Shown: positions 1 through 64,000 of the stretch, piece after piece
Layout: each line of letters opens with the position of its first letter
How positions within the stretch are numbered: the first letter of the stretch is position 1
Origin: Phoronis australis
Taxonomy: Eukaryota > Animalia > Phoronida
Direction of reading: 5' to 3'
DNA: 64,000 nt
NCBI GenBank assembly: GCA_002633005.1
Contig: NMRA01000666.1
Span: 124,001 to 188,000 of the forward strand
Program-made: the position numbers and the translations under genes
Notes under the pieces: generated by a model
Database searches by the model: none
Told to the model about the DNA's origin: nothing
The model's input: the letters and a program-made list of their open reading frames with translations, nothing else

Positions 1-3000
1 TTTCTGAAACAAAGATATGGGACAAATCTAATCACTGCCATTCACAACACTGTACCATTCTCGTGGTCATGTGCTTTTGACAAAAATGTCATTTTTGAAA
101 GGTATATATTAAAAGGGAAAAAGTCCTTTCACTAGTATTCACATTTTCGGTACTAAACATTGATGAAAATGCTTCAAACCAGTGTATTTTATTTTCCACA
201 GTTAGCGCCGATGTTTCTAATGGTATGTTTGAGCTAAAGTGGCATTCAATATTCATTTTTTGGCAGCTGAGACATCGTAAGAAATTGACTGGGGGGAGAA
301 ACGCCGGCAAACTGACTATGAAAACTGTAAGAAGACACAGCAGAGGAAACACAATTGATTAATTCCTCTTGACGACCAGATACCTCATTAACCACCTGAT
401 AGTTTGTGACGGTAATTGCCAAATCAGCAACTTACAAGGTTTCACACACTTGAGTTATAACTTGACAAGGCCAAGTCAAGTCAAGTCAGGGTTTTTTAGC
501 AGACTGCAAAAAGACTCCTGCATACAGCAATATCTACTGGTATTACAAGTAATCTAAAAATAACTACTTTCCGAGCATAAAATGTAAAACGGTGACAGTA
601 ACAATAGGAAGTGCCCAGGATCTAACAATCAGTGAAGAATTCATTTTATACAGGGTTGTTTGACTGGAATGCATAGCAAGTTGAAGATTACTGACAGGCC
701 AACTGGTTCAAAGTGATGCTTGCAACTCGAGTGCTGAACTTTGAATCAAACTAAGGTCTTACGGACAGCTCACTTGTGTTATCAGCTGGCATGCGGGCAT
801 TAAAAATGTCATATCTGCACACAACCACCAGTATCTTGCTGTAGAGATCAGCACAATGGGGGACATCAAAACTTAGAAATTAACATTAAAATGAAGGCAT
901 GACCATTATGATAAGAATTTTTGTTATTTACTATGTGCAAGAAAGGCAACCGATTGAAGAAGTGTGGCCAATTCTTACAATGCATCAGTTCAATGCTGGC
1001 CTACGCTAAATTGGGCTCCATAATTATCACATTATACCGTTCCCAGACGGGATACCTTATTCACGGTATGCGAGGGCCATCAGCGAAAATCTGTAGTCCA
1101 CTAGATGAGAAATCAGCATAAATATTTCTAAGACCAGGATGGACCATTCAGGCAAACACGATGCAGGAGATGACGTACAATAACTCACCAGAGACTGCAG
1201 GGAATAGATTGATCAATCAACGGCCACAATGTCTGTAACATTTGATGTTGATGCACCATGCCTGTGAAGTGTTTAGTTTTCTTTTATTGCCAACACATTT
1301 ATGCTTCTTCTTCACATGAAATTTTAAGTAATTGCTTGCCAAAATTCTTTCTGCTGACTGATGATTGCACTGGTGGCTTGATACAAGACAATGAAAAAAT
1401 TGTTTTGTCTAGATGTCTGACAAATTATTGTAACTAGGTCCCCAAGCATACCTATGCACAAGTGCCCTCTAATGTTTAGAAGTAAAAATAAAACATGGTC
1501 ACTTCCCAATCACCTTTTACAAAAGTTAGTCAGTCATGCTAACAACACCTGAGTATGTACAAGAGGACAGAGTCCCAAGTGACGCACCCAGAAACTCAGA
1601 ATGCATCTTCTAATAAGCTTAATCGCAGCATGTGACCTAGACACATAGCTTCAGGTGAACACAATCAGACATCCTTTTAATAAGTATTCTCACTTTATTC
1701 AGTAATGGTGGTTATGATCAAACAGTGAATTGGAGTTAAAATAGACATAAGTGGTTCAGCACCAACCGGAAAGAGAATACAATTAGTACAAGTGGTTGTT
1801 TGAAAACTTGAAACATGCAGATAAGGCACCACTGCAGAAATGTCAGTTGACAAAAAAAATGAAATAGAAAGTAACTCCATTTTTGTTAAATTAAGTATCA
1901 TATCTTTATCTGAAGACGTGACATTACTATTAGTTATTCATGCCAGACTAAATTTTAGAGAATCGTAAAATCATACTTCAAGTTACTAAATGATTCAATT
2001 GCTTGTAAAAATTCCAACGCATTTGTAATAATTATTCAGGACTCTGCGTCAACACTCTTTAGAGGATCTTTTAGTAATAAATCCATTCAAAGATATTTAA
2101 GTAAAAATTACCACTATGCTAGTAAACTGCATCATGCAGACAAAAAACAAACCCTTCAGGAGTGTATTGTTTGTTCTTCTACAGGAATGCCATCCTATTG
2201 TTAGTTCTTCCCATGGACATTTCCTGACAGCCTTGCAGCCATAACAGCTGATTGCAGATTAAACTAACTTGTCATGACAAGCAACTTAGGTAACCATGTC
2301 TGAAGCACTCTAGTTTTACTGCAAGTGTTTCTCAAGTGGAGAAATCATTCCTTATTTCAGTAACACTAACTTACAACTTGAGAACCAGTTTTCTCCCCTG
2401 AATATTGGGTATCAAACTCGTTCTCAAAATGAGAGCAAGGAAGAATAGTGTTGAGTACCATCTCTAACAGCGCCACCTGTAGAGCATACTGTGACATGTC
2501 CCTATCAAAGGATGGTGAATGAGACGCAGAAATCTGTTTGGACATCAGTGACCATGCTAGACATTTGCTTGGGTATTTGTTGAATACATACATGTGTAAT
2601 TGTCTTGTTCTGTTTGATGCATTAAATTTGGATAATTGAGTCAAAAAACATCAGCTTATATGGAATATGTCAATTTGGTCCATTCTTGTGATTGCAGCAA
2701 CCACAGGTCACAGTAAGGTATTTCTCAGTGCAACAAAGCATAATGAGTCAGTAAACCAACCCTTGCAGAGTGTTGGAATTTATTGAAAGCGTATTTAAGT
2801 TAATGCCGTAGATATCACACTCGAATTGAACGTCAACTAATAACATGCACAAGTCGAAATTACAATCACGTGAGCACAGCTATAGATCTGCTGAAATACA
2901 ACTGCGAATGTAACTGACTGCGGGGAAAACAAACCATCCGAAAGATCATATTCACTCTAAGATTAGACTCCTTTACTATTCACTTGTCACTTTGCCATTT

Positions 3001-3994
3001 CCATTTTTGTAACTCATGAACTGAAGCATTCACTTGGCCGATTGGCTGACATTCAGGTCACTACATGACGTCATTATGTAAAAAAATGAGATTACAATAT
3101 GGTAGACCTGATTTGCTTCGTTGTGGTTAGAGAAAGGTAAAAAGAGGTAAAATATAACTGGTACGACCTGTTACGGTTCCCTAAACATGCCAAATGAATC
3201 CAATTTGGTTAATACCAACACATTGAACAATTGTGTTCCTCTCACTCTTTTGGTTTATGCACATTTCACAAATCTGCGAAAAGCGCTCAGATGACCCTTC
3301 AGCTCCATTTGAGCTGAGTATTGGCTAACCAATACATTTCTTAATAGTTGCCAAACACAATTTAAGTTTGCATGTTATTTTCTAACCAATCGAAGTGTTC
3401 AAATGTTACTTCAATCTATCAACCAATGACAAGCTAAGTTACATGATCTTTTCATGGGGTCATCATTGTATAACTGGAGAAAAGTGCACTTCAGTATAAC
3501 ATCAAAGATGCTGTGTCTCATTAAAAGTGTGAATATTTAAATTTGTAGCAAACGCCACCTTGTGACTTCCTGGAGAACTGTGCGTACAAATATAGTTAGG
3601 ACCAGAAACAATTTGTAAAGAAAACGCGCTTTTAAAGAAAACGTCACAACTGATACACTTAAAAATAAGAGTGAACAGCCAGAAAACCCTAGTAACTCCA
3701 AATATTACAAAATCTTTATTTAATAGTGAAATGAACAAAAAATAAAAACTGTCATGTTTTATCAGGGTAACAGTGACAATAATTACCACACTCATATAAA
3801 TAAAAACAGTCTCGAAAAACAAGACTTTCACGAAATTGTAATGGTAACTGGTTCTCGGATGGTTTTCGGCAACACCGGAAGACCCAGGGTTGTTTATAAA
3901 CTAGTACTTCATTTTCATATTTATAATTTAATGAGACATAGCATCTATAACCGACCTAAATTAAAAGTCGTTTTCCTCAGAGGATAAAACTCAC

Positions 3995-5517
3995 CTTAAT
4001 GGTCACATTTCCCTTTGTGATCTTTCGCATGTTAAAACCCACGGTGGGGATCATGTCCTCTGTGAACTGGCCAGACTAAAGAAAAACGAGCATACAATAA
4101 GCTTCGGCAATCCACCCATTTATCATGGCAATGTCATGACCTTTGCAGGCTTTACAAGCAAACACCATCTGTTATATCATTTTCAGACATAAGGTTAAAG
4201 TAAACCTGATAACTTGGTATACCAAACATGATGGCATCATGAATATCTGTCTTCACTATAGACAGTGACCTGACCGTCTCTAGCTGGCTCGATTAGAGAC
4301 GGTGTTTCTGGTATACGCGCCTTTTGGCAAATTATGCCTTACACCGACTAAAACATCAAAGCCGCGTTGTTATAAATACATCATGCACATAGAAGGACAC
4401 CATAAGAGGACGTTACTGTCTTTAATTCCATTCCAACTCCAACAAATACTCCCGCCATCAAATTTATTTCTTGGAGCAGTCCTTCGTTCAGTTCCCAAAA
4501 TTGGTAAATGGCCATTTTTAACACTGCGCGCAGCAGGTGGTATGTCATATCCCCCATTTAGTCAGTGTGAGGCATACTTTGACGAAAAGCTTCCAGCATA
4601 TGAAGTGCCTATCAGCACTACACCATCTCTGTTGAGCCAGCTCGAAACAGTGGTTAATGTCTACACTATAGCCCAGTTGTGGATTACTGGCAACTATCAC
4701 CCAGTGCAAAGAACCACATGATGCGGAACAGTTCAAAACCTAGTCTTGAGATTCGTTCGAGCCACATTTAACGATGTCAAGAAATGTTCAGGCTTGAAAC
4801 TAACAACTTGGCAGTTTTGCTGCCCCTTGTCTCTACTCTAGGCAAGCTGATAGTAGTAAACCTAAACCTGCATGAGCTTGAATGAAAAATTGTTGTGATT
4901 GAGGCCCACTCAGTACTTAATAGGTGAAGCCGAAATCGCAACTTTCAAACTCAAACAAAACCAAGTAAGCGATGAGAAATATTTCCGGCAAAGCAATGAA
5001 CACCATTCAGTAAGTGGTGCACTGCTACTGAACTGCCCTGGGAATACTAACTCACAAAAGATCCACAGACAGGGTTACTAGGACCAAAGAGAGCACTGCA
5101 GAGTCAAATGGGTTCCCAGACTTTGAGAACGAATCCATTATTCCCTGTACGAAATTGCCCAGTTATCCAAACCATAGTCAGAGAACCTTGCCAATATGTT
5201 TCAAGAAACCAATACTGCCCAGGTAAGCTGAGCACGTTACTAGCTTCAGAGGTTAGGAGTAGGAATTAAATGAGCCATGGGCGATGAAATGCGAGAACTT
5301 TGTTCTGAACTGACCATTACAGTTTCAGTGAATGACACTGTCTTCACCGCGGAAGACGAAATCGAAATTTTTAGCAGACAATTTTTACACCCACCGCTAT
5401 AACATTAACAAACGTCGTCTTTCCTGAATATTGGAGTCCAACCAAAGTCAATTCCATTTCTTCCTTCCAAAACAGGCTCTTGAACCAGTCCAGAATTCTT
5501 TGAAAAAATGCTAACAT
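3995..5517 (-). CDS. ARL8: ADP-ribosylation factor-like GTPase 8 (lysosomal Arl8), coding exons 1-2; remaining exons presumably left of the window
   Basis: Exon 5517-5395 (123 nt) encodes [41 protein letters not shown] and ends at a GT donor. Exon 4075-3995 (81 nt, tttag acceptor, gtgagt donor) encodes [27 protein letters not shown]. This matches the Arl8 N-terminal amphipathic helix, P-loop GLQYSGKT and switch I. No further exon was found in 1-3990. Confidence 0.95.
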
Positions 5518-5676
5518 TTTGAGGTTTTGAGAGCAAAATCATAGACAGTATCTGTACAATTAATTTAGCTGGTCAGACGAACAGACAGAGGTCATGTGAT
5601 AGATGTGACGTCACTTCCGGGTCATACGAACAACGGAGTCACATGATTTTTAGTGCTGCTTTAGTTTCGGTTGAAG
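5518..5676. promoter_or_regulatory. Bidirectional ARL8/CTSC promoter with M-box/CLEAR-like E-boxes, CRE and ETS motifs
   Basis: 159 bp lie between divergent ATGs. Motifs are GTCATGTGA 5591-5599, GTGACGTCAC 5605-5614, ACTTCCGG 5613-5620 and GTCACATGA 5638-5646. Confidence 0.75.
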
Positions 5677-8600
5677 ATGGAGAGGGTGCTGTTTTGTGTT
5701 CTTGCATTCTGTATAGTGCACATTTCGGCAGATACACCTGCCAATTGTACATACAGTGACACCGTTGGTTCCTGGACTTTTTCTGTGGGCGGGCGCGGAC
5801 ACGACAAATCGCTAAATTGTACTGGTGTCAGTCGACTAGGTAATGTACACTGCCGACTGGCTGCCGACCAAAACATTAAATTTCAATTAAATGTGTGATT
5901 TAATTAAATGCAATGTGTTTTAAAAACATGCAATGTGAGTGAAACAAAAAACGATGACTGGCTATTATCAGCTATAGTAAGAATTACTCTCGCCATAATT
6001 AAATTTTTTCGTACTTTAAAACATGTTAATGTCATAAGTACCGGTGCTAAAACAAGATCATCATACAAATATCTGCCAGAGGTGAAGGAATTCTGTCAAT
6101 ATGATTGCACAACATAAAAAATCTAGATTTGCAGAAGGCCCGTTAGCGTATCACAGATCTAGAGAATGCTACTTGTTGAATATATGTATCGGTTGTCATA
6201 GCCAATGTAGTCACCAGCTCAAACTGATTGGATTCCGTTTTTGTCGATGTCTACAGACTGCAATGCAATGACATTGACACTTGATCAGTGACACAGTGGC
6301 ACTGTGTCACTGATACATATATTCAACAAGTAGCATTCTCTAGATCTGTGATACGCTAACGGGCCTTCTGCAAATCTAGATTTTTTATGTTGTGCAATCA
6401 TATTGACAGAATTCCTTCACCTCTGGCAGATATTTGTATGATGATCTTGTTTTAGCACCGGTACTTATGACATTAACATGTTTTAAAGTACGAAAAAATT
6501 TAATTATGGCGAGAGTAATTCTTAATATAGCTGATAATAGCCAGTCATCGTTTTTTGTTTCACTCACATTGCATGTTTTTAAAACACATTGCATTTAATT
6601 AAATCACACATTTAATTGAAATTTAATGTTTTTTCATGATCTTAACATGTATTTCTTGTTTTTCTTCAGGTGATTGCAGGGATCTGAAAAGTCAAACACA
6701 ATTTTCAGTCACACTTGCAAAATGTTATAAGCAAAACACTAGATTTGCATGTGCTCCTTCTCTTACAGCCTTGGCTGAAAAAGAAAATCATTACTACTGT
6801 TTTGAACTGTGTTTTTTAATGGTTGACATTATATAGAATTTGGTTTTAGAAACCACATATTTGTATCAAATGTCCTGGTGATTGGATTCCTCAACCAAAT
6901 AATATCACGGTCACCAAAGAATAACTGTATTCTCCGTAGCCCTGTCTGAATTCTATTGACTTCTTCCATTAATAAAAGATATTTGACACTGCATATTGGG
7001 AATCTTTAAGCTATCTTTGGCCCACAAAAAATATTAAACCAAGCCCTGGATTTGAATTGATCATAAGCAAAAATGTATTTCGTATTCTCGGCATCCCCTG
7101 TATTCTCTGTAGCCCCCAACTTTGAATTGTACATGGTTTGAAAAAACTTGTATCTAGGTGCATTTACAGAGGAAATGGAGACAAATAAACTCTTCAACAA
7201 AAGAAAAAACACAAATTTTTATTTATGGGTGGAATTTGATGCAAGTTTAGCTAAAAATTACTTTTTCAGTTTAAACTCATTGTTAATAAAACATGAATAT
7301 TCTTTGTTCATTCAGAAGTGTTGGTATTAACAAGTAAATGAATTCTATTGCATTTCTCAAGTGTTCATCCACTCATAAACAGGTATCTCCATATTTTGTA
7401 TTCTCCGTAGCCCCATCCATGACCTCTGTGTTATGTGATATCTATGCATACAATGTTTACCGATGATGAAAAGTTTTTTCCTGTATTTATTTGAATGTAG
7501 TTAATGGAATTAGACATTCCTTTTGACAGTGATGTGACTCTGTGATGATAGTTAAGTGTTGAGTATGTCTAAGAATTAAGTACAATCGCTATGTTTTATT
7601 TGTATACTGTCTCACACCTTGTGAAGCATACACAGGTGTGAACCTACTTTTTATATCGATTTTCAGTGATTAACTACATGAGTTTCCATTAATAAATTTT
7701 CTTGTTCCAAAGTCAGATTTAAGTCTTTTTTCCAAAATGGATGTGACAATACCATTGATGTAGTCTCCGTAGCCCACATTTTTCTTTGTTTTTTCATCAG
7801 GCCAAATCTCCAAAAACTAAATGAGATACTTCACAAAAATTTAACCTGATATTCCATATACCATGTTGATTCCAATAAAAGAAGTCTCCAAGCTGAAATG
7901 AAAAGTTCATAAAATGCCATTTCTGAAACAAAAATGTGCACCCTGAGTAAAATATGTTGTAAGCTAGCTGGTGATAAAACATGGGATTGAAAAAAACATG
8001 CATACTATTTTTTGACATGCTCCTCCCCTTTAAAGGCGATAATGATCAGTGTCACATGGTGAGTTAGTCAGCCCCACTGGATCTATCCACATCCAAGTCG
8101 CACTAGGGGGCGCCGTCGTCAATTGGCACTCTACTCCTTAATGGTCAGATTGGTTTACTTAACAATGACTAGCATGTTTTTGAAATGTTTTCTTGTTAAG
8201 TACTTACATACCGATGAAAAAACATTTCAATCTCTCAAAAGTGTTTCTTGGTGTCAGTTACATTATGGTACGTGCCTGGCCCTGAATTCAGGCAGGTTTG
8301 CAAAATGCAGTGATATGGTACAAAGCTGTGCGGTGGTAATATAAATATATGTGCGAATCGTCTGGACTTTTATGACAGGCATCTTTATGATTGGGGATTA
8401 GCGAACAGAGATAGGGTGTGCAGTCTCAGTGTCAACTGTTCCTGCCGTTAGTATGAAAGGGCCTTAAAAGTTCAATCTCTCATTAGTTGGAGAGTAGTGC
8501 CCCATGTAAAATGCCGTCATGCCATCATGGGTCCACTTTTACAATAGGTGTTAGTGGTTGCCTCAGCATGTGAGCTGAAGCTTGCCTTATGCAATATTTG

Positions 8601-11600
8601 AGGAGGCAGTGTGGCCTAGTATGATAGGTGCTCGCTTTCTTTACTGGAGGTTGTGGTTTCGAGTCTCGCTGGGCCACACTGCTAGACCCTTCATGCAGTC
8701 AGGTTCCTAGCTCCGCTGCTCAGTTTTAACAATATATATATTGATAATGCACAAAAATGCTTCCAGGTGAGCAGTGTAATGGGTCCACATGTGCAGAGCG
8801 CATCTTGTACATCGTGTACCAGACCGCCTGCATTATCAAAGTGGTGGTGCTTACTCTGGAGTTCCGAATAGTAGTAGAGACAGCAATAATAGTATAGACT
8901 GGAAAATTTCACGATTTTTAATAATAGTAGAGACTCTAATAATAGTATAGACCCAACATTTTTGCCACTAGAAAAGTAGAATAATAGTATAGACCGGAAA
9001 TTTGTCGAAAAAAATTAATAATAGTATAGAATGGAATAATGGTATAGACAGCAAATTTGTGGAAATTTAAACATAGTANTGCCTTGATCTCTTTTTGTTG
9101 ATTTAATTATTGTAATCATTTCTTCGTAATTAACCCCAAACTTGTTAAAGACACAACTCCTATCATTGTGTTGACTTGAGCAAACTGCCTGTCTTTCAGT
9201 TCCTACATTAAGCTGTTGGTGTTAAGATAATTAACTAATGAATCAAGACCATCTGACTGAATCTCTAAAATTTGTAAAATTCTGAACCTTTCCTTGATTA
9301 TATATTGCATTGTTTGAAATTTACATATTGATTCATTGTCTTATTGTTGAACTTTTTACTTTCAGAACCTAATGAGAAACTCAAAGTGGAACTCTATTTT
9401 CCTGATGTTGTCTTCGATCAATACGGGAACAAAGGCTGGTGGACTCTTATATACAATCAGGTAATTGGATTTTGTGTCAAATGCTGTAATGTGAAACCTG
9501 AGCAACCTTCTTCACTCATCCCAATATAAGTGCATGGTGCAGCTGATCGCTATACAAGCATATAGCTGACAGAATGTGAATCGGCCCACTGTAAACTGCA
9601 AGACACCGAAAGTAGTTTCTTGACCTAAATCCACAAAAGAAAGGTCTTAGATGTACCTTTTTGACTTAATGAAGATCACTGTCAAGACTATTATGCAAAG
9701 TAAATTAAGTGTTCTGACAGTCAAAAATAATGACCCCACATTATGTTGTTTACACTGTGGCCCTAATGTGTTTTGAATGTCACATGCTGTTAATTATTAT
9801 GAGACTATCCTTTATCATCATTACTCATGCTTGGTTGTTTGGCATTTTGTGAGTATTTATTTCAAAGCGCATCCGAACTCATCCTAGTAGTTTTTGTGTT
9901 TTTGTCATCGCTATATTAAGTTTTCTTAAAAGTAGTCACGTGGTGTTCCCTTTGCCAAAATTGGCGCTCTCACTGCATTGCATTAAATGTTAATTACTCA
10001 TGTCCAAAAGAAATGAATTGCTTTTAAAAAATTTCAGGGATTTGAGGTTGTGATCTCAGGAAGAAAATACTTTGCCTTTTTCAACTGGGCGTCTAAAGGC
10101 GGGTCAGAGGCCATCAGTATCTGCAATGCTACTCGCTCTGGTTGGTCACATGATGTATTTGGGCGGGACTGGGCATGTTTTACTGCCTCAAGGGACATGT
10201 CGCTGATGACAAATCGAAGGGAGAAGATGGTGCAATACCGAAATGGAAACGTGGAAACAGAAAACATCGATCCAAGGTAAATCTATAGACTGAGTTAGAC
10301 TGTTCGATATGAAGCTACATGTATGTCAATAGGCCACTTGGTATATTATGTATTGCAGGGCCAAGAATTTCAACTTAATATTAGTGATTTAGAAGGTAAT
10401 GAACACGAGTGTTTGAAGTAAAAAAGTTGCCAAATATTAGGTTGTAATAGTTTTTGCTGTTGTTAAATGATTGTGTAATATTACAGTATCCTTTCCTGTG
10501 CTAATTATTTTCACTAGAAAAGCATCCAAGGTCTTTTACCGTCACAACCCGGATTTCATCAACAAAATAAATAGTGTTCAGAAGTCATGGAAAGCAGTGA
10601 GGTATCCTGAGTATGAGAACTACACCGTGGAGCAGATGATACGCCGAGCAGGGGGACGCAAGTCCAAGATAAGAGGGTATCGTCAATTCTACTGATTACT
10701 TAAGAGATATGAAGTATTGTCTAAAGTAAAGTGGCTTGAACAAAAGAGGTCACTTTGTTCATACTTTACCATTTAGAAATGCCTTCTGAAATTGTTAACC
10801 CTGATTGTGTAAGGGCTGTTCCAGTAAAATCTGTATGGGAGGGGGGGAAGGCACCTTTTTTTGCACCCACCACGCATATTTTTCATTTATTTCTTCAGCC
10901 TACCACCCGTAATTTTTCATAAGTTTGAAATGCAACCACCCATAATTTTTTTTTGTTCTTGTGGTTGACTGCACAGGTGCTTCAGTTTATCTGTTCCTCC
11001 ATCACCACTAACGTCATTCATTACTAAGAAAACATATGTCTCTTATATATGGTTATTAGCCATCGAGAAATTCAAGCACCTGTGGTTAAATGGTGTTATG
11101 GGCATGCCGATGAGGAGATCGGAGGGAGTGAAAAAGTCGGAGCTTTTTGCAAGTTGCATTTTTGTTTCAGTTTTTGATTCTGTGCCGATTGTTTATAAAA
11201 TTTACTAAAATTACCCACCATCAAACATTTATGGCCCAATGAAACAACAACGACCTGTAAATTTTTATTTTTTTGAAGTACGACCACCACCCATTTTGAA
11301 TTTAAATCAAACGCAACCACCCATAAATTTTTATTTCAGTTGCCTTCCCCCCCTCCCACACAGATTTTGCTGGAACAGCCCTAAGGATACAGTGAGCAGT
11401 CGGTAGCAAAATATTAAATCATGAACACAATAATGTTGATTTTGAAAAGTAACAAATCAATGACTTGTTTATTACTGAAACATGTGCTAAGTCTGGTTTG
11501 ATAGGCCGATGGTGAGAAGCAACTCTCAGTGTGATGGTGTCGAAGTTTATATAATTGTTATGCAGCCACTGTGAATTGCTGTTGGTGAAATTAAAAATTT

Positions 11601-14343
11601 ACATGACTGTGTTTACTAGTGTTTAGCAATTTTTTGATAGCATTCCTAGACCAACTCCAGTGGATGCTGACACCTTGAAGCAAGCACAACAACTGCCAGA
11701 CTCGTGGGATTGGAGGAATGTGAATGGTGTCAACTATGTATCACCCATTCGCAATCAAGGTTTGCATAATTGAACTCAAGCCACGCTTTCCCTGACTCGA
11801 AAACATGTTATATTTTATTGTGGGTTTGTTTAAGACGAATTCTCAAATTTTTTAGTCCTTTACTGTATTCTTATTTATCTTAGCTTGAAATAGTAATTAA
11901 CTGAAATGTACGTGCCTTCAAGCGGTTGATGGTTACGTAATAATTACTTTTTGTTTGTTAAAAATATAATAAATGAATCTTTTAAATGTCCAATCCTGCG
12001 TTTGTCACTTGTTCCTCATCAAGGAGATTGTTCTTCATCTTGGCAGGTCAATTTTTAGCTTTGATTGGATTTTAATTAGAGGATCCTTTCTCAACTGTTT
12101 TCTGAATGTGTTTGTTTTAAGTGTGAGATTTGAGTAGTAACTAACTGAACCACAGAACTCTCTGGAAATAATCTTGAGTTGAATTTTCATAATTAATTGA
12201 CTTAATACTAACTTTTTGTTTCCAGGCGCCTGTGGTAGTTGCTATGCATTTGCCTCCATGGCGATGAACGAGGCCAGAATTCGTGTCATGACCAAAAATA
12301 CTCAACAACCAGTCTTCTCACCACAGGACATTGTAGAGTGCAGTGAATACTCACAAGGTGGGGCTGTAGTCAATGAAAACGTAGGGTGGATTTGATGCCA
12401 TGCAGTGGCCATTTTATATATTTTTGATACTGTCTGCCTATGGAATCAACATAAAAATTGACAGATTAGACTGTTGACATTGACAAGAGCATGACTGAAT
12501 TTGATTTTTGGATGGGTCCAGCTACTGTGGTACCTCTTACTATCATTTTTTTGGATCTGTTACTTAAACCTAAGCCCAATACAGGATCTTTGTGAATTCC
12601 CATTATCTAAACAGATGTACGAATTCTATTTCTGCTCTGCACCCTAGTGGAATGTATCTCTTTGAGTTTCTTGACCCATCTGTATGAAATGTTGCAAATA
12701 GCTTTCTGTTTGGGAGGCGACAATGTCTTCCAGTTTTCAGATAGGTTTGATGTATTACATGTGGTGTATTGGCCATTCTTACTAATAGTTGACACGCCTA
12801 GAAACATTATTTCAATGGCTGTGCATTGCTTTTGTTCCATTTGCTAGTAAGTAGAATAAACAGTCAAGAGTAACCTGGAAAGTGTTAGCAAGAGGGAATG
12901 TATGCAGATTGCTTGATCGCTTACTTGCTGAAATGTTATAGTTGCACTGTGTATTTCACAACATTGTCAGAAGCTTGACATTTTCCTGAATATTTTGAAA
13001 ACTGCATTTTGACCATTGGGGCTTCAATTAAAGATCATTTTCCACACCAGGCTGCGAAGGAGGATTCCCTTACCTGATTGGTGGAAAGTACGCTGAAGAC
13101 TTTGGTCTTGTGGAAGAAAAGTGTAACATGTATAAGGGAAGAGACGGGAAGTGTACAACAGACCCAAAATGTGGCCGCCATTACTCCACATCCTACAGAT
13201 ACATCGGAGGCTTCTACGGAGCGTAAGTATCAAATGGGGAACTCGAAATTCAGCAGGTGGTGCATTCGTACCTTATTGCCTCTATTCAGATGTACTGACA
13301 TGGGACCTTTGGTTACCCTCACAAACCCCTGTGTCCCTCTGCTGATAAAATTGCTTTCTTTTCCCAATCTCTATTGTCTTAAAAGATGGCCTTATCTAGG
13401 CACCACCCAGTGTGAATATCAAATTGCTAACCGTAGGGAGGCTTTTTATTCGTAGATGGTAATTGGCAAGTGACTCTGAATAACATGCAGAGCTCAGTGA
13501 TCCTGCAACTATGGTGATGACCAGCTACTGACTATATTCTATGTATCTCTCACTTCACTCTATGGATGTTACCTGAGCTGTATGTTGGCACTTGTTGTCC
13601 TAAATTGTTGTAAATATGAACCTGATGATGTCTAATGAAAAGACAAAACATTGAATTGAACATGAACTTTTTTATTTGTGCGGTGATCGTCCGGTTTTTA
13701 AAGTGACTTTGGCCGTCATTTTCAATTTCCCACATTTTTGTTAACTTGTGGAGTTATATCGAAGTTTAGTTAAATTGATGCAAGAAATTTTATCATGAGC
13801 AGTTCTGTGATGGCTGTGTATTTACTTCCATAATTCTACTATGAAGCAAAATTTTCCTTGAAAAATATATTTTTGTAAAAAAATATTTCTAAGGCCATAT
13901 TGTGTACTGAATTTCTGAAACTCACCTTTGGATGTATATAACTACTTGAAAGTTGAAACTCTGTATTGCTTTCAGTTCACCCAGTTTTAACGATTCTATC
14001 AACATTTTGCAGGTGTAACGAACATCTTATGAAAATTGCCCTTGTCAAAAATGGTCCCATCGCAGTATCCTTTGAGGTTTACAATGATCTTATGCACTAC
14101 AAAAGCGGCATTTACCACCATATTGAAGGACTACTAGGAGGCCAGTTCAATCCTTTTGAGATCACAAATCACGTTGTCATCATTGTGGGTTATGGATTTG
14201 ACGAAATGTTTGGGCAGCCATTTTGGATTGTTAAGAATAGCTGGGGCTCACAATGGGGTGAAGAGGGGTTCTTTAGGATACGTCGAGGAAATGATGAGTG
14301 CGCGATGGAGAGTATGGCTGTGGAATCATCTCCAATCATTTAA
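5677..14343 (+). CDS. CTSC: Cathepsin C / dipeptidyl peptidase I, isoform using proximal terminal exon 8a (469 aa)
   Basis: Exons 5677-5839, 9366-9460, 10038-10276, 10518-10676, 11641-11759, 12226-12357, 13051-13222 and 14013-14343 are all GT-AG and phase-consistent. The protein has a signal peptide, then exclusion-domain [37 protein letters not shown] (catalytic Cys), [11 protein letters not shown] (His) and KNSWG (Asn). Confidence 0.95.
5870..6632. repeat. Long near-perfect inverted repeat in CTSC intron 1 (321-bp arms)
   Basis: 5870-6190 is the reverse complement of 6312-6632, with one mismatch seen. A 15-bp-arm palindrome is centred at 6299. This explains the mirror ORFs 5908-6117(+) and 6385-6594(-). 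Confidence 0.95.
6925..8033. mobile_element. Probable degenerate non-autonomous DNA transposon fragment with an internal repeated motif and a Kolobok-like CCT|TTAA end
   Basis: The motif TGTATTCTCCGTAGCCC recurs at about 6926, 7099, 7397 and 7759. The region ends ...CCCCT|TTAA at 8025-8033. The left end was not identified. Confidence 0.35.
8603..8680 (+). mobile_element. tRNA-derived SINE head (degenerate)
   Basis: A-box-like TGGCCTAGT (8612) and B-box-like GGTTTCGAGTC (8655) at tRNA spacing. No complete cloverleaf. Confidence 0.5.
8866..9052. repeat. Cluster of about 7 AATAATAGTATAGAC-like motifs (subterminal-repeat-like)
   Basis: aata(a)tagta(t/g)agac is repeated with variable spacers, next to a single N at 9079. 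Confidence 0.6.
10813..11381. mobile_element. PIF/Harbinger (Tourist-like) MITE, copy 1, in CTSC intron 4
   Basis: About 40-bp TIRs (GGGCTGTTCCAGTAAAATCTGT.../...ACAGATTTTGCTGGAACAGCCC) with a TAA target-site duplication on both sides. Confidence 0.85.
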
Positions 14344-15139
14344 GTGATGTTGATATGATTACATGGGGAAGCTCTTCCTGCAAACAAATTTTGTTGTCTT
14401 TTTGCCATTTGTAACACTCACACTCAAACTACATGCATGGCGTCGTGATTAAATTAGTCTATGACCTTTTGAAAGTTTCGTCTCCTTACTGCTACAGTTA
14501 CAAAGCTTCGGAAAACACCTGGTGTGCAATCACACTTGCGTCTACGGAACTCATCTTGGGGGGTCTCTTTCGTCATATTAAAGTGACCTGAGATTGAGGT
14601 CAGAAGTTTGATCTTGTGCTTCTACTTCACAGTTATACTGACTAAAGGTGTACCCACGTAATTATAAACAGATCAGTCAAGGAATAAGCAAATTATCTCA
14701 GTATCTAGCAGTTATTGATATATTATTCTTTGAGATATTGTACGCTAAAAGTGAGGTCTAGTTATTTTTTCGGATATGCCCAGTCCGGTAGTTGTGTGGA
14801 GCTTAACTATAGACCAAATTTCTGACTCACAGTCTTTTAAAGATGCATTTCATGAAACAGGCTTCAGTAATTACAAGAAATGTCGGGTGTTTATATCTCA
14901 TCCCTTGTCATAATTATGACACTCTGTGTATATTTGGGAAGCTGGGTGTTCAGCCTCAGTTCAGTGAACTCAGGAATGAGGTGGATGAACCATTACCATG
15001 TCTAGTCAAACCAGAAGAAAAAAATGGTCCCAGGGTGGTTGCATCTGTGGTTACTTTGGATCATGTGTTGGTTTGTACTTGTTTCATAATCTGGCAGCTA
15101 GGATACTTACCGGTATAAAAATTACATTGAAAGTGGTCA

Positions 15140-15345
15140 GAGAACTAGAAAAATCGAGGAGTCTGTTCGCTAATGTCATGAATAGAGGCGAGGGAGTTTA
15201 CAAACTTCCAAGGTTTTGGAATAGCCTGATCACTCCTAGTGGTCACCAGCTTCTGAAGATGGATGCTGTAAGGAGCTGAAACGCTAGAAGCAACTGCGTT
15301 AACTGCATGGCTGTGTCTGAAAAAATTGTCAAGTGTGTGCAATTA
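15140..15345 (+). mobile_element. Penelope-like retroelement 3' remnant (GIY-YIG C-terminus plus degenerate hammerhead-like motif)
   Basis: The peptide NVMNRGEGVYKLPRFWNSLI resembles the MNRDEG-Y-L---W tail of PLE endonucleases. It is followed by CTGAAGA...GAAACGCTA at 15253-15286. Confidence 0.6.
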
Positions 15346-15523
15346 CGCTCTTATGAACTTATTCAGTGTTATGTTGCTAAGGGAACAGTTCTTGGATTAC
15401 TGCCATTACAAAATTATTCTCGAGAGTGCCCATAGCCCATTTGAATCAGTTCTACAACTGTTGTGCTTGTGCTGTTCGTGCTGCACTAGAAATTTCCATC
15501 ATTCCAGTCTGATGGCATTAACT

Positions 15524-15592
15524 TTATCATTATTGTTATTATTTTTTATTATTATTATTGCTGTTATTATCATCATTATCATTATTATTGTT
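15524..15592. repeat. (ATT/ATC)n microsatellite
   Basis: Imperfect trinucleotide run. Confidence 0.7.
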
Positions 15593-16401
15593 GCTATAAG
15601 ACCTGCAACTTAAGGGTGTGGCTACTATTAAGCTGTTTTACGAAACTTTAGGGTCACTAATGACCGACCCACTTTTGATTATTAATACTGATCTAGCTCT
15701 CTGGCAACAGATCTGGGATTAGATAATATGGCATCAATGCACAGCAGCGAAGTTTTGTGAAATACGTCAATAAAACTGTCAAGTCAGAATTTTAGTCCAA
15801 GTGGCACCAAGTTGGACAGTTCGAATGTTATACTTTGTGTACTCGATCCTTCTGTTGAGTCATATTTCACCTTACTTGAATACAATCTCATTACAGTTGG
15901 ATCCGACTTAAGCAAGTTCACTGTCTAGTCAGACTGCTTGGAACCTTTCACTTCAGTCTGCAATTTATGTCACGTTACGTCCACAGATTTCATAACTTTT
16001 AAAATGTTCTGAATTTTTAAGACTTCTTGTAATCCACGTTTCAAATGTTAACTCTGAATGGTCCAATGAAACCAGTCAGTATCTGTATAACGTGCTTTGT
16101 TTTCAGAGCTGCAAAACAAGAGGTGACTGCTAGCATTACTGTTGTTAGTGACATCGCTGATTGCTCTTTTATTGTCTTGCCACACGATAGATGTGGACAA
16201 GAATGGTACAATTAGTTTTTAATGGGTTCATCATTAATGGAGCCAGAACTTTACAGGGAATTAATTGCGAAATCCTTGGGGTATCCTGTATATTAGGCGT
16301 GATTTGTGACTTCAAAATGGATTATCCATCCGTCCTCACCTGTCCCCCATGTTCGTCATCATGGAATTTTGAGCGTAATAGGTTGTACTTCTAATACATA
16401 G

Positions 16402-16729
16402 GTGTAACGAAGCTCTCATGAAACAGTCACTGGTGAAAAGTGGTCCGTTGGGTGTTGCGTTCATGGTCTACAGCGACTTCATGCACTATAGAGGCGGAGT
16501 CTATCATCACGTGGATGAACTAGAGGACCATTTTAACCCCTTTGAAATTACAAATCACGCTGTATTGCTAGTGGGTTACGGCACAGATAAGGACAGTGGA
16601 GAAGACTATTGGCTCGTGAAGAACAGCTGGGGGACATCTTGGGGTGAAGGCGGCTACTTCCGCATTGCCCGCGGACACGACGAATGTGCCATTGAAAGTA
16701 TTGCCGTAGAATCATTCCCTATCTTGTAA
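16402..16729 (+). CDS. CTSC: Second, intact copy of the cathepsin C terminal exon (8b); alternative last exon giving a 468-aa isoform
   Basis: An atag|G acceptor in the same phase as exon 8a is followed by an open frame [20 protein letters not shown]...[19 protein letters not shown]...KNSWG...[21 protein letters not shown] occurs at 17033-17038. Confidence 0.88.
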
Positions 16730-18636
16730 TCCACTAACTTTTTACTTTTTGCTTTACTTTGTGAGTTTTCATTTTTTTAGTGAATAACATTTTCTCTCTA
16801 CGTTTGGCTCAATCCCCTCAACTTCTCAGTGATTTCGTAATATTAGAGATGATTCCTCCAAGTTATGTTCAAAATGGAACTTGCTCATGTCCGACCAAAC
16901 CAGAGTAGGAGATTGTATTCTAGTAAGGCGAAATCCTAGAGCTTTTTTCGATGTCACACTCCTGCCAGCTTTAGTCAGATTATTTACTGCGTCATGCGCC
17001 TGGATTGTATCAATGTTCATACTCGTACACTTAATAAACAGAATGTGTTTTTAACTTTGTAAAATAAATTATGTGTTCATATTGTAGGATGTAATTATTC
17101 AACATACATAACGAAACGACTCTTCAAAACGAAGGCCTTGTGGATTAGTTAATCTGCACTGAAAATTCCCAAAATCTTCATGTTCCAAAATTTTACTATT
17201 AGAAAATAACCCTGTGTATGATAGGTTAAGCATTTCTTGCTATATCCTCAAAAACAAGGTCAATGTCACCAAATTTGACTGGAGATTCCAACAAAATCTG
17301 AAAGTTTGAAAACTTTCAAGCGTGGCCTACACTTTAACAAATTACACAGCAACTGTGGCAAAAGACGACCCACCAAGAACCATAATGTTCCAATTTTGTC
17401 AAATGGGGAGGTATGGTTGAAACCAGCAAAACGGTTTAGTAATCCTTTTAAGAAAAAATATTAACGACATTTATCTTAAGTTTGTTTTCTTTATTTACAA
17501 ATACAATTTTCACATTTTCATCAGCAATTAAGAGACCTTTGAGGTTAAAATAACAGGCTGCAAACTAATCTCAGTCCAAATAGAATACAAAACATCCCCG
17601 ACAACAAATGACAAAAACAGCAAAACTAGTAATTGAACATAGAACCAAGCAACCTGTTGAAGAACAGTGGACACGGTGATAGTCCCTGAACTGAACAACT
17701 AATCGACTGCATCGTCAAAGTTGATGCCCAGCATTTCAAATTGATGCTGAAGAAAAAGTGGCCATTTTATCAACAGCTGCACACACCACCAGTGTAGCCA
17801 TCTCTATCAAACCTGGCCCACAGTTGGAACACTAACAAAACCGCCAGCACTGACTCTCATTGGATGTCAACATTACCACTGAACATAACGTGTTGAATCT
17901 GGGAGGAAATGGTACACAATCTCACTCTTTCAGTCCAGATTTTTGGATGTAAGTGTCTCCAGTGTGCCCAAATAAAGCTCTATTGGACGAAGCTGCGTCT
18001 ATTTGTATGCTCCTGGTATGTAGGTCTAAGACCAGTTTTTGTCGCATTTCAAGACAATTTCTTGTGATTGAATTTCTATTCTTGGGAAGTTCACTCCAAT
18101 ATTGAAAGGGGTTGATACACAATAGGAAACTTAACCAAGCACAGGTACAGCACTGACAGGGTATCCTACTACATATCAACATCTAAACTTAACACAGCTG
18201 AAAGAAAATCCAGACCCGTTTGATACTATATTAAATTTAAATCTAAACGGCAACCAAACATAGGATTAGTTTAGCAAAAATATTTCTTTTTGTTCATCAC
18301 TTTAGGACTTGGTGCTCCTAAACAACCTGCTAGTAACCCAATCTATTGTTCAGCCACCACACACAGTGTTTGGCTTTCCAGAAAGATGCGCATATTGGTT
18401 CCGACACACAAAATGTAATCCTGTCAATCCCAAAGTCAGTACTGAATTTAGCCCTTGGCCATAACACTTTTCATCATTCCTTGCAATCACAGAAATCATG
18501 CCTGCACTGAGTAACGAGCATTCTGAGACTGAATCGTAACAAGTGGGTAGTGTAATGTAAAAGTACATTTCGGACATCAAAAATTGCAGCAGATCTCTGG
18601 TTGTGAAGATAAAAACCGATGATGCAGTTCGCTTTC

Positions 18637-21600
18637 TCACTGTACTTCTCCCATCAGATCCAGTCGTCTGAATTTGTCCAGGTTGTAGAAACCACCTTTA
18701 ACTGTCCTCCCACCAAAATACCTCCCATGCAGATCGATGACAGCTAGAGGAAAAAAACAACAGTGATGGTGGTGAGGTGTATAGTTCATGGAAACTGGAG
18801 CAAACCATGGCTATGATGGCGTACACAAAACATAACTGAAATATGACAACAATCACCAGGTCACAAACTGGAAGAATGATAAACAACTTCACACGGGCAT
18901 AATATTCGTTACAAATTCTAAATTGACAAGTGGAGTCTCAGGCCTCTGAAGACACCCTGAGAACGAGGTCTACTTTCTGTACTTAAAACTATCCTCGAAA
19001 ATCGATTAACTGCCTGGCACACTTCATTGAGTAAACTTACAAATTTGGTGAAATTTTGAGTCTGAGTAAAGTCTGAGTTCAGATATTAGATCCTAGACAA
19101 TGGTGCCCACTTGTCAGACTGAAAATAAAATTATGATGGGAGGCAAAAATAGTTGTAAGACAACTGAAAACGAACCTTTTATGGCTGCATCTATTTTTTC
19201 AAACTCCACAAATATCCTCACAGCTTCATCATCGACTTCTTCGGGCATCTGAAAGCAGGAAATTGTTAATTAGACTATTGTGTTACAAAGCTTTCAAAAA
19301 AATTCACATTTCAAAAATTGTGAAAAACCAGACAACAGTTTAATATTCTAATAACAAATCCGTCAAGAGTTAGCCCAAATCTTTTGCTCCAAGTGTATAT
19401 TCCTTTTTTAATATTAGGAAGTCTGGCATTTTCAAACCTCTGTCATAGTCGGAAACAACTGTCCAGAGGAGACAGTGTGTCTCAGTGGATTGAACTCTGG
19501 TCTCCTATTTGTGAGTGAGACCTGAGTTCGTATCCTGGCGTCACTAGCAATCGAGCATTGCACAAAGGTGTGTCCTACTTCTCTGAGCTCGGTCTTACTA
19601 GTGAGTGTATGCAAGGCAGTGAATAAGAACCTGGATATAATGCAAAAGCAATTTCTGGGGCTGTGCTCTCATAAAAAACTGTCCAGCTGCACAGACATGT
19701 ATCACATTACACAACCTCAAACTCATTTTCACATTCATTGTATAATAATAATCAAAAACAAACTGTTACGTTTGCTTAAATACCACTATAAAACCAAAAG
19801 CCTGCTGGATCAATACTTTTTGATGCATAAAATCACCTGTGCTCTATTCAAATATTTTCACTGTGCATCTTCAGTGCACTTCATTGGTTGCTAAAGCAGC
19901 TAGTTTCTGAATGAAAAAACCATGTGGCTCAATTCATGCATATCGTGTACGGGGAATGATATTACGTTGTGTACTAATACAGATCTCTGATTATCTTACA
20001 GACATATTTTCCAGACAATTGCTTTTCTTCTGGCTTGAATTTAACATCAATAGAAGGTGATGTAACGACCCAGCAAATAACCTAGATATTGGTGTAACTG
20101 CATACACTTCCACTGAGCAAACACATTGTGCTACAGGCAATTGGACACAGTCTGTGCAGGTCATTTGTGGAAGTGAATGCAGGCCTTTCGCTGGGCTGTT
20201 TACGCCACGTTTGTTAACTTTGTTCTTTGTAAGTTGAAATTCTTATTTGAGAGACTCCAGATGGGCTTGTAGTGTCCCCTTTTGGACATTCTGAGTCCAA
20301 TATCTCTGAATGCAGGAGAAGTTAATAATTTTGGTGTGTTGTGATGCTGAAATACTTTAACTTTTAAGTACCATCTTGTAGTTAACAATCTGAATACCAT
20401 AGCTTCTATCTGATGCATTGTAGTAATTCTAACTAGTTTACGTTTTTCTACATTCTTTCATGGAGGTGTTTTTAGCTTATTACATATGTTGCTTGCTTGT
20501 ACACTTGAAATACATGGTTACATTTGCTGTCTACACTAAGTACACATTACGAGAACAGCCATTAACAGTGAAAAATATCTGTTCAATAGAACCAAGGATG
20601 ATTATTTTTACTAATTAAAGATACAAACAAAAACTAACTTCTTTACCCTTTAAAGACAGAATAACCAACCATGGTTTGCAATGAACTATTCAGCAGGTTT
20701 TTTCATGACAATACTACTTATGTCCTACTTAAATAGCCTAGTAAATAAACCAGAAACCATCTATTCACAGCCAATCTTATATTAGAACTAGGCTACTGCG
20801 TCCTTCAGAACAGTCTGATGTTATCAGACCTGACCTAAGCCTGCTAATTTGACTGTATGGATGCGCAAAAAAGAGTGACCATTGAGCGAACGGATAAAAA
20901 ACCTCAGCGAAAATCAGTCAACCAATGAGAGACATACCTCAAATATGACACACTTGATGACCTTTCCATACTTGCCGCACTCCTCCGCAGTTTCCGGCTC
21001 CAGTTCCTCATCTACCTCTCCCGGGCCGACCATATTCTGTAAAACAATAAGTTACTCAAATCCGCGTTAATGGGCCATGCAGAAGCAAGTAGAGCGTAGA
21101 GAAACTTCGCAAGTTGACTAATAAAATCACTCTGTTCAAAGTCAACCAGACTTCGGGGCAAAAATTATTGCCTCATCTTGAAGTAATGAAGTGTTGTTTT
21201 TTATACAGTTTCCTGATAGGTTCACGAAAGTTTGAAAGAGCCAAATGAATTTCTACAAAATTTGTCAACTTTTTTGTATTAAATTGTTAAATTGTTCACA
21301 CAGCCACAATAAAGGTCGTCAATCCTTAACATTGAGCAAATGACAAGATACAACTAGAAGGCTAACTCCACCAGTGCTGGTGTTCACAATATACCTACGC
21401 TGCCTCGGCCAAACAGAAATGTGCAGCAATTTGCACAGGTCAAACATGAAACACACATCATTCAAAGGAATATCCTTCAAGGAAACAAATCTTTAGCAAT
21501 TAGCACCGAGAAAGACTTCATAATGGCTCACCCGTAATAGTATAACTTTACTGGGATTCCTGAGTAGATCCGCTGTGCTGCCCAATTCAGCTCGCGGCAA

Positions 21601-24600
21601 GTCTGAAATGTAGTGCAAAAACAAACACAGCTTAAATGCAGTGCAAAAAATACAGATGAAATGTAGTGCAAAAAATAGAGCTGAAATGTAGTGTAAAAAC
21701 AATACAGCTGAAATGTAGTGCAAAAACAATACAGCCGTAATGTAGTGCAAACAGCTGAAATGTAGTGCAAAAACAATACAGCTGAAATGTAGTACAAAAA
21801 CAATACAGCTGAAATGTAGTGCAAAAACAATACAGCTGCTGAAATGTAGTGCAAAAACAATACAGCTGCTACCAACTTATCAAAAATACACAAATCTTCT
21901 GATTTAGATCACTTTCTGTACAAATTATTTTCAGCTTTACTGAGATCTGAAGATTTCTGGGATTAGGAAGAAGTTTAATTTTCCTTGGCACACAAAATGA
22001 CATGTCGGGTCACGCCAATTTCTTGAACCTATTTTCCTTCAACAACGGGCCATCAATTTTTCTTATCCCTGGCTTCACGTCCACTCTGAGAAAGAAACTA
22101 CATTATGAGAGATTAGTTCTAAAACGGAGCAACAGGTGGGGTTCATAGCAACTTTAAAATGTCTCTTTCTCGTTTCACAACAGACGACACATGTTAAAGT
22201 TCCATTCATTCTGGGCTTCTGTTGAAGGAAAACACATTTACACACCTATATGTATTTCTTCTATTACAAGAAACCAAATATCATTCTACCAAAGCCCACA
22301 CAAGACAGGAGAACCTTCTCCAGTACGATAATCTCTCTTACCCCCAAAACACACACACTAGTTTCATTTCCCACAACCAACACTAACTACTCTTCACGAG
22401 TTCCTTCTCTTAGATCTTCCCTTGAGTAAAGTCGTTAACACTGAAAATCCCCAACACATTTTATCTTTGTCAATACTCCTCTGATGGATCTTCTCTCTTA
22501 CCACTCACCCCCCCCCCACACACACACACAAACAACCTCCACTGCCCCACCATGATGACTCACTCTCACCCTTGGGGAGGTCCTTCTCGTGGATGATCTT
22601 GCCACCCCTCTTGCTCGTCTTTTCCACCATCAGGGCCTGACTCATCCCCTGCTCTGACTTGCCCAGACCCTGTCCCTCCTTGTAACCCATCTTGGCCATC
22701 AACTTGGCTGCAACAGATCCCCTGCAAAAACAAGCAATGCGTCACAGTACATGTACGCATACATTGTATTTTCACTTTCCAGGAATTTTCCAAGAAATGC
22801 ATTGAGCCTTTGTACGTCCTAAGTCATGTTTTTCATTTGTACCATGTAGGGAAAGTGTTTTGCGTCAGATATTAAGCTTATTGTGTTCTGTGTTACTCAA
22901 CGAACACATACACTTGAAGAAAATGGTCTCCCTGAACAATTGTTAGACACTGACTAATCGTGCAACATGAGTGAACGAATCATAGATGACACCAGGGCTC
23001 CGTTTCTAAATTTAAATCTCAAGTTTGATTGTTGCCATGACATTAACAGCATTTTTCAACCTCCGCAATGTGACAGACAGCAATGTTACTTTGGTCAAAG
23101 TTAGAACTAAAGATTTTGCAAAACAGAGCCCTCATACGGTGCGTGTATATACGCTAGGAAGATGGTTTCCAGAAAACACAAGTTTTAAACTAAAATCAAA
23201 TTAGTTGTAAAATAGTTTCTGCGAAGTGAAATTCTCAAGGGAAGCCTTGCTTTGGAATTTAATCCGTGAATATGAATCTGATACCCAGGACTGGAGTTTG
23301 GTCACAAGGTATGGAGTATTTTCAATGAGTGTAGGGAGTTGAGGAGTGCAGGTGTGAAAACACAGGTTTGGTGTCTGCTAGTGAGTTAATATCACAAAAC
23401 ACTGGATATTCTTGTTTCACAGCTCTGGGCAAAGATTACAACTTCAAGAAGCCCATCTCATCAAACAAGAGATCCAAAATATATTTTTAAGTCCTAAAAC
23501 CAAGTGTTCCTTTAAATGAAGAACATTTAATGTCCACTCATAACTTCAGTCTACGAGCAAAATTGGCATGGCAACCTTTCAGCTCATGTAAGTTTCAACC
23601 TTGCTCTGCAATAAACAGACTCACCCTAACCCCATCTTCAGGCCAATTGAGGTTTTCCCCTCCCCCATCTCTTTTTGCACCTCCTCTTTGATCTTCTCAT
23701 CCTGCTGTATAAGGGCGGTGGGCGGAGCGATGGCAGCACCACCTGTCAGTAACAGAGAGATGAACAGATCATTAGCATTTTGCACATTCCGCCCTTCACA
23801 CATTGGAAGAAACACAGATGTTGATATGCACCTACCCTGTCTGGTAGACCATAAGCAATAAAAAAACCATGGAGCTTATTAATTACAAGTGTGGGCTGTC
23901 CCAGTAAAATCCGTATGGGAGAGGGGGAAGGCAATTGAAATAAAAATTTATGGGTGGTTGTGTTTGATTTAAATTCAAAATGGCTGGTGGTCGTACTTCA
24001 AAAAAATAAAAATTTACAGGTCGTTGTTGTTTCATTGTGCCATAAATGTTTGATAGTGGGTAATTTCAGTAAGTTTTATAAACAATCCGACAAAATCAAC
24101 AACTAAAATAAAAATGTAACTTTCAAAAAGCTCCACTTTTTCACTCCCTCCGATCTCTCCATCGACATGCCCATAACACCAGTCAAACACAGGTGCTTGA
24201 ATTTCCTGGCTAATAACCATATATATTAGTAATGAATGACTTCAGTGGTGATCGAGGGACAGATAAACTCAAGCGCANAAAAACATGACTTGCAAAAAGC
24301 TCCACTTTTTCACTCCCTCCGATCTCTCCATCGGCATGCCCATAACACCAGTCAAACACAGGTGCTCGAATTTCCTGGCTAATAACCATATATATTAGTA
24401 ATGAATGACCTCAGTGGTGATCGAGGGACAGATAAACTCAAGCGCCTGTGCAGTCAACCACAAGAACAACAAAAAATACGGGTGGTTGCATTTCAAACTT
24501 ATAAAAAATTACAGGTGGCGAGCTAAAGAAATAAATGAAAAATATGGGTGGTGGGTGCAAAAAAAGTGCATTCCCCTCCCTCCCACACAGATTTTACTGG

Positions 24601-27600
24601 AACAGCCCTAACAGAATAAGATGCACAAAGGGAAGAAGAAAAGAAAATTCACTGATGATGTAAAAGTTATCTCGAGACCAGCATTGAACTAAAATCTTGA
24701 ATGCCAAATTTGAGCACCAGGGGGTGCTACAGTTATTAGAATTCTTTGACCGGTAAAAATTTGAAGGTATCTTATATTTATTAACTAAGAACAGCATATC
24801 AGAACGTTTAGCTTCATGTTCGATTAATTGTGTAGCAACAAAAACACAGCCTTAAACCAGCTCAATACCACCACCTCGACCAATCGCCACGCAGCCATAC
24901 CTCGTCGTTTCCTGTCTCTATCATCTTCATCATCACTGTCTGGCCGTCGTCGTCGGTTGTCGTCATCATCATAACCCATCTCACGGTGCCGCTCTTTCCT
25001 GCGCCTAAACACGAACATTACTATTTTACAGAAGAAGCCAGCTGGATACATTACCCGGTATTACTCATTTCCCTAATCAACAGGTGAATGCAATACATAT
25101 CAGGACCCTCTCAACATCCCTATTTGACCACTTTCATCATTATCCAGTTGTTATATTGTGCGGCTGCACATTATCAGACCGTTTCCAAACATTATCCTGG
25201 ATCCGTGCCTGCCTGGTGAACACCTAGTTACCATAGATTCACAAATAACTCAAATTACACTACAAGCGTGGTGATTCTTTACTTATTGAGCACACGACAT
25301 GGCGGACTAGCGAAATTCCATTTTGTCAAATTTCTACACAAAAATAAAGAGAAATTCAGTACATTACCAGCATGGTTCGTATTGTGCAGATGCCACAACA
25401 CAACATTTGATGAAGTATTGCAGCGAAGTAATTGGCCTTTGTTAAACAGACAATGGCAATTTTGGCACGATAATATGGTTGTTGAAAGTGAACACGACCA
25501 ATCTTTGCATTTCAAAAAATAAAAAATTCACAACAAAAATACAAATACATACGAGGCACTGAATTATGAAATTTTCTAATTGACATAATTCATTCTGTGT
25601 TCTAAATTAGTGAAAACAAAGATAACAGTAGATGAACAAGAACGCACTTCTCTCGCTCCTCCAACTCTTTCTCACGGTCCAGCGCCTTCTGTCGTTTCTC
25701 TTCCTCCCGTTTACGTTTGACCACTTCCTCATAGTCGTTTGGATACAGTGGATTGTACTCGTTAGTTATGCCAGCAAATGCTGGAACAGGGTCAGAGCCA
25801 ACAAACGGCGTGGTGGAGAACGACGAGGGTGTCACAGGAGCTGCTGCTACAGCTGCTGTTGCCGCTACTGATGCTGGCAAACCTATCTTCTCCATCTGAA
25901 GAATTTTCAAAAAAAAAAATTAAACTCACCAAATTTTGATCAAAAAATGTTGGCTTGTTTTAAAATGGATAAATCTTTTTGCCACGGTTTTAATCACAGC
26001 TTTGATCTTTCAGACAATGGATAGCTGACATGTCAACCAAGCTATTGGTTCAGCAGGAAATATAAACACTACGACTAAGTTTAGTCCCACAAACATTCAC
26101 TGCTGAGGAAAACAGAAAGGTGGCTTTTCAATAAGTTAAGAAAACGTAGAGTTCACATCAACGATTTATTTAGAACAAAACATTCCAATGTGAAATAAAT
26201 TCACCCTCAAAATATTTTAATAAGCAATGATGTATTTCTGCATTTCGAGTGGCAATACAGACATGTACCAAGAAATTGCCAAAAAAACAAATATAAGTGT
26301 TGCATGAGCTTTCCTTGCTAATCAACTTGGGAGTGCCTGACATTTTGAAAAGTAGGCCCATGGTCCAATGCATTTTTCTACCTCCATCACACAGGAGAGT
26401 TCAATCCACATCTCTCATCTAATGGCATGTATGAGAGAAAGAGCCCAGAATAACTGATGCAACCACTTACACCTGCAATGATTTATTCCTGAGCTTTTAC
26501 ATCCAACATTGATTTCCAGTGAACCATCAATTAACAAAAAGACGAATTTATAAAAAAATTCAACATAGTTTTGTTTAATAGTTAAAAAGGCAGTGAATAC
26601 GTATTCCTCACTAATTTCCATTGAGTAGCAACAAGCAATACCTTTCCAGTTAGCTGATTGAACCTATACTCTCCTTCCACCGATTTCCCTTTCAGGTCTA
26701 CAACCGGCGCCATCGACTGGGGTCGCCGACGTGGTGGCAACGTTGGGCGCTTGTTTTGCAGCTGAGGCTGTAGTAACTTTAGGCCTGGTGACCATCCAGC
26801 TTAAAACAGATGGAATAGACTGGCACTAAAATTCCTCGGTAGAAAAGCTACACTTTACATAAATCATGGTGCTCACATGGATCGTACTTCCATGAGTTTA
26901 AAATTATTTCCATGCTCTATTTACGTGTTTTTTTTCAAACATAACGTAAATTGTCTTCTGGTAACTTAGGCATATTTAGTAAAGGAACTCGCGACACGAC
27001 TTTCAATATTTCATTTCCAGTTTCCATGGCCACTTGACTTTTAATTTGTCATTTTCCAAATCTTCCGTGTGAGAATCACAAAAATGTCATACATCAATCA
27101 GGCACTCTTTCTGCTTTTTGTAATTAAATCAATTTGTCATTTCAAAGCTAGCAACTATCTGCTATCTTAAAGTAGCCCACTTTTCAGATAAAAGATTTTT
27201 AGAAGGTTGTACAAACAAATGCTTGTGTTTGAATGTGACAGCTGGTTATTTCGTATGCCAAAAGTAAACCCGGCAATACAGTGGTGTCATTAATGTAGAC
27301 CTTTTGTTTCCACACAACATGCAAATATGCTATTCAAAGTAGCCAAGATTACAAAAACTTATGATGTGATTGCGAAATGGAATGAATCTTGTGAATTAGA
27401 GCAATGCAAGACGTTTTGATATGTCCACTGCATGCAACACAAATAACAAAAAAATTTCAAATATTTCCACCTCCAAGAGTGAGTGTCAAGTGAACATAAA
27501 AACTGAGTTAACACCAGTCATGTCAAAAAACTTGAGAAAAATGAGGCCAATATTAAAAACTGCCACTAGGAGGCATAGCAGAAGACAAATCAACATTGGC

Positions 27601-28471
27601 AAGACTACCATCTATAGAAATACCTACTTCAAATTTCTTCAAACTACAACATGCAAGGCAAAAAGAAAGATGATCTCCTCAAAAACTGGCCCCAAGGAAC
27701 TAAAACTGCAAATAGGGGATGCACCAGCCATTCCATAATAGGTGGGTGCTGTTATCTTGTAATCTTCATTAAAGAAACACGAGCCAAATTTCATGAAGTT
27801 CTACCCATTAACTTACCAGGTACTGTACAGAGCCAGCAGCAAAAAACCATAAATCTCAAAAGGGGGTTATTGCAATATGCGGATCTGTCTATGGAAGCTA
27901 TGCTTATGGACCTATTACAGCTTTATATTGACTAGCAATACGGCTGACCCACATTACACGGCAGTAAAACTTTCCTTTGTCCCGGAGATAAGAAAAAGCA
28001 TGAAATCGTTTTGGAAATCAGGAACATTTTCCTGTATCTTATTGATCTTGAGAAGGCAAACAATTTCACATCACGCATCCACAAGTGTTTGTTCTGTTGA
28101 TCAAACTTTCTCACATAGGAGTTGCCGCCCACAGCACAGCCGTAATACTTCATTAACATTGGGAGATTGAATAGAGTAATGCAACCAAGAAAAACTTGTA
28201 AAGAATCAGACAACAAATAACATGTGAAACTCCAATGGCATGAAAACAAGGCAGCAAATGTGCCTGACAGATGATTACCGTACTGTGCGTAAATACCTGT
28301 AGCGAGATTCAGGTATCGTTGTGTAATCTGGGACGGCCCTATTGTAATAATGTATCATACTGCAGGAACAGCTACAAGCACTCAAACCAAATTCATACCT
28401 AAATCGCTCTTGTTCCGTCTGCCGGAGCCCAGATCCTTATGATCAATGTCGACACCATCGTACAGCGACAT
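18637..28471 (-). CDS. RBM17: Splicing factor 45 / RBM17 (SF45 motif, G-patch, UHM), 400 aa
   Basis: Exons 28471-28399, 26799-26642, 25895-25648, 25004-24901, 23742-23625, 22721-22570, 21602-21532, 21036-20938, 19248-19176 and 18743-18637 are all GT-AG and phase-consistent (1203 nt). Motifs include the MSLYD start, EYNPLYPNDYE, GAAIAPP, G-patch AKLMAKMGYKEGQGLGK and UHM VILLRNMVGPGEVDEELEPE...DLHGRYFGGR. A minus-strand AATAAA lies at about 17490-17495. Confidence 0.95.
19474..19660 (+). mobile_element. tRNA-derived SINE fragment in an RBM17 intron
   Basis: A-box-like TGTCTCAGTGG (about 19478) and B-box-like GAGTTCGTATCC (about 19524), followed by body-like sequence. Confidence 0.45.
21603..21868 (-). 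repeat. Minisatellite of 10 units of about 27 bp made from the RBM17 exon 7 3' splice site
   Basis: The minus-strand unit is CTGTATTGTTTTTGCACTACATTTCAG. The last unit supplies the acceptor used in my gene model, at 21604-21603. Confidence 0.9.
23893..24608. mobile_element. PIF/Harbinger MITE, copy 2 (inverted relative to copy 1), in RBM17 intron 4
   Basis: Same TIRs and internal sequence as 10813-11381 in reverse orientation, with TAA on the right flank. An internal duplication of about 150 bp surrounds the N at 24278. Confidence 0.85.
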
Positions 28472-31400
28472 CTTCTGGATCCAAAAGTGAGCCTGTTTTT
28501 ATAAATTAATTGAAACCAAGTTTCATAACTGAAATTCAAAGTATATTTCAAAACACACCACCAGATGAATTTGAAGAACTCTTGATGAAATTCTCATTGA
28601 CTAAGTTATAGGTTCCTCACACTGGAGATAACCACTAGCAACATGTGCGAATTACATGTGGTATTTCTAATTTGTGCACTGTTGTGCATTTACAAATAAA
28701 TGGTTCTGAAAAATAAATAGTGAACTTATAGTATGGTATGATCTCTTTTAAAAAATGTAAGAAAAAAGCAAGAATAATCTCCTATCAAAACAGCTACAAT
28801 GCCATTGTGCAGCGACGGACTGAACACCTTGAAGAAATTAGGTTCCCAGTTTCAGCCTCTCTTTAATTCCAAAGCAGATTTGTATATGATCGGACAATGA
28901 ATTACGAAATCCAGTCGCATTTCCAGAGAATTTCACGCTAAACAGTACTAAACTAGTCACTATAAACAGAAATTGGCAAAAAACAATACAGCCAGAAAAA
29001 CTGCACAAGCCCTTGAATTCCTTGACCCTGTATCCACCACAGCCACCAACACTCACTAGTGTAGCAGTTTCGTATGGTTTTCAGTCATTGGAAATTGCAT
29101 GACGTCCTGAGCAACCAGTTAACAAGGTGTACCGATTTTATAAATGTGGCAGTAAAGTTTCAACAAGTTTCGCTTGCCAAAACCCATTACACTAACAAAC
29201 AACATGATTGATATCCAATCAGAGCCAAACAATTCAAACATGACACATACCGTTCAAGAAGAAAATCTCTATACGTCTTTGCCTTATGACAAACTTAAAA
29301 GATTCCACGACAAATCTAGTCCGAAGACGTTGTACTTGTAGACGCGATAACAGAATGAAGTCAGGTCCGTGTTCGTTGCGAAATTCAAACTCTGTTTAGC
29401 GCGTTTTACATATTTTTTCACTCGTGTTGTACATTCCCGACGTTTCTTTACTTTTTCCTGAGGCATCAACTACGCTTCAATACAGTTCAGGAACTATAAA
29501 ATCGAAATAAAAGAATATAAAGTGTGCATCCAAATCCAAAAACGTAACCTGGCGAACACAAACGTTTCATTACCCTGGCACACTTGGAGTTCTCGGCAAT
29601 TACTAATTGATCAAAATATATTGGGCTCAAATAACTAGACGATCTCAGTTCCCGGCTGTCAATGAGGCAACAATTTCACCATAGTGTTAGTCAGCTTAGA
29701 ACTGTAGAACTGGAATGCCAGCTTCGAAATTGCGCGGCTGAGGCTGCTCCGCGTATGCGGGGGCTTGTTTGCATTCGTTTGTTCTGTTTTTGTCTCTCGA
29801 GAACTATAGAGCTTTTAATATGTTAGAACTAGAAGGTGGAGTTTTTGTACAAACCGTCCCCTCCAGTGTAAGTTTAGAACTGTTATCACCGGAAATATCT
29901 ACCGAAGAAATTTGATCTAAATTTGTGGGATATTTTGTGGTCTTGTGGCTCTAAACATTATCAAACTGAGGATCATCTACTGGCGATTCGCAAAACCGCT
30001 GCGGGTCGTGCCGGTTACCTTGATCCCCGCGGGGTGCTGTCGATCGACGTAAGGTAAGGCCATCTACTGTTACAGTAATTTCGAAAGTTTCCTTTAAATA
30101 TATCTCGTTATGATCAAGCGCCACTTATCTCCAACACGATACCAAACATGCGCGCACCCACACTAAAATGTTGGGGGTGCCCGAATTTTAGTGACACTGT
30201 GGGACTTTTACTAACAAAAAAACGGATGAAAAACTGGGTACCACGTTCGGAGCTATGGATTGTGCGTTCGTGCCTTTTTAGTGGACATTTGTCTTGTTTT
30301 CTCGGACTCATTTTGTTTCTCTAGGGCGGACCTTTTCGCCCACTTCGCCAAATGGGTGGCTCGTTCGAGACCCGCCGAGCCCCCTTGTGTGGTGCAGGCA
30401 TGCCAAATAATAGCAAAATTTATATCCTAGCACTAGGCCAATGAAGAAAGTGTCACATTCTTTACTGTCACTTAATGACATCGTTTTCTCGTTCAGTGAC
30501 TTTTGCCAGACGTAGAGGGTTCTGAGCGTGTGATAACATCTAGCTTCTTTCAAGCACACTCTTTTATCTGTTATGACAACAAGCAGGCCACTTATCTACC
30601 AGGCTTATTACAGACCACATGTGAACACAGTCAAACTCAGACTATTCGGAAAGAATAGATTGTCGTAACTTCAGTTGCGGTTGGGAGATTTTGGTGATTC
30701 AAAAACTAAACATGATCACCATTTGACGAAGATTTCAGAAAGACTACTGGTTTATGTTCAAATATGTTATAACTTAACTTTTATTTTTAACAGCACAGAC
30801 CAATCAGGGTAGATACGATCTTATTGGAGCGGCGATTAGAGCAATTATCGAACAAAAGAGAGTAGGTCCTCCAACCATAAATGCCAGAATGGAGCTAATT
30901 AGTCGTGTTAGATATTGGCTACAGGGGAAAACTTCCCAAGTTGTTGTTGAACAACGGGAAAACGCCGTAATGAAAATTTTTCGCTCGCTCAACTCCGCCG
31001 TTTTTCAACCGGTTTGCTTAAGAGTCGTATCTATTAGAAAGCGCTTCGTCTGTTTTTGTTGGCGTATGACTATGCCGGAAGCAAAAGGTAGTAAATAATT
31101 TATTTCATGAATAGTTATCAAATCCGACAGGCTCAAAAATATTTTTTAATTCTGAAAACCAGGATTGTTATCAAACTGCGAAAAATATCAGAGTGAAATA
31201 ATGAAACCTTCATGTACAAATTGGTTGATTAATTAACTAATCAGTGAACAACTTAACGGGTAATGACAATCAATTTAGGATGAAATAGTGACAACCAGAT
31301 GCGTTATATAAATGACAAATAAACCTTCAGAGAAACAGTTTCAATGATTCAAAAGATTGCATCCGGATCAAGACAAAGATTATAGAATATGTATCCCTCA

Positions 31401-34003
31401 CAGTCGGTGGCATTCATCCAAAATTATACATCTTGATATATTAGTTAGATCTTTTGGTGCCGTTTGATACAGTAGTAGTATTTAATAAAGATTCAGCAGG
31501 CCTATGCAGTGACAGTTATAAAAATTTTATCAATTATTATCTATCCTAACTTTGCAGATAAGAGTTCTCTTATAGACAAAAGTAAGCAAAAATCTATTGT
31601 ACCGTAGAGTCATTGACATCTATTTTAGATGGCTATGATAACGGTATTCGCTTCATACATTCAAAGGGCATGTTCTTCCACTTCATAAAATAAGAGACAA
31701 AATAATTCTCAGATATATCTAATCTAGGAATCAATAAGACTTTGTATTCGCCGTTCTTAATGGCAGATTCGTTTACAAAGTAGTTTCATAGTACCAGCAC
31801 GTTCATACATTCAAGAGTACTACAGTACGATATGTTAACATCCGTGGCATGCACTGCGTAAGAGAACACAAAATAAAGTGTACATGTCTTATGGGCATAA
31901 ATGTGACGTTTTCACCGAGAACGTGATTGTCATGACGACGGGCGTTGTTCTGTTTTCAGTGTGGTATATTTTTTTCCAGATTCGTTAGTTTTTTGTGTCT
32001 AGCAAGCAACAGCATTTAACCCATCAGATCTCGCCCAATCCCATTTTTTTCTAATCTTCGGTAAACATGATGAGCGTGACGTTGGCCTATGCTAAAGTGG
32101 GTAGAAGCGGAGTGACGACTTTGCCCAGCACTTATAATTGACTATAATTAGTCAGCATAACTGCTCTGTTATAAATAATTTATTTTCAATTATTGATCAC
32201 GAATAAATTCTGATGTAAGTATGGATATCGTTCATTAGTATGACGGTATATTGACCGGTCAAACACAATTGATGGAAATGTGTTGTTTTCCTTTCGGTAA
32301 CGTTTCCTGAGCACGATTTGTTAACTTTATGAAGTTAAATGATGTTTGCAGGCAATTTCTGTGCCAACGATTACGATGTGCGTCATAAAATGGAATTCAG
32401 TGATAATCATTAGGCTTATTTTCTATAATTTCCTGATGTTGTTTTATGTGATTTATACTAAACAAACATAACGTGCCATTTTCTAAATTCGGCTTCTTGC
32501 CTTCATTACTACCATCCGGTTAACTGAGTTTGATCAAGCAACACCGTGACATTCAACGTGGTGTTCTAAAATGGCATACATCCTTCAAAAAATGTTATGA
32601 GAAGGAGATTTGACAAATTTTGTGTTAGTCCAGAAAACAGTAATCGAGACCGTTTGGTATTTTAATCTCCGAAAACGCTTTCAGTGGTATCAGTTAGTGC
32701 TTACATTCTTAAACTTGCAACTGAATTCAAATGGGATACGTGACTTTGTGAATTACACACATTTTCTGTTGAAAATTTGATACGTTAAATAAAATAGTGA
32801 GTAGACCTCCACCATAGTTAGATGTCCGGTTACATAATGCACACGACTAGTAGCACGTCTGTGAAAAAGAGGACACTCACGAAATTGACAAGCAGGATAT
32901 TTACACAATTCAATTTGCAGACTAAAACAGCAATTACGACTTTCGTAAACAAGCTTGACAACTGAAAGTGCTATCAAAGCGACGGGAATGCACTTTATCA
33001 CAATCGATGTATAATATAGCCTACGTACCTCATAGTTCCCCAACCGTTGACCGTTAATTAGTTGATGTTGGAAATCTCCGGCGTGACATTGAGCCACGCA
33101 AGTCATATATCGTGCAATAGTCTAGTTATCACTACAGATTCTATGCTAGTGAGTATCAACATATCTGATCGTCTTATGCAAGTAATGTCGTTTCCAACGT
33201 GATCATTTAGGTCCGCTTCTCAGATAAAAGGAATCCAACCATAATTTGAACTAGAAAACAATAAGTTTGTGATGGGAATCTACCCGGTACTCCGCCTATG
33301 ATTTCATTAATTTAATTAGCATAAATCGAGTACAAAAATACTAAATATTCTACCTAGGTCACTTCGCTCTTATTCATCAAGGAGTGGAACCAATTCCAAG
33401 GTCATCTCAGCCAAAACTGCAGTTGAAATCTCCAGACACACGTCACACGCACGCGCAATCTTTCTCTTCAGCAGCTTTCTTGAAATGCCTTAAATGTGCC
33501 CTAATACACTCGAGCCCTCTACACTCTATACGTTTCGCTGCTGAGTGCCACTAATATGAGTGGTGTGAGCATCTACAATGATTGTCTCCTGCTCAAGCTC
33601 ACGAAAACCAAACGGGTCGCCAAACGAAATTATGTCTTTATTTGCATCCGCGCACACAGCCTAAAAAATGAGTGTTCGAATTTTTGAGAATGTGGATCTT
33701 TTACTAAGATTCACGGGGTACTTAGAGAGTTATGAATTGTGCATTTGCCAAATTCTGATAGTTCCAGCCTTTTTCATCAGTGGACTTTTGTCTCATTTTG
33801 TACTTTTTTCGGAGCTTGTTTCCCCGAGGCGGACATTTTTATGCACCCACATATTTATATGGGGGCGGGTGCATATTGCCGTCATCTCTGTCTGGGCTTC
33901 CGGGCGTCTGCGGCTGCATCTCCTAATCCTCTTGGAGGATCTTATTGAAATTTGGCAGGGGTGTTCCTACGGTGTTAACGACAGAGGGCGACGAGTTTCG
34001 GAC

Positions 34004-36851
34004 CAGTGAGATAAATATAACTAGAGGTGACATCACGTGGTTTTCGTTGAGCAGAGTGGTCCGCCATCTTGCTGATGAACCATAGTGGGTCGTGATGCCC
34101 GTGTATTGTGCAGCATTTAACTACATATATAACTCCACACTGCATCATTTAATACCTGTAATGTAAGGCAGAAGCTTACCAAGCTCATTTTGTTCAAAGG
34201 CCAGTGAATTTTATGGTAGTCTTACAAAAACAGCATATTTGGTTCCAATTTTGATTTTTGGAAGTTGATGCGATGTGCTAGTTTTAAGTTGTCCAAATTT
34301 TGGAATAAAAATATTCGTATTATGCCAGCTTGAAGTTCAGAACGGGTCGGTATACGTTTTTCTCAGCATCGCTTGATGTCGGCGGAAATGGTTCAGGCTC
34401 TCTTTCCCCTGTGGCACCTGATTCCAGCTGAACTTGGTCGAATTTTTATTTCTATAAAGTGAGTTGGCGGTTTTCAAAATGGCCCATACGCAGGTCAGAA
34501 CCAATTTTGTAATTTTTGGTCCTTTGAGGTTTCAAGTATGGAATTTGTTTGAATCACTGGCCAAAATCTTTAAAAATGAGTGGATGCTCGTTGATGAAAA
34601 TACCTATTTGCATTTTTCTTGATTTGCATATAATTATAACTTTGAAGCCCTGTGCAACTGTGTTTTGAGTTGAAAATATAATTCAAATAAAACAAAATTG
34701 CAGGGGAGGATTAAATAGCAGAAACAATTGTTCATCCCATTTACTCCCTAGAAAGCTGTTTCAAGTTTTTAGTATTAACTTGCTAAATTAAAAAACCTTA
34801 AACCAGTTGAATCCTGAAGTGAATATTAGCAAACCATGTTCTTCAGCCGTGGCTAGTTAGAATGGATAAGTCAACAAGAAATGCACTTACATGTAGCTTG
34901 TTAGTGTGCCTGTTATATTACCTTAATCAATGGTCTACACAAGCAGTCAGATTAGCTTAATGGAAAACAGCAAAACTGTGCCAAAATAGTCTTAGCAGGC
35001 TGACATTTTTTTGTCTCGAAGCACATTTCATAAAAGCTTTGTTATTAACTGTCTTACCTGTTGCAGATAATATTTGTGTGGACTACGTGAAGTTTTAAAG
35101 AACTTTACAAAAAATGCGTTGTTTTTACACGCCATGGTTACTGGTTATTGGTGGCTGTGTTTATTTTTTTTAGTTGGTTTAGGCATCGCCTTCTCTGTCG
35201 GCCAAGCCACTTTTAAGATAATTATGGTAATTGACTGATATCTTCTCACGGGAACGATTTTTGGACGGCGCCAACAACTTTGGCGCCTCTTAGTGGCAGT
35301 TTTGTTTTTGTTTTGTTTGAGTTTTTGTAGTATCGCTGATGTTTGAAATAAATTGAAACCTATTTGGAATGGCATCTCAATGTGTTGTTTGGAATGGCAT
35401 CTCAAGGTGTTGTTTGGAATGACATCTCAATGTGTTATTTGGAATGGCATCTCAGTGTGTTGTTTGGAATGGCATCTCAATGTGTTGTTTGGAATGGCAT
35501 CTCAAGTTGTTGTTTGGAGTGGGATCTCAAGGTGTTGTTTGGAATGGCGTCTCAATGTGTTGTTTCTAAAGTTACATGTTTTTGTTACCCTTGTCATTCT
35601 CAATGTTATTGATGGAAAATCTGCGATTCCATGCATGATGCGCAGATCCATGGGGTACATTGGTATAAACATTAACATTGTGCGTACTTTATTTAAAATT
35701 CTGAATCCACCAATCACTGCTGTATTTTGACACAGGGTCTATGATACAGTGGTTTAAATTTTGAGACAATAGAGTGTCAAAATGTACACAATTGGTTTTC
35801 CACTTAGGATAAACACCAGGGTATCACTGAGGTACCACCAACAGTCTTACAGATTTATTTGTGACGGCGCAAACATGAAGACAGGCCAAGACATTTTTTT
35901 CATTTTCATAAGACGCGAATACATGTTCTTGGTTGATACAACCTGAAGTAGACAATTACAGCCAGTTTTAGGGACTGTCTGTCCAACCACATGGTACTTC
36001 GGTGGCCAACTGTGTTTCAGTGAAATTCATAGGCGGATTTATGAGAGTGGGTCCGGGCCAAGCCCCCCCCCTCCCCCAGGGGAGGGGGGTTCAAACCAGA
36101 TTGTAACTGTCCAAGTCAGATCGCCGGCGCAATCGCTTTCCCGTTTCTTTGTTTTTTGGGTGCACCCACGCAATCGTGCTTTGTGCGATTCCTGGAGACG
36201 AAATTTTGTGGCCGCGCCCTTATGATATCCTGGATCAGCTTCTGAAATTTCAGTTCAACTTGTTTCAAGGGTCAGGGGAAGTTCATAAAATTACCCGAGG
36301 CATTAAGTGGGATCTGTTTGGGCTAAATTAACGTCATGTATATTTTAGGATTGCAATGGTTGATGGGAGTGTCTTGGAGTCCTTTCCAGCTGATCATCTT
36401 ATCCGGCTTGTAAATAACTAATAATCAAATTTTGTACAATTAAAAGCTTAGCTAAAACAAAACGAGTTAATAATTAGATTCTCATGTGGGTATTTAAGAC
36501 ATCGAGGTATTTTTAAACAATTGTAAAAAGTATGCGGTGTAATTCGTAAACCGGCAAGAGATCCCAGGTCATGACGGCAACGATTCCCGGTCAAATAATT
36601 GGGGAATTATGACTTTCCGCGGCCTTATAATGACCGTTTAAGCAACGCGTGGGTCACATGATTACATTACTTTATGATACCAATATTTTAAAATCCCGAT
36701 AGTATTTAAAATTTCAAATTTTCTTCTGAAAATCTCCCTGGCTTCCATAAGGCCACCGAGCGTTTGTTTACATATCGTTCATCATCTATATGGTGGACCG
36801 CTGTCTGGCTTGCGTGTACAGTCTTGTCACCTCTATGTACATAGCTCATTG
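34004..36851 (+). mobile_element. P-element-like (or hAT) non-autonomous DNA transposon nested in the Helentron-like element
   Basis: Perfect 8-bp TSD TTTCGGAC (33996-34003 and 36852-36859). Termini are CAGTGAG.../...CTCATTG with imperfect TIRs of about 80 bp. A THAP-like start MPVYCAAFN(Y) lies at 34095. Confidence 0.75.
35363..35565. repeat. 25-bp minisatellite, about 8 copies
   Basis: Unit TTTGGAATGGCATCTCAATGTGTTG, head-to-tail with no spacers. Confidence 0.9.
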
Positions 36852-39748
36852 TTTCGGACCGACCCGAATACGGCTGTGCCCATAGTAGCAATTTTATTTT
36901 TTTACGTTTGCCTCTGTATCTTCAAAGATCCTCAAACGATTTTCATGAAATTTGGCACATAGGCATCTATTAATGAGGTGACGCTATCCGTCCGTTTTCG
37001 GATCGATTCGGGGTATTCTGTGCCATCTAGTGTCCATTTTTAGTATTTTTGAGACCGTTTTTAGGCGTCCGCCTCTATGTCAACCAAACCACTCAAAGGA
37101 TGATTGCAAAAATGGGCATGTATCTTCTTACTTTGAAGACGACGGTTGGCGTTGATTTTACGACTTCGACTACTGTGGCTCCTCCTGGTGGCAGTTTTGT
37201 TTGTTTTTGCGCCCATGGCTGTATCTCCTAAACGCTCTACAGGATCTTTATTAAATGCAACAAATGTGTTATATGAAGTTGACAACGGACGACGACAACT
37301 TTCGGACAGCTCGGGATACAGGTTTGTTCCACAGTGGCAATTTTAGTTTTCTTACGGTTACCTCTGTATCTTCAAAGGTCCTCGATGGATTTCCATAAAA
37401 TTTGACACTATAGGCATCTATTAATGAGGTGACGCTATCCTTCCGTTTTCGGATGGATTCGAGGTATTTTGCGCCACCTAGTGGCCATTTTTACTGTTTT
37501 CGATTCTGTTTTTTTTTTTTTGGCGTCCGTCCCTCCATCAACCAATCCACTCTAAGAATGATTGTAAAAATTGGCATGTATGTTCTTACCATAAAGAGGA
37601 CAATTGACGAAGTTATTCCGATGACTCCGACTATTATGGCGCCTTCTAGTGGCAGTTTTGCGCCCAGACGTACCTGTATCTCCTAAGCCTCTGCAGAATC
37701 TTTATTAAATTTAGCACGTGTATTTATATGAAGATAACAAGGGAAGACGACGACTTTCAGATGGGTCCGACTAACACTTCTCCGTAGTGACAATTTCATT
37801 TTATCTGTTTTCTTCTGTTTCTCTGAAGTTCCTCGACGAATTTTCATGAAATTTGTTAAATAGCTTTCTTTTAAAGAAACGGTGACATTTTTCGGTTTTC
37901 AGACGGATTCGACGTATTTTGCTCCATCTAGTGGCCATTTTTACTGCTTTCTAGCCTGTTTTTGGCGTCCACCCTCTATCAACCAAACCACTCTTTGGAT
38001 GATTGTGAAAATTGGCTTATGTATTGTTAATGTGAAGAGGGCGGTTGACGATGATTTTCTGTCTTCAATTACTGTGGCGCCTCCTAGTGGCATTTTTAGT
38101 CCTTATCTGTATCTCGTAAGCCGTCTGCAGAATGTATATTAAATTTAGCAAGTGTATTTATATGACGTTGACAACGGAAGACGACAACTTTCAGACGGAT
38201 CCGATGAATGCTTTGTCCCCCAGTGACAATTTTATTCTTTCCGTTTTGCTAAAGTTTCTTAACGGATTTTCATGAAATGTAGTAAATAGCTTTCTGTTAA
38301 AAAACGGTGACATTTTCCAGTTTTTTGATGGATTCGAAGTATTTTGCACTATCTAGTGGCCATTTTTATGACACAAATAAACACCTTAGAAGCACACCGT
38401 TTGCAGAGCATTCGTGGGCGCATTTCAACGCTCCGCGTTGCACTTGTTACCTTTTTACCCACTTACCCCCCTGCATGATTTGCTGCACGTTCAGAAACTT
38501 TTTTAAAAGTTGAAATCTTAGTTTGCCTCCCTCTCCCTCGCCCGTCCCTAGGTGAACGTATGATTTGCTGCCACTCAGAAACTTTTTTGAAAAGTTAAAA
38601 CTTAGTTGTCATCTACCTCTTAAAAAGTGGTCCGTGGCGTTATCTTTTCTACATTAATTCACGTTAAATCTGGACGTCATTAAACATAAAAATCTAAACG
38701 GGATTTTCAACGTTTGAGTCATTTTTCCACTCACAGGGTTGATTTTTCAAAGTCGAGCAGTGCTGTGTTCTAGACTTTCGTACTCATGTGTTCACGTGCT
38801 TTCCAACAAGAAGGCACAAATCTATCGGCCGATCCTATGGTCTGAAAGAGCCTCATGAGAACGCTTGTCAGAGGTCCCATTAACTTTCGTCCAAATCATA
38901 CCCCGCCTATCTCACGGTTATCTGGTTGTAAGCCAACATGCGGAATGATGAACTGAGCAAACATCGATTTCCGGTATCGCCGACTCATGCGCGCACCCAG
39001 CCTAAAATAGACGGCCGGGGCTCGAATCCTTCGGTATACGGACCTTTCACTGAAAAAATTACCGAGGACTAAAAAAACGAGGCTACTAGGGTACAGGTCT
39101 GCCAATCGTGCATCCGCGACGAATTCCTGTGGACTTTTTGGACTTTTGTCTCGTTTACTCGGACTTTTTATTTCACTGAGGCGGAGCTTTTTGCCCAATT
39201 CATCAAATTGGGGGCTCATTCGATTCCCTCCCCCCCTTGGGTGCGCCCATGCGTCTTTGAAAACTACCCTTTCTCTCAGTCACTCTTCATTTCACTGCGT
39301 CTTTGCACTATATAAGTTCCGGTACTGAATTATTAAACAATCCAAAAAATCGAAGAGCAAATAGACTAAGTCTTAGTCTCGAAAGGCTAATTGGTTTGTT
39401 TAAACCGTTGTGGTTCTAGGTGCGGCGCGGCACGCTCCGGTCAATTTGTTTAGGGTTGAACGTTGTCTGTTATGGTCACACAGCGCCAGCATTGTTCAGA
39501 GACAAAGGCTTGTAAATATGTTCGCCATACCTGAATGGGACTTCTGTTAGGGAGGGCTGTAAAACGCATAATGGAACTGAACAACAGCTGAGAGCAGGCG
39601 GCATTTGTTTAGCGAGGCGGTCAGAACGTCTCTGACATTCCGAGGCAATATTTCCTGCAGCTCTTCCGTCTGCAGTGAGGTGAGTGAATGAGAACATATT
39701 ATGTCGTACATCGGGTGGATGACCCACTGAGTCCCAGCCATTCATAAG

Positions 39749-40021
39749 TCTGCAGGTAATGCAGACAGTTACAAGGAGTGTGTGGCTCCCGTACCAGGGG
39801 TGTCTGACACAAGACTCCGCCTCCCACCCCGACTTTGGTCTATGTGTTGCCGCTACACTACACAGTACCAAACATGTTACGTCTGCAGGTCATGTACGCA
39901 GTTACAAAGGAGTGTGTGGCTCCCGTGCCACGGGTGTTTTTACTTCGGGACCCAAGACTCCGCCTCCCACCCCGGTTTTTGGTCTATGTGTTAGCAGCTT
40001 TACAACACGGTACCAAACATG
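39749..40021. repeat. Tandem duplication of a unit of about 135 bp
   Basis: TCTGCAGGT...GTGTGTGGCTCCCGT...CAAGACTCCGCCTCCCACCCC...GTACCAAACATG occurs twice. Confidence 0.8.
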
Positions 40022-42413
40022 TTTTCTGACCAACTTAATCCATTACCAAGTATTTACTGTAGGCAAATCCCTTATTGTGAGGTAACGTCTATACTATTAC
40101 TGGACACCTTACTCTTATGTGGACTATTATTTGCATGAAGTCATTGTATACATGAAGTCGACATGGAAAGGAAACGGCCAGGGGGCACTCCACCGTATTG
40201 TATGTTGACTTTCGTAGGACACCTGTTTGAGAAGTTTGAATTATGGGTTCTTACAACATGTAGGTACCCACGAGTAAGAAGGGTTGGATTCGTGATTATC
40301 AACTCCTCAAACGTGAAAATCTCAAACATGTACTTCTTAATACATGGATAATAATCCCAAGAGCTAACACTTTCGAATTACTGCATCTCGTAAACTTTGT
40401 CGCGTCATTTCCGGGACTCTGGACACTAGGAAAGAGCATTGGGGCAAAGGCGGTGGGTGGCATTGGTTCGGGTAACGTATGTTGCGATTAGTTCCAAGGA
40501 GGCGGGCCGTTTGTTTTGTCGGGTTACTTGTCTAGGTCGAAGAGCAAACAATGACCGTTTGGATTGCTATTATTGTGTTATTGAAGAGTAATTCAATAAG
40601 TATTGATTCTTGTGCCACTTATAATTCTCAAAATGAATCAGCTGTTTTAATCCCATCTGTTGCAAAATGCGTAATACGTATTCATTCGAAAATGGTACAG
40701 TACATTGGCGATAATCTAAAGGCAGGGTCAGTGTACTACCGTTGTTTCAAGGATTGAGAAAACAACATAAACTTTTTTACTTATCGAAAGTAAGATCGCA
40801 GAAGTTCACGGTAAGTTAAATATCTGCAAGCAGAATTGATATCGCCTGTTTATTTTCTTACTTAAGCAGTATCCGTGCCCATGGCAATCGTTTTCGTGGC
40901 AATGGAATTATTGTGCCGACTCTTTGTATTTCCCAGGTACCCTAACGTCAGCAGTGTGTGTGCGCATGTACCTTAGACACTTTCCTTTGGTTTATGGGGG
41001 CACAGAACAGTTCTCACAAGGGTTTGCCTATCAAAACACACGTCAAAGGACTCGTTACTTTTTCCTCATTCTGTCAAAAACTGCGTACAAATAACGAAAA
41101 GTTTTGAGCAATTTCACATCAGAAGCCCTATAGATGAGCATAGAAACTTTATTCTCTCTTGGATTTTAGACCCTTTCACTTTTACTGAAAAGCAAGATAG
41201 ACTAAGAAAGAAGTGGCAAAAAACGCAAAATCGTCACTTTTCACCCCAAAACCACCACTTCCCTGCGCGCCGATGGTCGACTAAAGCCAACATTAGATTT
41301 TGAAAGCAAATTTCCTACCAATTCCAAAAATGTGTTCCAAAATTACCGTCAACCAACTAGTTTTTGTTTTGGCAAATCTGGCTTGTTTGAGAGCTACCTG
41401 AAATCGCAGCCAACTTCTCTGTCACTACCCAGCAATGCACAACTGCAACAGGGCGGCGACATCTTAAAGAGCAGCACAGCTGCAGCCGGGCCTGTGGTCT
41501 TTTTTCATTCTCAACATGATCACAAATACAAACAAACTACATTCACTTGACCTACTTGCAATAGCTAACTAAAAGAACCCCCAAGCCTGGCCTATCCCTA
41601 GATTTTAATATTTCGGGAGTGCTGATTCTTTCTGATATAGGGGCACGTGCCCGGATACTCACATTGATGGTATTTCTTGTTCACAAAACGTTCTTATTTT
41701 AGTTGTTCCTAGATTGAAGAGACTTTATGCTATGCTGAAAAATAAAAACTGTGGTCTGGATTCATTATAGCTACAGTGTATGATGAACTTTCAGTCAATT
41801 ACGTGACAGTCGACAAAGTGCACGTATAACTTCAAAACGGTTTTTAACAAAAAAACAAGCACTCTTCGTCCCAGTGTAAAACACTAATTTATTTCCTGGG
41901 AATGCCGTGCAACATGAAGTTAATCGAAAGGTCAAATGTACATTATACCGTAATCTTCCTGACGATAGATACGAATGCCTTAATGCTATAACGTTCCCTT
42001 TACGTTCTACATTACTTAGAAGCCAAAGAATATGGAGTGCCTTGCTGTTTCAGTCAAAAATGACATCACCAGGATAAAACTGTCACCAATGTATGCAAGG
42101 AATGCGATTCTCCACCACTTATAAGTGTACAAGTAAAAATTTTTTTATGGTTGCAGGAGTTATGTTTTAGAAGTCGCGCCAAGGGGTCAAGTAACCAGTG
42201 CTGTAAGCAGTTCATCTGCTGTCACGACAGCTTCTGTACTTGACGTTTACAGTGACTTAAGTATTACGGATGACCGGGGCGTATTTTCAAAGGTAAGAGC
42301 TGTTAAACTAACTCTCCAAAACAAAGCACTACTTTTTTATATGGCGTACTATTATGAAACTGAGTTTCGAATTGTCTCTTTGTCAAATCGGAGGTATTTC
42401 TAGACTTCGAAAA

Positions 42414-42600
42414 ACTGCCTAGCAGCTCGTTATTGCTTGATACCTGGCGTGCATTCAGTAACGCTAGAAACTACAATAGTACCATAGCTAAAACCTAGCC
42501 AAATTCACGCTCTTTTATTTGAAGTACACGGCAATATCTCACATAATCTCGCCAAGTCTTGCTTTTTAGCGAGTAACTAGCCTTACTGAACGGGAGGCAG
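42414..42600. mobile_element. Small MITE-like dispersed repeat, shared with 62634-62749
   Basis: 42485-42600 is highly similar to 62634-62749. Ends CTGCCT...TTCAGTAACGCTAG and CTAGCCTTACTGAACGGGAGGCAG are partly inverted. Confidence 0.6.
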
Positions 42601-43643
42601 GCTTTAGGCTAGCAATTAAGTTGATTTGTCAAGATAGTTGATAATTGTGATTGCATGAATAATGTTTAGTATCCCCTGAAGACCCACGCAGCAGCATCAA
42701 GACGAAATTCAAACTGGTATTATGTTACGGTAAAAATTCCGTAGCTTGGAACATTCTCTAAATTTGGGACCATGAAATTTAAGTCAAAATTAACTTGAAT
42801 TTTCTTCATTCTGAAGATTGGGACATGCGTAATTTGGCCTTCAAAGTGTTTCCCAACTATCGGACACTGCCTTTTGTATCAACAAAGTTAGATAAAGTTG
42901 TCGAAAACAACTCGTCTTTCTAGTATTTCGTAAATCTAGGACGGGCGATTCTGCCTACCTCTAAAATTTGGAACAAGCTCCGATAATCAGCAAAATAAAT
43001 TATTTTTCAGTTCTAATCTGCAAAATGTTTACCATAGATGAAGCGTATTTTCCCGTTGAGACAGTCTGTAAATCCCTTTCATCATGTCTCATGAGGAACA
43101 CTAACTTGCCGCATTAAACTTTACAAACAAGTGCTCAACTCTAGAACATGAAACAAACAATGGACGCCAAGACGTGGCGTTGCCTAATGGTTCGTGTCTC
43201 TCTGACACTGATAATGAAAAGATTAAAAACGACCCCGAGGCGAGCACTTCTGGAACTCGGCGTGGGCGTAAATCGTTTCTGTCTTCTGACTAAAGGTTGT
43301 AAATCACAAAACAGAACTAAAATTAATCTGGGGTTTTGATTCTGCTTCGTGTCTGTGTAATTATAAATTTCTAATTTAGAAAATTGATCTTGATATATCC
43401 AGCTTGGGGGGAAATTGCAATCATCACCTATGGGCAATTTTAAGAATGGCCGGAATATCCTTGCAATGAGAAGAGCAGCTCTTTGCAGACCAATGAGCTG
43501 TTCATTTGTTTCCATCGTTGGGCTCCTTCGCGAAAAGAGCCCTCTGGCAACCATTTTCAAATATAAAGGAAATCCTAATGTACCAGTAGTTCTCAATATA
43601 ATTATATTCGACATTCCGTTGACAAGAGCCAGATGCTAGAGAG

Positions 43644-43755
43644 GGCTTTTTGAAAATGTGGCTTTTTGAAAATGTGGCTTTTTGAAAATGTGGCTTTTTG
43701 AAAATGTGGCTTTTTGAAAATGTGGCTTTTTGAAAATGTGGCTTTTTGAAATTGT
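43644..43755. repeat. 16-bp tandem repeat, 7 copies
   Basis: Unit GGCTTTTTGAAAATGT. Confidence 0.92.
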
Positions 43756-44393
43756 AAGATTTCTAGATGTGATAAGTACGGAAAATATTTTTGTGTTGCA
43801 TGAAAACAGTCTCCGCTTCTTGCCAGCGCCTGGGTAACGAAGCTATACAGTATAAGACCGCAGGAGTAGGTGTTCAACTGGGTGCAGGGTCGAAAAGCGC
43901 TCAATGACTTTGTGTGCCCACAAATATATGGGTTGACGCAATATGCAGTCATCTCCGCCAAACGTTCGACCGGCGTTCGCTGCTGAATCTCCGATAAAGC
44001 AGTAATTGATTTATCAGGCGATTGTCTGCAGTATGAAGTTTCACGGGCGACTTCGGTATTTGTGCATTTTTTATGAAGTTTGGCAAATATGTTTCTATTG
44101 AAATTACGACGACACCTGGAATCGTCGTATTCTGCATACTCCAGAAAATATTCTTTTTTATTTTCGAGTATGTTTTGGTGTCCATCGTCTTTTCTTCCTA
44201 AGTGGTGAAAAGATCAAACTTTGGCAGATGTACTGGTAATTTGGTATTGGCGAGCCCACAGTTGACGCTGATTTTCGATTTGATAACGTTAATAATTCTC
44301 TGTAATTCATGTATCATAAAAATACTTCATCTAACAATATTACCGCAGGTACAACCGGACAAGACAAACTGGATTCAACTGATTTCTGGAAGC

Positions 44394-47300
44394 ATGAATG
44401 TCTCGAATGAGACATTTGCTAACTCTACATCACATTTCGATCGTAATGGCATCCTACAGGTTGCTTTCTACTGTATCCTGGTACCGGTCTCACTCGTCGG
44501 AAACGTGCTCACTATGTGCGTGTCAGTAAAGAGCGTGCGTCGAGCCAAAGTTAGTCGAATACCGGATGTGTTAATCGGATGCCTCGCTCTCAACGATTTG
44601 CTGTCCGTGTTGTGCATTCATTCCTTCACTATAGTGTCAATGATAGCTGGCTACTGGATACTGGGCGATATCGGCTGTCAATATATGTCATTCATGTCAT
44701 ACTCGTATTTTAAGTTCGGTTTCTGGTGTGTTTTGGCCATTGCTATCGATCGTAGTTATCGTCTGGTGAAGCCACTGCGATACCCCCTAGTTGCAACTTC
44801 CAAGAAGCTCAAAATTGCCATATCGGTTATCGTGGTGTTCAGTCTTGGATCGTCCCTGATCAATCCTGTTTTTGATCCTGGAACTGCTATTCTTCTAAAG
44901 ACGTGGTATGTGTGTTTTCCTGACTGGGAGGAGGGAAATCTGGTGCAACTAATTGTCGTTATTGGAATAACCAGCTTCTTCGTACCAGGGGTTATTGGAT
45001 TCGTCATCTGTTACATTCTCAACGCGGTCATGTTGTATCGGATTCAAAAGAATTCTGCTAGGATGCGCACGCCAGTGGCAAATACTAGTGATAGTACAGA
45101 TCTCCGCAAAAAGACCACGCTGGCAATGTTCTTCAAGAGAAACAAAATCCCAATGAGACGTAATCTCGGTAGCGAGAGTTCCACACCGGAGCTAACGAGG
45201 AATACGTCGGAAGGAACGCTAGCCATTAAAAAACGCATTCCAATTTTAAAAACACACCGCTCATCACCAGACATTAGATCTAGTCCAGTTAGGTCTGCCA
45301 ACGAGTGCCAGACCACGGCATCAAGTTCATGTCAGGCTGCGAGTGTTAATCTTGCATCAGGCTCAGATGTCAACACCTGCGAAGAATCGCCAAATTTAAG
45401 TACAACAAGGAGACTTGCAAACTGTGATAGTCAGCAGGTTCTCCAAGAAAGCTATATTTCCCAACTTGAGAGAAATAGAACGAAAACTGAGAAAAAGCGA
45501 GAAACCGCCGCAGCTCTTGGCTTTGCCAAATTGTCCCTGGTGATTGCAACAGTTTTCGCAGTGCTTTGGATTCCCTACGCGGTAAGTTGTCATGTAAGAG
45601 TGCAAGATGCTCAAAGCAGTGCTACTGCTGGTGTTTGTTACATGAAATTGTGGTAAAGACTTTGAGCACAACTTGATCTTACACTTCCACTTAGCAATGT
45701 TGCTGAAAATGGGTTTTAAATGCTCTTGGAAATAGTTTTATGGAGAAGACGAAATTTCTGACTTAAATCAATTTTCATCGAAAAGGCCCCTGGAATCCGA
45801 ATTACAGAGCGCCTACAATAACGGCAGTGTCTTGAGTCGAGATCATCCACACCAGTTTGGTTCATAATGCCGTCATCCCTGCCTCCCTATTCTTCGGATG
45901 GGTCTTTGTGAACAATTTGCAGATATTGTTAATCATGGAGAATACGATGCCTCGCAATCTAAGGATTGGCCCGACTACTACTTTTTGCTCGCTACCAAGG
46001 ATTTCCGAAAGACACAATCAAAGTCCCGTTAAAAATGAAAATTAACTTCTTGTCATGTTTTGTTTCAGGCAACCATAATTCTTGGTGTGGGCGGAGTGTT
46101 TGTTGCTGAGCAGAACCCGTTGGCTCAAGATATCGTTATTAAGTGTGTGTTCTTTAACGCCGCATCGAACCCGGTGCTATACGGAGTATTCAACAAACAT
46201 TATAGGGACGGATACATATATTTCGTTCGATTAGCAGTCTACTATTTGCTAATGAAACGATTGAAGAGACCAACCGGTGAGTAGGATCCCGAATGCACTT
46301 GTACCCCTGCTGTTTGCTAATAGCCATGTCCCGAATTCAACTTTCCCTCGTTGGCGAGGATACCGCAACGCTTCTGAGTGATTGACTTGGTTCTTGAAAG
46401 TGTGGGCGGATACACACTTCTGAGCCAGGTCAGGCATGAAGACGTAGGGTGTAACCCGTCACATCCAGCTAGTCAAGTTTTGGTGTCAGTACTGTAACTG
46501 ACAGTGCAACAAATAATATTAGCATGGAATGACGAATTCATACCAAAATGGGTTTGATGCAACACTGACCATCTGTGGCGCTGCATTGTGCATAAATACA
46601 GCTTAATCAAGCCTTTCTCTTTATATAGTAGTTTCATTCACATTTATAGTGGATAGTTGAGTTCTTAGAAAACAAAAGCTGAAATAAACTTTTTAAATGA
46701 GAGTGATAATGGTAAAACAGTTCAGTCAAATTGTTTGGCGTGGTACCAGCGTATACTGCGTCACCTGGTGTCCAACTTTATCATTTCGAGTCCGCTTTTT
46801 GGCGTCCATTTCTTTTATCTGCCAAATAGCTCAAAGGATCATTAATAAGAAGACCATGGCTGACATTGATTTTCGGCCTGGTCTGACAACTGTGGCGCCC
46901 CCTAGTGATAATTTTGTAGTTATTCGTCCATGGGTGTATGTCCTTGATCCTCAATATGATCTTTATGAACTTTTGCAAGTGATTTTCTACAAATGCAACA
47001 ACGGCTGCCCGCGATTGATGTGTTTGCCACTTTATCTTCAAATTTCCGACGGGTTTTTATGAAAACTGACAAATAAGTTTCTATTATTAAGACATTAGCA
47101 CCTTTCCAATTTGGGTTGGATTCGACCTATTCTGAGCCACCTAGTGGCCGTTTGGTCTGTTCTTGTCCTCTGTCTCTGTATCCGCCAAAGCGTTCAGAGG
47201 ATCATCGTGGAATCTGGAAGATGTGTTCCTACTGGCACGAGCACAACTGCCGTGGATTTTCAGTCTTATCCAATTACTGTGCTGCCCCTACTGTATTCCT

Positions 47301-49046
47301 ACTAACTCGACGGTTCCGACTGGACGGGTCCAACTGAACGGATCCGACTGGACGAGTCCGATTGAACTGATCCGACTACCGCTGTGCCTTCCTGGTGGCA
47401 GTTTATCACATCTGTCTGCATCTTTGCGGTTCCTTGACGTAGGCTACGTCATCTAATGGTCGTTTTTACATGATAGTACCCTTGGAAGCACATCGCTTGC
47501 AAAGCAGTCGTGGGCGTATTTCAACGCTCCGTGTACTTCTCGTCACAGAAGTTAAAAAAAAAAATTTTGAAAGATTTCGACGTCTTCACATTTTCAGACG
47601 GGTTTTAAATAATTTGCACAGTCTACCGTTCATCACAAGTTCTAATGAATACCCTAGAAGCATACTGTTTGCGTTGCTCTTGTTATAAGCATATACAATA
47701 CCAAACTCCTTGAAAAAGAAAAGATGAGGCGCGTTCCGTAAGGCTAGCCACACTAACGAGACAGTTACAGTCGTTTCATTTAATGGCTCGAATATGGTGC
47801 TTGAAATGGTTCAAGGTGTTTGTATTCACCACTAAATTTCAGGTTATTTGTCAACTCCGCTAGTGTTTTACTGAGTAACGGTGAAAGTTTTGTTTTGCAA
47901 TAACGCCAATTCAAATTTTAAAATGCATTTCATAAATAATAAACGATTTTTCAGTGCATGTAAAAACAATTAATAAAATACTAGCACACTTTGTGTCTTT
48001 CATCTTTGCTCCAAAGTTTAAGGTACTCAGCCTTCCCGTTTACAGCGAAACACGGAGGCGAGTGGTGGCTTTGTTGCGGAAGAGGGTCAGCCACGCTTGG
48101 TGTCCTGCCTGCATGTAAACTATGGAAATGTCACGTCTGTTTTTCGCTCGTTATTTTTAGAAAATTTGTAAAATATACATATCTTCCACATGTGTAAGTT
48201 CAGTTTGAAATTCATGATACTTTCATATATGTCGTAGAAATGTTTATCCTATGGTAAGATGATATCATTTAAGAAAGACCACTAGCTACAAAAAGCAGGA
48301 TGTTAGTCGTTTATCACTCCACAATGATGACTTTTTGCGGACCCGTGTTTGAGAGTCAGTAAACTACGTTCACATGTCCTCCAGCCGAGTTTATCAGTAC
48401 ATGTACTTGAGCCGTGTTTTGCAGTATTTGTATTCGGTGATTTTTTACCATTGCAGATCCACTCAGCCGAAAAAGGTACAACCTTACTGGGATTTTGTCA
48501 AAGATGACGGATACTATGAGAACGGCAGAGGCAATAACTAACATCTTACCGTCGTCTTCCGGAGACATGGCGAACGAACCTTCTCCGCGAGGCGAGACAG
48601 GCAGTGATCTAGAAGCAGGCAACGAATCTGAATCGTCAAATGGTGCTTGTGAAAACGTTGTAGAAACTCCAGCAACAATAACAGATACCTCGGTTAATTC
48701 CGCCAATGACAACTATGTAACACGAGGCATTGTAGTGGAAAATAGAGGTTGTATAAACGTAGGGTTCCTGGTGTTACCTGTGATAGACAACTCACGATTA
48801 AAGACCGTAATTCGTTTCGAGGAAGATGAATCGCGAGTGATACAAATGGGTGTGTTAGAATTGCCTGCAGTGAAATTCACGAATGCCAACCTGGGGGAAA
48901 GTAAAGAGTACGACATTCCATGCGATTCGATTAAAAGTTCGATTTATAACAATTCGAATGAGGTCGGTATGTCAAGATCTACAGTTTATCATTGTCTAAG
49001 GAAGTCTGACAAAGGTTCACATTGTGAAGACAGTACTTGCCTATGA
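44394..49046 (+). CDS. Rhodopsin-family (class A) GPCR, orphan, 661 aa, with long ICL3 and long C-tail
   Basis: Exons 44394-45581, 46069-46276 and 48457-49046 are GT-AG and phase-consistent. An acceptor at 44348 precedes the ATG. Features are an N-glycosylated N-terminus, TM1 GN, TM2 LALND, TM3 C...DRS, ECL2 CFPDW, TM6 LWIPY and TM7 NPVLY. Confidence 0.88.
46780..47540 (+). mobile_element. Second, more degenerate copy of the Helentron/DINE-like family in GPCR intron 2
   Basis: Similar to the 36900-38448 units (GGCGCCCCCTAGTG, GAGCCACCTAGTGGCC), with the same 3' end GTGGGCGTATTTCAACGCTCCG at about 47510. Includes a short tandem repeat at about 47310-47377. Confidence 0.6.
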
Positions 49047-49629
49047 CAGTGTCGAACAACTGTGCCTGTAAACACGTGCTATTGTCTATCAGAAAACGTA
49101 ATACTAAAGATTAAACTTTTTTGGAGTCTTCCGCAATGGCAATCTGAGACTGGCAGGTGATGTTTACAGTTAATTACCTGCAACTGTCTAGAAGTTAGCT
49201 GTATTTTTGTACATCATGGTGTTTCCAATGTAGGCTTATATTTGTTACTTTTTTACTTTTCGGTGGAAAAAGAGAAAACCACCTGGTAAAACAACCGTGC
49301 ATTTGTATGTAAACGAAAGTTGGAGTTTATTAATAGTAATGAAATGGCAAAAGAACCGTTCCACGTATCTTGTGTTAGACCCCAGTTTTAGGTGTTGAAA
49401 AATATTGGATACTACCAGATTTCGATGCAGCAGAGACGCTTTCGTTTCTCTTTTTGAAACAAAATGCGCTTATATATGTGCCATCTTGCCAATGTGTAAG
49501 CCCCAAACGAAGATTGTCTTGCCACTGCTGCGTCACAAATTTATGTTTTAGAATATCACTTTGGTTACTGAATGTTCACGTGTGAAAATTGCGCGAATGT
49601 TTAAAGAAGCAGCACGTAACTGCTTGTGC

Positions 49630-49725
49630 TATGTTTTATATGTTAGTATCAATATTGTTTTATATGTTAGTATCAAAACTGTTTTATATGTTAGACTCAA
49701 TATTGTTTTATTTGTGAGTATCAAT
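49630..49725. repeat. About 24-bp tandem repeat, 4 copies
   Basis: Units resemble TGTTTTATATGTTAGTATCAATAT. Confidence 0.7.
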
Positions 49726-50525
49726 GTTGTTTCAGTTTCTGTTGATATGATTTTATTTTGACAAGACTTTTTTGTTTTTGAATCAATTCGTTTTCATTCG
49801 ACTTCTGCAGGATCACCAAAAAGCTTTCGATATTTAATACACAAGCAAATCCAACTCTTAAACGGAGTAGGAGTAATTTTTTCTTACGAGTTTCGGTTGT
49901 TCTCACGCACCAAGAGTATTAATTTTGTAGATTGCTTCTTTTTTCGACATTCCCAGGTTTTCTTACAAACAGCGTTTTTTCCTCAGAAAGTTAAATAAAT
50001 TTAATGAAGAATTGGTCATTATCTGACAACTTGAGACATGGGAGCATGGCATGTGACGAAAATCAATTTTCCGTCGGTGATGCAAATTTATCATGTGCAC
50101 ATGTACAAGTTTAAAAAACTAGAATAACGAGACCACGAAAGTGACTTCCAATCGATCCCCGACTCAGATTTGATGAACTGAAATTCATTTATCAGATAGT
50201 GGTTAGAGGAGTAAATTCCACTGTCAGCACAGTCAACGGAATTTTGTTGTTTTAGATGTATTGGGCTTACCAGGTACTCTTAACAAAGCCTTAGCAAAAT
50301 AATAAAACGCGAGTTTAATCACGCAAATGGTGTTTTATCGGTTACAACTAAAGATTATCTTGATAAGATGAAACATTTGAGGCAATTACAGTATATTACA
50401 AGCGCAGACATGTCATATAAAACTGTTAATTTGCACAGAACCAAACTTCAGGACTTCTTTACATTTCCGAAGTTTACGTGGTTTCACTTAGTAGTTAGGT
50501 TCACTATGTCCACATTTTGACATTC

Positions 50526-50846
50526 GTTGGAATTTTGTGGGGTAAAGTGGAAACTAAACACTTTTAGAAACCTCATGGAGTGACGAATCAGAAAATAATT
50601 GATTCCACCAAGGTGGCCGCCAAAAAATTAAAATTTCCAATTCCTTGACCTGAGAAATTCAGCTGTAGCCATGAAAACCAATATTCTAGGTGACTCAAAA
50701 GCGGAGATATTGGGCAAACTCCATTTTACCGGCGCCATTTTTTAAAATACAAGATGGCCGCCAAAAATGGAATCAATTATTTTTTATTTGTGATTCCATG
50801 AGGTTTGCAAAAATGCATAGTTTCCACTTTCCCCAAAAATTCCAAC
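50526..50846. mobile_element. MITE-like element with imperfect TIRs of about 80 bp
   Basis: 50526-50607 is approximately the reverse complement of 50768-50846 (GTTGGAATTTT..GGGG.AAAGTGGAAACTA...AAACCTCATGGA...AAAATAATTGATTCCA). Confidence 0.65.
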
Positions 50847-53800
50847 AAAATTACTCAACAAACCAGACTATAGAGACAAAATAAGCTATGTAATTCACAT
50901 TCAATTGTTGCAGAATAAAGTAAATGATCAAGTGCTGTCAGTCAAACGTATAACACAGCAACAAATACCAAACGGTTACCCTCAAATCGTTAGTCAAAAA
51001 ATAAGGTTGCTCGGAAACACCACGACCTTGTGTATGTGAATCGAAGGACTATTTTTACATTCAGAGAGAAACTGTACAAACCAGTTCTAAAGAAAACTTG
51101 GTTTCCGTATAATGATTTATCTTTCCCTCCGGGCACAAGTTCATCTCCGCTCAACAAACCTTACTCGAACACATGAATATGAACTCCAATAGACTCCGAA
51201 GGGGTTTTTTAGCAGCAGATGATTTGCTGGGTTTTAGCAATGTCTCCACGGCAAGTCGGATGACGAGAACTCGACCTTCGATGGCTATACTGCAGTTGAG
51301 TCAAATGCTGAAACCATTAACAAAAACCTAGCTGTTAGGCCCAAATAAGCATTTATGGTCATGGTCTCCACCCCGACACATTTTGGAACCTGCTCTCACC
51401 CATGACTCAAAAAACACACACGCACCGTTTCAGCCAAAGTATCGTTTTTTGTAAAGCCGCACAAAGGCACGTGACCAAGGGTAAGCAATAGGCAGTACCA
51501 CCGTCTAAACTGGAGTGATAGACAGCTGTTTAGGGTAAGCAAACGAAACGCCATGATTTGCCAAGCAATGAGAACAAGACGGATCAGATTCCGTATCATT
51601 TGCTGGTCTTGGAGGGGGGGGATTTTTGAACACGAAAGAAACGTGTGATTGTTTGAAGTTTACACAGTGATTAAAATAACAAGGCACATTCATGTATAAC
51701 CATCACCGTTTCCCAAAAGATTTAAACAAAAATCGTCGTCTACTTGCAGCTTCCATTAATAGCCTAGCTCCTATCTAACAAAACTTCGCCCCAGAAACTA
51801 TTCAAACTATTAAAATTATTAATATGCCAGGTATGCTGAAGCATTCATAAACCCACGATCGTCAATAATTCGAATTTTTCATTTCGACGTCTGCCCGTAA
51901 TAAAATTGGTCTCAACTTGTTCTTTCTTCAGGCAAGAAATCATTTCTGGATTCTCACAGAACTTAAAATTCGTTACCATGCTCGGCGCATAAAATGACGT
52001 GCCGTGACAAAAGAACTTGTAAAGCCACGAGAGCGTTCTACAGACCTTAAAGTCCTGGTTTCAAACTGCCCATGTGGTTCCAGTATCCGAAAATACTTAC
52101 TACTTAAATTCTTATTTTCGACACCCTTTCTTTATATTCTTTTCGCCTTTCTTGCCAAAAGTGATTTTTTAACAGTATTTGACCCTTCTCTGCGAGCGTA
52201 TAATTACCGGCTGTCATCGGTTATCTCCGTACCCACATTTCCGGCTCATCAGTTCAGGAACTTGTCCTGAACGCCGCCAATTTTTCCTTGTAACTGAATG
52301 TGCCAGCGCTTGCTCGAAAAGTCTTCATTATTTTGTTTTATTAGTAATATCTCGTGATTTGTTTGTGTGTGTAGTGTATTTATAGTTTGTAGTTAGTGGT
52401 AGTTGAAATTTTTCTCGTTTTGAAAAAGTACTTTGCTATCATCGAGAAGGTAGTGCATTCTACTCAGTAAAAATCGAAAAAGTATCAAAATCGGGGCAAG
52501 CAGTGTAAAGTTATTGCAATGTTTGTGGTGAAATTTAAGTCACTTTGTTTGGATCGCGTCGGCCATATTAGAGGACAGCGGTATAAGTTACGAGTTTAAA
52601 ACTTTGTGTAAATTGTTTTCGCCTACAATTTAAGGTGCAATTTAGTGAGACACATCTTTACTTACTATTCTGTACGATTCGACAGTGTTCACCAAATTTC
52701 AGCCTCGCAGTTGTTACTCATTAAGTGATGGCGACATTTGCTGAATTGGAAGGCATGTTCAACCTGTTACTTTGTAATTTGTGAAGATTTAACGTTGATA
52801 TATTTTGACAAGCGTTGCTACAAAAAAGGAGCTTTGTTCAATTTTCGTGTTTTTGGGGCAAAAATATAAGATAATTCGAATTATTTTACTGTGAATTTCC
52901 CATTCGGGTGATCTTACACTAAGCTAAAAAAATAGTTGAAATAATTTTGAAATGTTTTTTGTTTGACTATCAACTGCTGTTCAAGGCTTGATTAGGTGTC
53001 ACAAAATGATTCATATTTTTTCTAAATTTTAAGTCTCAATTGCTTTCAAGTCGTGTTTTGTAACTTGTTGCTTCTTAATTCAGGTTATCAAGTCAACAAT
53101 ATGAATAATCTTAATTTGAGAAATAAGCTATGTTGGATTGTGAAGCTTCAAGCCTCCAGTTCTTGTTCCTTGCAACTTCATATTTTTAATCATGCTTGTC
53201 AAATTCGAGTGTAAGGAAACACTATTCGGTCACCATGGTAATAGTTACATGTATGTCCACTTTCATATCGTGAAAAACTTTGGCTGTTGAATAGTGTTTG
53301 TAATGCTAAAAGTTGTAAAATATTGTGCTTTTTAAGTTACTTATTATGTTAAAAGGTTGAATCATTTTGGCTTAATGAATAAAAAATGATAACATATTGT
53401 ATTGGACTTGTCATACTTATGTGCTCGAACGAGCCCCCTATTTGGAGAAATGGAAAAAGGTCAGCCTCAGTCAGAGAAGCTCAAACTCCGAAAAAAGTAG
53501 AAAACGAGACGATATTCCACTAGAAGACAGGAAGTGCCAAAATTTAGCGTCTGCAATTCATAACTTTGAACCTTATAGTGAAAGATAGACATTCCCAAAA
53601 ATTCCAGCCCCCCATTTTTTAAGCTTGGTGCGTTCTTACAAAGTCTGGGAAAATCTCTGTTGAAAGCCAACAACTTTGCACAGTCTGCCTGAAGTACCCA
53701 AGCTCTAAATAAACTTCGTTTGAGCGAGCGCTGTGGCCAGCGACCAGGTAGGCCTAAGGGTAGCCTTGGCCCAAAGCTGTAGGGGCCTACTAACAAGCGA

Positions 53801-54976
53801 GCTGTATTTTGACGGTAGTCTTCATACTGGGTAGCTGGCACCGATGCTAGCTAAGGGCTGCCGCGGCAGTGTGACACAGGATATAACCAGCCCGTAATTT
53901 TGTGCAAGTGTATGAAACTACCTTTGAATATATAAGGCATTTAAGATTTTACTTCGACAAAACAGCTTGCAACCGCATGCCTTTATCGTTCGCCAGTGTT
54001 TGTCTCGATCCGCACCGGGTCCAATAAGCTGTGGTCCCGAGTCCGGCAAAATAATTTCTGTCAAAACTTATTCGTCACATTTCTTCAGCAAATTCGATAA
54101 AATTGTCCGTATTTTGATTTTATTAAAATTAAGGCGCGCTCTCCATTATTTTATCCCCGTTTGAAGGCTAGTAATAGGCACTCGTCCATTCACACTGACG
54201 GCGTTTTCTTAGCTTGGGGTTCCTGAATGAATTGTACTTCCGGGTTCGCGGCAAGTTCAAAATGGCGGTGGTTCTTGGGGTGCGAATCGTGAGACGCGCG
54301 TTCATTTAAACTTTTTTCGAGTACGGATTTTGTATTAGTTATGGGGTAGGTACTTCTTGGATCCTTATAACATCCTCTAACCATGTAATAAGGGATAACA
54401 ACGTGTGAGACCAGGACTTTAAGCTTCTTTCGTGAAGATAAGGTTTCGCAAGACCTCGCAATATCACGCTAATGCAAAGCTAGTGCTACGTGAGTATGCT
54501 CAGGACCTTAGTAGACTGTTCTGGCAAATTGACCGTGAGGTTGAAATGTTGAATTACGGAATTTTATTCACTGTTTCCGTTCCAATAACTCCGCACGTGC
54601 AAACCGATGTCTTTCGGTCTATAGAGAACTCTGCGTCATGCTCAGAACACATGAAATGTTAGCACTTGAATGCCAGCAAAAAATAAAACAGCAAGAGCGT
54701 AGGGAAATGTTGAGCTTATTAATTAACCCCGGTAATTAAAATTACACGGATGAAACAAGATTTCAATTTGTGCAATTTTAGTGTTTGGGGGCTCAGATCC
54801 AATTTCAAGTGTCAAATTCGGAAAACCGCGCATTCGTAACGGAACTACAGCTAAGTACATGTATAGGCTCTCCCGCGATATCCCTGGCGACCGGCAGTGG
54901 CGCTGCGCACTACGACTCCGTTTCTGTCGTCTGCTCTACTGTGCAATGAAGAAAATTGCTAGATTTTTTCTTAGAT

Positions 54977-56166
54977 TATAGACAACAGATTCGCAACTCC
55001 GACATTTACTTAGGTGTTAGCCAAGAGGCACCGCCACTCTCCTAAATTTTCTGGTGCAGTTTCCGGTTAGTGTATTTTGACGAGAAATACTTGCATCTAC
55101 TTTACTGTCCACTACAACGAAAAAAATATTAATTTCGCCATTGAAACGTTGTTCAAAGTCTTCCAATAGTAGAAGTGTTGGTATCGTGAGTACTTTTGGC
55201 AATGCTAATGGTAATTAATTACAAAATTCAAACTTCGGTGCCGACTGACTATGTCGTATGCTTGCCCAATAGCAGCATAGTTATCGGACAGTTTGCGATT
55301 TATGGTTTACANNNNNNNNNNNNNNNNNNNNNNNNNNNNNNNNNNNNNNNNNNNNNNNNNNNNNNNNNNNNNNNNNNNNNNNNNNNNNNNNNNNNNNNNN
55401 NNNNNNNNNNNNNNNNNNNNNNNNNNNNNNNNNNNNNNNNNNNNNNNNNNNNNNNNNNNNNNNNNNNNNNNNNNNNNNNNNNNNNNNNNNNNNNNNNNNN
55501 NNNNNNNNNNNNNNNNNNNNNNNNNNNNNNNNNNNNNNNNNNNNNNNNNNNNNNNNNNNNNNNNNNNNNNNNNNNNNNNNNNNNNNNNNNNNNNNNNNNN
55601 NNNNNNNNNNNNNNNNNNNNNNNNNNNNNNNNNNNNNNNNNNNNNNNNNNNNNNNNNNNNNNNNNNNNNNNNNNNNNNNNNNNNNNNNNNNNNNNNNNNN
55701 NNNNNNNNNNNNNNNNNNNNNNNNNNNNNNNNNNNNNNNNNNNNNNNNNNNNNNNNNNNNNNNNNNNNNNNNNNNNNNNNNNNNNNNNNNNNNNNNNNNN
55801 NNNNNNNNNNNNNNNNNNNNNNNNNNNNNNNNNNNNNNNNNNNNNNNNNNNNNNNNNNNNNNNNNNNNNNNNNNNNNNNNNNNNNNNNNNNNNNNNNNNN
55901 NNNNNNNNNNNNNNNATCTTTTCTTCCCACAGCCTATTATGGGGCCTTCGGATGGTATGGAAGCTAATTCCTTTGCATTTCGCGTGTGTGGCCGAACATC
56001 CGGCCACACAGTAGCCGACCATGCGGCAGACGACGTACTTGCCGGAAATTGCACCAGAAAATTTAGCCAGGTGTCGCTAGTGAATAATGACGTAAGTGCT
56101 TGTGCGCAAGTTCACAGATTTCGTCCATTGAAAGTATACGGAGTTGCCGTCCATGTACTGTCTATG
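54977..56166 (-). mobile_element. P-like DNA transposon relic with THAP-domain N-terminal fragment, spanning the assembly gap
   Basis: The minus-strand ORF from 56022, MVGYCVAGCSATHAKCKGISFH..., is a THAP-like start. There is a 25-bp inverted repeat at 55042-55066 / 56042-56066, and (C/T)ATAGAC...GCAACTCCG at both ends. No TSD recognised. Confidence 0.55.
55312..55915. other. Assembly gap (604 N)
   Basis: Run of n. Confidence 1.
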
Positions 56167-56524
56167 CTTTTTTAAAGAAAATGGAATCTGAGTGGCGATG
56201 AAAAAACAGAAGCTGCTGGTAAGATTTGAATTTTAATCGAAGCCTTAGTGAATCACTCAGAAACTCATAATTCTCTCTTTGTCAAACCTTAACTTAAGAC
56301 GATTTCCAAAGCAATCGTGTCATTATTGCCAACACGATAAACGGATTTGGTCTTTTGAGCAATTGAAGACTATTTTAAATACAACAGATTTGTTACGAGT
56401 CGATTGCACAAAATATAAAACGTGTAATAAGCATAGCAAAAAGAAGTAGGTTTCGCGCGCAAACGCTGTAGACCATAAACAAGTACACCACTGCAGGTCT
56501 CTTAGTATCATATTAGGAGTTAAG

Positions 56525-56596
56525 TGGTGGTTGTGTAGTGGTAAGCACGCTAGCTCTATCCGCAAGGTCGTGAGTTCGAGTCTGTGGTACCCTCAG
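56525..56596 (+). mobile_element. tRNA-derived SINE head / tRNA-like relic
   Basis: TGTGTAGTGGTAA A-box-like and GAGTTCGAGTC B-box-like motifs. The acceptor stem does not pair. Confidence 0.5.
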
Positions 56597-56918
56597 TTTT
56601 TCATGTTTGACACGTTCTCCGTTTTTGCTTTTTTTCTTGGATAATACTTCAGGAATCAAGGAAAATGCTTGATTTTTAGAGGAAAAAACAGAAAAATTTC
56701 CTGGGCCCGACCTATCCCCATTCGGTGCTCTGCGCATCTACAATTATGCTTTGCGCAAATGCTTACAGACAAAATGTTGGGCCCCCTTGTGATATCCTAG
56801 ATCCGCCACTGTCTAGTTTGACTTGGGAACAGTTTCCGAGACCAATCTTATAACAGTACATTTATGTGGTCGAAATTAAGTAATTTTTGCGGTGAACGGA
56901 GGGTTTGTGTCGCTTTAA

Positions 56919-58478
56919 TTAGATATCCAAGTATTTGAATACCTTTACCTCACCATCAACCTGAAGTACTGACACCTGCCCAGGACCAGTAATGGCTATG
57001 CCTGTAGGCCACCAGATATCACCAGCTTTGGTGATCTCGTATGCACTTGCAGGCGTGAATAGAATTACTTGGTCACTGGAGTAGTTAGCCACGAGAATGT
57101 ATCCGAACTGGTCGACACACAGACTGTCTGGCCCATCCAGGTATTTACTAATTGTTCTTATGACGACGGACTGCGTGTGGTTAATTACGTGGACAAGATC
57201 GGGGTTCACCGATGCTACCACCAAGTGTCCAGTTTTCTCGCTCACACCTACACAGCGGGGTGTGAACTTACTAAGTCCAAGCGAGCGGGCGTCTATTTGG
57301 TCTCGGACCTTACAGTCATAGTCAGTGAACACTATTAGTCCATCGTCTTTGTCTGCCACTATGAGATTGTCGTTGTGGCTGGTGATATACCCCTCGTCTT
57401 TATACAAACGAGGGTAGACCTTCATCAGATGACCCAAGGGGTCATACTTGACAACACCGTTTATGTCAAAATCTGTTATGAAGATCTCACCGTTTTTATT
57501 TGTTGTCACATCGCGTGGGACCTGCAGTCGGTATTCGGTTTGGTCCAATGTGAATTGCAATTCGAAATTACTCTTGTCAAAAACTTTGACATTCATGTTA
57601 CTCCTGTCTGAAACGATCAACTTTCCATCACCCTCTGCTAGTCCCCAGCACTTGCCCTTCTCCTCCCCCTGAAGTTGGCTGCTAAATCTCCGCTCGAGTT
57701 GAACACGTTCTTTAACAGTTGGTTGAGCGGTTACATGATAGACAGGTGAACTACTGGAAGATATAACAGCCATGGCAATATTTCGAGAAAAGTTAGATGA
57801 GATATGTACATTTTCAATCACTGTAACAATATTTACGTTTAAACCAGGATTTCCAATATTCTCAGCTCTCAATTCGATGACTGTCTTTTTCAGTAGTGTC
57901 TCAATGCATTCATTACTTAAATTCTGAAGACGTGATCTAATTTCCCTAAATCGCTGTAATTTATTAACGTCGGATATACAATCAAGAATACTATTCACAT
58001 CTTCTAAAGCACGCCGGAACCTTTCTCTACGTCGTTCATCTTCATCGTAGGCAGCTTTTGTGTGTTTTCTCGCTGCTTCTATCTTCTCGTTTAATCGAGC
58101 AATCGCAGTGTCTTCACAATTCTTGATTTGTTGACCAGTGACCTCTGTTGTATCGGGTAATTCGCTGAAAAGTCGTTTTATTTCACTTTCCTTAGCTTTC
58201 TGCTGCTCTTCCAAACTTTCAGAAATCTGTTTTCGCGCCTTACACAAGATGTCGCAGTGTTCAGCAACGTCTCTCCACTGTTCCGCCAAATTACGAAGTT
58301 CTTCACAAACGTTTTCTGCGGCATCCTCAATACTTATCATGTTGTGTTGGTTATGACTTGTAGTTATGCAATTCACGCAAATGGGAATCTCACATTGATC
58401 ACAGAAGATTTCCACTGGTTTATCCTTATGAGCAAGACAATTCAATAGCCCTATGTTCTGCACCGTCTCTTGTGGCAT
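56919..58478 (-). CDS. B-box / coiled-coil / NHL-repeat protein (TRIM2/3/71-like; no RING in this exon)
   Basis: 519-aa ORF with B-box2 CLAHKDKPVEIFCDQCEIPICVNC...H..H, a helical coiled-coil, and NHL repeats (PRDVTTNKNGEIFITD, PDSLCVDQFGYILVAN, PTGIAI). An acceptor ttttag at 58501-58500 is in frame, so upstream exon(s) may add an N-terminus. Confidence 0.9.
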   Translation of the reverse strand: MPQETVQNIGLLNCLAHKDKPVEIFCDQCEIPICVNCITTSHNQHNMISIEDAAENVCEELRNLAEQWRDVAEHCDILCKARKQISESLEEQQKAKESEIKRLFSELPDTTEVTGQQIKNCEDTAIARLNEKIEAARKHTKAAYDEDERRRERFRRALEDVNSILDCISDVNKLQRFREIRSRLQNLSNECIETLLKKTVIELRAENIGNPGLNVNIVTVIENVHISSNFSRNIAMAVISSSSSPVYHVTAQPTVKERVQLERRFSSQLQGEEKGKCWGLAEGDGKLIVSDRSNMNVKVFDKSNFELQFTLDQTEYRLQVPRDVTTNKNGEIFITDFDINGVVKYDPLGHLMKVYPRLYKDEGYITSHNDNLIVADKDDGLIVFTDYDCKVRDQIDARSLGLSKFTPRCVGVSEKTGHLVVASVNPDLVHVINHTQSVVIRTISKYLDGPDSLCVDQFGYILVANYSSDQVILFTPASAYEITKAGDIWWPTGIAITGPGQVSVLQVDGEVKVFKYLDI

Positions 58479-59789
58479 TTGTCCGTCCGAGTTTATCTTC
58501 TAAAACAAAATGTAACAAAAAATTTTGCCGATTAAAGCGGCCAGAAACCATTATTCCACAAGAATAAATTTCACCGGCAAAAAATGGTCTGAGGTTGTTC
58601 TTAACACAGTTGAGAAGTGACCTCAGGGCTTCAAAACTGACAGTTCATAATTTCTTGTGACCATGTTAGTTATCGCGTCAAAGGATTTGTCGCCACGAGC
58701 CAAATTGTTGAGCCTAGGCGCAAGCACAAACTAACTGACAGTATTCGGATGTTTAGTGATGACGTGTCATGGTAGTAGATGACGCAATATGGACCCGGAA
58801 TTAAAAATAGACATGCCGTCACAGGGTCCAAAACGTCATAATGACGTAAAAATGACGTCACATTGTCAGTTTCAAGCCCAAAATTCACATTTAATATGAT
58901 TAAAGAAAAATGTGGGACCACCCACGTAACACTGAGTGCACTAAATCAACTGCTAGTTGTTGTGACGGTAGGTCGGATTATAGCTAACCGTTCAACTTGA
59001 TATTGTATCACAGGCAGATTTAAACAAAAAGACCCACGGACACGACAAATCATGGCGGCATGTCGTTTTGGGAGATACGGGGACACTTTCCCTTAAATAA
59101 TTGCCCAAAAGTTTAATAAGCGGCTGCGTAAAATGTTGATCTTTGCAGCCGACGTTAGTTGCAAACTGCAACTGCCGCCTATGTTGCCGGCCTCACAAAT
59201 TCCGACATTTGGTCTGTCTACAAATCCGTGCACCGCGTGAGTGTTCCCGTAAAATGCTTAATTTCCTCCTCTAAGTCCTTCACATGGCATTTTATAGGCC
59301 ATGGACCGTACGCCACAAAAGGCTTATAAAACCAGTTTTGTGATTACTTTGGGGGGGGGGCAATTTAGTTTTGATTTTTTTATATCACAAAACATTGTAT
59401 TTCATCGAAGTAACAAAATCCCATGTTTGAACTTGCTCATTTGCATGAAGTTTAGCTAATTCTGCAGATGGGACACGGAATGTATATCAAGATGTGACAC
59501 TGCAAATAATGTTTCCAAAGGTTGAATCAATTCATAACAACTAGCATTTTATATTTTTGACATTAAATGCAAATTAAAGGCAAATTTCTAGTTTTTATGT
59601 GCATTACCTGTTCAATTTGGTAAAATTTTGACCTACCATTGCAAACATTTTTATTTTATTATTGAAGTTGTAAAAAGTGCAATACCAAACTGATAAAGTC
59701 GCCAAGTAACTTGATAATGCATTAGAAAATTTTACATTCATGTTATTAGAAACCACTTGATTCCAAATATCCATTAAACCTACACAAAA

Positions 59790-60530
59790 TTACAAAAAGG
59801 GTAGGAAAAATGAAAAAAATGTCATGGATAAAAACAAAAGATTGTAAAAAAGCGAGAAATATGGCGGAAAAAGCGGAGCACGGGCTGAAGAAAGTGGTGG
59901 TAATCAGAAATAGGTTGATAATGAGAAACAAGAGTAAGAAAAGACAAAAGGGGTGAGAAAAAACAAAAAGCAGGGAGGATAATAAAAATTCAGGGAAAGG
60001 CAGAAAAGCTAGAGAACAGAACAAAATGGCGGGGAAACGGAACAAAATGGCGGAAAAACAACAAAAAGGCAGGAAAAAGGAATGAAGACAAGATCGGAAA
60101 AAGACAAAAAAGAGCGAACATTAGAAGAAAGGTGTAAAAATTTACAAAAAGGCGGGAAAACACAAAATGATGGAAAATAGTTAAAAGGGCCTGAAAATGA
60201 CAAAAAAATAAAAACTAAACAAAATAGAGGAAAAGGACAAAATTGAAATCAAGTGACATAAACGACTAAAAGGTGGGGGAAAAGATAGACCGGAAAAATG
60301 GCAGCAAATGAAATATTGGCGGAAAAATGAAAACTGGGCAAAAGTAAAAAGCACAGAATGCCAGATGAATATGATGAGAAATTACAAAAGGCGGGAAAAT
60401 GACAAAACGCTCTGGTAAACCGATCAAAATGTTCGGAAAACAGCATATAGACGGAAATGGAGCAGAAGGGGTGAACCAAAAATGTCGGTAAAATGACAAA
60501 TAAACTTGAAAATAACAAAAATATAGATAT
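59790..60530. repeat. Purine-rich (A/G) low-complexity tract
   Basis: Strong strand asymmetry with recurring AAAATGGCGGAAAA-like words. Confidence 0.6.
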
Positions 60531-62535
60531 TGATGTAAGTAAATGATTGTTCAATGTTATTGGAGGAAAAGTAATAGAAACCGTTGTAGGGTTATTGTAG
60601 TTTTATTACAGGAACCTTTAAAATATATTGAAAATATGACTATTTGACAAAATTTTGAGAAATTTTGAGCCTTCCATAACACTTGTAATGAAAGATATAA
60701 TGTTCACGGCATCTGCCGTATCTAAATATGGAAAGGTGTCCTTTAAAACTCTTATAAATACGACTGCGTCAAAAAGTTTTTGAGGTAGAGAAAGTGCCTT
60801 TATGAAACTGGTCTTAGCTTCTTTACTCAGATCGGAACCGACAGTTCGCTATCGCCTGAGACGTGGTTGAAATTTGTGGGCAACAGCGAGACAGGGCGGA
60901 AAACGGTAAGTAAATGTTTGAAGCTCCATGCAAGAGATGCAGTTGTTTCAGAGAAAAAACAAAACACTTGTATGATTTTGATATTTTTTAATAATCTCAG
61001 AACGTTTTGAAAATAAGTATTTGACGAAATTTGCTGAAAACGTACTAAAAGCCTATATATTCACTTATTTCAGTGGTAAAATGATGTTCCCAGTTATTGT
61101 TTTGTATTTGGAAAAGTTAAAATTGTTATGAAGATGTAAAACAATGAGAATTTCAAATGGCAATTCTTTTTTGTAACTCCTGGGAAGAACTTAAAAGTGG
61201 CTTTTGGACTTGTTGAACGATTATTTAAATCTTAATATTGCAGGTAGTAATTTTCTTTATTTTACCTGCGCAGTTATTACACATGCAAAGCACAACAGAG
61301 CAGACAAAATTGTTGGCATTTGAAAAGTCCATATAGTTAGCAAAATCTTGCTGCGGTGACGTTTTGAACCCGTCTTGTGACAAGACTAAAAATGGCGTCT
61401 TTTTGAAAATATTTCAAACTATTTACATGCACAGTGCGTTTTAAAAAGTGTAAAATAGTTAAAAGACGTCACGAATAAAAAATAATGTAAATCATTAACA
61501 TTTGGCAAGGCTTTCAAGAGGCAAACAAGTTTTATATCCAATTAAGTCCGGAGTTGGTCTGTAATATCAACAATTATTTTCTCGTCCAGCTTCTTCTCAA
61601 ACTGATGCTCTGGAAACCTCGTCAATCCTCAAAAATTTGGAGAAAATTCGATAACTCCTTCCAAGGTCCGCAAAACTACAAGCGTGGTCGACTCTTGAGG
61701 CAAGTTGCACGACAACTGGGGAAAAAGCTCCGACTAAGGACGATGGTATCTATTATGTAACACTATTAGTATGTGTTTTAGTTGGACTCTGCTTTTATCA
61801 CTCAAGTGAGATGCCAATGGTGCATTATGTCGGAACAAAACGAGGATTCACTATAATCAGCAAGACAGGGGTAAGTTAGTATCCTTTTAACCTAAATAAA
61901 TTTCATAAAACGCCAAACATTTACCTGAAGAATGCAATCCATTTCTGTGTTGTCTTCGAGGGAAGCATGCATGTACTTTTCGATATACTCGTCGTGAAGT
62001 AGGTGTTCCATTCCTAAAACAGTACATAGTGCGTTCCCAGAAAATGATCGCCATGTTGAACTCTAGTGTTATTTATGTACACACATTGTTTGTGCTCGTG
62101 CGCGTGTGCGTGCGCACGGGTAAATGTTCGTGTGCAAGTGCGTGTGTGAGTGTGCGTGTTTCATTTAACAATTCAGAACCACAAAGCTTGGAAGAATTAG
62201 CAAAGTCACATTGACGGAAACATGGTTCAATAAAACAAATAAGACGATGTATTCGTGGTAATAGAAGGGTCTTAATTTTTGTTTAACTCCAGCTCATTAA
62301 TAAGAGAATCGCCAGACTTACTTTCAAAACTATTCCTGTTAGTAGGTCGATATTCGAGGCAGTTTGACACCAATTGTATGAATATAGGAGGCTCACAACC
62401 CTTTAGCTCTCTCAAGCAATGCACTTTTATGTTCATTCCGTTCGTCTTAATTTGATTTTCAACCACTATACCCTGCAGACCTAATACAGCAAAAGTATGT
62501 AGTTACATTACGACTGAGCTCGATTCATTTCGACA

Positions 62536-62777
62536 GTTCCGCCGGGTCAACTGGCTAAGACACAGGATTGGTCTGTTAGCCAGAAGTCGTCATCGTGAAC
62601 CAATCAGGTGTGCGGTGAGTAGACGCTAGGACCTAGCTAAAACCTAGCCAAAGTCACGTGCTCTCATTTAAAATGCACGACAATATCTCACGTAATCTCG
62701 CGAAGTCTTGCTTTTTAGCGAGGTCCTAGCGTTACTGAACGGGAGGCAGATGTCTTAGCCAGTTCATCCGGCGGAAC
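62536..62777. mobile_element. Nested MITE-like inverted-repeat element
   Basis: GTTCCGCCGGGTCAACTGGCTAAGACA (62536) and TGTCTTAGCCAGTTCATCCGGCGGAAC (62751) flank a copy of the 42485-42600 repeat. Confidence 0.6.
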
Positions 62778-64000
62778 CGGCGAAGCCAATCAAGTGAAGC
62801 CACTGATTGTTATACAGTTTCGGTACGACGTCATTGTGAACATATTTATAAAACAGTGGCCAATTGCATGAAACAGTCCCAGTCGGGACTCAACTATAAC
62901 CCCTAAATTTTCAGCGGATTTGTAGACTTTGTTTATTCACTACCGTTATAGTTTTTATCGTAATCTATTTTGCCCGGGGTACTCAGTTATCTTTATTGTG
63001 ACCTTCTCTTTAACTTCTCACACTTTCTAATTATACAGCTGAAAAGCTGTCCTTTATTTTATGGAAAATAAATCAATACTAATTCCTTAAATTATGAAAC
63101 ACTTTTAATAAGAATTCAACATTTAGTTCCTTTTCGGTATTTATCAAAACTAAAGTTTAATGCAGCAACAAAAATAAAATAGTCGAAGATGAGGCTTTCA
63201 ATGTTTGCACTAAGTCTACATATGCTTTGAAAATTAAACGAACATAGACAAATCCTTAATGGGAGTGTTTCATACAACCGCCCTGTTTCAACAACATGTG
63301 GTAACTTTGCTACGTTTTTTTTCTACAGAGTTATAACGGAGATTTACACTAAAACTCACAACTGGTTTTTAGTCTTCCTTCAACTGGTTCGACTTAATCA
63401 CTCGACTGTACGTTCAAAAGTCTGTGCTCAAATGTATTGTCAGCTCCATGCTCCAGACAGCGCTGCGAAGCCTTGCCTGTGATGAACTTCCAGCGACTGT
63501 TACACTCTATAGCTGCCCCCCTATTGACTAATGCTGGGCCGCTGATACTCTTTATTGCAACTTTAAATGTAAAGTGACTTTCATCTCCAATTTAAACTAC
63601 GTCGCTAACCCGTGCCTAGGTATTTATAGCCTCCTGCAATGTTCTGGAACCTTTCCCAATCATTCTATGAACATATAATAGTCTCTAAAATGTCCCACAT
63701 TATATTAATCACCAACACACTACAATCTTATAGAATGTTCCTTACTATTCTATTGTTAACAAATTACATAGTCACTGGCCTGGCCTCAATGGTCATGTCA
63801 GTCAAGTGTTATCTGTTGGTAAACAAACAGAACAGTAAAATAAAATTATTATTATTAATAAACTGATACAAATGTCAGTCCACTTCTCACATACTTGTGT
63901 TTGCGTAGCTTAGTGTTGCGTGGGTGTGTGCGCGCGTCCACGCGCATGTGTGTGTTTGAATGTATATATTATTGTCCCACTTTTGGCCGTCTGTCTCACT

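What the first reader, a model, noticed from the sequence alone, without database searches (positions are those of the whole stretch)
5395..5839. Head-to-head lysosomal gene pair ARL8-CTSC sharing a 159-bp promoter with mirrored M-box/CLEAR sites
Seen: the ATGs at 5517(-) and 5677(+) are 159 bp apart. The spacer holds TCATGTGA (5592-5599) and its reverse complement TCACATGA (5639-5646), flanking an overlapping palindromic CRE (GTGACGTCAC) and ETS site (ACTTCCGG). A TCACGTGA also occurs at 2866 in ARL8 intron 2. Established: TCAYGTGA is bound by MiT/TFE factors (MITF/TFEB) that drive lysosomal genes, ETS/GABP sites are typical of bidirectional promoters, and both ARL8 and cathepsin C are lysosomal. 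Inference: this is a compact two-gene lysosomal regulon coupling a hydrolase to the lysosome-positioning GTPase.
Basis: partly seen in the sequence, partly recalled or inferred. Interest (0 to 1): 0.7.

Follow-up and report, generated by a model that had tools for sequence, protein, structure and literature searches.

The report
Conserved back-to-back lysosomal gene pair
In this invertebrate the lysosome genes ARL8 and cathepsin C sit back to back with RNA reads starting about 30 bases apart, and three other, divergent animals keep both the pairing and the same eight-letter motif at the start of each gene, so the lysosome regulator MITF/TFEB likely switches the two on together.

Summary
Stranded RNA reads (3 samples, 1 study) place both 5' ends inside the 159-bp spacer. 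No upstream exon was seen. The stretch without reads (about 5591-5619) is E-box 1 plus a perfect ETS-CRE 16-mer. E-box 2 lies in CTSC's start zone. Of 80 ARL8 loci from metagenomes, 3 carry CTSC head-to-head (spacers 340, 491, 356 bp; CTSC 41-47% identical to the window's). All three keep a TCATGTGA/TCACATGA 69-73 bp from the ARL8 ATG, another 8-28 bp from the CTSC ATG, and a 12-bp block. ETS survives in 2 of 3, CRE in 0 of 3. The 2866 site is chance-level and strict mirroring is not kept. The 8-mer equals the fly Mitf element (dCLEAR). Best reading: two back-to-back start regions, each with its own M-box, likely co-induced by MiT/TFE (0.62). A USF-type basal element is the main rival. Binding and co-regulation are untested. 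My searches found no paper on this pair. The scan noted a similar kind of pair (PPT1, elephant shark) on other DNA, but not this one. New member of a known kind.

The parts
3995..4075 (-). ARL8 coding exon 2 (exons 3 onward lie outside the window, below base 1)
   Evidence: spliced to exon 1 in 24/12/43 reads
5395..5590 (-). ARL8 exon 1 with 5' UTR; ATG at 5517; read 5' ends pile at 5569, 5582, 5588, outermost at most 5590
   Evidence: its 41 residues equal the N-terminus of L001 ARL8, whose cluster members are named ARL8
5576..5587 (.). Conserved 12-bp block GACG(A/C)ACAGACA at the ARL8 start; binding factor not identified
   Evidence: 11 of 12 columns invariant in 4 of 4 linked hosts; found in 3 of 80 loci, only the CTSC-linked ones
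5592..5599 (.). E-box 1 (M-box/dCLEAR 8-mer), directly upstream of the outermost ARL8 read ends; 74 bp from the ARL8 ATG
   Evidence: 73, 69, 70 bp in L002, L013, L018, same orientation
5605..5620 (.). Perfect ETS-CRE composite 16-mer; ETS half partly conserved, CRE half only in this host
   Evidence: same 16-mer as in PMC3464117; TTCCGG kept in L013 and L018, no TGACGTCA in any of the 3 spacers
5639..5646 (.). E-box 2 (M-box/dCLEAR 8-mer) in the CTSC start zone, 30 bp before the ATG; transcribed in part of the RNAs, where its ATG (5643) opens a weak out-of-frame upstream ORF
   Evidence: 17, 17 and 28, 8 bp before the CTSC ATG in L002, L013, L018
5620..5839 (+). CTSC exon 1 with 5' UTR; ATG at 5677; earliest reads at 5620-5622
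   Evidence: Pfam CathepsinC_exc E 3.8e-8
9366..13222 (+). CTSC exons 2-7 (9366-9460, 10038-10276, 10518-10676, 11641-11759, 12226-12357, 13051-13222)
   Evidence: GT..AG joints with 28-80 reads each in 3 RNA runs; open frame
14013..14343 (+). Duplicated, intact CTSC last exon 8a (proximal; likely minor isoform)
   Evidence: 68 of 109 residues identical to 8b, same phase; RNA depth 11-14; its splice joint is not among the rows shown
16402..16729 (+). CTSC last exon 8b (main; catalytic His and Asn motifs); 3' end near 17040
   Evidence: joint 13222>16402 in 28/30/46 reads
2866..2873 (.). TCACGTGA in ARL8 intron 2; no evidence that it belongs to the system
   Evidence: P about 0.22 by chance

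Best explanation
ARL8 and cathepsin C are transcribed in opposite directions from one short stretch, each gene start carries its own conserved TCATGTGA box, and the single invertebrate MiT/TFE factor (MITF/TFEB homologue) likely binds both boxes and would raise both RNAs together when lysosomes are needed. Shown: the two genes, their splicing, both 5' ends inside the spacer, and linkage plus both boxes in three other hosts. Inferred: that the boxes are bound by MiT/TFE; that an ETS factor (with a CREB-type partner in this host only) keeps the shared region open and sets basal output; that the outcome is joint scaling of a lysosomal peptidase and the GTPase that moves and tethers lysosomes; and that the overlapping control region is what has kept the genes linked.
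For: 5' ends in the spacer, strand-specific, with no reads at about 5591-5619 and no foreign loose ends. CTSC head-to-head in 3 of 80 loci, with spacers of 340/491/356 bp whose middles share no evident similarity, yet boxes fixed at both gene starts in 4 of 4 linked hosts; two boxes arose in 1, 5 and 9 of 5,000 shuffles. CTSC identity to the window is 46.9% (L018), 41.1% (L002), 42% (L013 exon 1), no higher than the window's identity to sturgeon over the same columns (52.7%, 46.8%, 46%). The ARL8-side box recurs 50-110 nt before the ATG in 7 of 26 host representatives against 11 of 1,745 background tiles. A partner-side box upstream of the partner ATG was found with CTSC in 4 of 4 hosts and in 0 of 8 groups with other divergent partners; in L060 one overlaps the partner's start codon. 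The 8-mer is the fly dCLEAR, enriched at -50 to +150 of V-ATPase gene starts (PMC10452791, passages). Human MITF binds it in vitro (PMC10539308, passages). Clam MITF binds a cathepsin promoter E-box (PMC6620822, passages).
Against: No binding, knock-down or reporter data. USF2 binds CLEAR-type E-boxes too (PMC11436898, passages). Neither box matches the palindromic mammalian CLEAR 10-mer (8 of 10 each). Co-expression is inconclusive: junction reads rank alike in 3 samples, but the ARL8/CTSC ratio varies about 2.3-fold by junctions and 3.4-fold by exon-1 depth. The linkage is absent from 19 of 22 host groups with at least 1 kb of flank, so it is not needed in general. The linked hosts share ancestry and are not independent; the 50-110 nt tile was chosen after seeing the data; true first exons of the control partners are not known. 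RNA-seq ends are not cap sites. I could not confirm that mammalian ARL8B or CTSC are TFEB targets.
Confidence: 0.62

Rival explanations
1. The boxes are basal, start-site elements bound by USF or another ubiquitous bHLH-ZIP factor. The genes are constitutively expressed from a shared open region and stay linked because their core promoters are adjacent, without lysosome-specific co-induction.
For: The ARL8 box sits at or within about 12 bp of the start here; intronless contigs L032 and L062 begin at the box, and in the L003 group a CACATGAC follows a TATA box by 9 bp, which is core-promoter-like. USF2 occupies CLEAR-type sites (PMC11436898). ETS-CRE is described in housekeeping-type promoters (PMC3464117).
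Against: The box is not generic: none within 500 bp upstream of the two single-exon genes in the window and none upstream of 8 non-CTSC partner starts. All 9 conserved boxes in the 4 linked spacers are the CATGTG form with T/A flanks, the fly Mitf form, whereas the USF2 motif quoted is GTCACGTG.
Confidence: 0.2
2. Each gene is a MiT/TFE target through its own box, as it would be anywhere in the genome; the head-to-head linkage is an old accident kept by slow rearrangement, and nothing in the spacer works in both directions.
For: In hosts with 340-491 bp spacers each box tracks its own gene and the middle is not conserved. ARL8 keeps its box without CTSC in L012, L030, L034 and L040, with BicD as the partner in the L030 group.
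Against: The pair has stayed under 500 bp apart in 4 of 4 hosts although the window host has multi-kilobase introns and repeat insertions 30 bp from the CTSC donor, which suggests selection against separation. In the window the starts are so close that the elements are physically shared.
Confidence: 0.16
3. The motifs are chance words and the close ATGs hide distant true starts, or the junction is an assembly error.
For: None found beyond the chance-level 2866 site and the unconserved CRE.
Against: RNA 5' ends in the spacer; the same arrangement in three separate metagenome contigs; shuffle tests.
Confidence: 0.02

Closest known systems
dCLEAR element of insect V-ATPase genes, bound by Mitf (PMC10452791, passages)
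   Same: Identical 8-mer TCACATGA/TCATGTGA; sits at or just after the transcription start; positionally conserved over long times; lysosomal-pathway genes.
   Different: Here the targets are a hydrolase and a trafficking GTPase, arranged head-to-head, in a non-insect; arthropod-type ARL8 loci (L042, L054 groups) lack the box near the ATG.
Mammalian CLEAR network (TFEB/TFE3; GTCACGTGAC), with USF2 competing (10.1101/723312 and PMC11436898, passages)
   Same: bHLH-ZIP E-box close to the start of lysosomal genes.
   Different: Boxes here are the CATGTG form, 8 of 10 matches to CLEAR; in mammals that form marks MITF differentiation genes (PMC10539308, passages).
Conserved 5'-5' microsyntenic pairs with bidirectional promoters, e.g. 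HSPE1-HSPD1 (PMC3514665, passages)
   Same: Divergent, under 1 kb apart, functionally related, orientation conserved.
   Different: This pair is lineage-limited (3 of 22 other host groups); whether it is in that paper's list is unknown because the supplement could not be read.
Lysosomal genes on bidirectional promoters: GALNS-TRAPPC2L (PMC8895820, passages), GLA-HNRNPH2 (PMC7792484, search listing only)
   Same: A lysosomal enzyme gene head-to-head with a neighbour.
   Different: In those pairs the partner is not lysosomal (own knowledge); here both genes are, and both carry a conserved M-box.
ETS-CRE composite bound by GABPalpha and CREB (PMC3464117, passages; PMC4555227, listing)
   Same: Exact canonical 16-mer, which occurs three times in the human genome by that paper.
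   Different: Present in this host only; CRE half absent in 3 of 3 linked relatives.

Membership tests
Bidirectional promoter | Two genes on opposite strands with starts under 1 kb apart | tested here: met
   Stranded reads end at about 5590 (minus) and begin at about 5620 (plus)
Bidirectional promoter | No distant start through an untranslated upstream exon or spliced leader | tested here: met
   No joints; only loose end in the spacer is an indel allele continuous with genomic sequence; depth is modest and about 18-19% of each run was read
Bidirectional promoter | Co-expression of the two genes | tested here: inconclusive
   Three samples, one study; same rank by junction reads, ratio varies 2.3- to 3.4-fold
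Bidirectional promoter | A shared element drives both directions | not testable with these tools
   Needs a dual reporter
dCLEAR / MiT-TFE target | TCATGTGA/TCACATGA 8-mer within about -50 to +150 of the start | tested here: met
dCLEAR / MiT-TFE target | Positional conservation in other species | tested here: met
   4 of 4 linked hosts, both genes
dCLEAR / MiT-TFE target | Bound by, and dependent on, a MiT/TFE factor | not testable with these tools
   No ChIP or knock-down data
Mammalian CLEAR 10-mer (GTCACGTGAC) | Palindromic CACGTG core | tested here: not met
   0 CACGTG in the four linked spacers
ETS-CRE composite element | Precisely overlapping ETS and CRE 16-mer | tested here: met
ETS-CRE composite element | Conserved in relatives | tested here: not met
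   CRE absent in 3 of 3 linked hosts
Ancient metazoan microsyntenic pair (PMC3514665) | Linkage kept across several major animal lineages | tested here: inconclusive
   Hosts are divergent but unplaced; quick trees give no starred group; absent from Nematostella-like and arthropod-like ARL8 loci
ARL8 (Arf-like GTPase 8) | Sequence identity to named ARL8 proteins | tested here: met
   Exon 1 identical to L001 ARL8 over 41 aa, exon 2 93%; cluster named ARL8. Pfam Arf alone was below cut-off
Cathepsin C (dipeptidyl peptidase 1) | Exclusion domain plus papain domain with Cys, His, Asn motifs in one spliced frame | tested here: met

The most novel reading that the evidence does not exclude
ARL8-CTSC is an ancient two-gene lysosomal unit kept across a whole phylum or more (likely molluscs or wider Lophotrochozoa), in which the MiT/TFE box is not a distant switch but marks the transcription start itself. 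With the unassigned 12-bp block it would form a core-promoter module that fires both genes from starts only tens of bases apart, and the ARL8 half would date back to the cnidarian-bilaterian ancestor.
Probability: 0.25. Interest if true: 0.72.

Novelty: new member of a known kind. Interest (0 to 1): 0.52.

Why it matters
Evidence for the lysosomal CLEAR network outside mammals, flies and worms is thin and often rests on finding any CANNTG within 1 kb (10.1101/723312, passages). This locus gives position-exact conservation of the specific 8-mer at two lysosomal genes across hosts whose cathepsin C has diverged to under 50% identity. It also puts the lysosome-positioning GTPase ARL8 among likely ancestral MiT/TFE targets. 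The 159-bp spacer is a ready-made dual reporter for MiT/TFE activity in an invertebrate lineage. The kind of thing (co-functional head-to-head pair, CLEAR-type sites) is known, which caps the surprise.

Tried and rejected
No whole genome is held, so motif enrichment at lysosomal versus other promoters could not be tested genome-wide. No indexed RNA holder was listed; raw-read runs of the same species label were used instead. Placing the hosts in a phylum failed: homologue search gave no relative above 78%, L018's hits were unnamed, the GPCR had no hit at 1e-15, ARL8 clusters are too broad, the metagenome records are not held for more sequence, and two quick trees gave no starred placement; the careful tree did not finish. 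Mirror symmetry as a design feature: rejected, L002 has the CTSC-side box in the other orientation and L013 has both. CRE as part of the conserved module: rejected (0 of 3). 2866 site: chance-level. Upstream exon or spliced leader at the acceptor-like AG sites in both UTRs: not seen. A Smad-box plus E-box composite (recalled from the PAI-1 promoter, not looked up): spacing from AGAC to CATGTG is 6, 3, 11 and 9 bp in the four hosts, so rejected as a fixed composite. Conserved upstream ORF from the ATG inside E-box 2: frame and length differ among hosts, rejected. A human SGSH-SLC26A11 precedent (recalled) was not confirmed by search. A paper on Arl8b regulation, id recalled, was not held.
Full report
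Observation. The coordinates are exact: reverse-strand ATG at 5517, forward ATG at 5677, 159 bp between them, TCATGTGA at 5592, TCACATGA at 5639, GTGACGTCAC at 5605 overlapping ACTTCCGG at 5613, TCACGTGA at 2866. The window holds 6 such 8-mers in 63.4 kb. Two in the spacer arose in 6 of 20,000 dinucleotide shuffles. The CRE and ETS together are the canonical ETS-CRE 16-mer of PMC3464117 (passages read). The 2866 site is expected by chance with P about 0.22. With flanks, the two boxes read GTCA-TG-TGAT and GTCA-CA-TGAT, so they are same-direction variants of one near-palindrome and the mirror holds only for the core.

The genes. The minus-strand exons 5395-5517 and 3995-4075 are ARL8. Pfam Arf alone was below cut-off, but exon 1 is identical over 41 residues to a full ARL8 in locus L001, whose cluster members are named ARL8. 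Exon 3 is not in the window. The plus-strand gene is cathepsin C, with exclusion and papain domains, top hits named dipeptidyl peptidase 1, all main splice joints seen in RNA, and an open 468-residue frame. No whole genome is held. The host is an invertebrate whose CTSC is closest to molluscan ones (59-62% to named molluscs), but the quick trees give no starred placement.

Where transcription starts. Three stranded RNA runs of the same species label (3 samples, 1 study; about 18-19% of each read) were laid on 5300-5869. ARL8 reads cover 5395 to about 5590, with 5' ends piled at 5569 (11), 5582 (6) and 5588 (5) in run X8, and splice to exon 2 in 24, 12 and 43 reads. CTSC reads are on the other strand, begin at 5620-5622 at the earliest, have depth 2-4 across 5623-5641, and reach 25-48 by 5680-5698. 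From the bin arithmetic no read covers about 5591-5619, which is E-box 1 plus the ETS-CRE. There are no joints to a distant exon. The only loose end inside the spacer comes from an allele with 6 inserted bases at 5650-5659, and it runs on into the E-box 2 letters. So E-box 2 is transcribed in part of the CTSC RNAs. RNA-seq ends are not cap sites. The main starts may be 80-100 bp apart (about 5570-5580 and 5650-5670), with the outermost ones about 30 bp apart. The ARL8 side showed no listed difference from the window over 5395-5588, while CTSC exon 1 had 8 coding-region differences plus UTR indels.

Conservation. A scan of metagenome contigs with the ARL8 exon-1 frame gave 206 relatives, of which the best 80 were kept. 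tblastn with cathepsin C proteins against all 80 hit only L002, L013 and L018, each with CTSC head-to-head. ATG-to-ATG spacers are 340, 491 and 356 bp. All three have the 8-mer 73, 69 and 70 bp from the ARL8 ATG (window 74) in the same orientation, and another 17, 17 and 28, and 8 bp from the CTSC ATG (window 30). Two boxes arose in 1, 5 and 9 of 5,000 shuffles, and the rest of those loci hold 0, 1 and 1. A 12-bp block next to the ARL8 box is invariant at 11 of 12 positions in the four hosts and occurs in none of the other 77 loci. TTCCGG is kept in L013 and L018 but not L002, and the CRE in none. The hosts are distant: CTSC identity to the window is 46.9% (L018, 277 columns), 41.1% (L002) and 42% (L013 exon 1), against 52.7%, 46.8% and 46% for sturgeon on the same columns. 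L002 and L018 are sisters at 60%. Fast evolution in that branch could inflate the apparent distance.

Limits of the conservation. Of 22 other host groups with at least 1 kb of upstream flank, 19 have no CTSC there. These include the L030 group, whose ARL8 resembles Nematostella's and faces BicD, and arthropod-like groups. The ARL8 box is wider spread than the linkage. Taking one representative per host group with enough flank (26 of 80 loci; 54 dropped as redundant, too short or lacking an ATG), 7 have the 8-mer 50-110 nt before the ATG, against 11 of 1,745 background tiles (Fisher 2e-9). The tile was chosen after looking and hosts are related, so this number overstates the case. Four more have TCACGTG at 180-230 nt. 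As a control for a generic start motif, 0 of 8 groups with a non-CTSC divergent partner have the 8-mer upstream of the partner's apparent ATG (in L060 one overlaps the start codon), and neither single-exon gene of the window has one within 500 bp. True first exons of those partners are not known.

How it likely works. Shown: divergent transcription from the spacer, one box at each gene start, both kept while spacer length changes threefold. From the literature: this exact 8-mer is the Mitf-bound dCLEAR of fly V-ATPase genes, enriched at -50 to +150 (PMC10452791, passages); human MITF binds it slightly less well than TCACGTGA (PMC10539308, passages); clam MITF binds a cathepsin promoter (PMC6620822, passages); Arl8b with SKIP and kinesin moves lysosomes outward (PMC6595708, passages). 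Inferred: MiT/TFE dimers at both boxes raise both RNAs on starvation or phagocytic load, with an ETS factor supporting basal, two-way activity (the ETS link to bidirectional promoters is recalled, not read here). I give this 0.62. USF2 binds CLEAR-type sites and competes with TFEB (PMC11436898, passages), and the ARL8 box sits where a core element would, so a basal-element reading gets 0.20. Two independent targets linked by inertia gets 0.16. Co-expression in three samples is inconclusive: junction reads rank X8, X6, X7 for both genes, but the ratio varies 2.3-fold, and 3.4-fold by exon-1 depth.

Comparison and novelty. It works like a conserved 5'-5' pair with a bidirectional promoter (PMC3514665, passages) carrying dCLEAR sites. 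It meets the positional definition of a bidirectional promoter and the sequence and position features of dCLEAR, and fails the mammalian CACGTG CLEAR core. A search for Arl8 + cathepsin C + synteny returned 0 papers. A search for 3 of ARL8, CTSC, head-to-head, microsynteny, bidirectional returned 36, 20 listed, none about this pair by title or abstract start. Bidirectional promoter + lysosomal + CLEAR + TFEB returned 9, none on it by listing. The library lacks most subscription journals and the supplement of PMC3514665 could not be read. The scan's earlier notes hold no ARL8-CTSC finding and one pair of similar kind in elephant shark (unchecked).

Side finding. CTSC has two intact last exons, 14013-14343 and 16402-16729, 68 of 109 residues identical, same phase, both with catalytic His and Asn motifs. 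The distal one is the main form (28, 30, 46 joint reads). The proximal one has sense-strand depth 11-14 with coverage continuing to the distal exon, while two clean intron bins are at 0-1. Its joint is not among the 15 rows shown (21 hidden), so a second isoenzyme is likely but not shown.

Verdict. Real, transcribed as proposed, and conserved. The regulator is inferred. New member of a known kind; interest 0.52.

Noticed in passing
window 14013-14343 and 16402-16729 (+): Tandem duplicated, intact last exon of cathepsin C (62% identical); alternative acceptor choice would give two enzymes differing in the catalytic His/Asn half. Distal form dominant; proximal form has RNA depth 11-14 but its joint was not displayed.
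   Followed up: partly
window 5870-6193 / 6309-6632: 324-nt, 99% inverted repeat starting 30 bp after the CTSC exon 1 donor; a young foldback element or an assembly artefact. Exon 1 still splices correctly.
   Followed up: no
window 3030-3430: Six CCAAT boxes in 400 bp (P about 4e-4) with a TGACGTCA at 3066 and the TCACGTGA at 2866, inside ARL8 intron 2; could be a nested promoter or element. No reads laid.
   Followed up: no
window 10812-11382 and about 13470-13700: Two high-copy repeat elements with terminal inverted ends in CTSC introns 4 and 7 (DNA depth about 1,000-2,000 times single copy), transcribed on both strands elsewhere.
   Followed up: no
window 5643 (+) and about 5542 (-): Each 5' UTR holds an out-of-frame upstream ATG in weak context whose ORF overlaps the main start; not conserved in the linked hosts.
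   Followed up: partly
window 1-28000 versus 29000-64000: CpG observed/expected is mostly 0.3-0.7 over the ARL8, CTSC and G-patch gene bodies and near 1.0 beyond, as expected of mosaic gene-body methylation; the spacer itself is 0.95.
   Followed up: no
L060:136-1884: ARL8 faces BBIP10 followed directly by an LMBR1-like gene (family includes the lysosomal cobalamin exporter, own knowledge), with the 8-mer overlapping the BBIP10 start codon.
   Followed up: no
L030:1-3004 and L039: In hosts with Nematostella-like ARL8, the gene keeps its M-box and faces a Bicaudal-D family (dynein adaptor) gene, another organelle-transport partner.
   Followed up: no
L003 group (25 loci), about 85-120 nt before the ARL8 ATG: TATA box followed 9 bp later by CACATGAC, invariant in the group, placing the E-box between TATA and the likely start.
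   Followed up: partly
window 22508-22741 (-), 44394-45653 (+), 56922-58478 (-): Neighbouring G-patch exon, single-exon rhodopsin-family GPCR with no homologue at 1e-15, and single-exon B-box/NHL (TRIM-NHL-like) gene.
   Followed up: no

What the first reader, a model, noticed from the sequence alone, without database searches (positions are those of the whole stretch)
14013..16729. Cathepsin C with two swappable catalytic C-termini: duplicated, diverged terminal exons differing at S2-pocket residues
Seen: one set of exons 1-7 is followed by two intact last exons (14013-14343 and 16402-16729). Each has an AG acceptor in the phase needed to join exon 7, and each keeps the catalytic His (TNH) and Asn (KNSWG). 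They are about 60-65% identical in protein by my manual count, their flanks are unrelated, and I saw no other CTSC exon duplicated between them. Established: this segment encodes the heavy-chain end and the light chain of DPP-I, and papain-numbered positions 133, 160 and 205 line the S2 pocket. By manual alignment exon 8b has the vertebrate-like Ala/Ala/Ile (VAF, HAV, ESI), while exon 8a has Ser/Val/Met (VSF, HVV, ESM). Inference: alternative last-exon or polyadenylation choice would give two DPP-I isoforms sharing the exclusion domain and catalytic Cys but with different P2 specificity, possibly forming mixed tetramers. I do not know of this arrangement being described.
Basis: partly seen in the sequence, partly recalled or inferred. 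Interest (0 to 1): 0.85.

Follow-up and report, generated by a model that had tools for sequence, protein, structure and literature searches.

The report
Cathepsin C swaps its catalytic half
One cathepsin C gene splices to either of two old copies of its last exon, each carrying half of the active site; five invertebrate lineages show such pairs split by the same two pocket residues, which likely gives two enzymes with different substrate tastes from one gene.

Summary
Confirmed and extended. One set of CTSC exons 1-7 is spliced to either intact last exon. RNA reads show 13222->14013 (18 of 122 junction reads, all three raw-read runs) and 13222->16402 (104 of 122). The copies are 62% identical in protein with saturated silent sites. 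The choice is between splice acceptors, not poly(A) sites: 8a RNA runs unspliced through 8b to the same end near 17,050.

Protein pairs with identical N-parts and swapped C-termini also occur in Mytilus, Biomphalaria, Branchiostoma and Acanthaster. In 5 of 5 lineages one form has Ala349/Ala382 and the other Ser349/Val382 (human numbering; S2 floor). The Ile/Met429 change is private to this window. With both sites masked, the copies group by lineage, and exon order and unit differ, pointing to repeated origin; old gene conversion is the rival.

New here: a 20-nt element upstream of 8b is complementary to the same codons in both exons (0 of 400 shuffles), like a docking site, and a second predicted duplex brackets 8b.

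Different substrate specificity, the pairing mechanism and mixed tetramers are untested. Ten literature searches found no description. Verdict: new variant of tandem-duplicated terminal exons.

The parts
5677..5839 (+). CTSC exon 1 (signal peptide, Asp1 of the exclusion domain); donor at 5824 or 5839 not decided
   Evidence: tblastn; both donors give an open frame; not covered by read lays
9366..9460 (+). exon 2
   Evidence: (donor)
10038..10276 (+). exon 3
   Evidence: RNA joints
10518..10676 (+). exon 4
   Evidence: RNA joints
11641..11759 (+). exon 5 (start of heavy chain; with exon 6 forms the Gln228 motif)
   Evidence: RNA joints
12226..12357 (+). exon 6 (catalytic Cys234)
   Evidence: RNA joints
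13051..13222 (+). exon 7, last shared exon (Phe278, Pro279, Tyr323); single donor used by both last exons
14013..14343 (+). exon 8a coding part, 109 aa, Ser349/Val382/Met429, His381, Asn403; minor form, about 15% of junction reads
14344..17060 (+). long unspliced 3' UTR of the 8a form, running through exon 8b to the shared end (end approximate)
   Evidence: continuous stranded depth and no joints
16402..16729 (+). exon 8b coding part, 108 aa, Ala349/Ala382/Ile429; major form, about 85%
17033..17068 (+). AATAAA signals at 17033 and 17063, at the point where RNA depth falls to near zero
16297..16317 (+). element D: predicted docking-like site complementary to the FEITNH codons of both last exons
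   Evidence: prediction only
14154..14173 (+). target of D inside 8a
16541..16560 (+). target of D inside 8b; the hairpin loop would enclose the 8b acceptor
15864..15919 (+). 5' arm of a predicted long duplex bracketing exon 8b
16877..16934 (+). 3' arm of that duplex, in the shared 3' UTR

Best explanation
A single cathepsin C (DPP-I) gene splices exon 7 to one of two old, intact copies of its last exon, making two mRNAs that end at what appears to be one shared poly(A) site and are predicted to encode two active enzymes that likely differ in the depth of the S2 pocket (Ala349/Ala382 versus Ser349/Val382). SHOWN: both splices, a share of about 15:85, read-through of the 8a form, intact catalytic residues, saturated silent divergence, and the same two-residue split in protein pairs of four other lineages. 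INFERRED: the duplication arose several times and was kept because the Ser/Val floor gives a shallower, more polar S2 pocket favouring small P2 residues (Gly, Ala, Ser), while Ala/Ala keeps the vertebrate-like pocket; a lysosomal aminodipeptidase then stalls on fewer substrates. PREDICTED: element D pairs first with 8a (transcribed earlier), masks it and favours 8b; when D pairs with 8b instead, the 8b acceptor is looped out and 8a is used, helped by the outer duplex. Rough odds: real functional isoform pair 0.9; differing P2 preference 0.6; repeated origin rather than one old pair with conversion 0.65; pairing steers the choice 0.5.
For: Junction reads 5, 7, 6 (8a) and 28, 30, 46 (8b) in X6-X8, on the sense strand; share 0.148, CI 0.09-0.22. 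At the ten exon 3, 4, 5 and 7 sites listed, X8 is fixed or within one read of fixed for the other allele, yet has both joints, so one upstream exon set feeds both. Depth 1-18x across all bins 14016-16375 against 0-0.5x in neighbouring introns; no joint in 13780-17300. The listed coding variants in 8a and 8b are three synonymous changes and one in-frame 3-nt deletion (40 of 88 rows shown). Pairs: Mytilus (4 species), Branchiostoma (3 species, 2 hybrids), Acanthaster, Biomphalaria, with C-termini 72-80% identical. Among the first four pairs examined only A349S and A382V are the same change in all; Biomphalaria has both too. In cross-species invertebrate pairs of matched divergence, AA-versus-SV occurs in 31 of 260 and 77 of 541. 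Val382 never occurs with Ala349 in 218 representatives. Tree with both sites masked: copies are sisters in Mytilus 96/94, Acanthaster 96/91, pulmonates 100/98 (with two other snails), Branchiostoma 83/76. One clade of the SV alternative exons is rejected, p-AU 0.03 (Biomphalaria not included). Positions 133 and 160 form the S2 floor and set its depth in other cathepsins (PMC9712828 section 3.3). D: joint pairing score 40 against a shuffled maximum of 33, 0 of 400; outer duplex 48 against 41, 0 of 400; 48 intron-exon controls reach at most 36. Alleles 16310T and 15869G raise these scores, and 16897C lowers the duplex energy. At the three positions where the two targets differ, D has the one base that pairs with both.
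Against: No protein, activity or structure data; the pocket effect is by analogy. The share does not differ among the three runs (p 0.62); they come from one study and the tissues are unknown, so regulation is not shown. The older run X5 has only the 8b joint. 8a departs at 2 of 44 near-invariant columns (F356L, L384I), 8b at none, and a 2.7-kb UTR may limit its translation. The window's own pair is unresolved on trees; neither sisterhood (p 0.39) nor grouping of 8a with Mytilus SV (p 0.18) is rejected. The 382 difference alone is common between species (80 of 260, 341 of 541). Homarus paralogs are both SV. Other species were seen only as proteins, and the Biomphalaria pair comes from two annotations. 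D with 16310T is one transition from a perfect inverted copy of 8b; scored against 8a or 8b alone, 3 and 13 of 400 shuffles reach it. Predicted openness of the 8b acceptor is 0.42 in every fold. No cross-species test of the pairings was possible.
Confidence: 0.7

Rival explanations
1. One ancient duplication of the last exon in an early bilaterian, with gene conversion homogenising the copies within each lineage except at the selected S2 residues; vertebrates kept the AA copy.
For: Same two residues in 5 of 5 lineages. In one search amphioxus AA groups with jawed vertebrates (99/89; trait columns included). Near-identical 5' parts of the alternative region in Acanthaster and Branchiostoma. The window's 8a and Biomphalaria SV share an LLGG loop, and both AA copies have the rare Gly347.
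Against: Order is SV then AA here but AA then SV in fused Mytilus models. The alternative region begins 141 residues from the end in Acanthaster, inside the exon-7 equivalent, and urchin genomic ORFs have no intron at the CNE site, whereas mussel and oyster do. No conversion tract here: longest identical run 10 nt. The amphioxus-vertebrate group vanishes when trait columns are removed. Whole-gene duplicates show the same split independently.
Confidence: 0.25
2. The isoforms are real but catalytically equivalent. 8a is kept for dosage or regulation (long UTR, stability, localisation), and Ser/Val versus Ala/Ala is a compensating, easily toggled pair of residues.
For: Both states are common as the only listed form in many invertebrates (SV 27, SA 13, AA 6, GA 3 of 49). 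At least 9 changes at 382 on a 49-row tree. The 8a form is minor and constant in three runs.
Against: Toggling alone would often leave both copies alike, yet 5 of 5 exon pairs are split, against 12-14% expected from matched pairs.
Confidence: 0.2
3. 8a is a decaying duplicate reached by leaky splicing, and the complementary elements are neutral inverted copies.
For: Minor use; two departures at conserved columns; D is close to an inverted copy of 8b.
Against: Open frame with all catalytic residues despite saturated silent sites; frame-keeping polymorphisms; equivalent exons retained across Mytilus and Branchiostoma species.
Confidence: 0.06
4. Assembly artefact or two merged genes or haplotypes.
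For: No whole genome was available to search for further copies; X1 may be the assembly's own sample.
Against: One DNA contig spans both exons at flat depth; RNA of three other samples tiles the spacer and joins the same exon 7, of either allele, to both exons.
Confidence: 0.01

Closest known systems
Cathepsin C / dipeptidyl peptidase I (papain family C1; human 3PDF, rat 1JQP)
   Same: Exclusion domain with Asp1, Gln228, Cys234, Phe278, Tyr323, Cys331, His381, Asn403, Trp405 all present in both forms.
   Different: Two alternative exons encode residues 331 to the end. The family survey PMC8836896 (parts 1-2 of 5 read; term search of the whole main text: 0 hits for splic, isoform, exon) reports lineage-specific paralogs only.
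Tandem duplicated exon substitutions of C-terminal type (PMC9741552, PMC8373072)
   Same: Homologous alternative 3' exons, old, with convergent origins in several lineages; 77 of 236 human events are C-terminal.
   Different: That survey says such regions are depleted of ligand-binding residues and C-terminal ones are often exposed tails. Here the swapped unit holds two of the three catalytic residues and the S2 floor. CTSC and cathepsin: 0 hits in both main texts (supplements not opened).
Competing RNA pairings at 3' variable regions (Drosophila PGRP-LC, CG42235, pip; PMC6191721) and docking/selector splicing (srp, Dscam; PMC4691838)
   Same: One element with two competing partners at tandem 3' cassettes.
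   Different: There the selectors lie upstream of the target exons, pairing activates, and it was tested by mutation. Here the partners are coding codons inside both exons, the element lies between the exons, the 3' end is shared, and pairing would repress; prediction only.
RefSeq/GenBank 'isoform X1/X2' DPP1 models of Mytilus, Branchiostoma, Acanthaster, Biomphalaria
   Same: Identical N-part, swapped C-terminus, same AA/SV split.
   Different: Automatic annotations; unit and order differ between lineages; no paper on them was found.

Membership tests
Cathepsin C (DPP-I) | Papain-type catalytic Cys234, His381, Asn403, Gln228, Trp405 | tested here: met
   both forms
Cathepsin C (DPP-I) | N-terminal exclusion domain beginning with Asp1 (DTPANC) | tested here: met
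   exons 1-3 match CTSC homologues
Cathepsin C (DPP-I) | Chloride-site Phe278 and Tyr323; Cys331 | tested here: met
   Cys331 opens both last exons; roles from PMC8836896
Cathepsin C (DPP-I) | Dipeptidyl aminopeptidase activity and tetramer | not testable with these tools
   needs protein
Tandem duplicated terminal exon substitution | Two homologous exons in tandem in one gene | tested here: met
Tandem duplicated terminal exon substitution | Both spliced to the same upstream exon, one per coding sequence | tested here: met
   joints; no 8a-to-8b joint
Tandem duplicated terminal exon substitution | Both isoforms translated; tissue-specific use | not testable with these tools
   no proteomics; share constant in three runs of unknown tissue
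Alternative last exon with its own poly(A) site | Separate 3' end after the proximal exon | tested here: not met
   no drop or end cluster after 8a at 5-15x depth; a minor proximal end cannot be excluded
Docking-site/selector RNA pairing | One element complementary to two competing partners beyond chance | tested here: met
   0 of 400 shuffles; split 0.79/0.19
Docking-site/selector RNA pairing | Cross-species conservation with compensatory changes | tested here: inconclusive
   no related genome found; only within-species alleles, which favour pairing
Docking-site/selector RNA pairing | Disruption and rescue change exon choice | not testable with these tools
   needs a minigene

The most novel reading that the evidence does not exclude
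Animals need two kinds of cathepsin C, a deep-pocket Ala/Ala and a shallow-pocket Ser/Val enzyme, and have reached that pair again and again: by duplicating the catalytic last exon in at least five lineages across three or more phyla and by whole-gene duplication in others, while jawed vertebrates kept only Ala/Ala. In this genome the choice is set by an RNA docking site that reads the codons of the catalytic histidine motif in both exons.
Probability: 0.35. Interest if true: 0.88.

Novelty: new variant of a known kind. Interest (0 to 1): 0.74.

Why it matters
It would be a case of splicing that exchanges half of a protease active site rather than a tail, and of repeated parallel evolution at both gene structure and the same two residues in molluscs, an echinoderm and amphioxus. 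It makes an untested question directly testable with natural matched pairs that differ only in the last 110 residues: what sets P2 specificity in DPP-I, a drug target. It also offers a docking-type RNA element outside arthropods and vertebrates whose partners are coding sequence.

Tried and rejected
No whole genome is held for this window, so further CTSC genes elsewhere were not searched. A homologue search with exon 3 gave nothing. The tblastn used a frame-shifted query and was replaced. The metagenome scan gave 79 loci; none held a duplicated last exon, and the only locus with two His-motif hits (L006) holds two complete intronless genes, so it was not counted as an exon pair. P0011/P0333 (AA/AA) passed the pair filter but differ throughout and were not counted. 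P0021/P0328 (SV/AA, 90% identical throughout) were counted only as whole-gene or species differences. Six rows were left out of the master alignment (two non-CTSC, two fused Mytilus models, one chimeric, one truncated). Trees used 45-63 chosen rows of 304. Rfam: no match in 13200-17600. Intron 7 shows no pairing above shuffles. The looser energy test gave 4 and 3 of 100 for spacer versus 8a and 8b, and its best 8b site was not D. Two small insertions seen in X8 near the outer duplex were not modelled. Separate poly(A) sites were rejected. Position 429 was rejected as part of the recurrent signature. dN/dS could not be computed because dS is saturated. No structure or complex prediction was run: a pass would follow from likeness to solved tetramers. 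Three look-ups of earlier scan findings returned nothing. The DPP-I crystal-structure paper (Turk 2001) was not held, so S2 assignments rest plus PMC9712828.
Full report
OBSERVATION. The window holds one cathepsin C gene on the + strand. Two last exons follow exon 7: 14013-14343 (8a, 109 aa) and 16402-16729 (8b, 108 aa). Each has an AG acceptor in the right phase, no internal stop, and the His and Asn motifs. They align to human and rat DPP-I from Cys331 to the end. Identity is 68 of 109 residues; silent sites are saturated (pS 0.81; 8 of 27 fourfold sites identical) while dN is 0.27. tblastn finds no other CTSC exon copy in the window, and the flanks are unrelated. The shared part falls in a clade of mainly molluscan lophotrochozoan proteins (18 rows, SH-aLRT 98; looser).

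RNA. About 18-19% of each of three raw-read runs from one study was laid. Exon 7 joins 8a in 5, 7 and 6 reads and 8b in 28, 30 and 46, all on the sense strand: 18 of 122, 15% (CI 9-22%), with no difference among runs. The contig run X5 shows only the 8b joint. X8 is fixed, or within one read of fixed, for the other allele at the ten listed sites in exons 3, 4, 5 and 7 and still has both joints, so one upstream set feeds both exons. A finer lay shows depth in every bin from 14016 to 16375, no joint in 13780-17300, and the fall to near zero only after about 17,080, beside AATAAA at 17033 and 17063. So the 8a mRNA carries a 3' UTR of about 2.7 kb that contains 8b, and the choice is between two acceptors with what appears to be a shared end. 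At this depth a minor proximal end cannot be excluded. One X1 DNA contig spans both exons. Listed coding variants are synonymous (three) or in frame (3-nt deletion at 14130); 48 of 88 variant rows were hidden.

THE SAME THING ELSEWHERE. Two homologue searches and three cluster look-ups (30 proteins asked) gave 334 proteins, of which 302 were aligned with the two window forms. A filter blind to residue type (upstream identity at least 0.9-0.93, C-terminus under 0.85-0.88) returned isoform-like pairs in Mytilus (4 species), Branchiostoma (3 species, 2 hybrids), Acanthaster and Biomphalaria. It also returned one non-isoform AA/AA pair and a truncated scallop model, which I set aside. In 5 of 5 lineages, this window included, one form has Ala349/Ala382 and the other Ser349/Val382. 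No other column shows the same change in the four pairs tested; Ile/Met429 differs only here. Cross-species invertebrate pairs of matched divergence show that split in 31 of 260 and 77 of 541 cases, and the 382 difference alone in 80 of 260 and 341 of 541. These pairs are not independent, so this is a guide and not a p-value. Whole-gene duplicates show the split too: four heterodont clams, two tandem intronless genes in metagenome locus L006, and an unnamed coral-like pair. Homarus paralogs do not. I saw the other species only as proteins; adjacency is implied only by fused Mytilus models.

ORIGIN. With 349 and 382 masked, the copies group by lineage in Mytilus (96/94), Acanthaster (96/91), pulmonate snails (100/98) and weakly Branchiostoma (83/76). 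One clade of the SV alternative exons is rejected at p-AU 0.03. The order is reversed in Mytilus, and the unit is longer in Acanthaster. The window's pair is unresolved. Repeated duplication with parallel change fits best; one old pair with gene conversion remains open, and about 105 columns is little signal.

WHAT THE RESIDUES DO. One search aligns 8a Ser19, Val54 and Met101 to cathepsin B Ala173, Ala200 and Glu245, listed as S2 residues in PMC9712828 (section 3.3 read). That section gives papain positions 133, 160 and 205 as S2 and says Gly versus Ala at 133 sets pocket depth in cathepsin S. Human DPP-I has a long, narrow S2 that prefers small aliphatic P2 residues (PMC3962583, passages). 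A docking study lists Ala349, Ala382 and Ile429 as active-site contacts (PMC8908036, one passage). That Ser/Val makes the pocket shallower and more polar is my inference; nothing here measures it. Against full function of 8a: two departures at 44 near-invariant columns and its minor share.

PREDICTED RNA CONTROL. An inverted-repeat search of 13200-17100 gave 18 pairs. Element D (16297-16317) is complementary to the FEITNH codons of both exons, 19 of 20 positions each, and 20 of 20 with the allele 16310T read in all three RNA runs. Its joint score is 40 against a shuffled mean of 26 and maximum of 33 (0 of 400); a duplex between 15864-15919 and 16877-16934 scores 48 against a maximum of 41 (about -56 kcal/mol). 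Folding gives D:8b 0.88-0.94 locally and a 0.79:0.19 split in favour of 8a when both targets are present. That is close to the 85:15 use if pairing represses its partner, but folds of 2.7 kb are rough and the acceptor's predicted openness did not change. A neutral inverted copy of 8b is the rival. The architecture resembles competing pairings at Drosophila 3' variable regions (PMC6191721, abstract and Discussion read; PMC4691838, abstract; PMC9013439, passages).

WHAT IS KNOWN. Swapped homologous C-terminal exons are a known class with convergent origins (PMC9741552, passages; PMC8373072, term search only). Neither main text mentions cathepsins; supplements were not opened and might. The DPP-I evolution paper (PMC8836896, parts 1-2 of 5 and a term search) notes only paralogs. 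PMC12032550 (passages) does not treat this. Ten full-text searches found no description of alternative CTSC last exons; the library lacks most subscription journals. The isoforms do sit, uncommented, in public annotations.

VERDICT. Real, expressed, recurrent. A new variant of tandem duplicated terminal exons in which the swapped unit is half an active site. Interest 0.74. The functional difference and the pairing mechanism are the open, testable steps.

Noticed in passing
window 5870-6632: A 763-bp near-perfect palindrome (92.8% self-complementary) fills the start of CTSC intron 1, 30 bp after the second candidate donor; foldback element or assembly feature.
   Followed up: no
window 10801-11384 and 23893-24620: Repeat element in intron 4 with inverted ends, a second copy at 24 kb, and very high RNA depth on both strands; likely a common MITE-like family.
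   Followed up: no
window 13193, 13217: In heterozygous runs X6 and X7 the consensus of reads joining 8a carries the window's alleles, while that of reads joining 8b carries the other alleles (only 4-5 reads for 8a). Possible allele-biased exon choice.
   Followed up: no
window 17333-25919, minus strand: Convergent neighbour gene with a G-patch domain; its RNA begins to show about 250 bp beyond the CTSC end. Translated pieces look like SPF45/RBM17 (name recalled, not tested).
   Followed up: partly
L006 6945-8318 and 8647-9936: Two complete intronless cathepsin C genes in tandem in a metagenome contig, SV then AA, sisters on the tree (SH-aLRT 94).
   Followed up: partly
P0067: The hagfish DPP1-like protein is SV type on a long branch, unlike the named jawed-vertebrate proteins checked.
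   Followed up: no
window 44202-45653 (+) and 56922-58499 (-): Single-exon rhodopsin-family GPCR and a B-box/NHL protein; N gap at 55312-55915.
   Followed up: no
window 36852-38368: Tandem array of units of about 450 bp, 70-75% identical.
   Followed up: no
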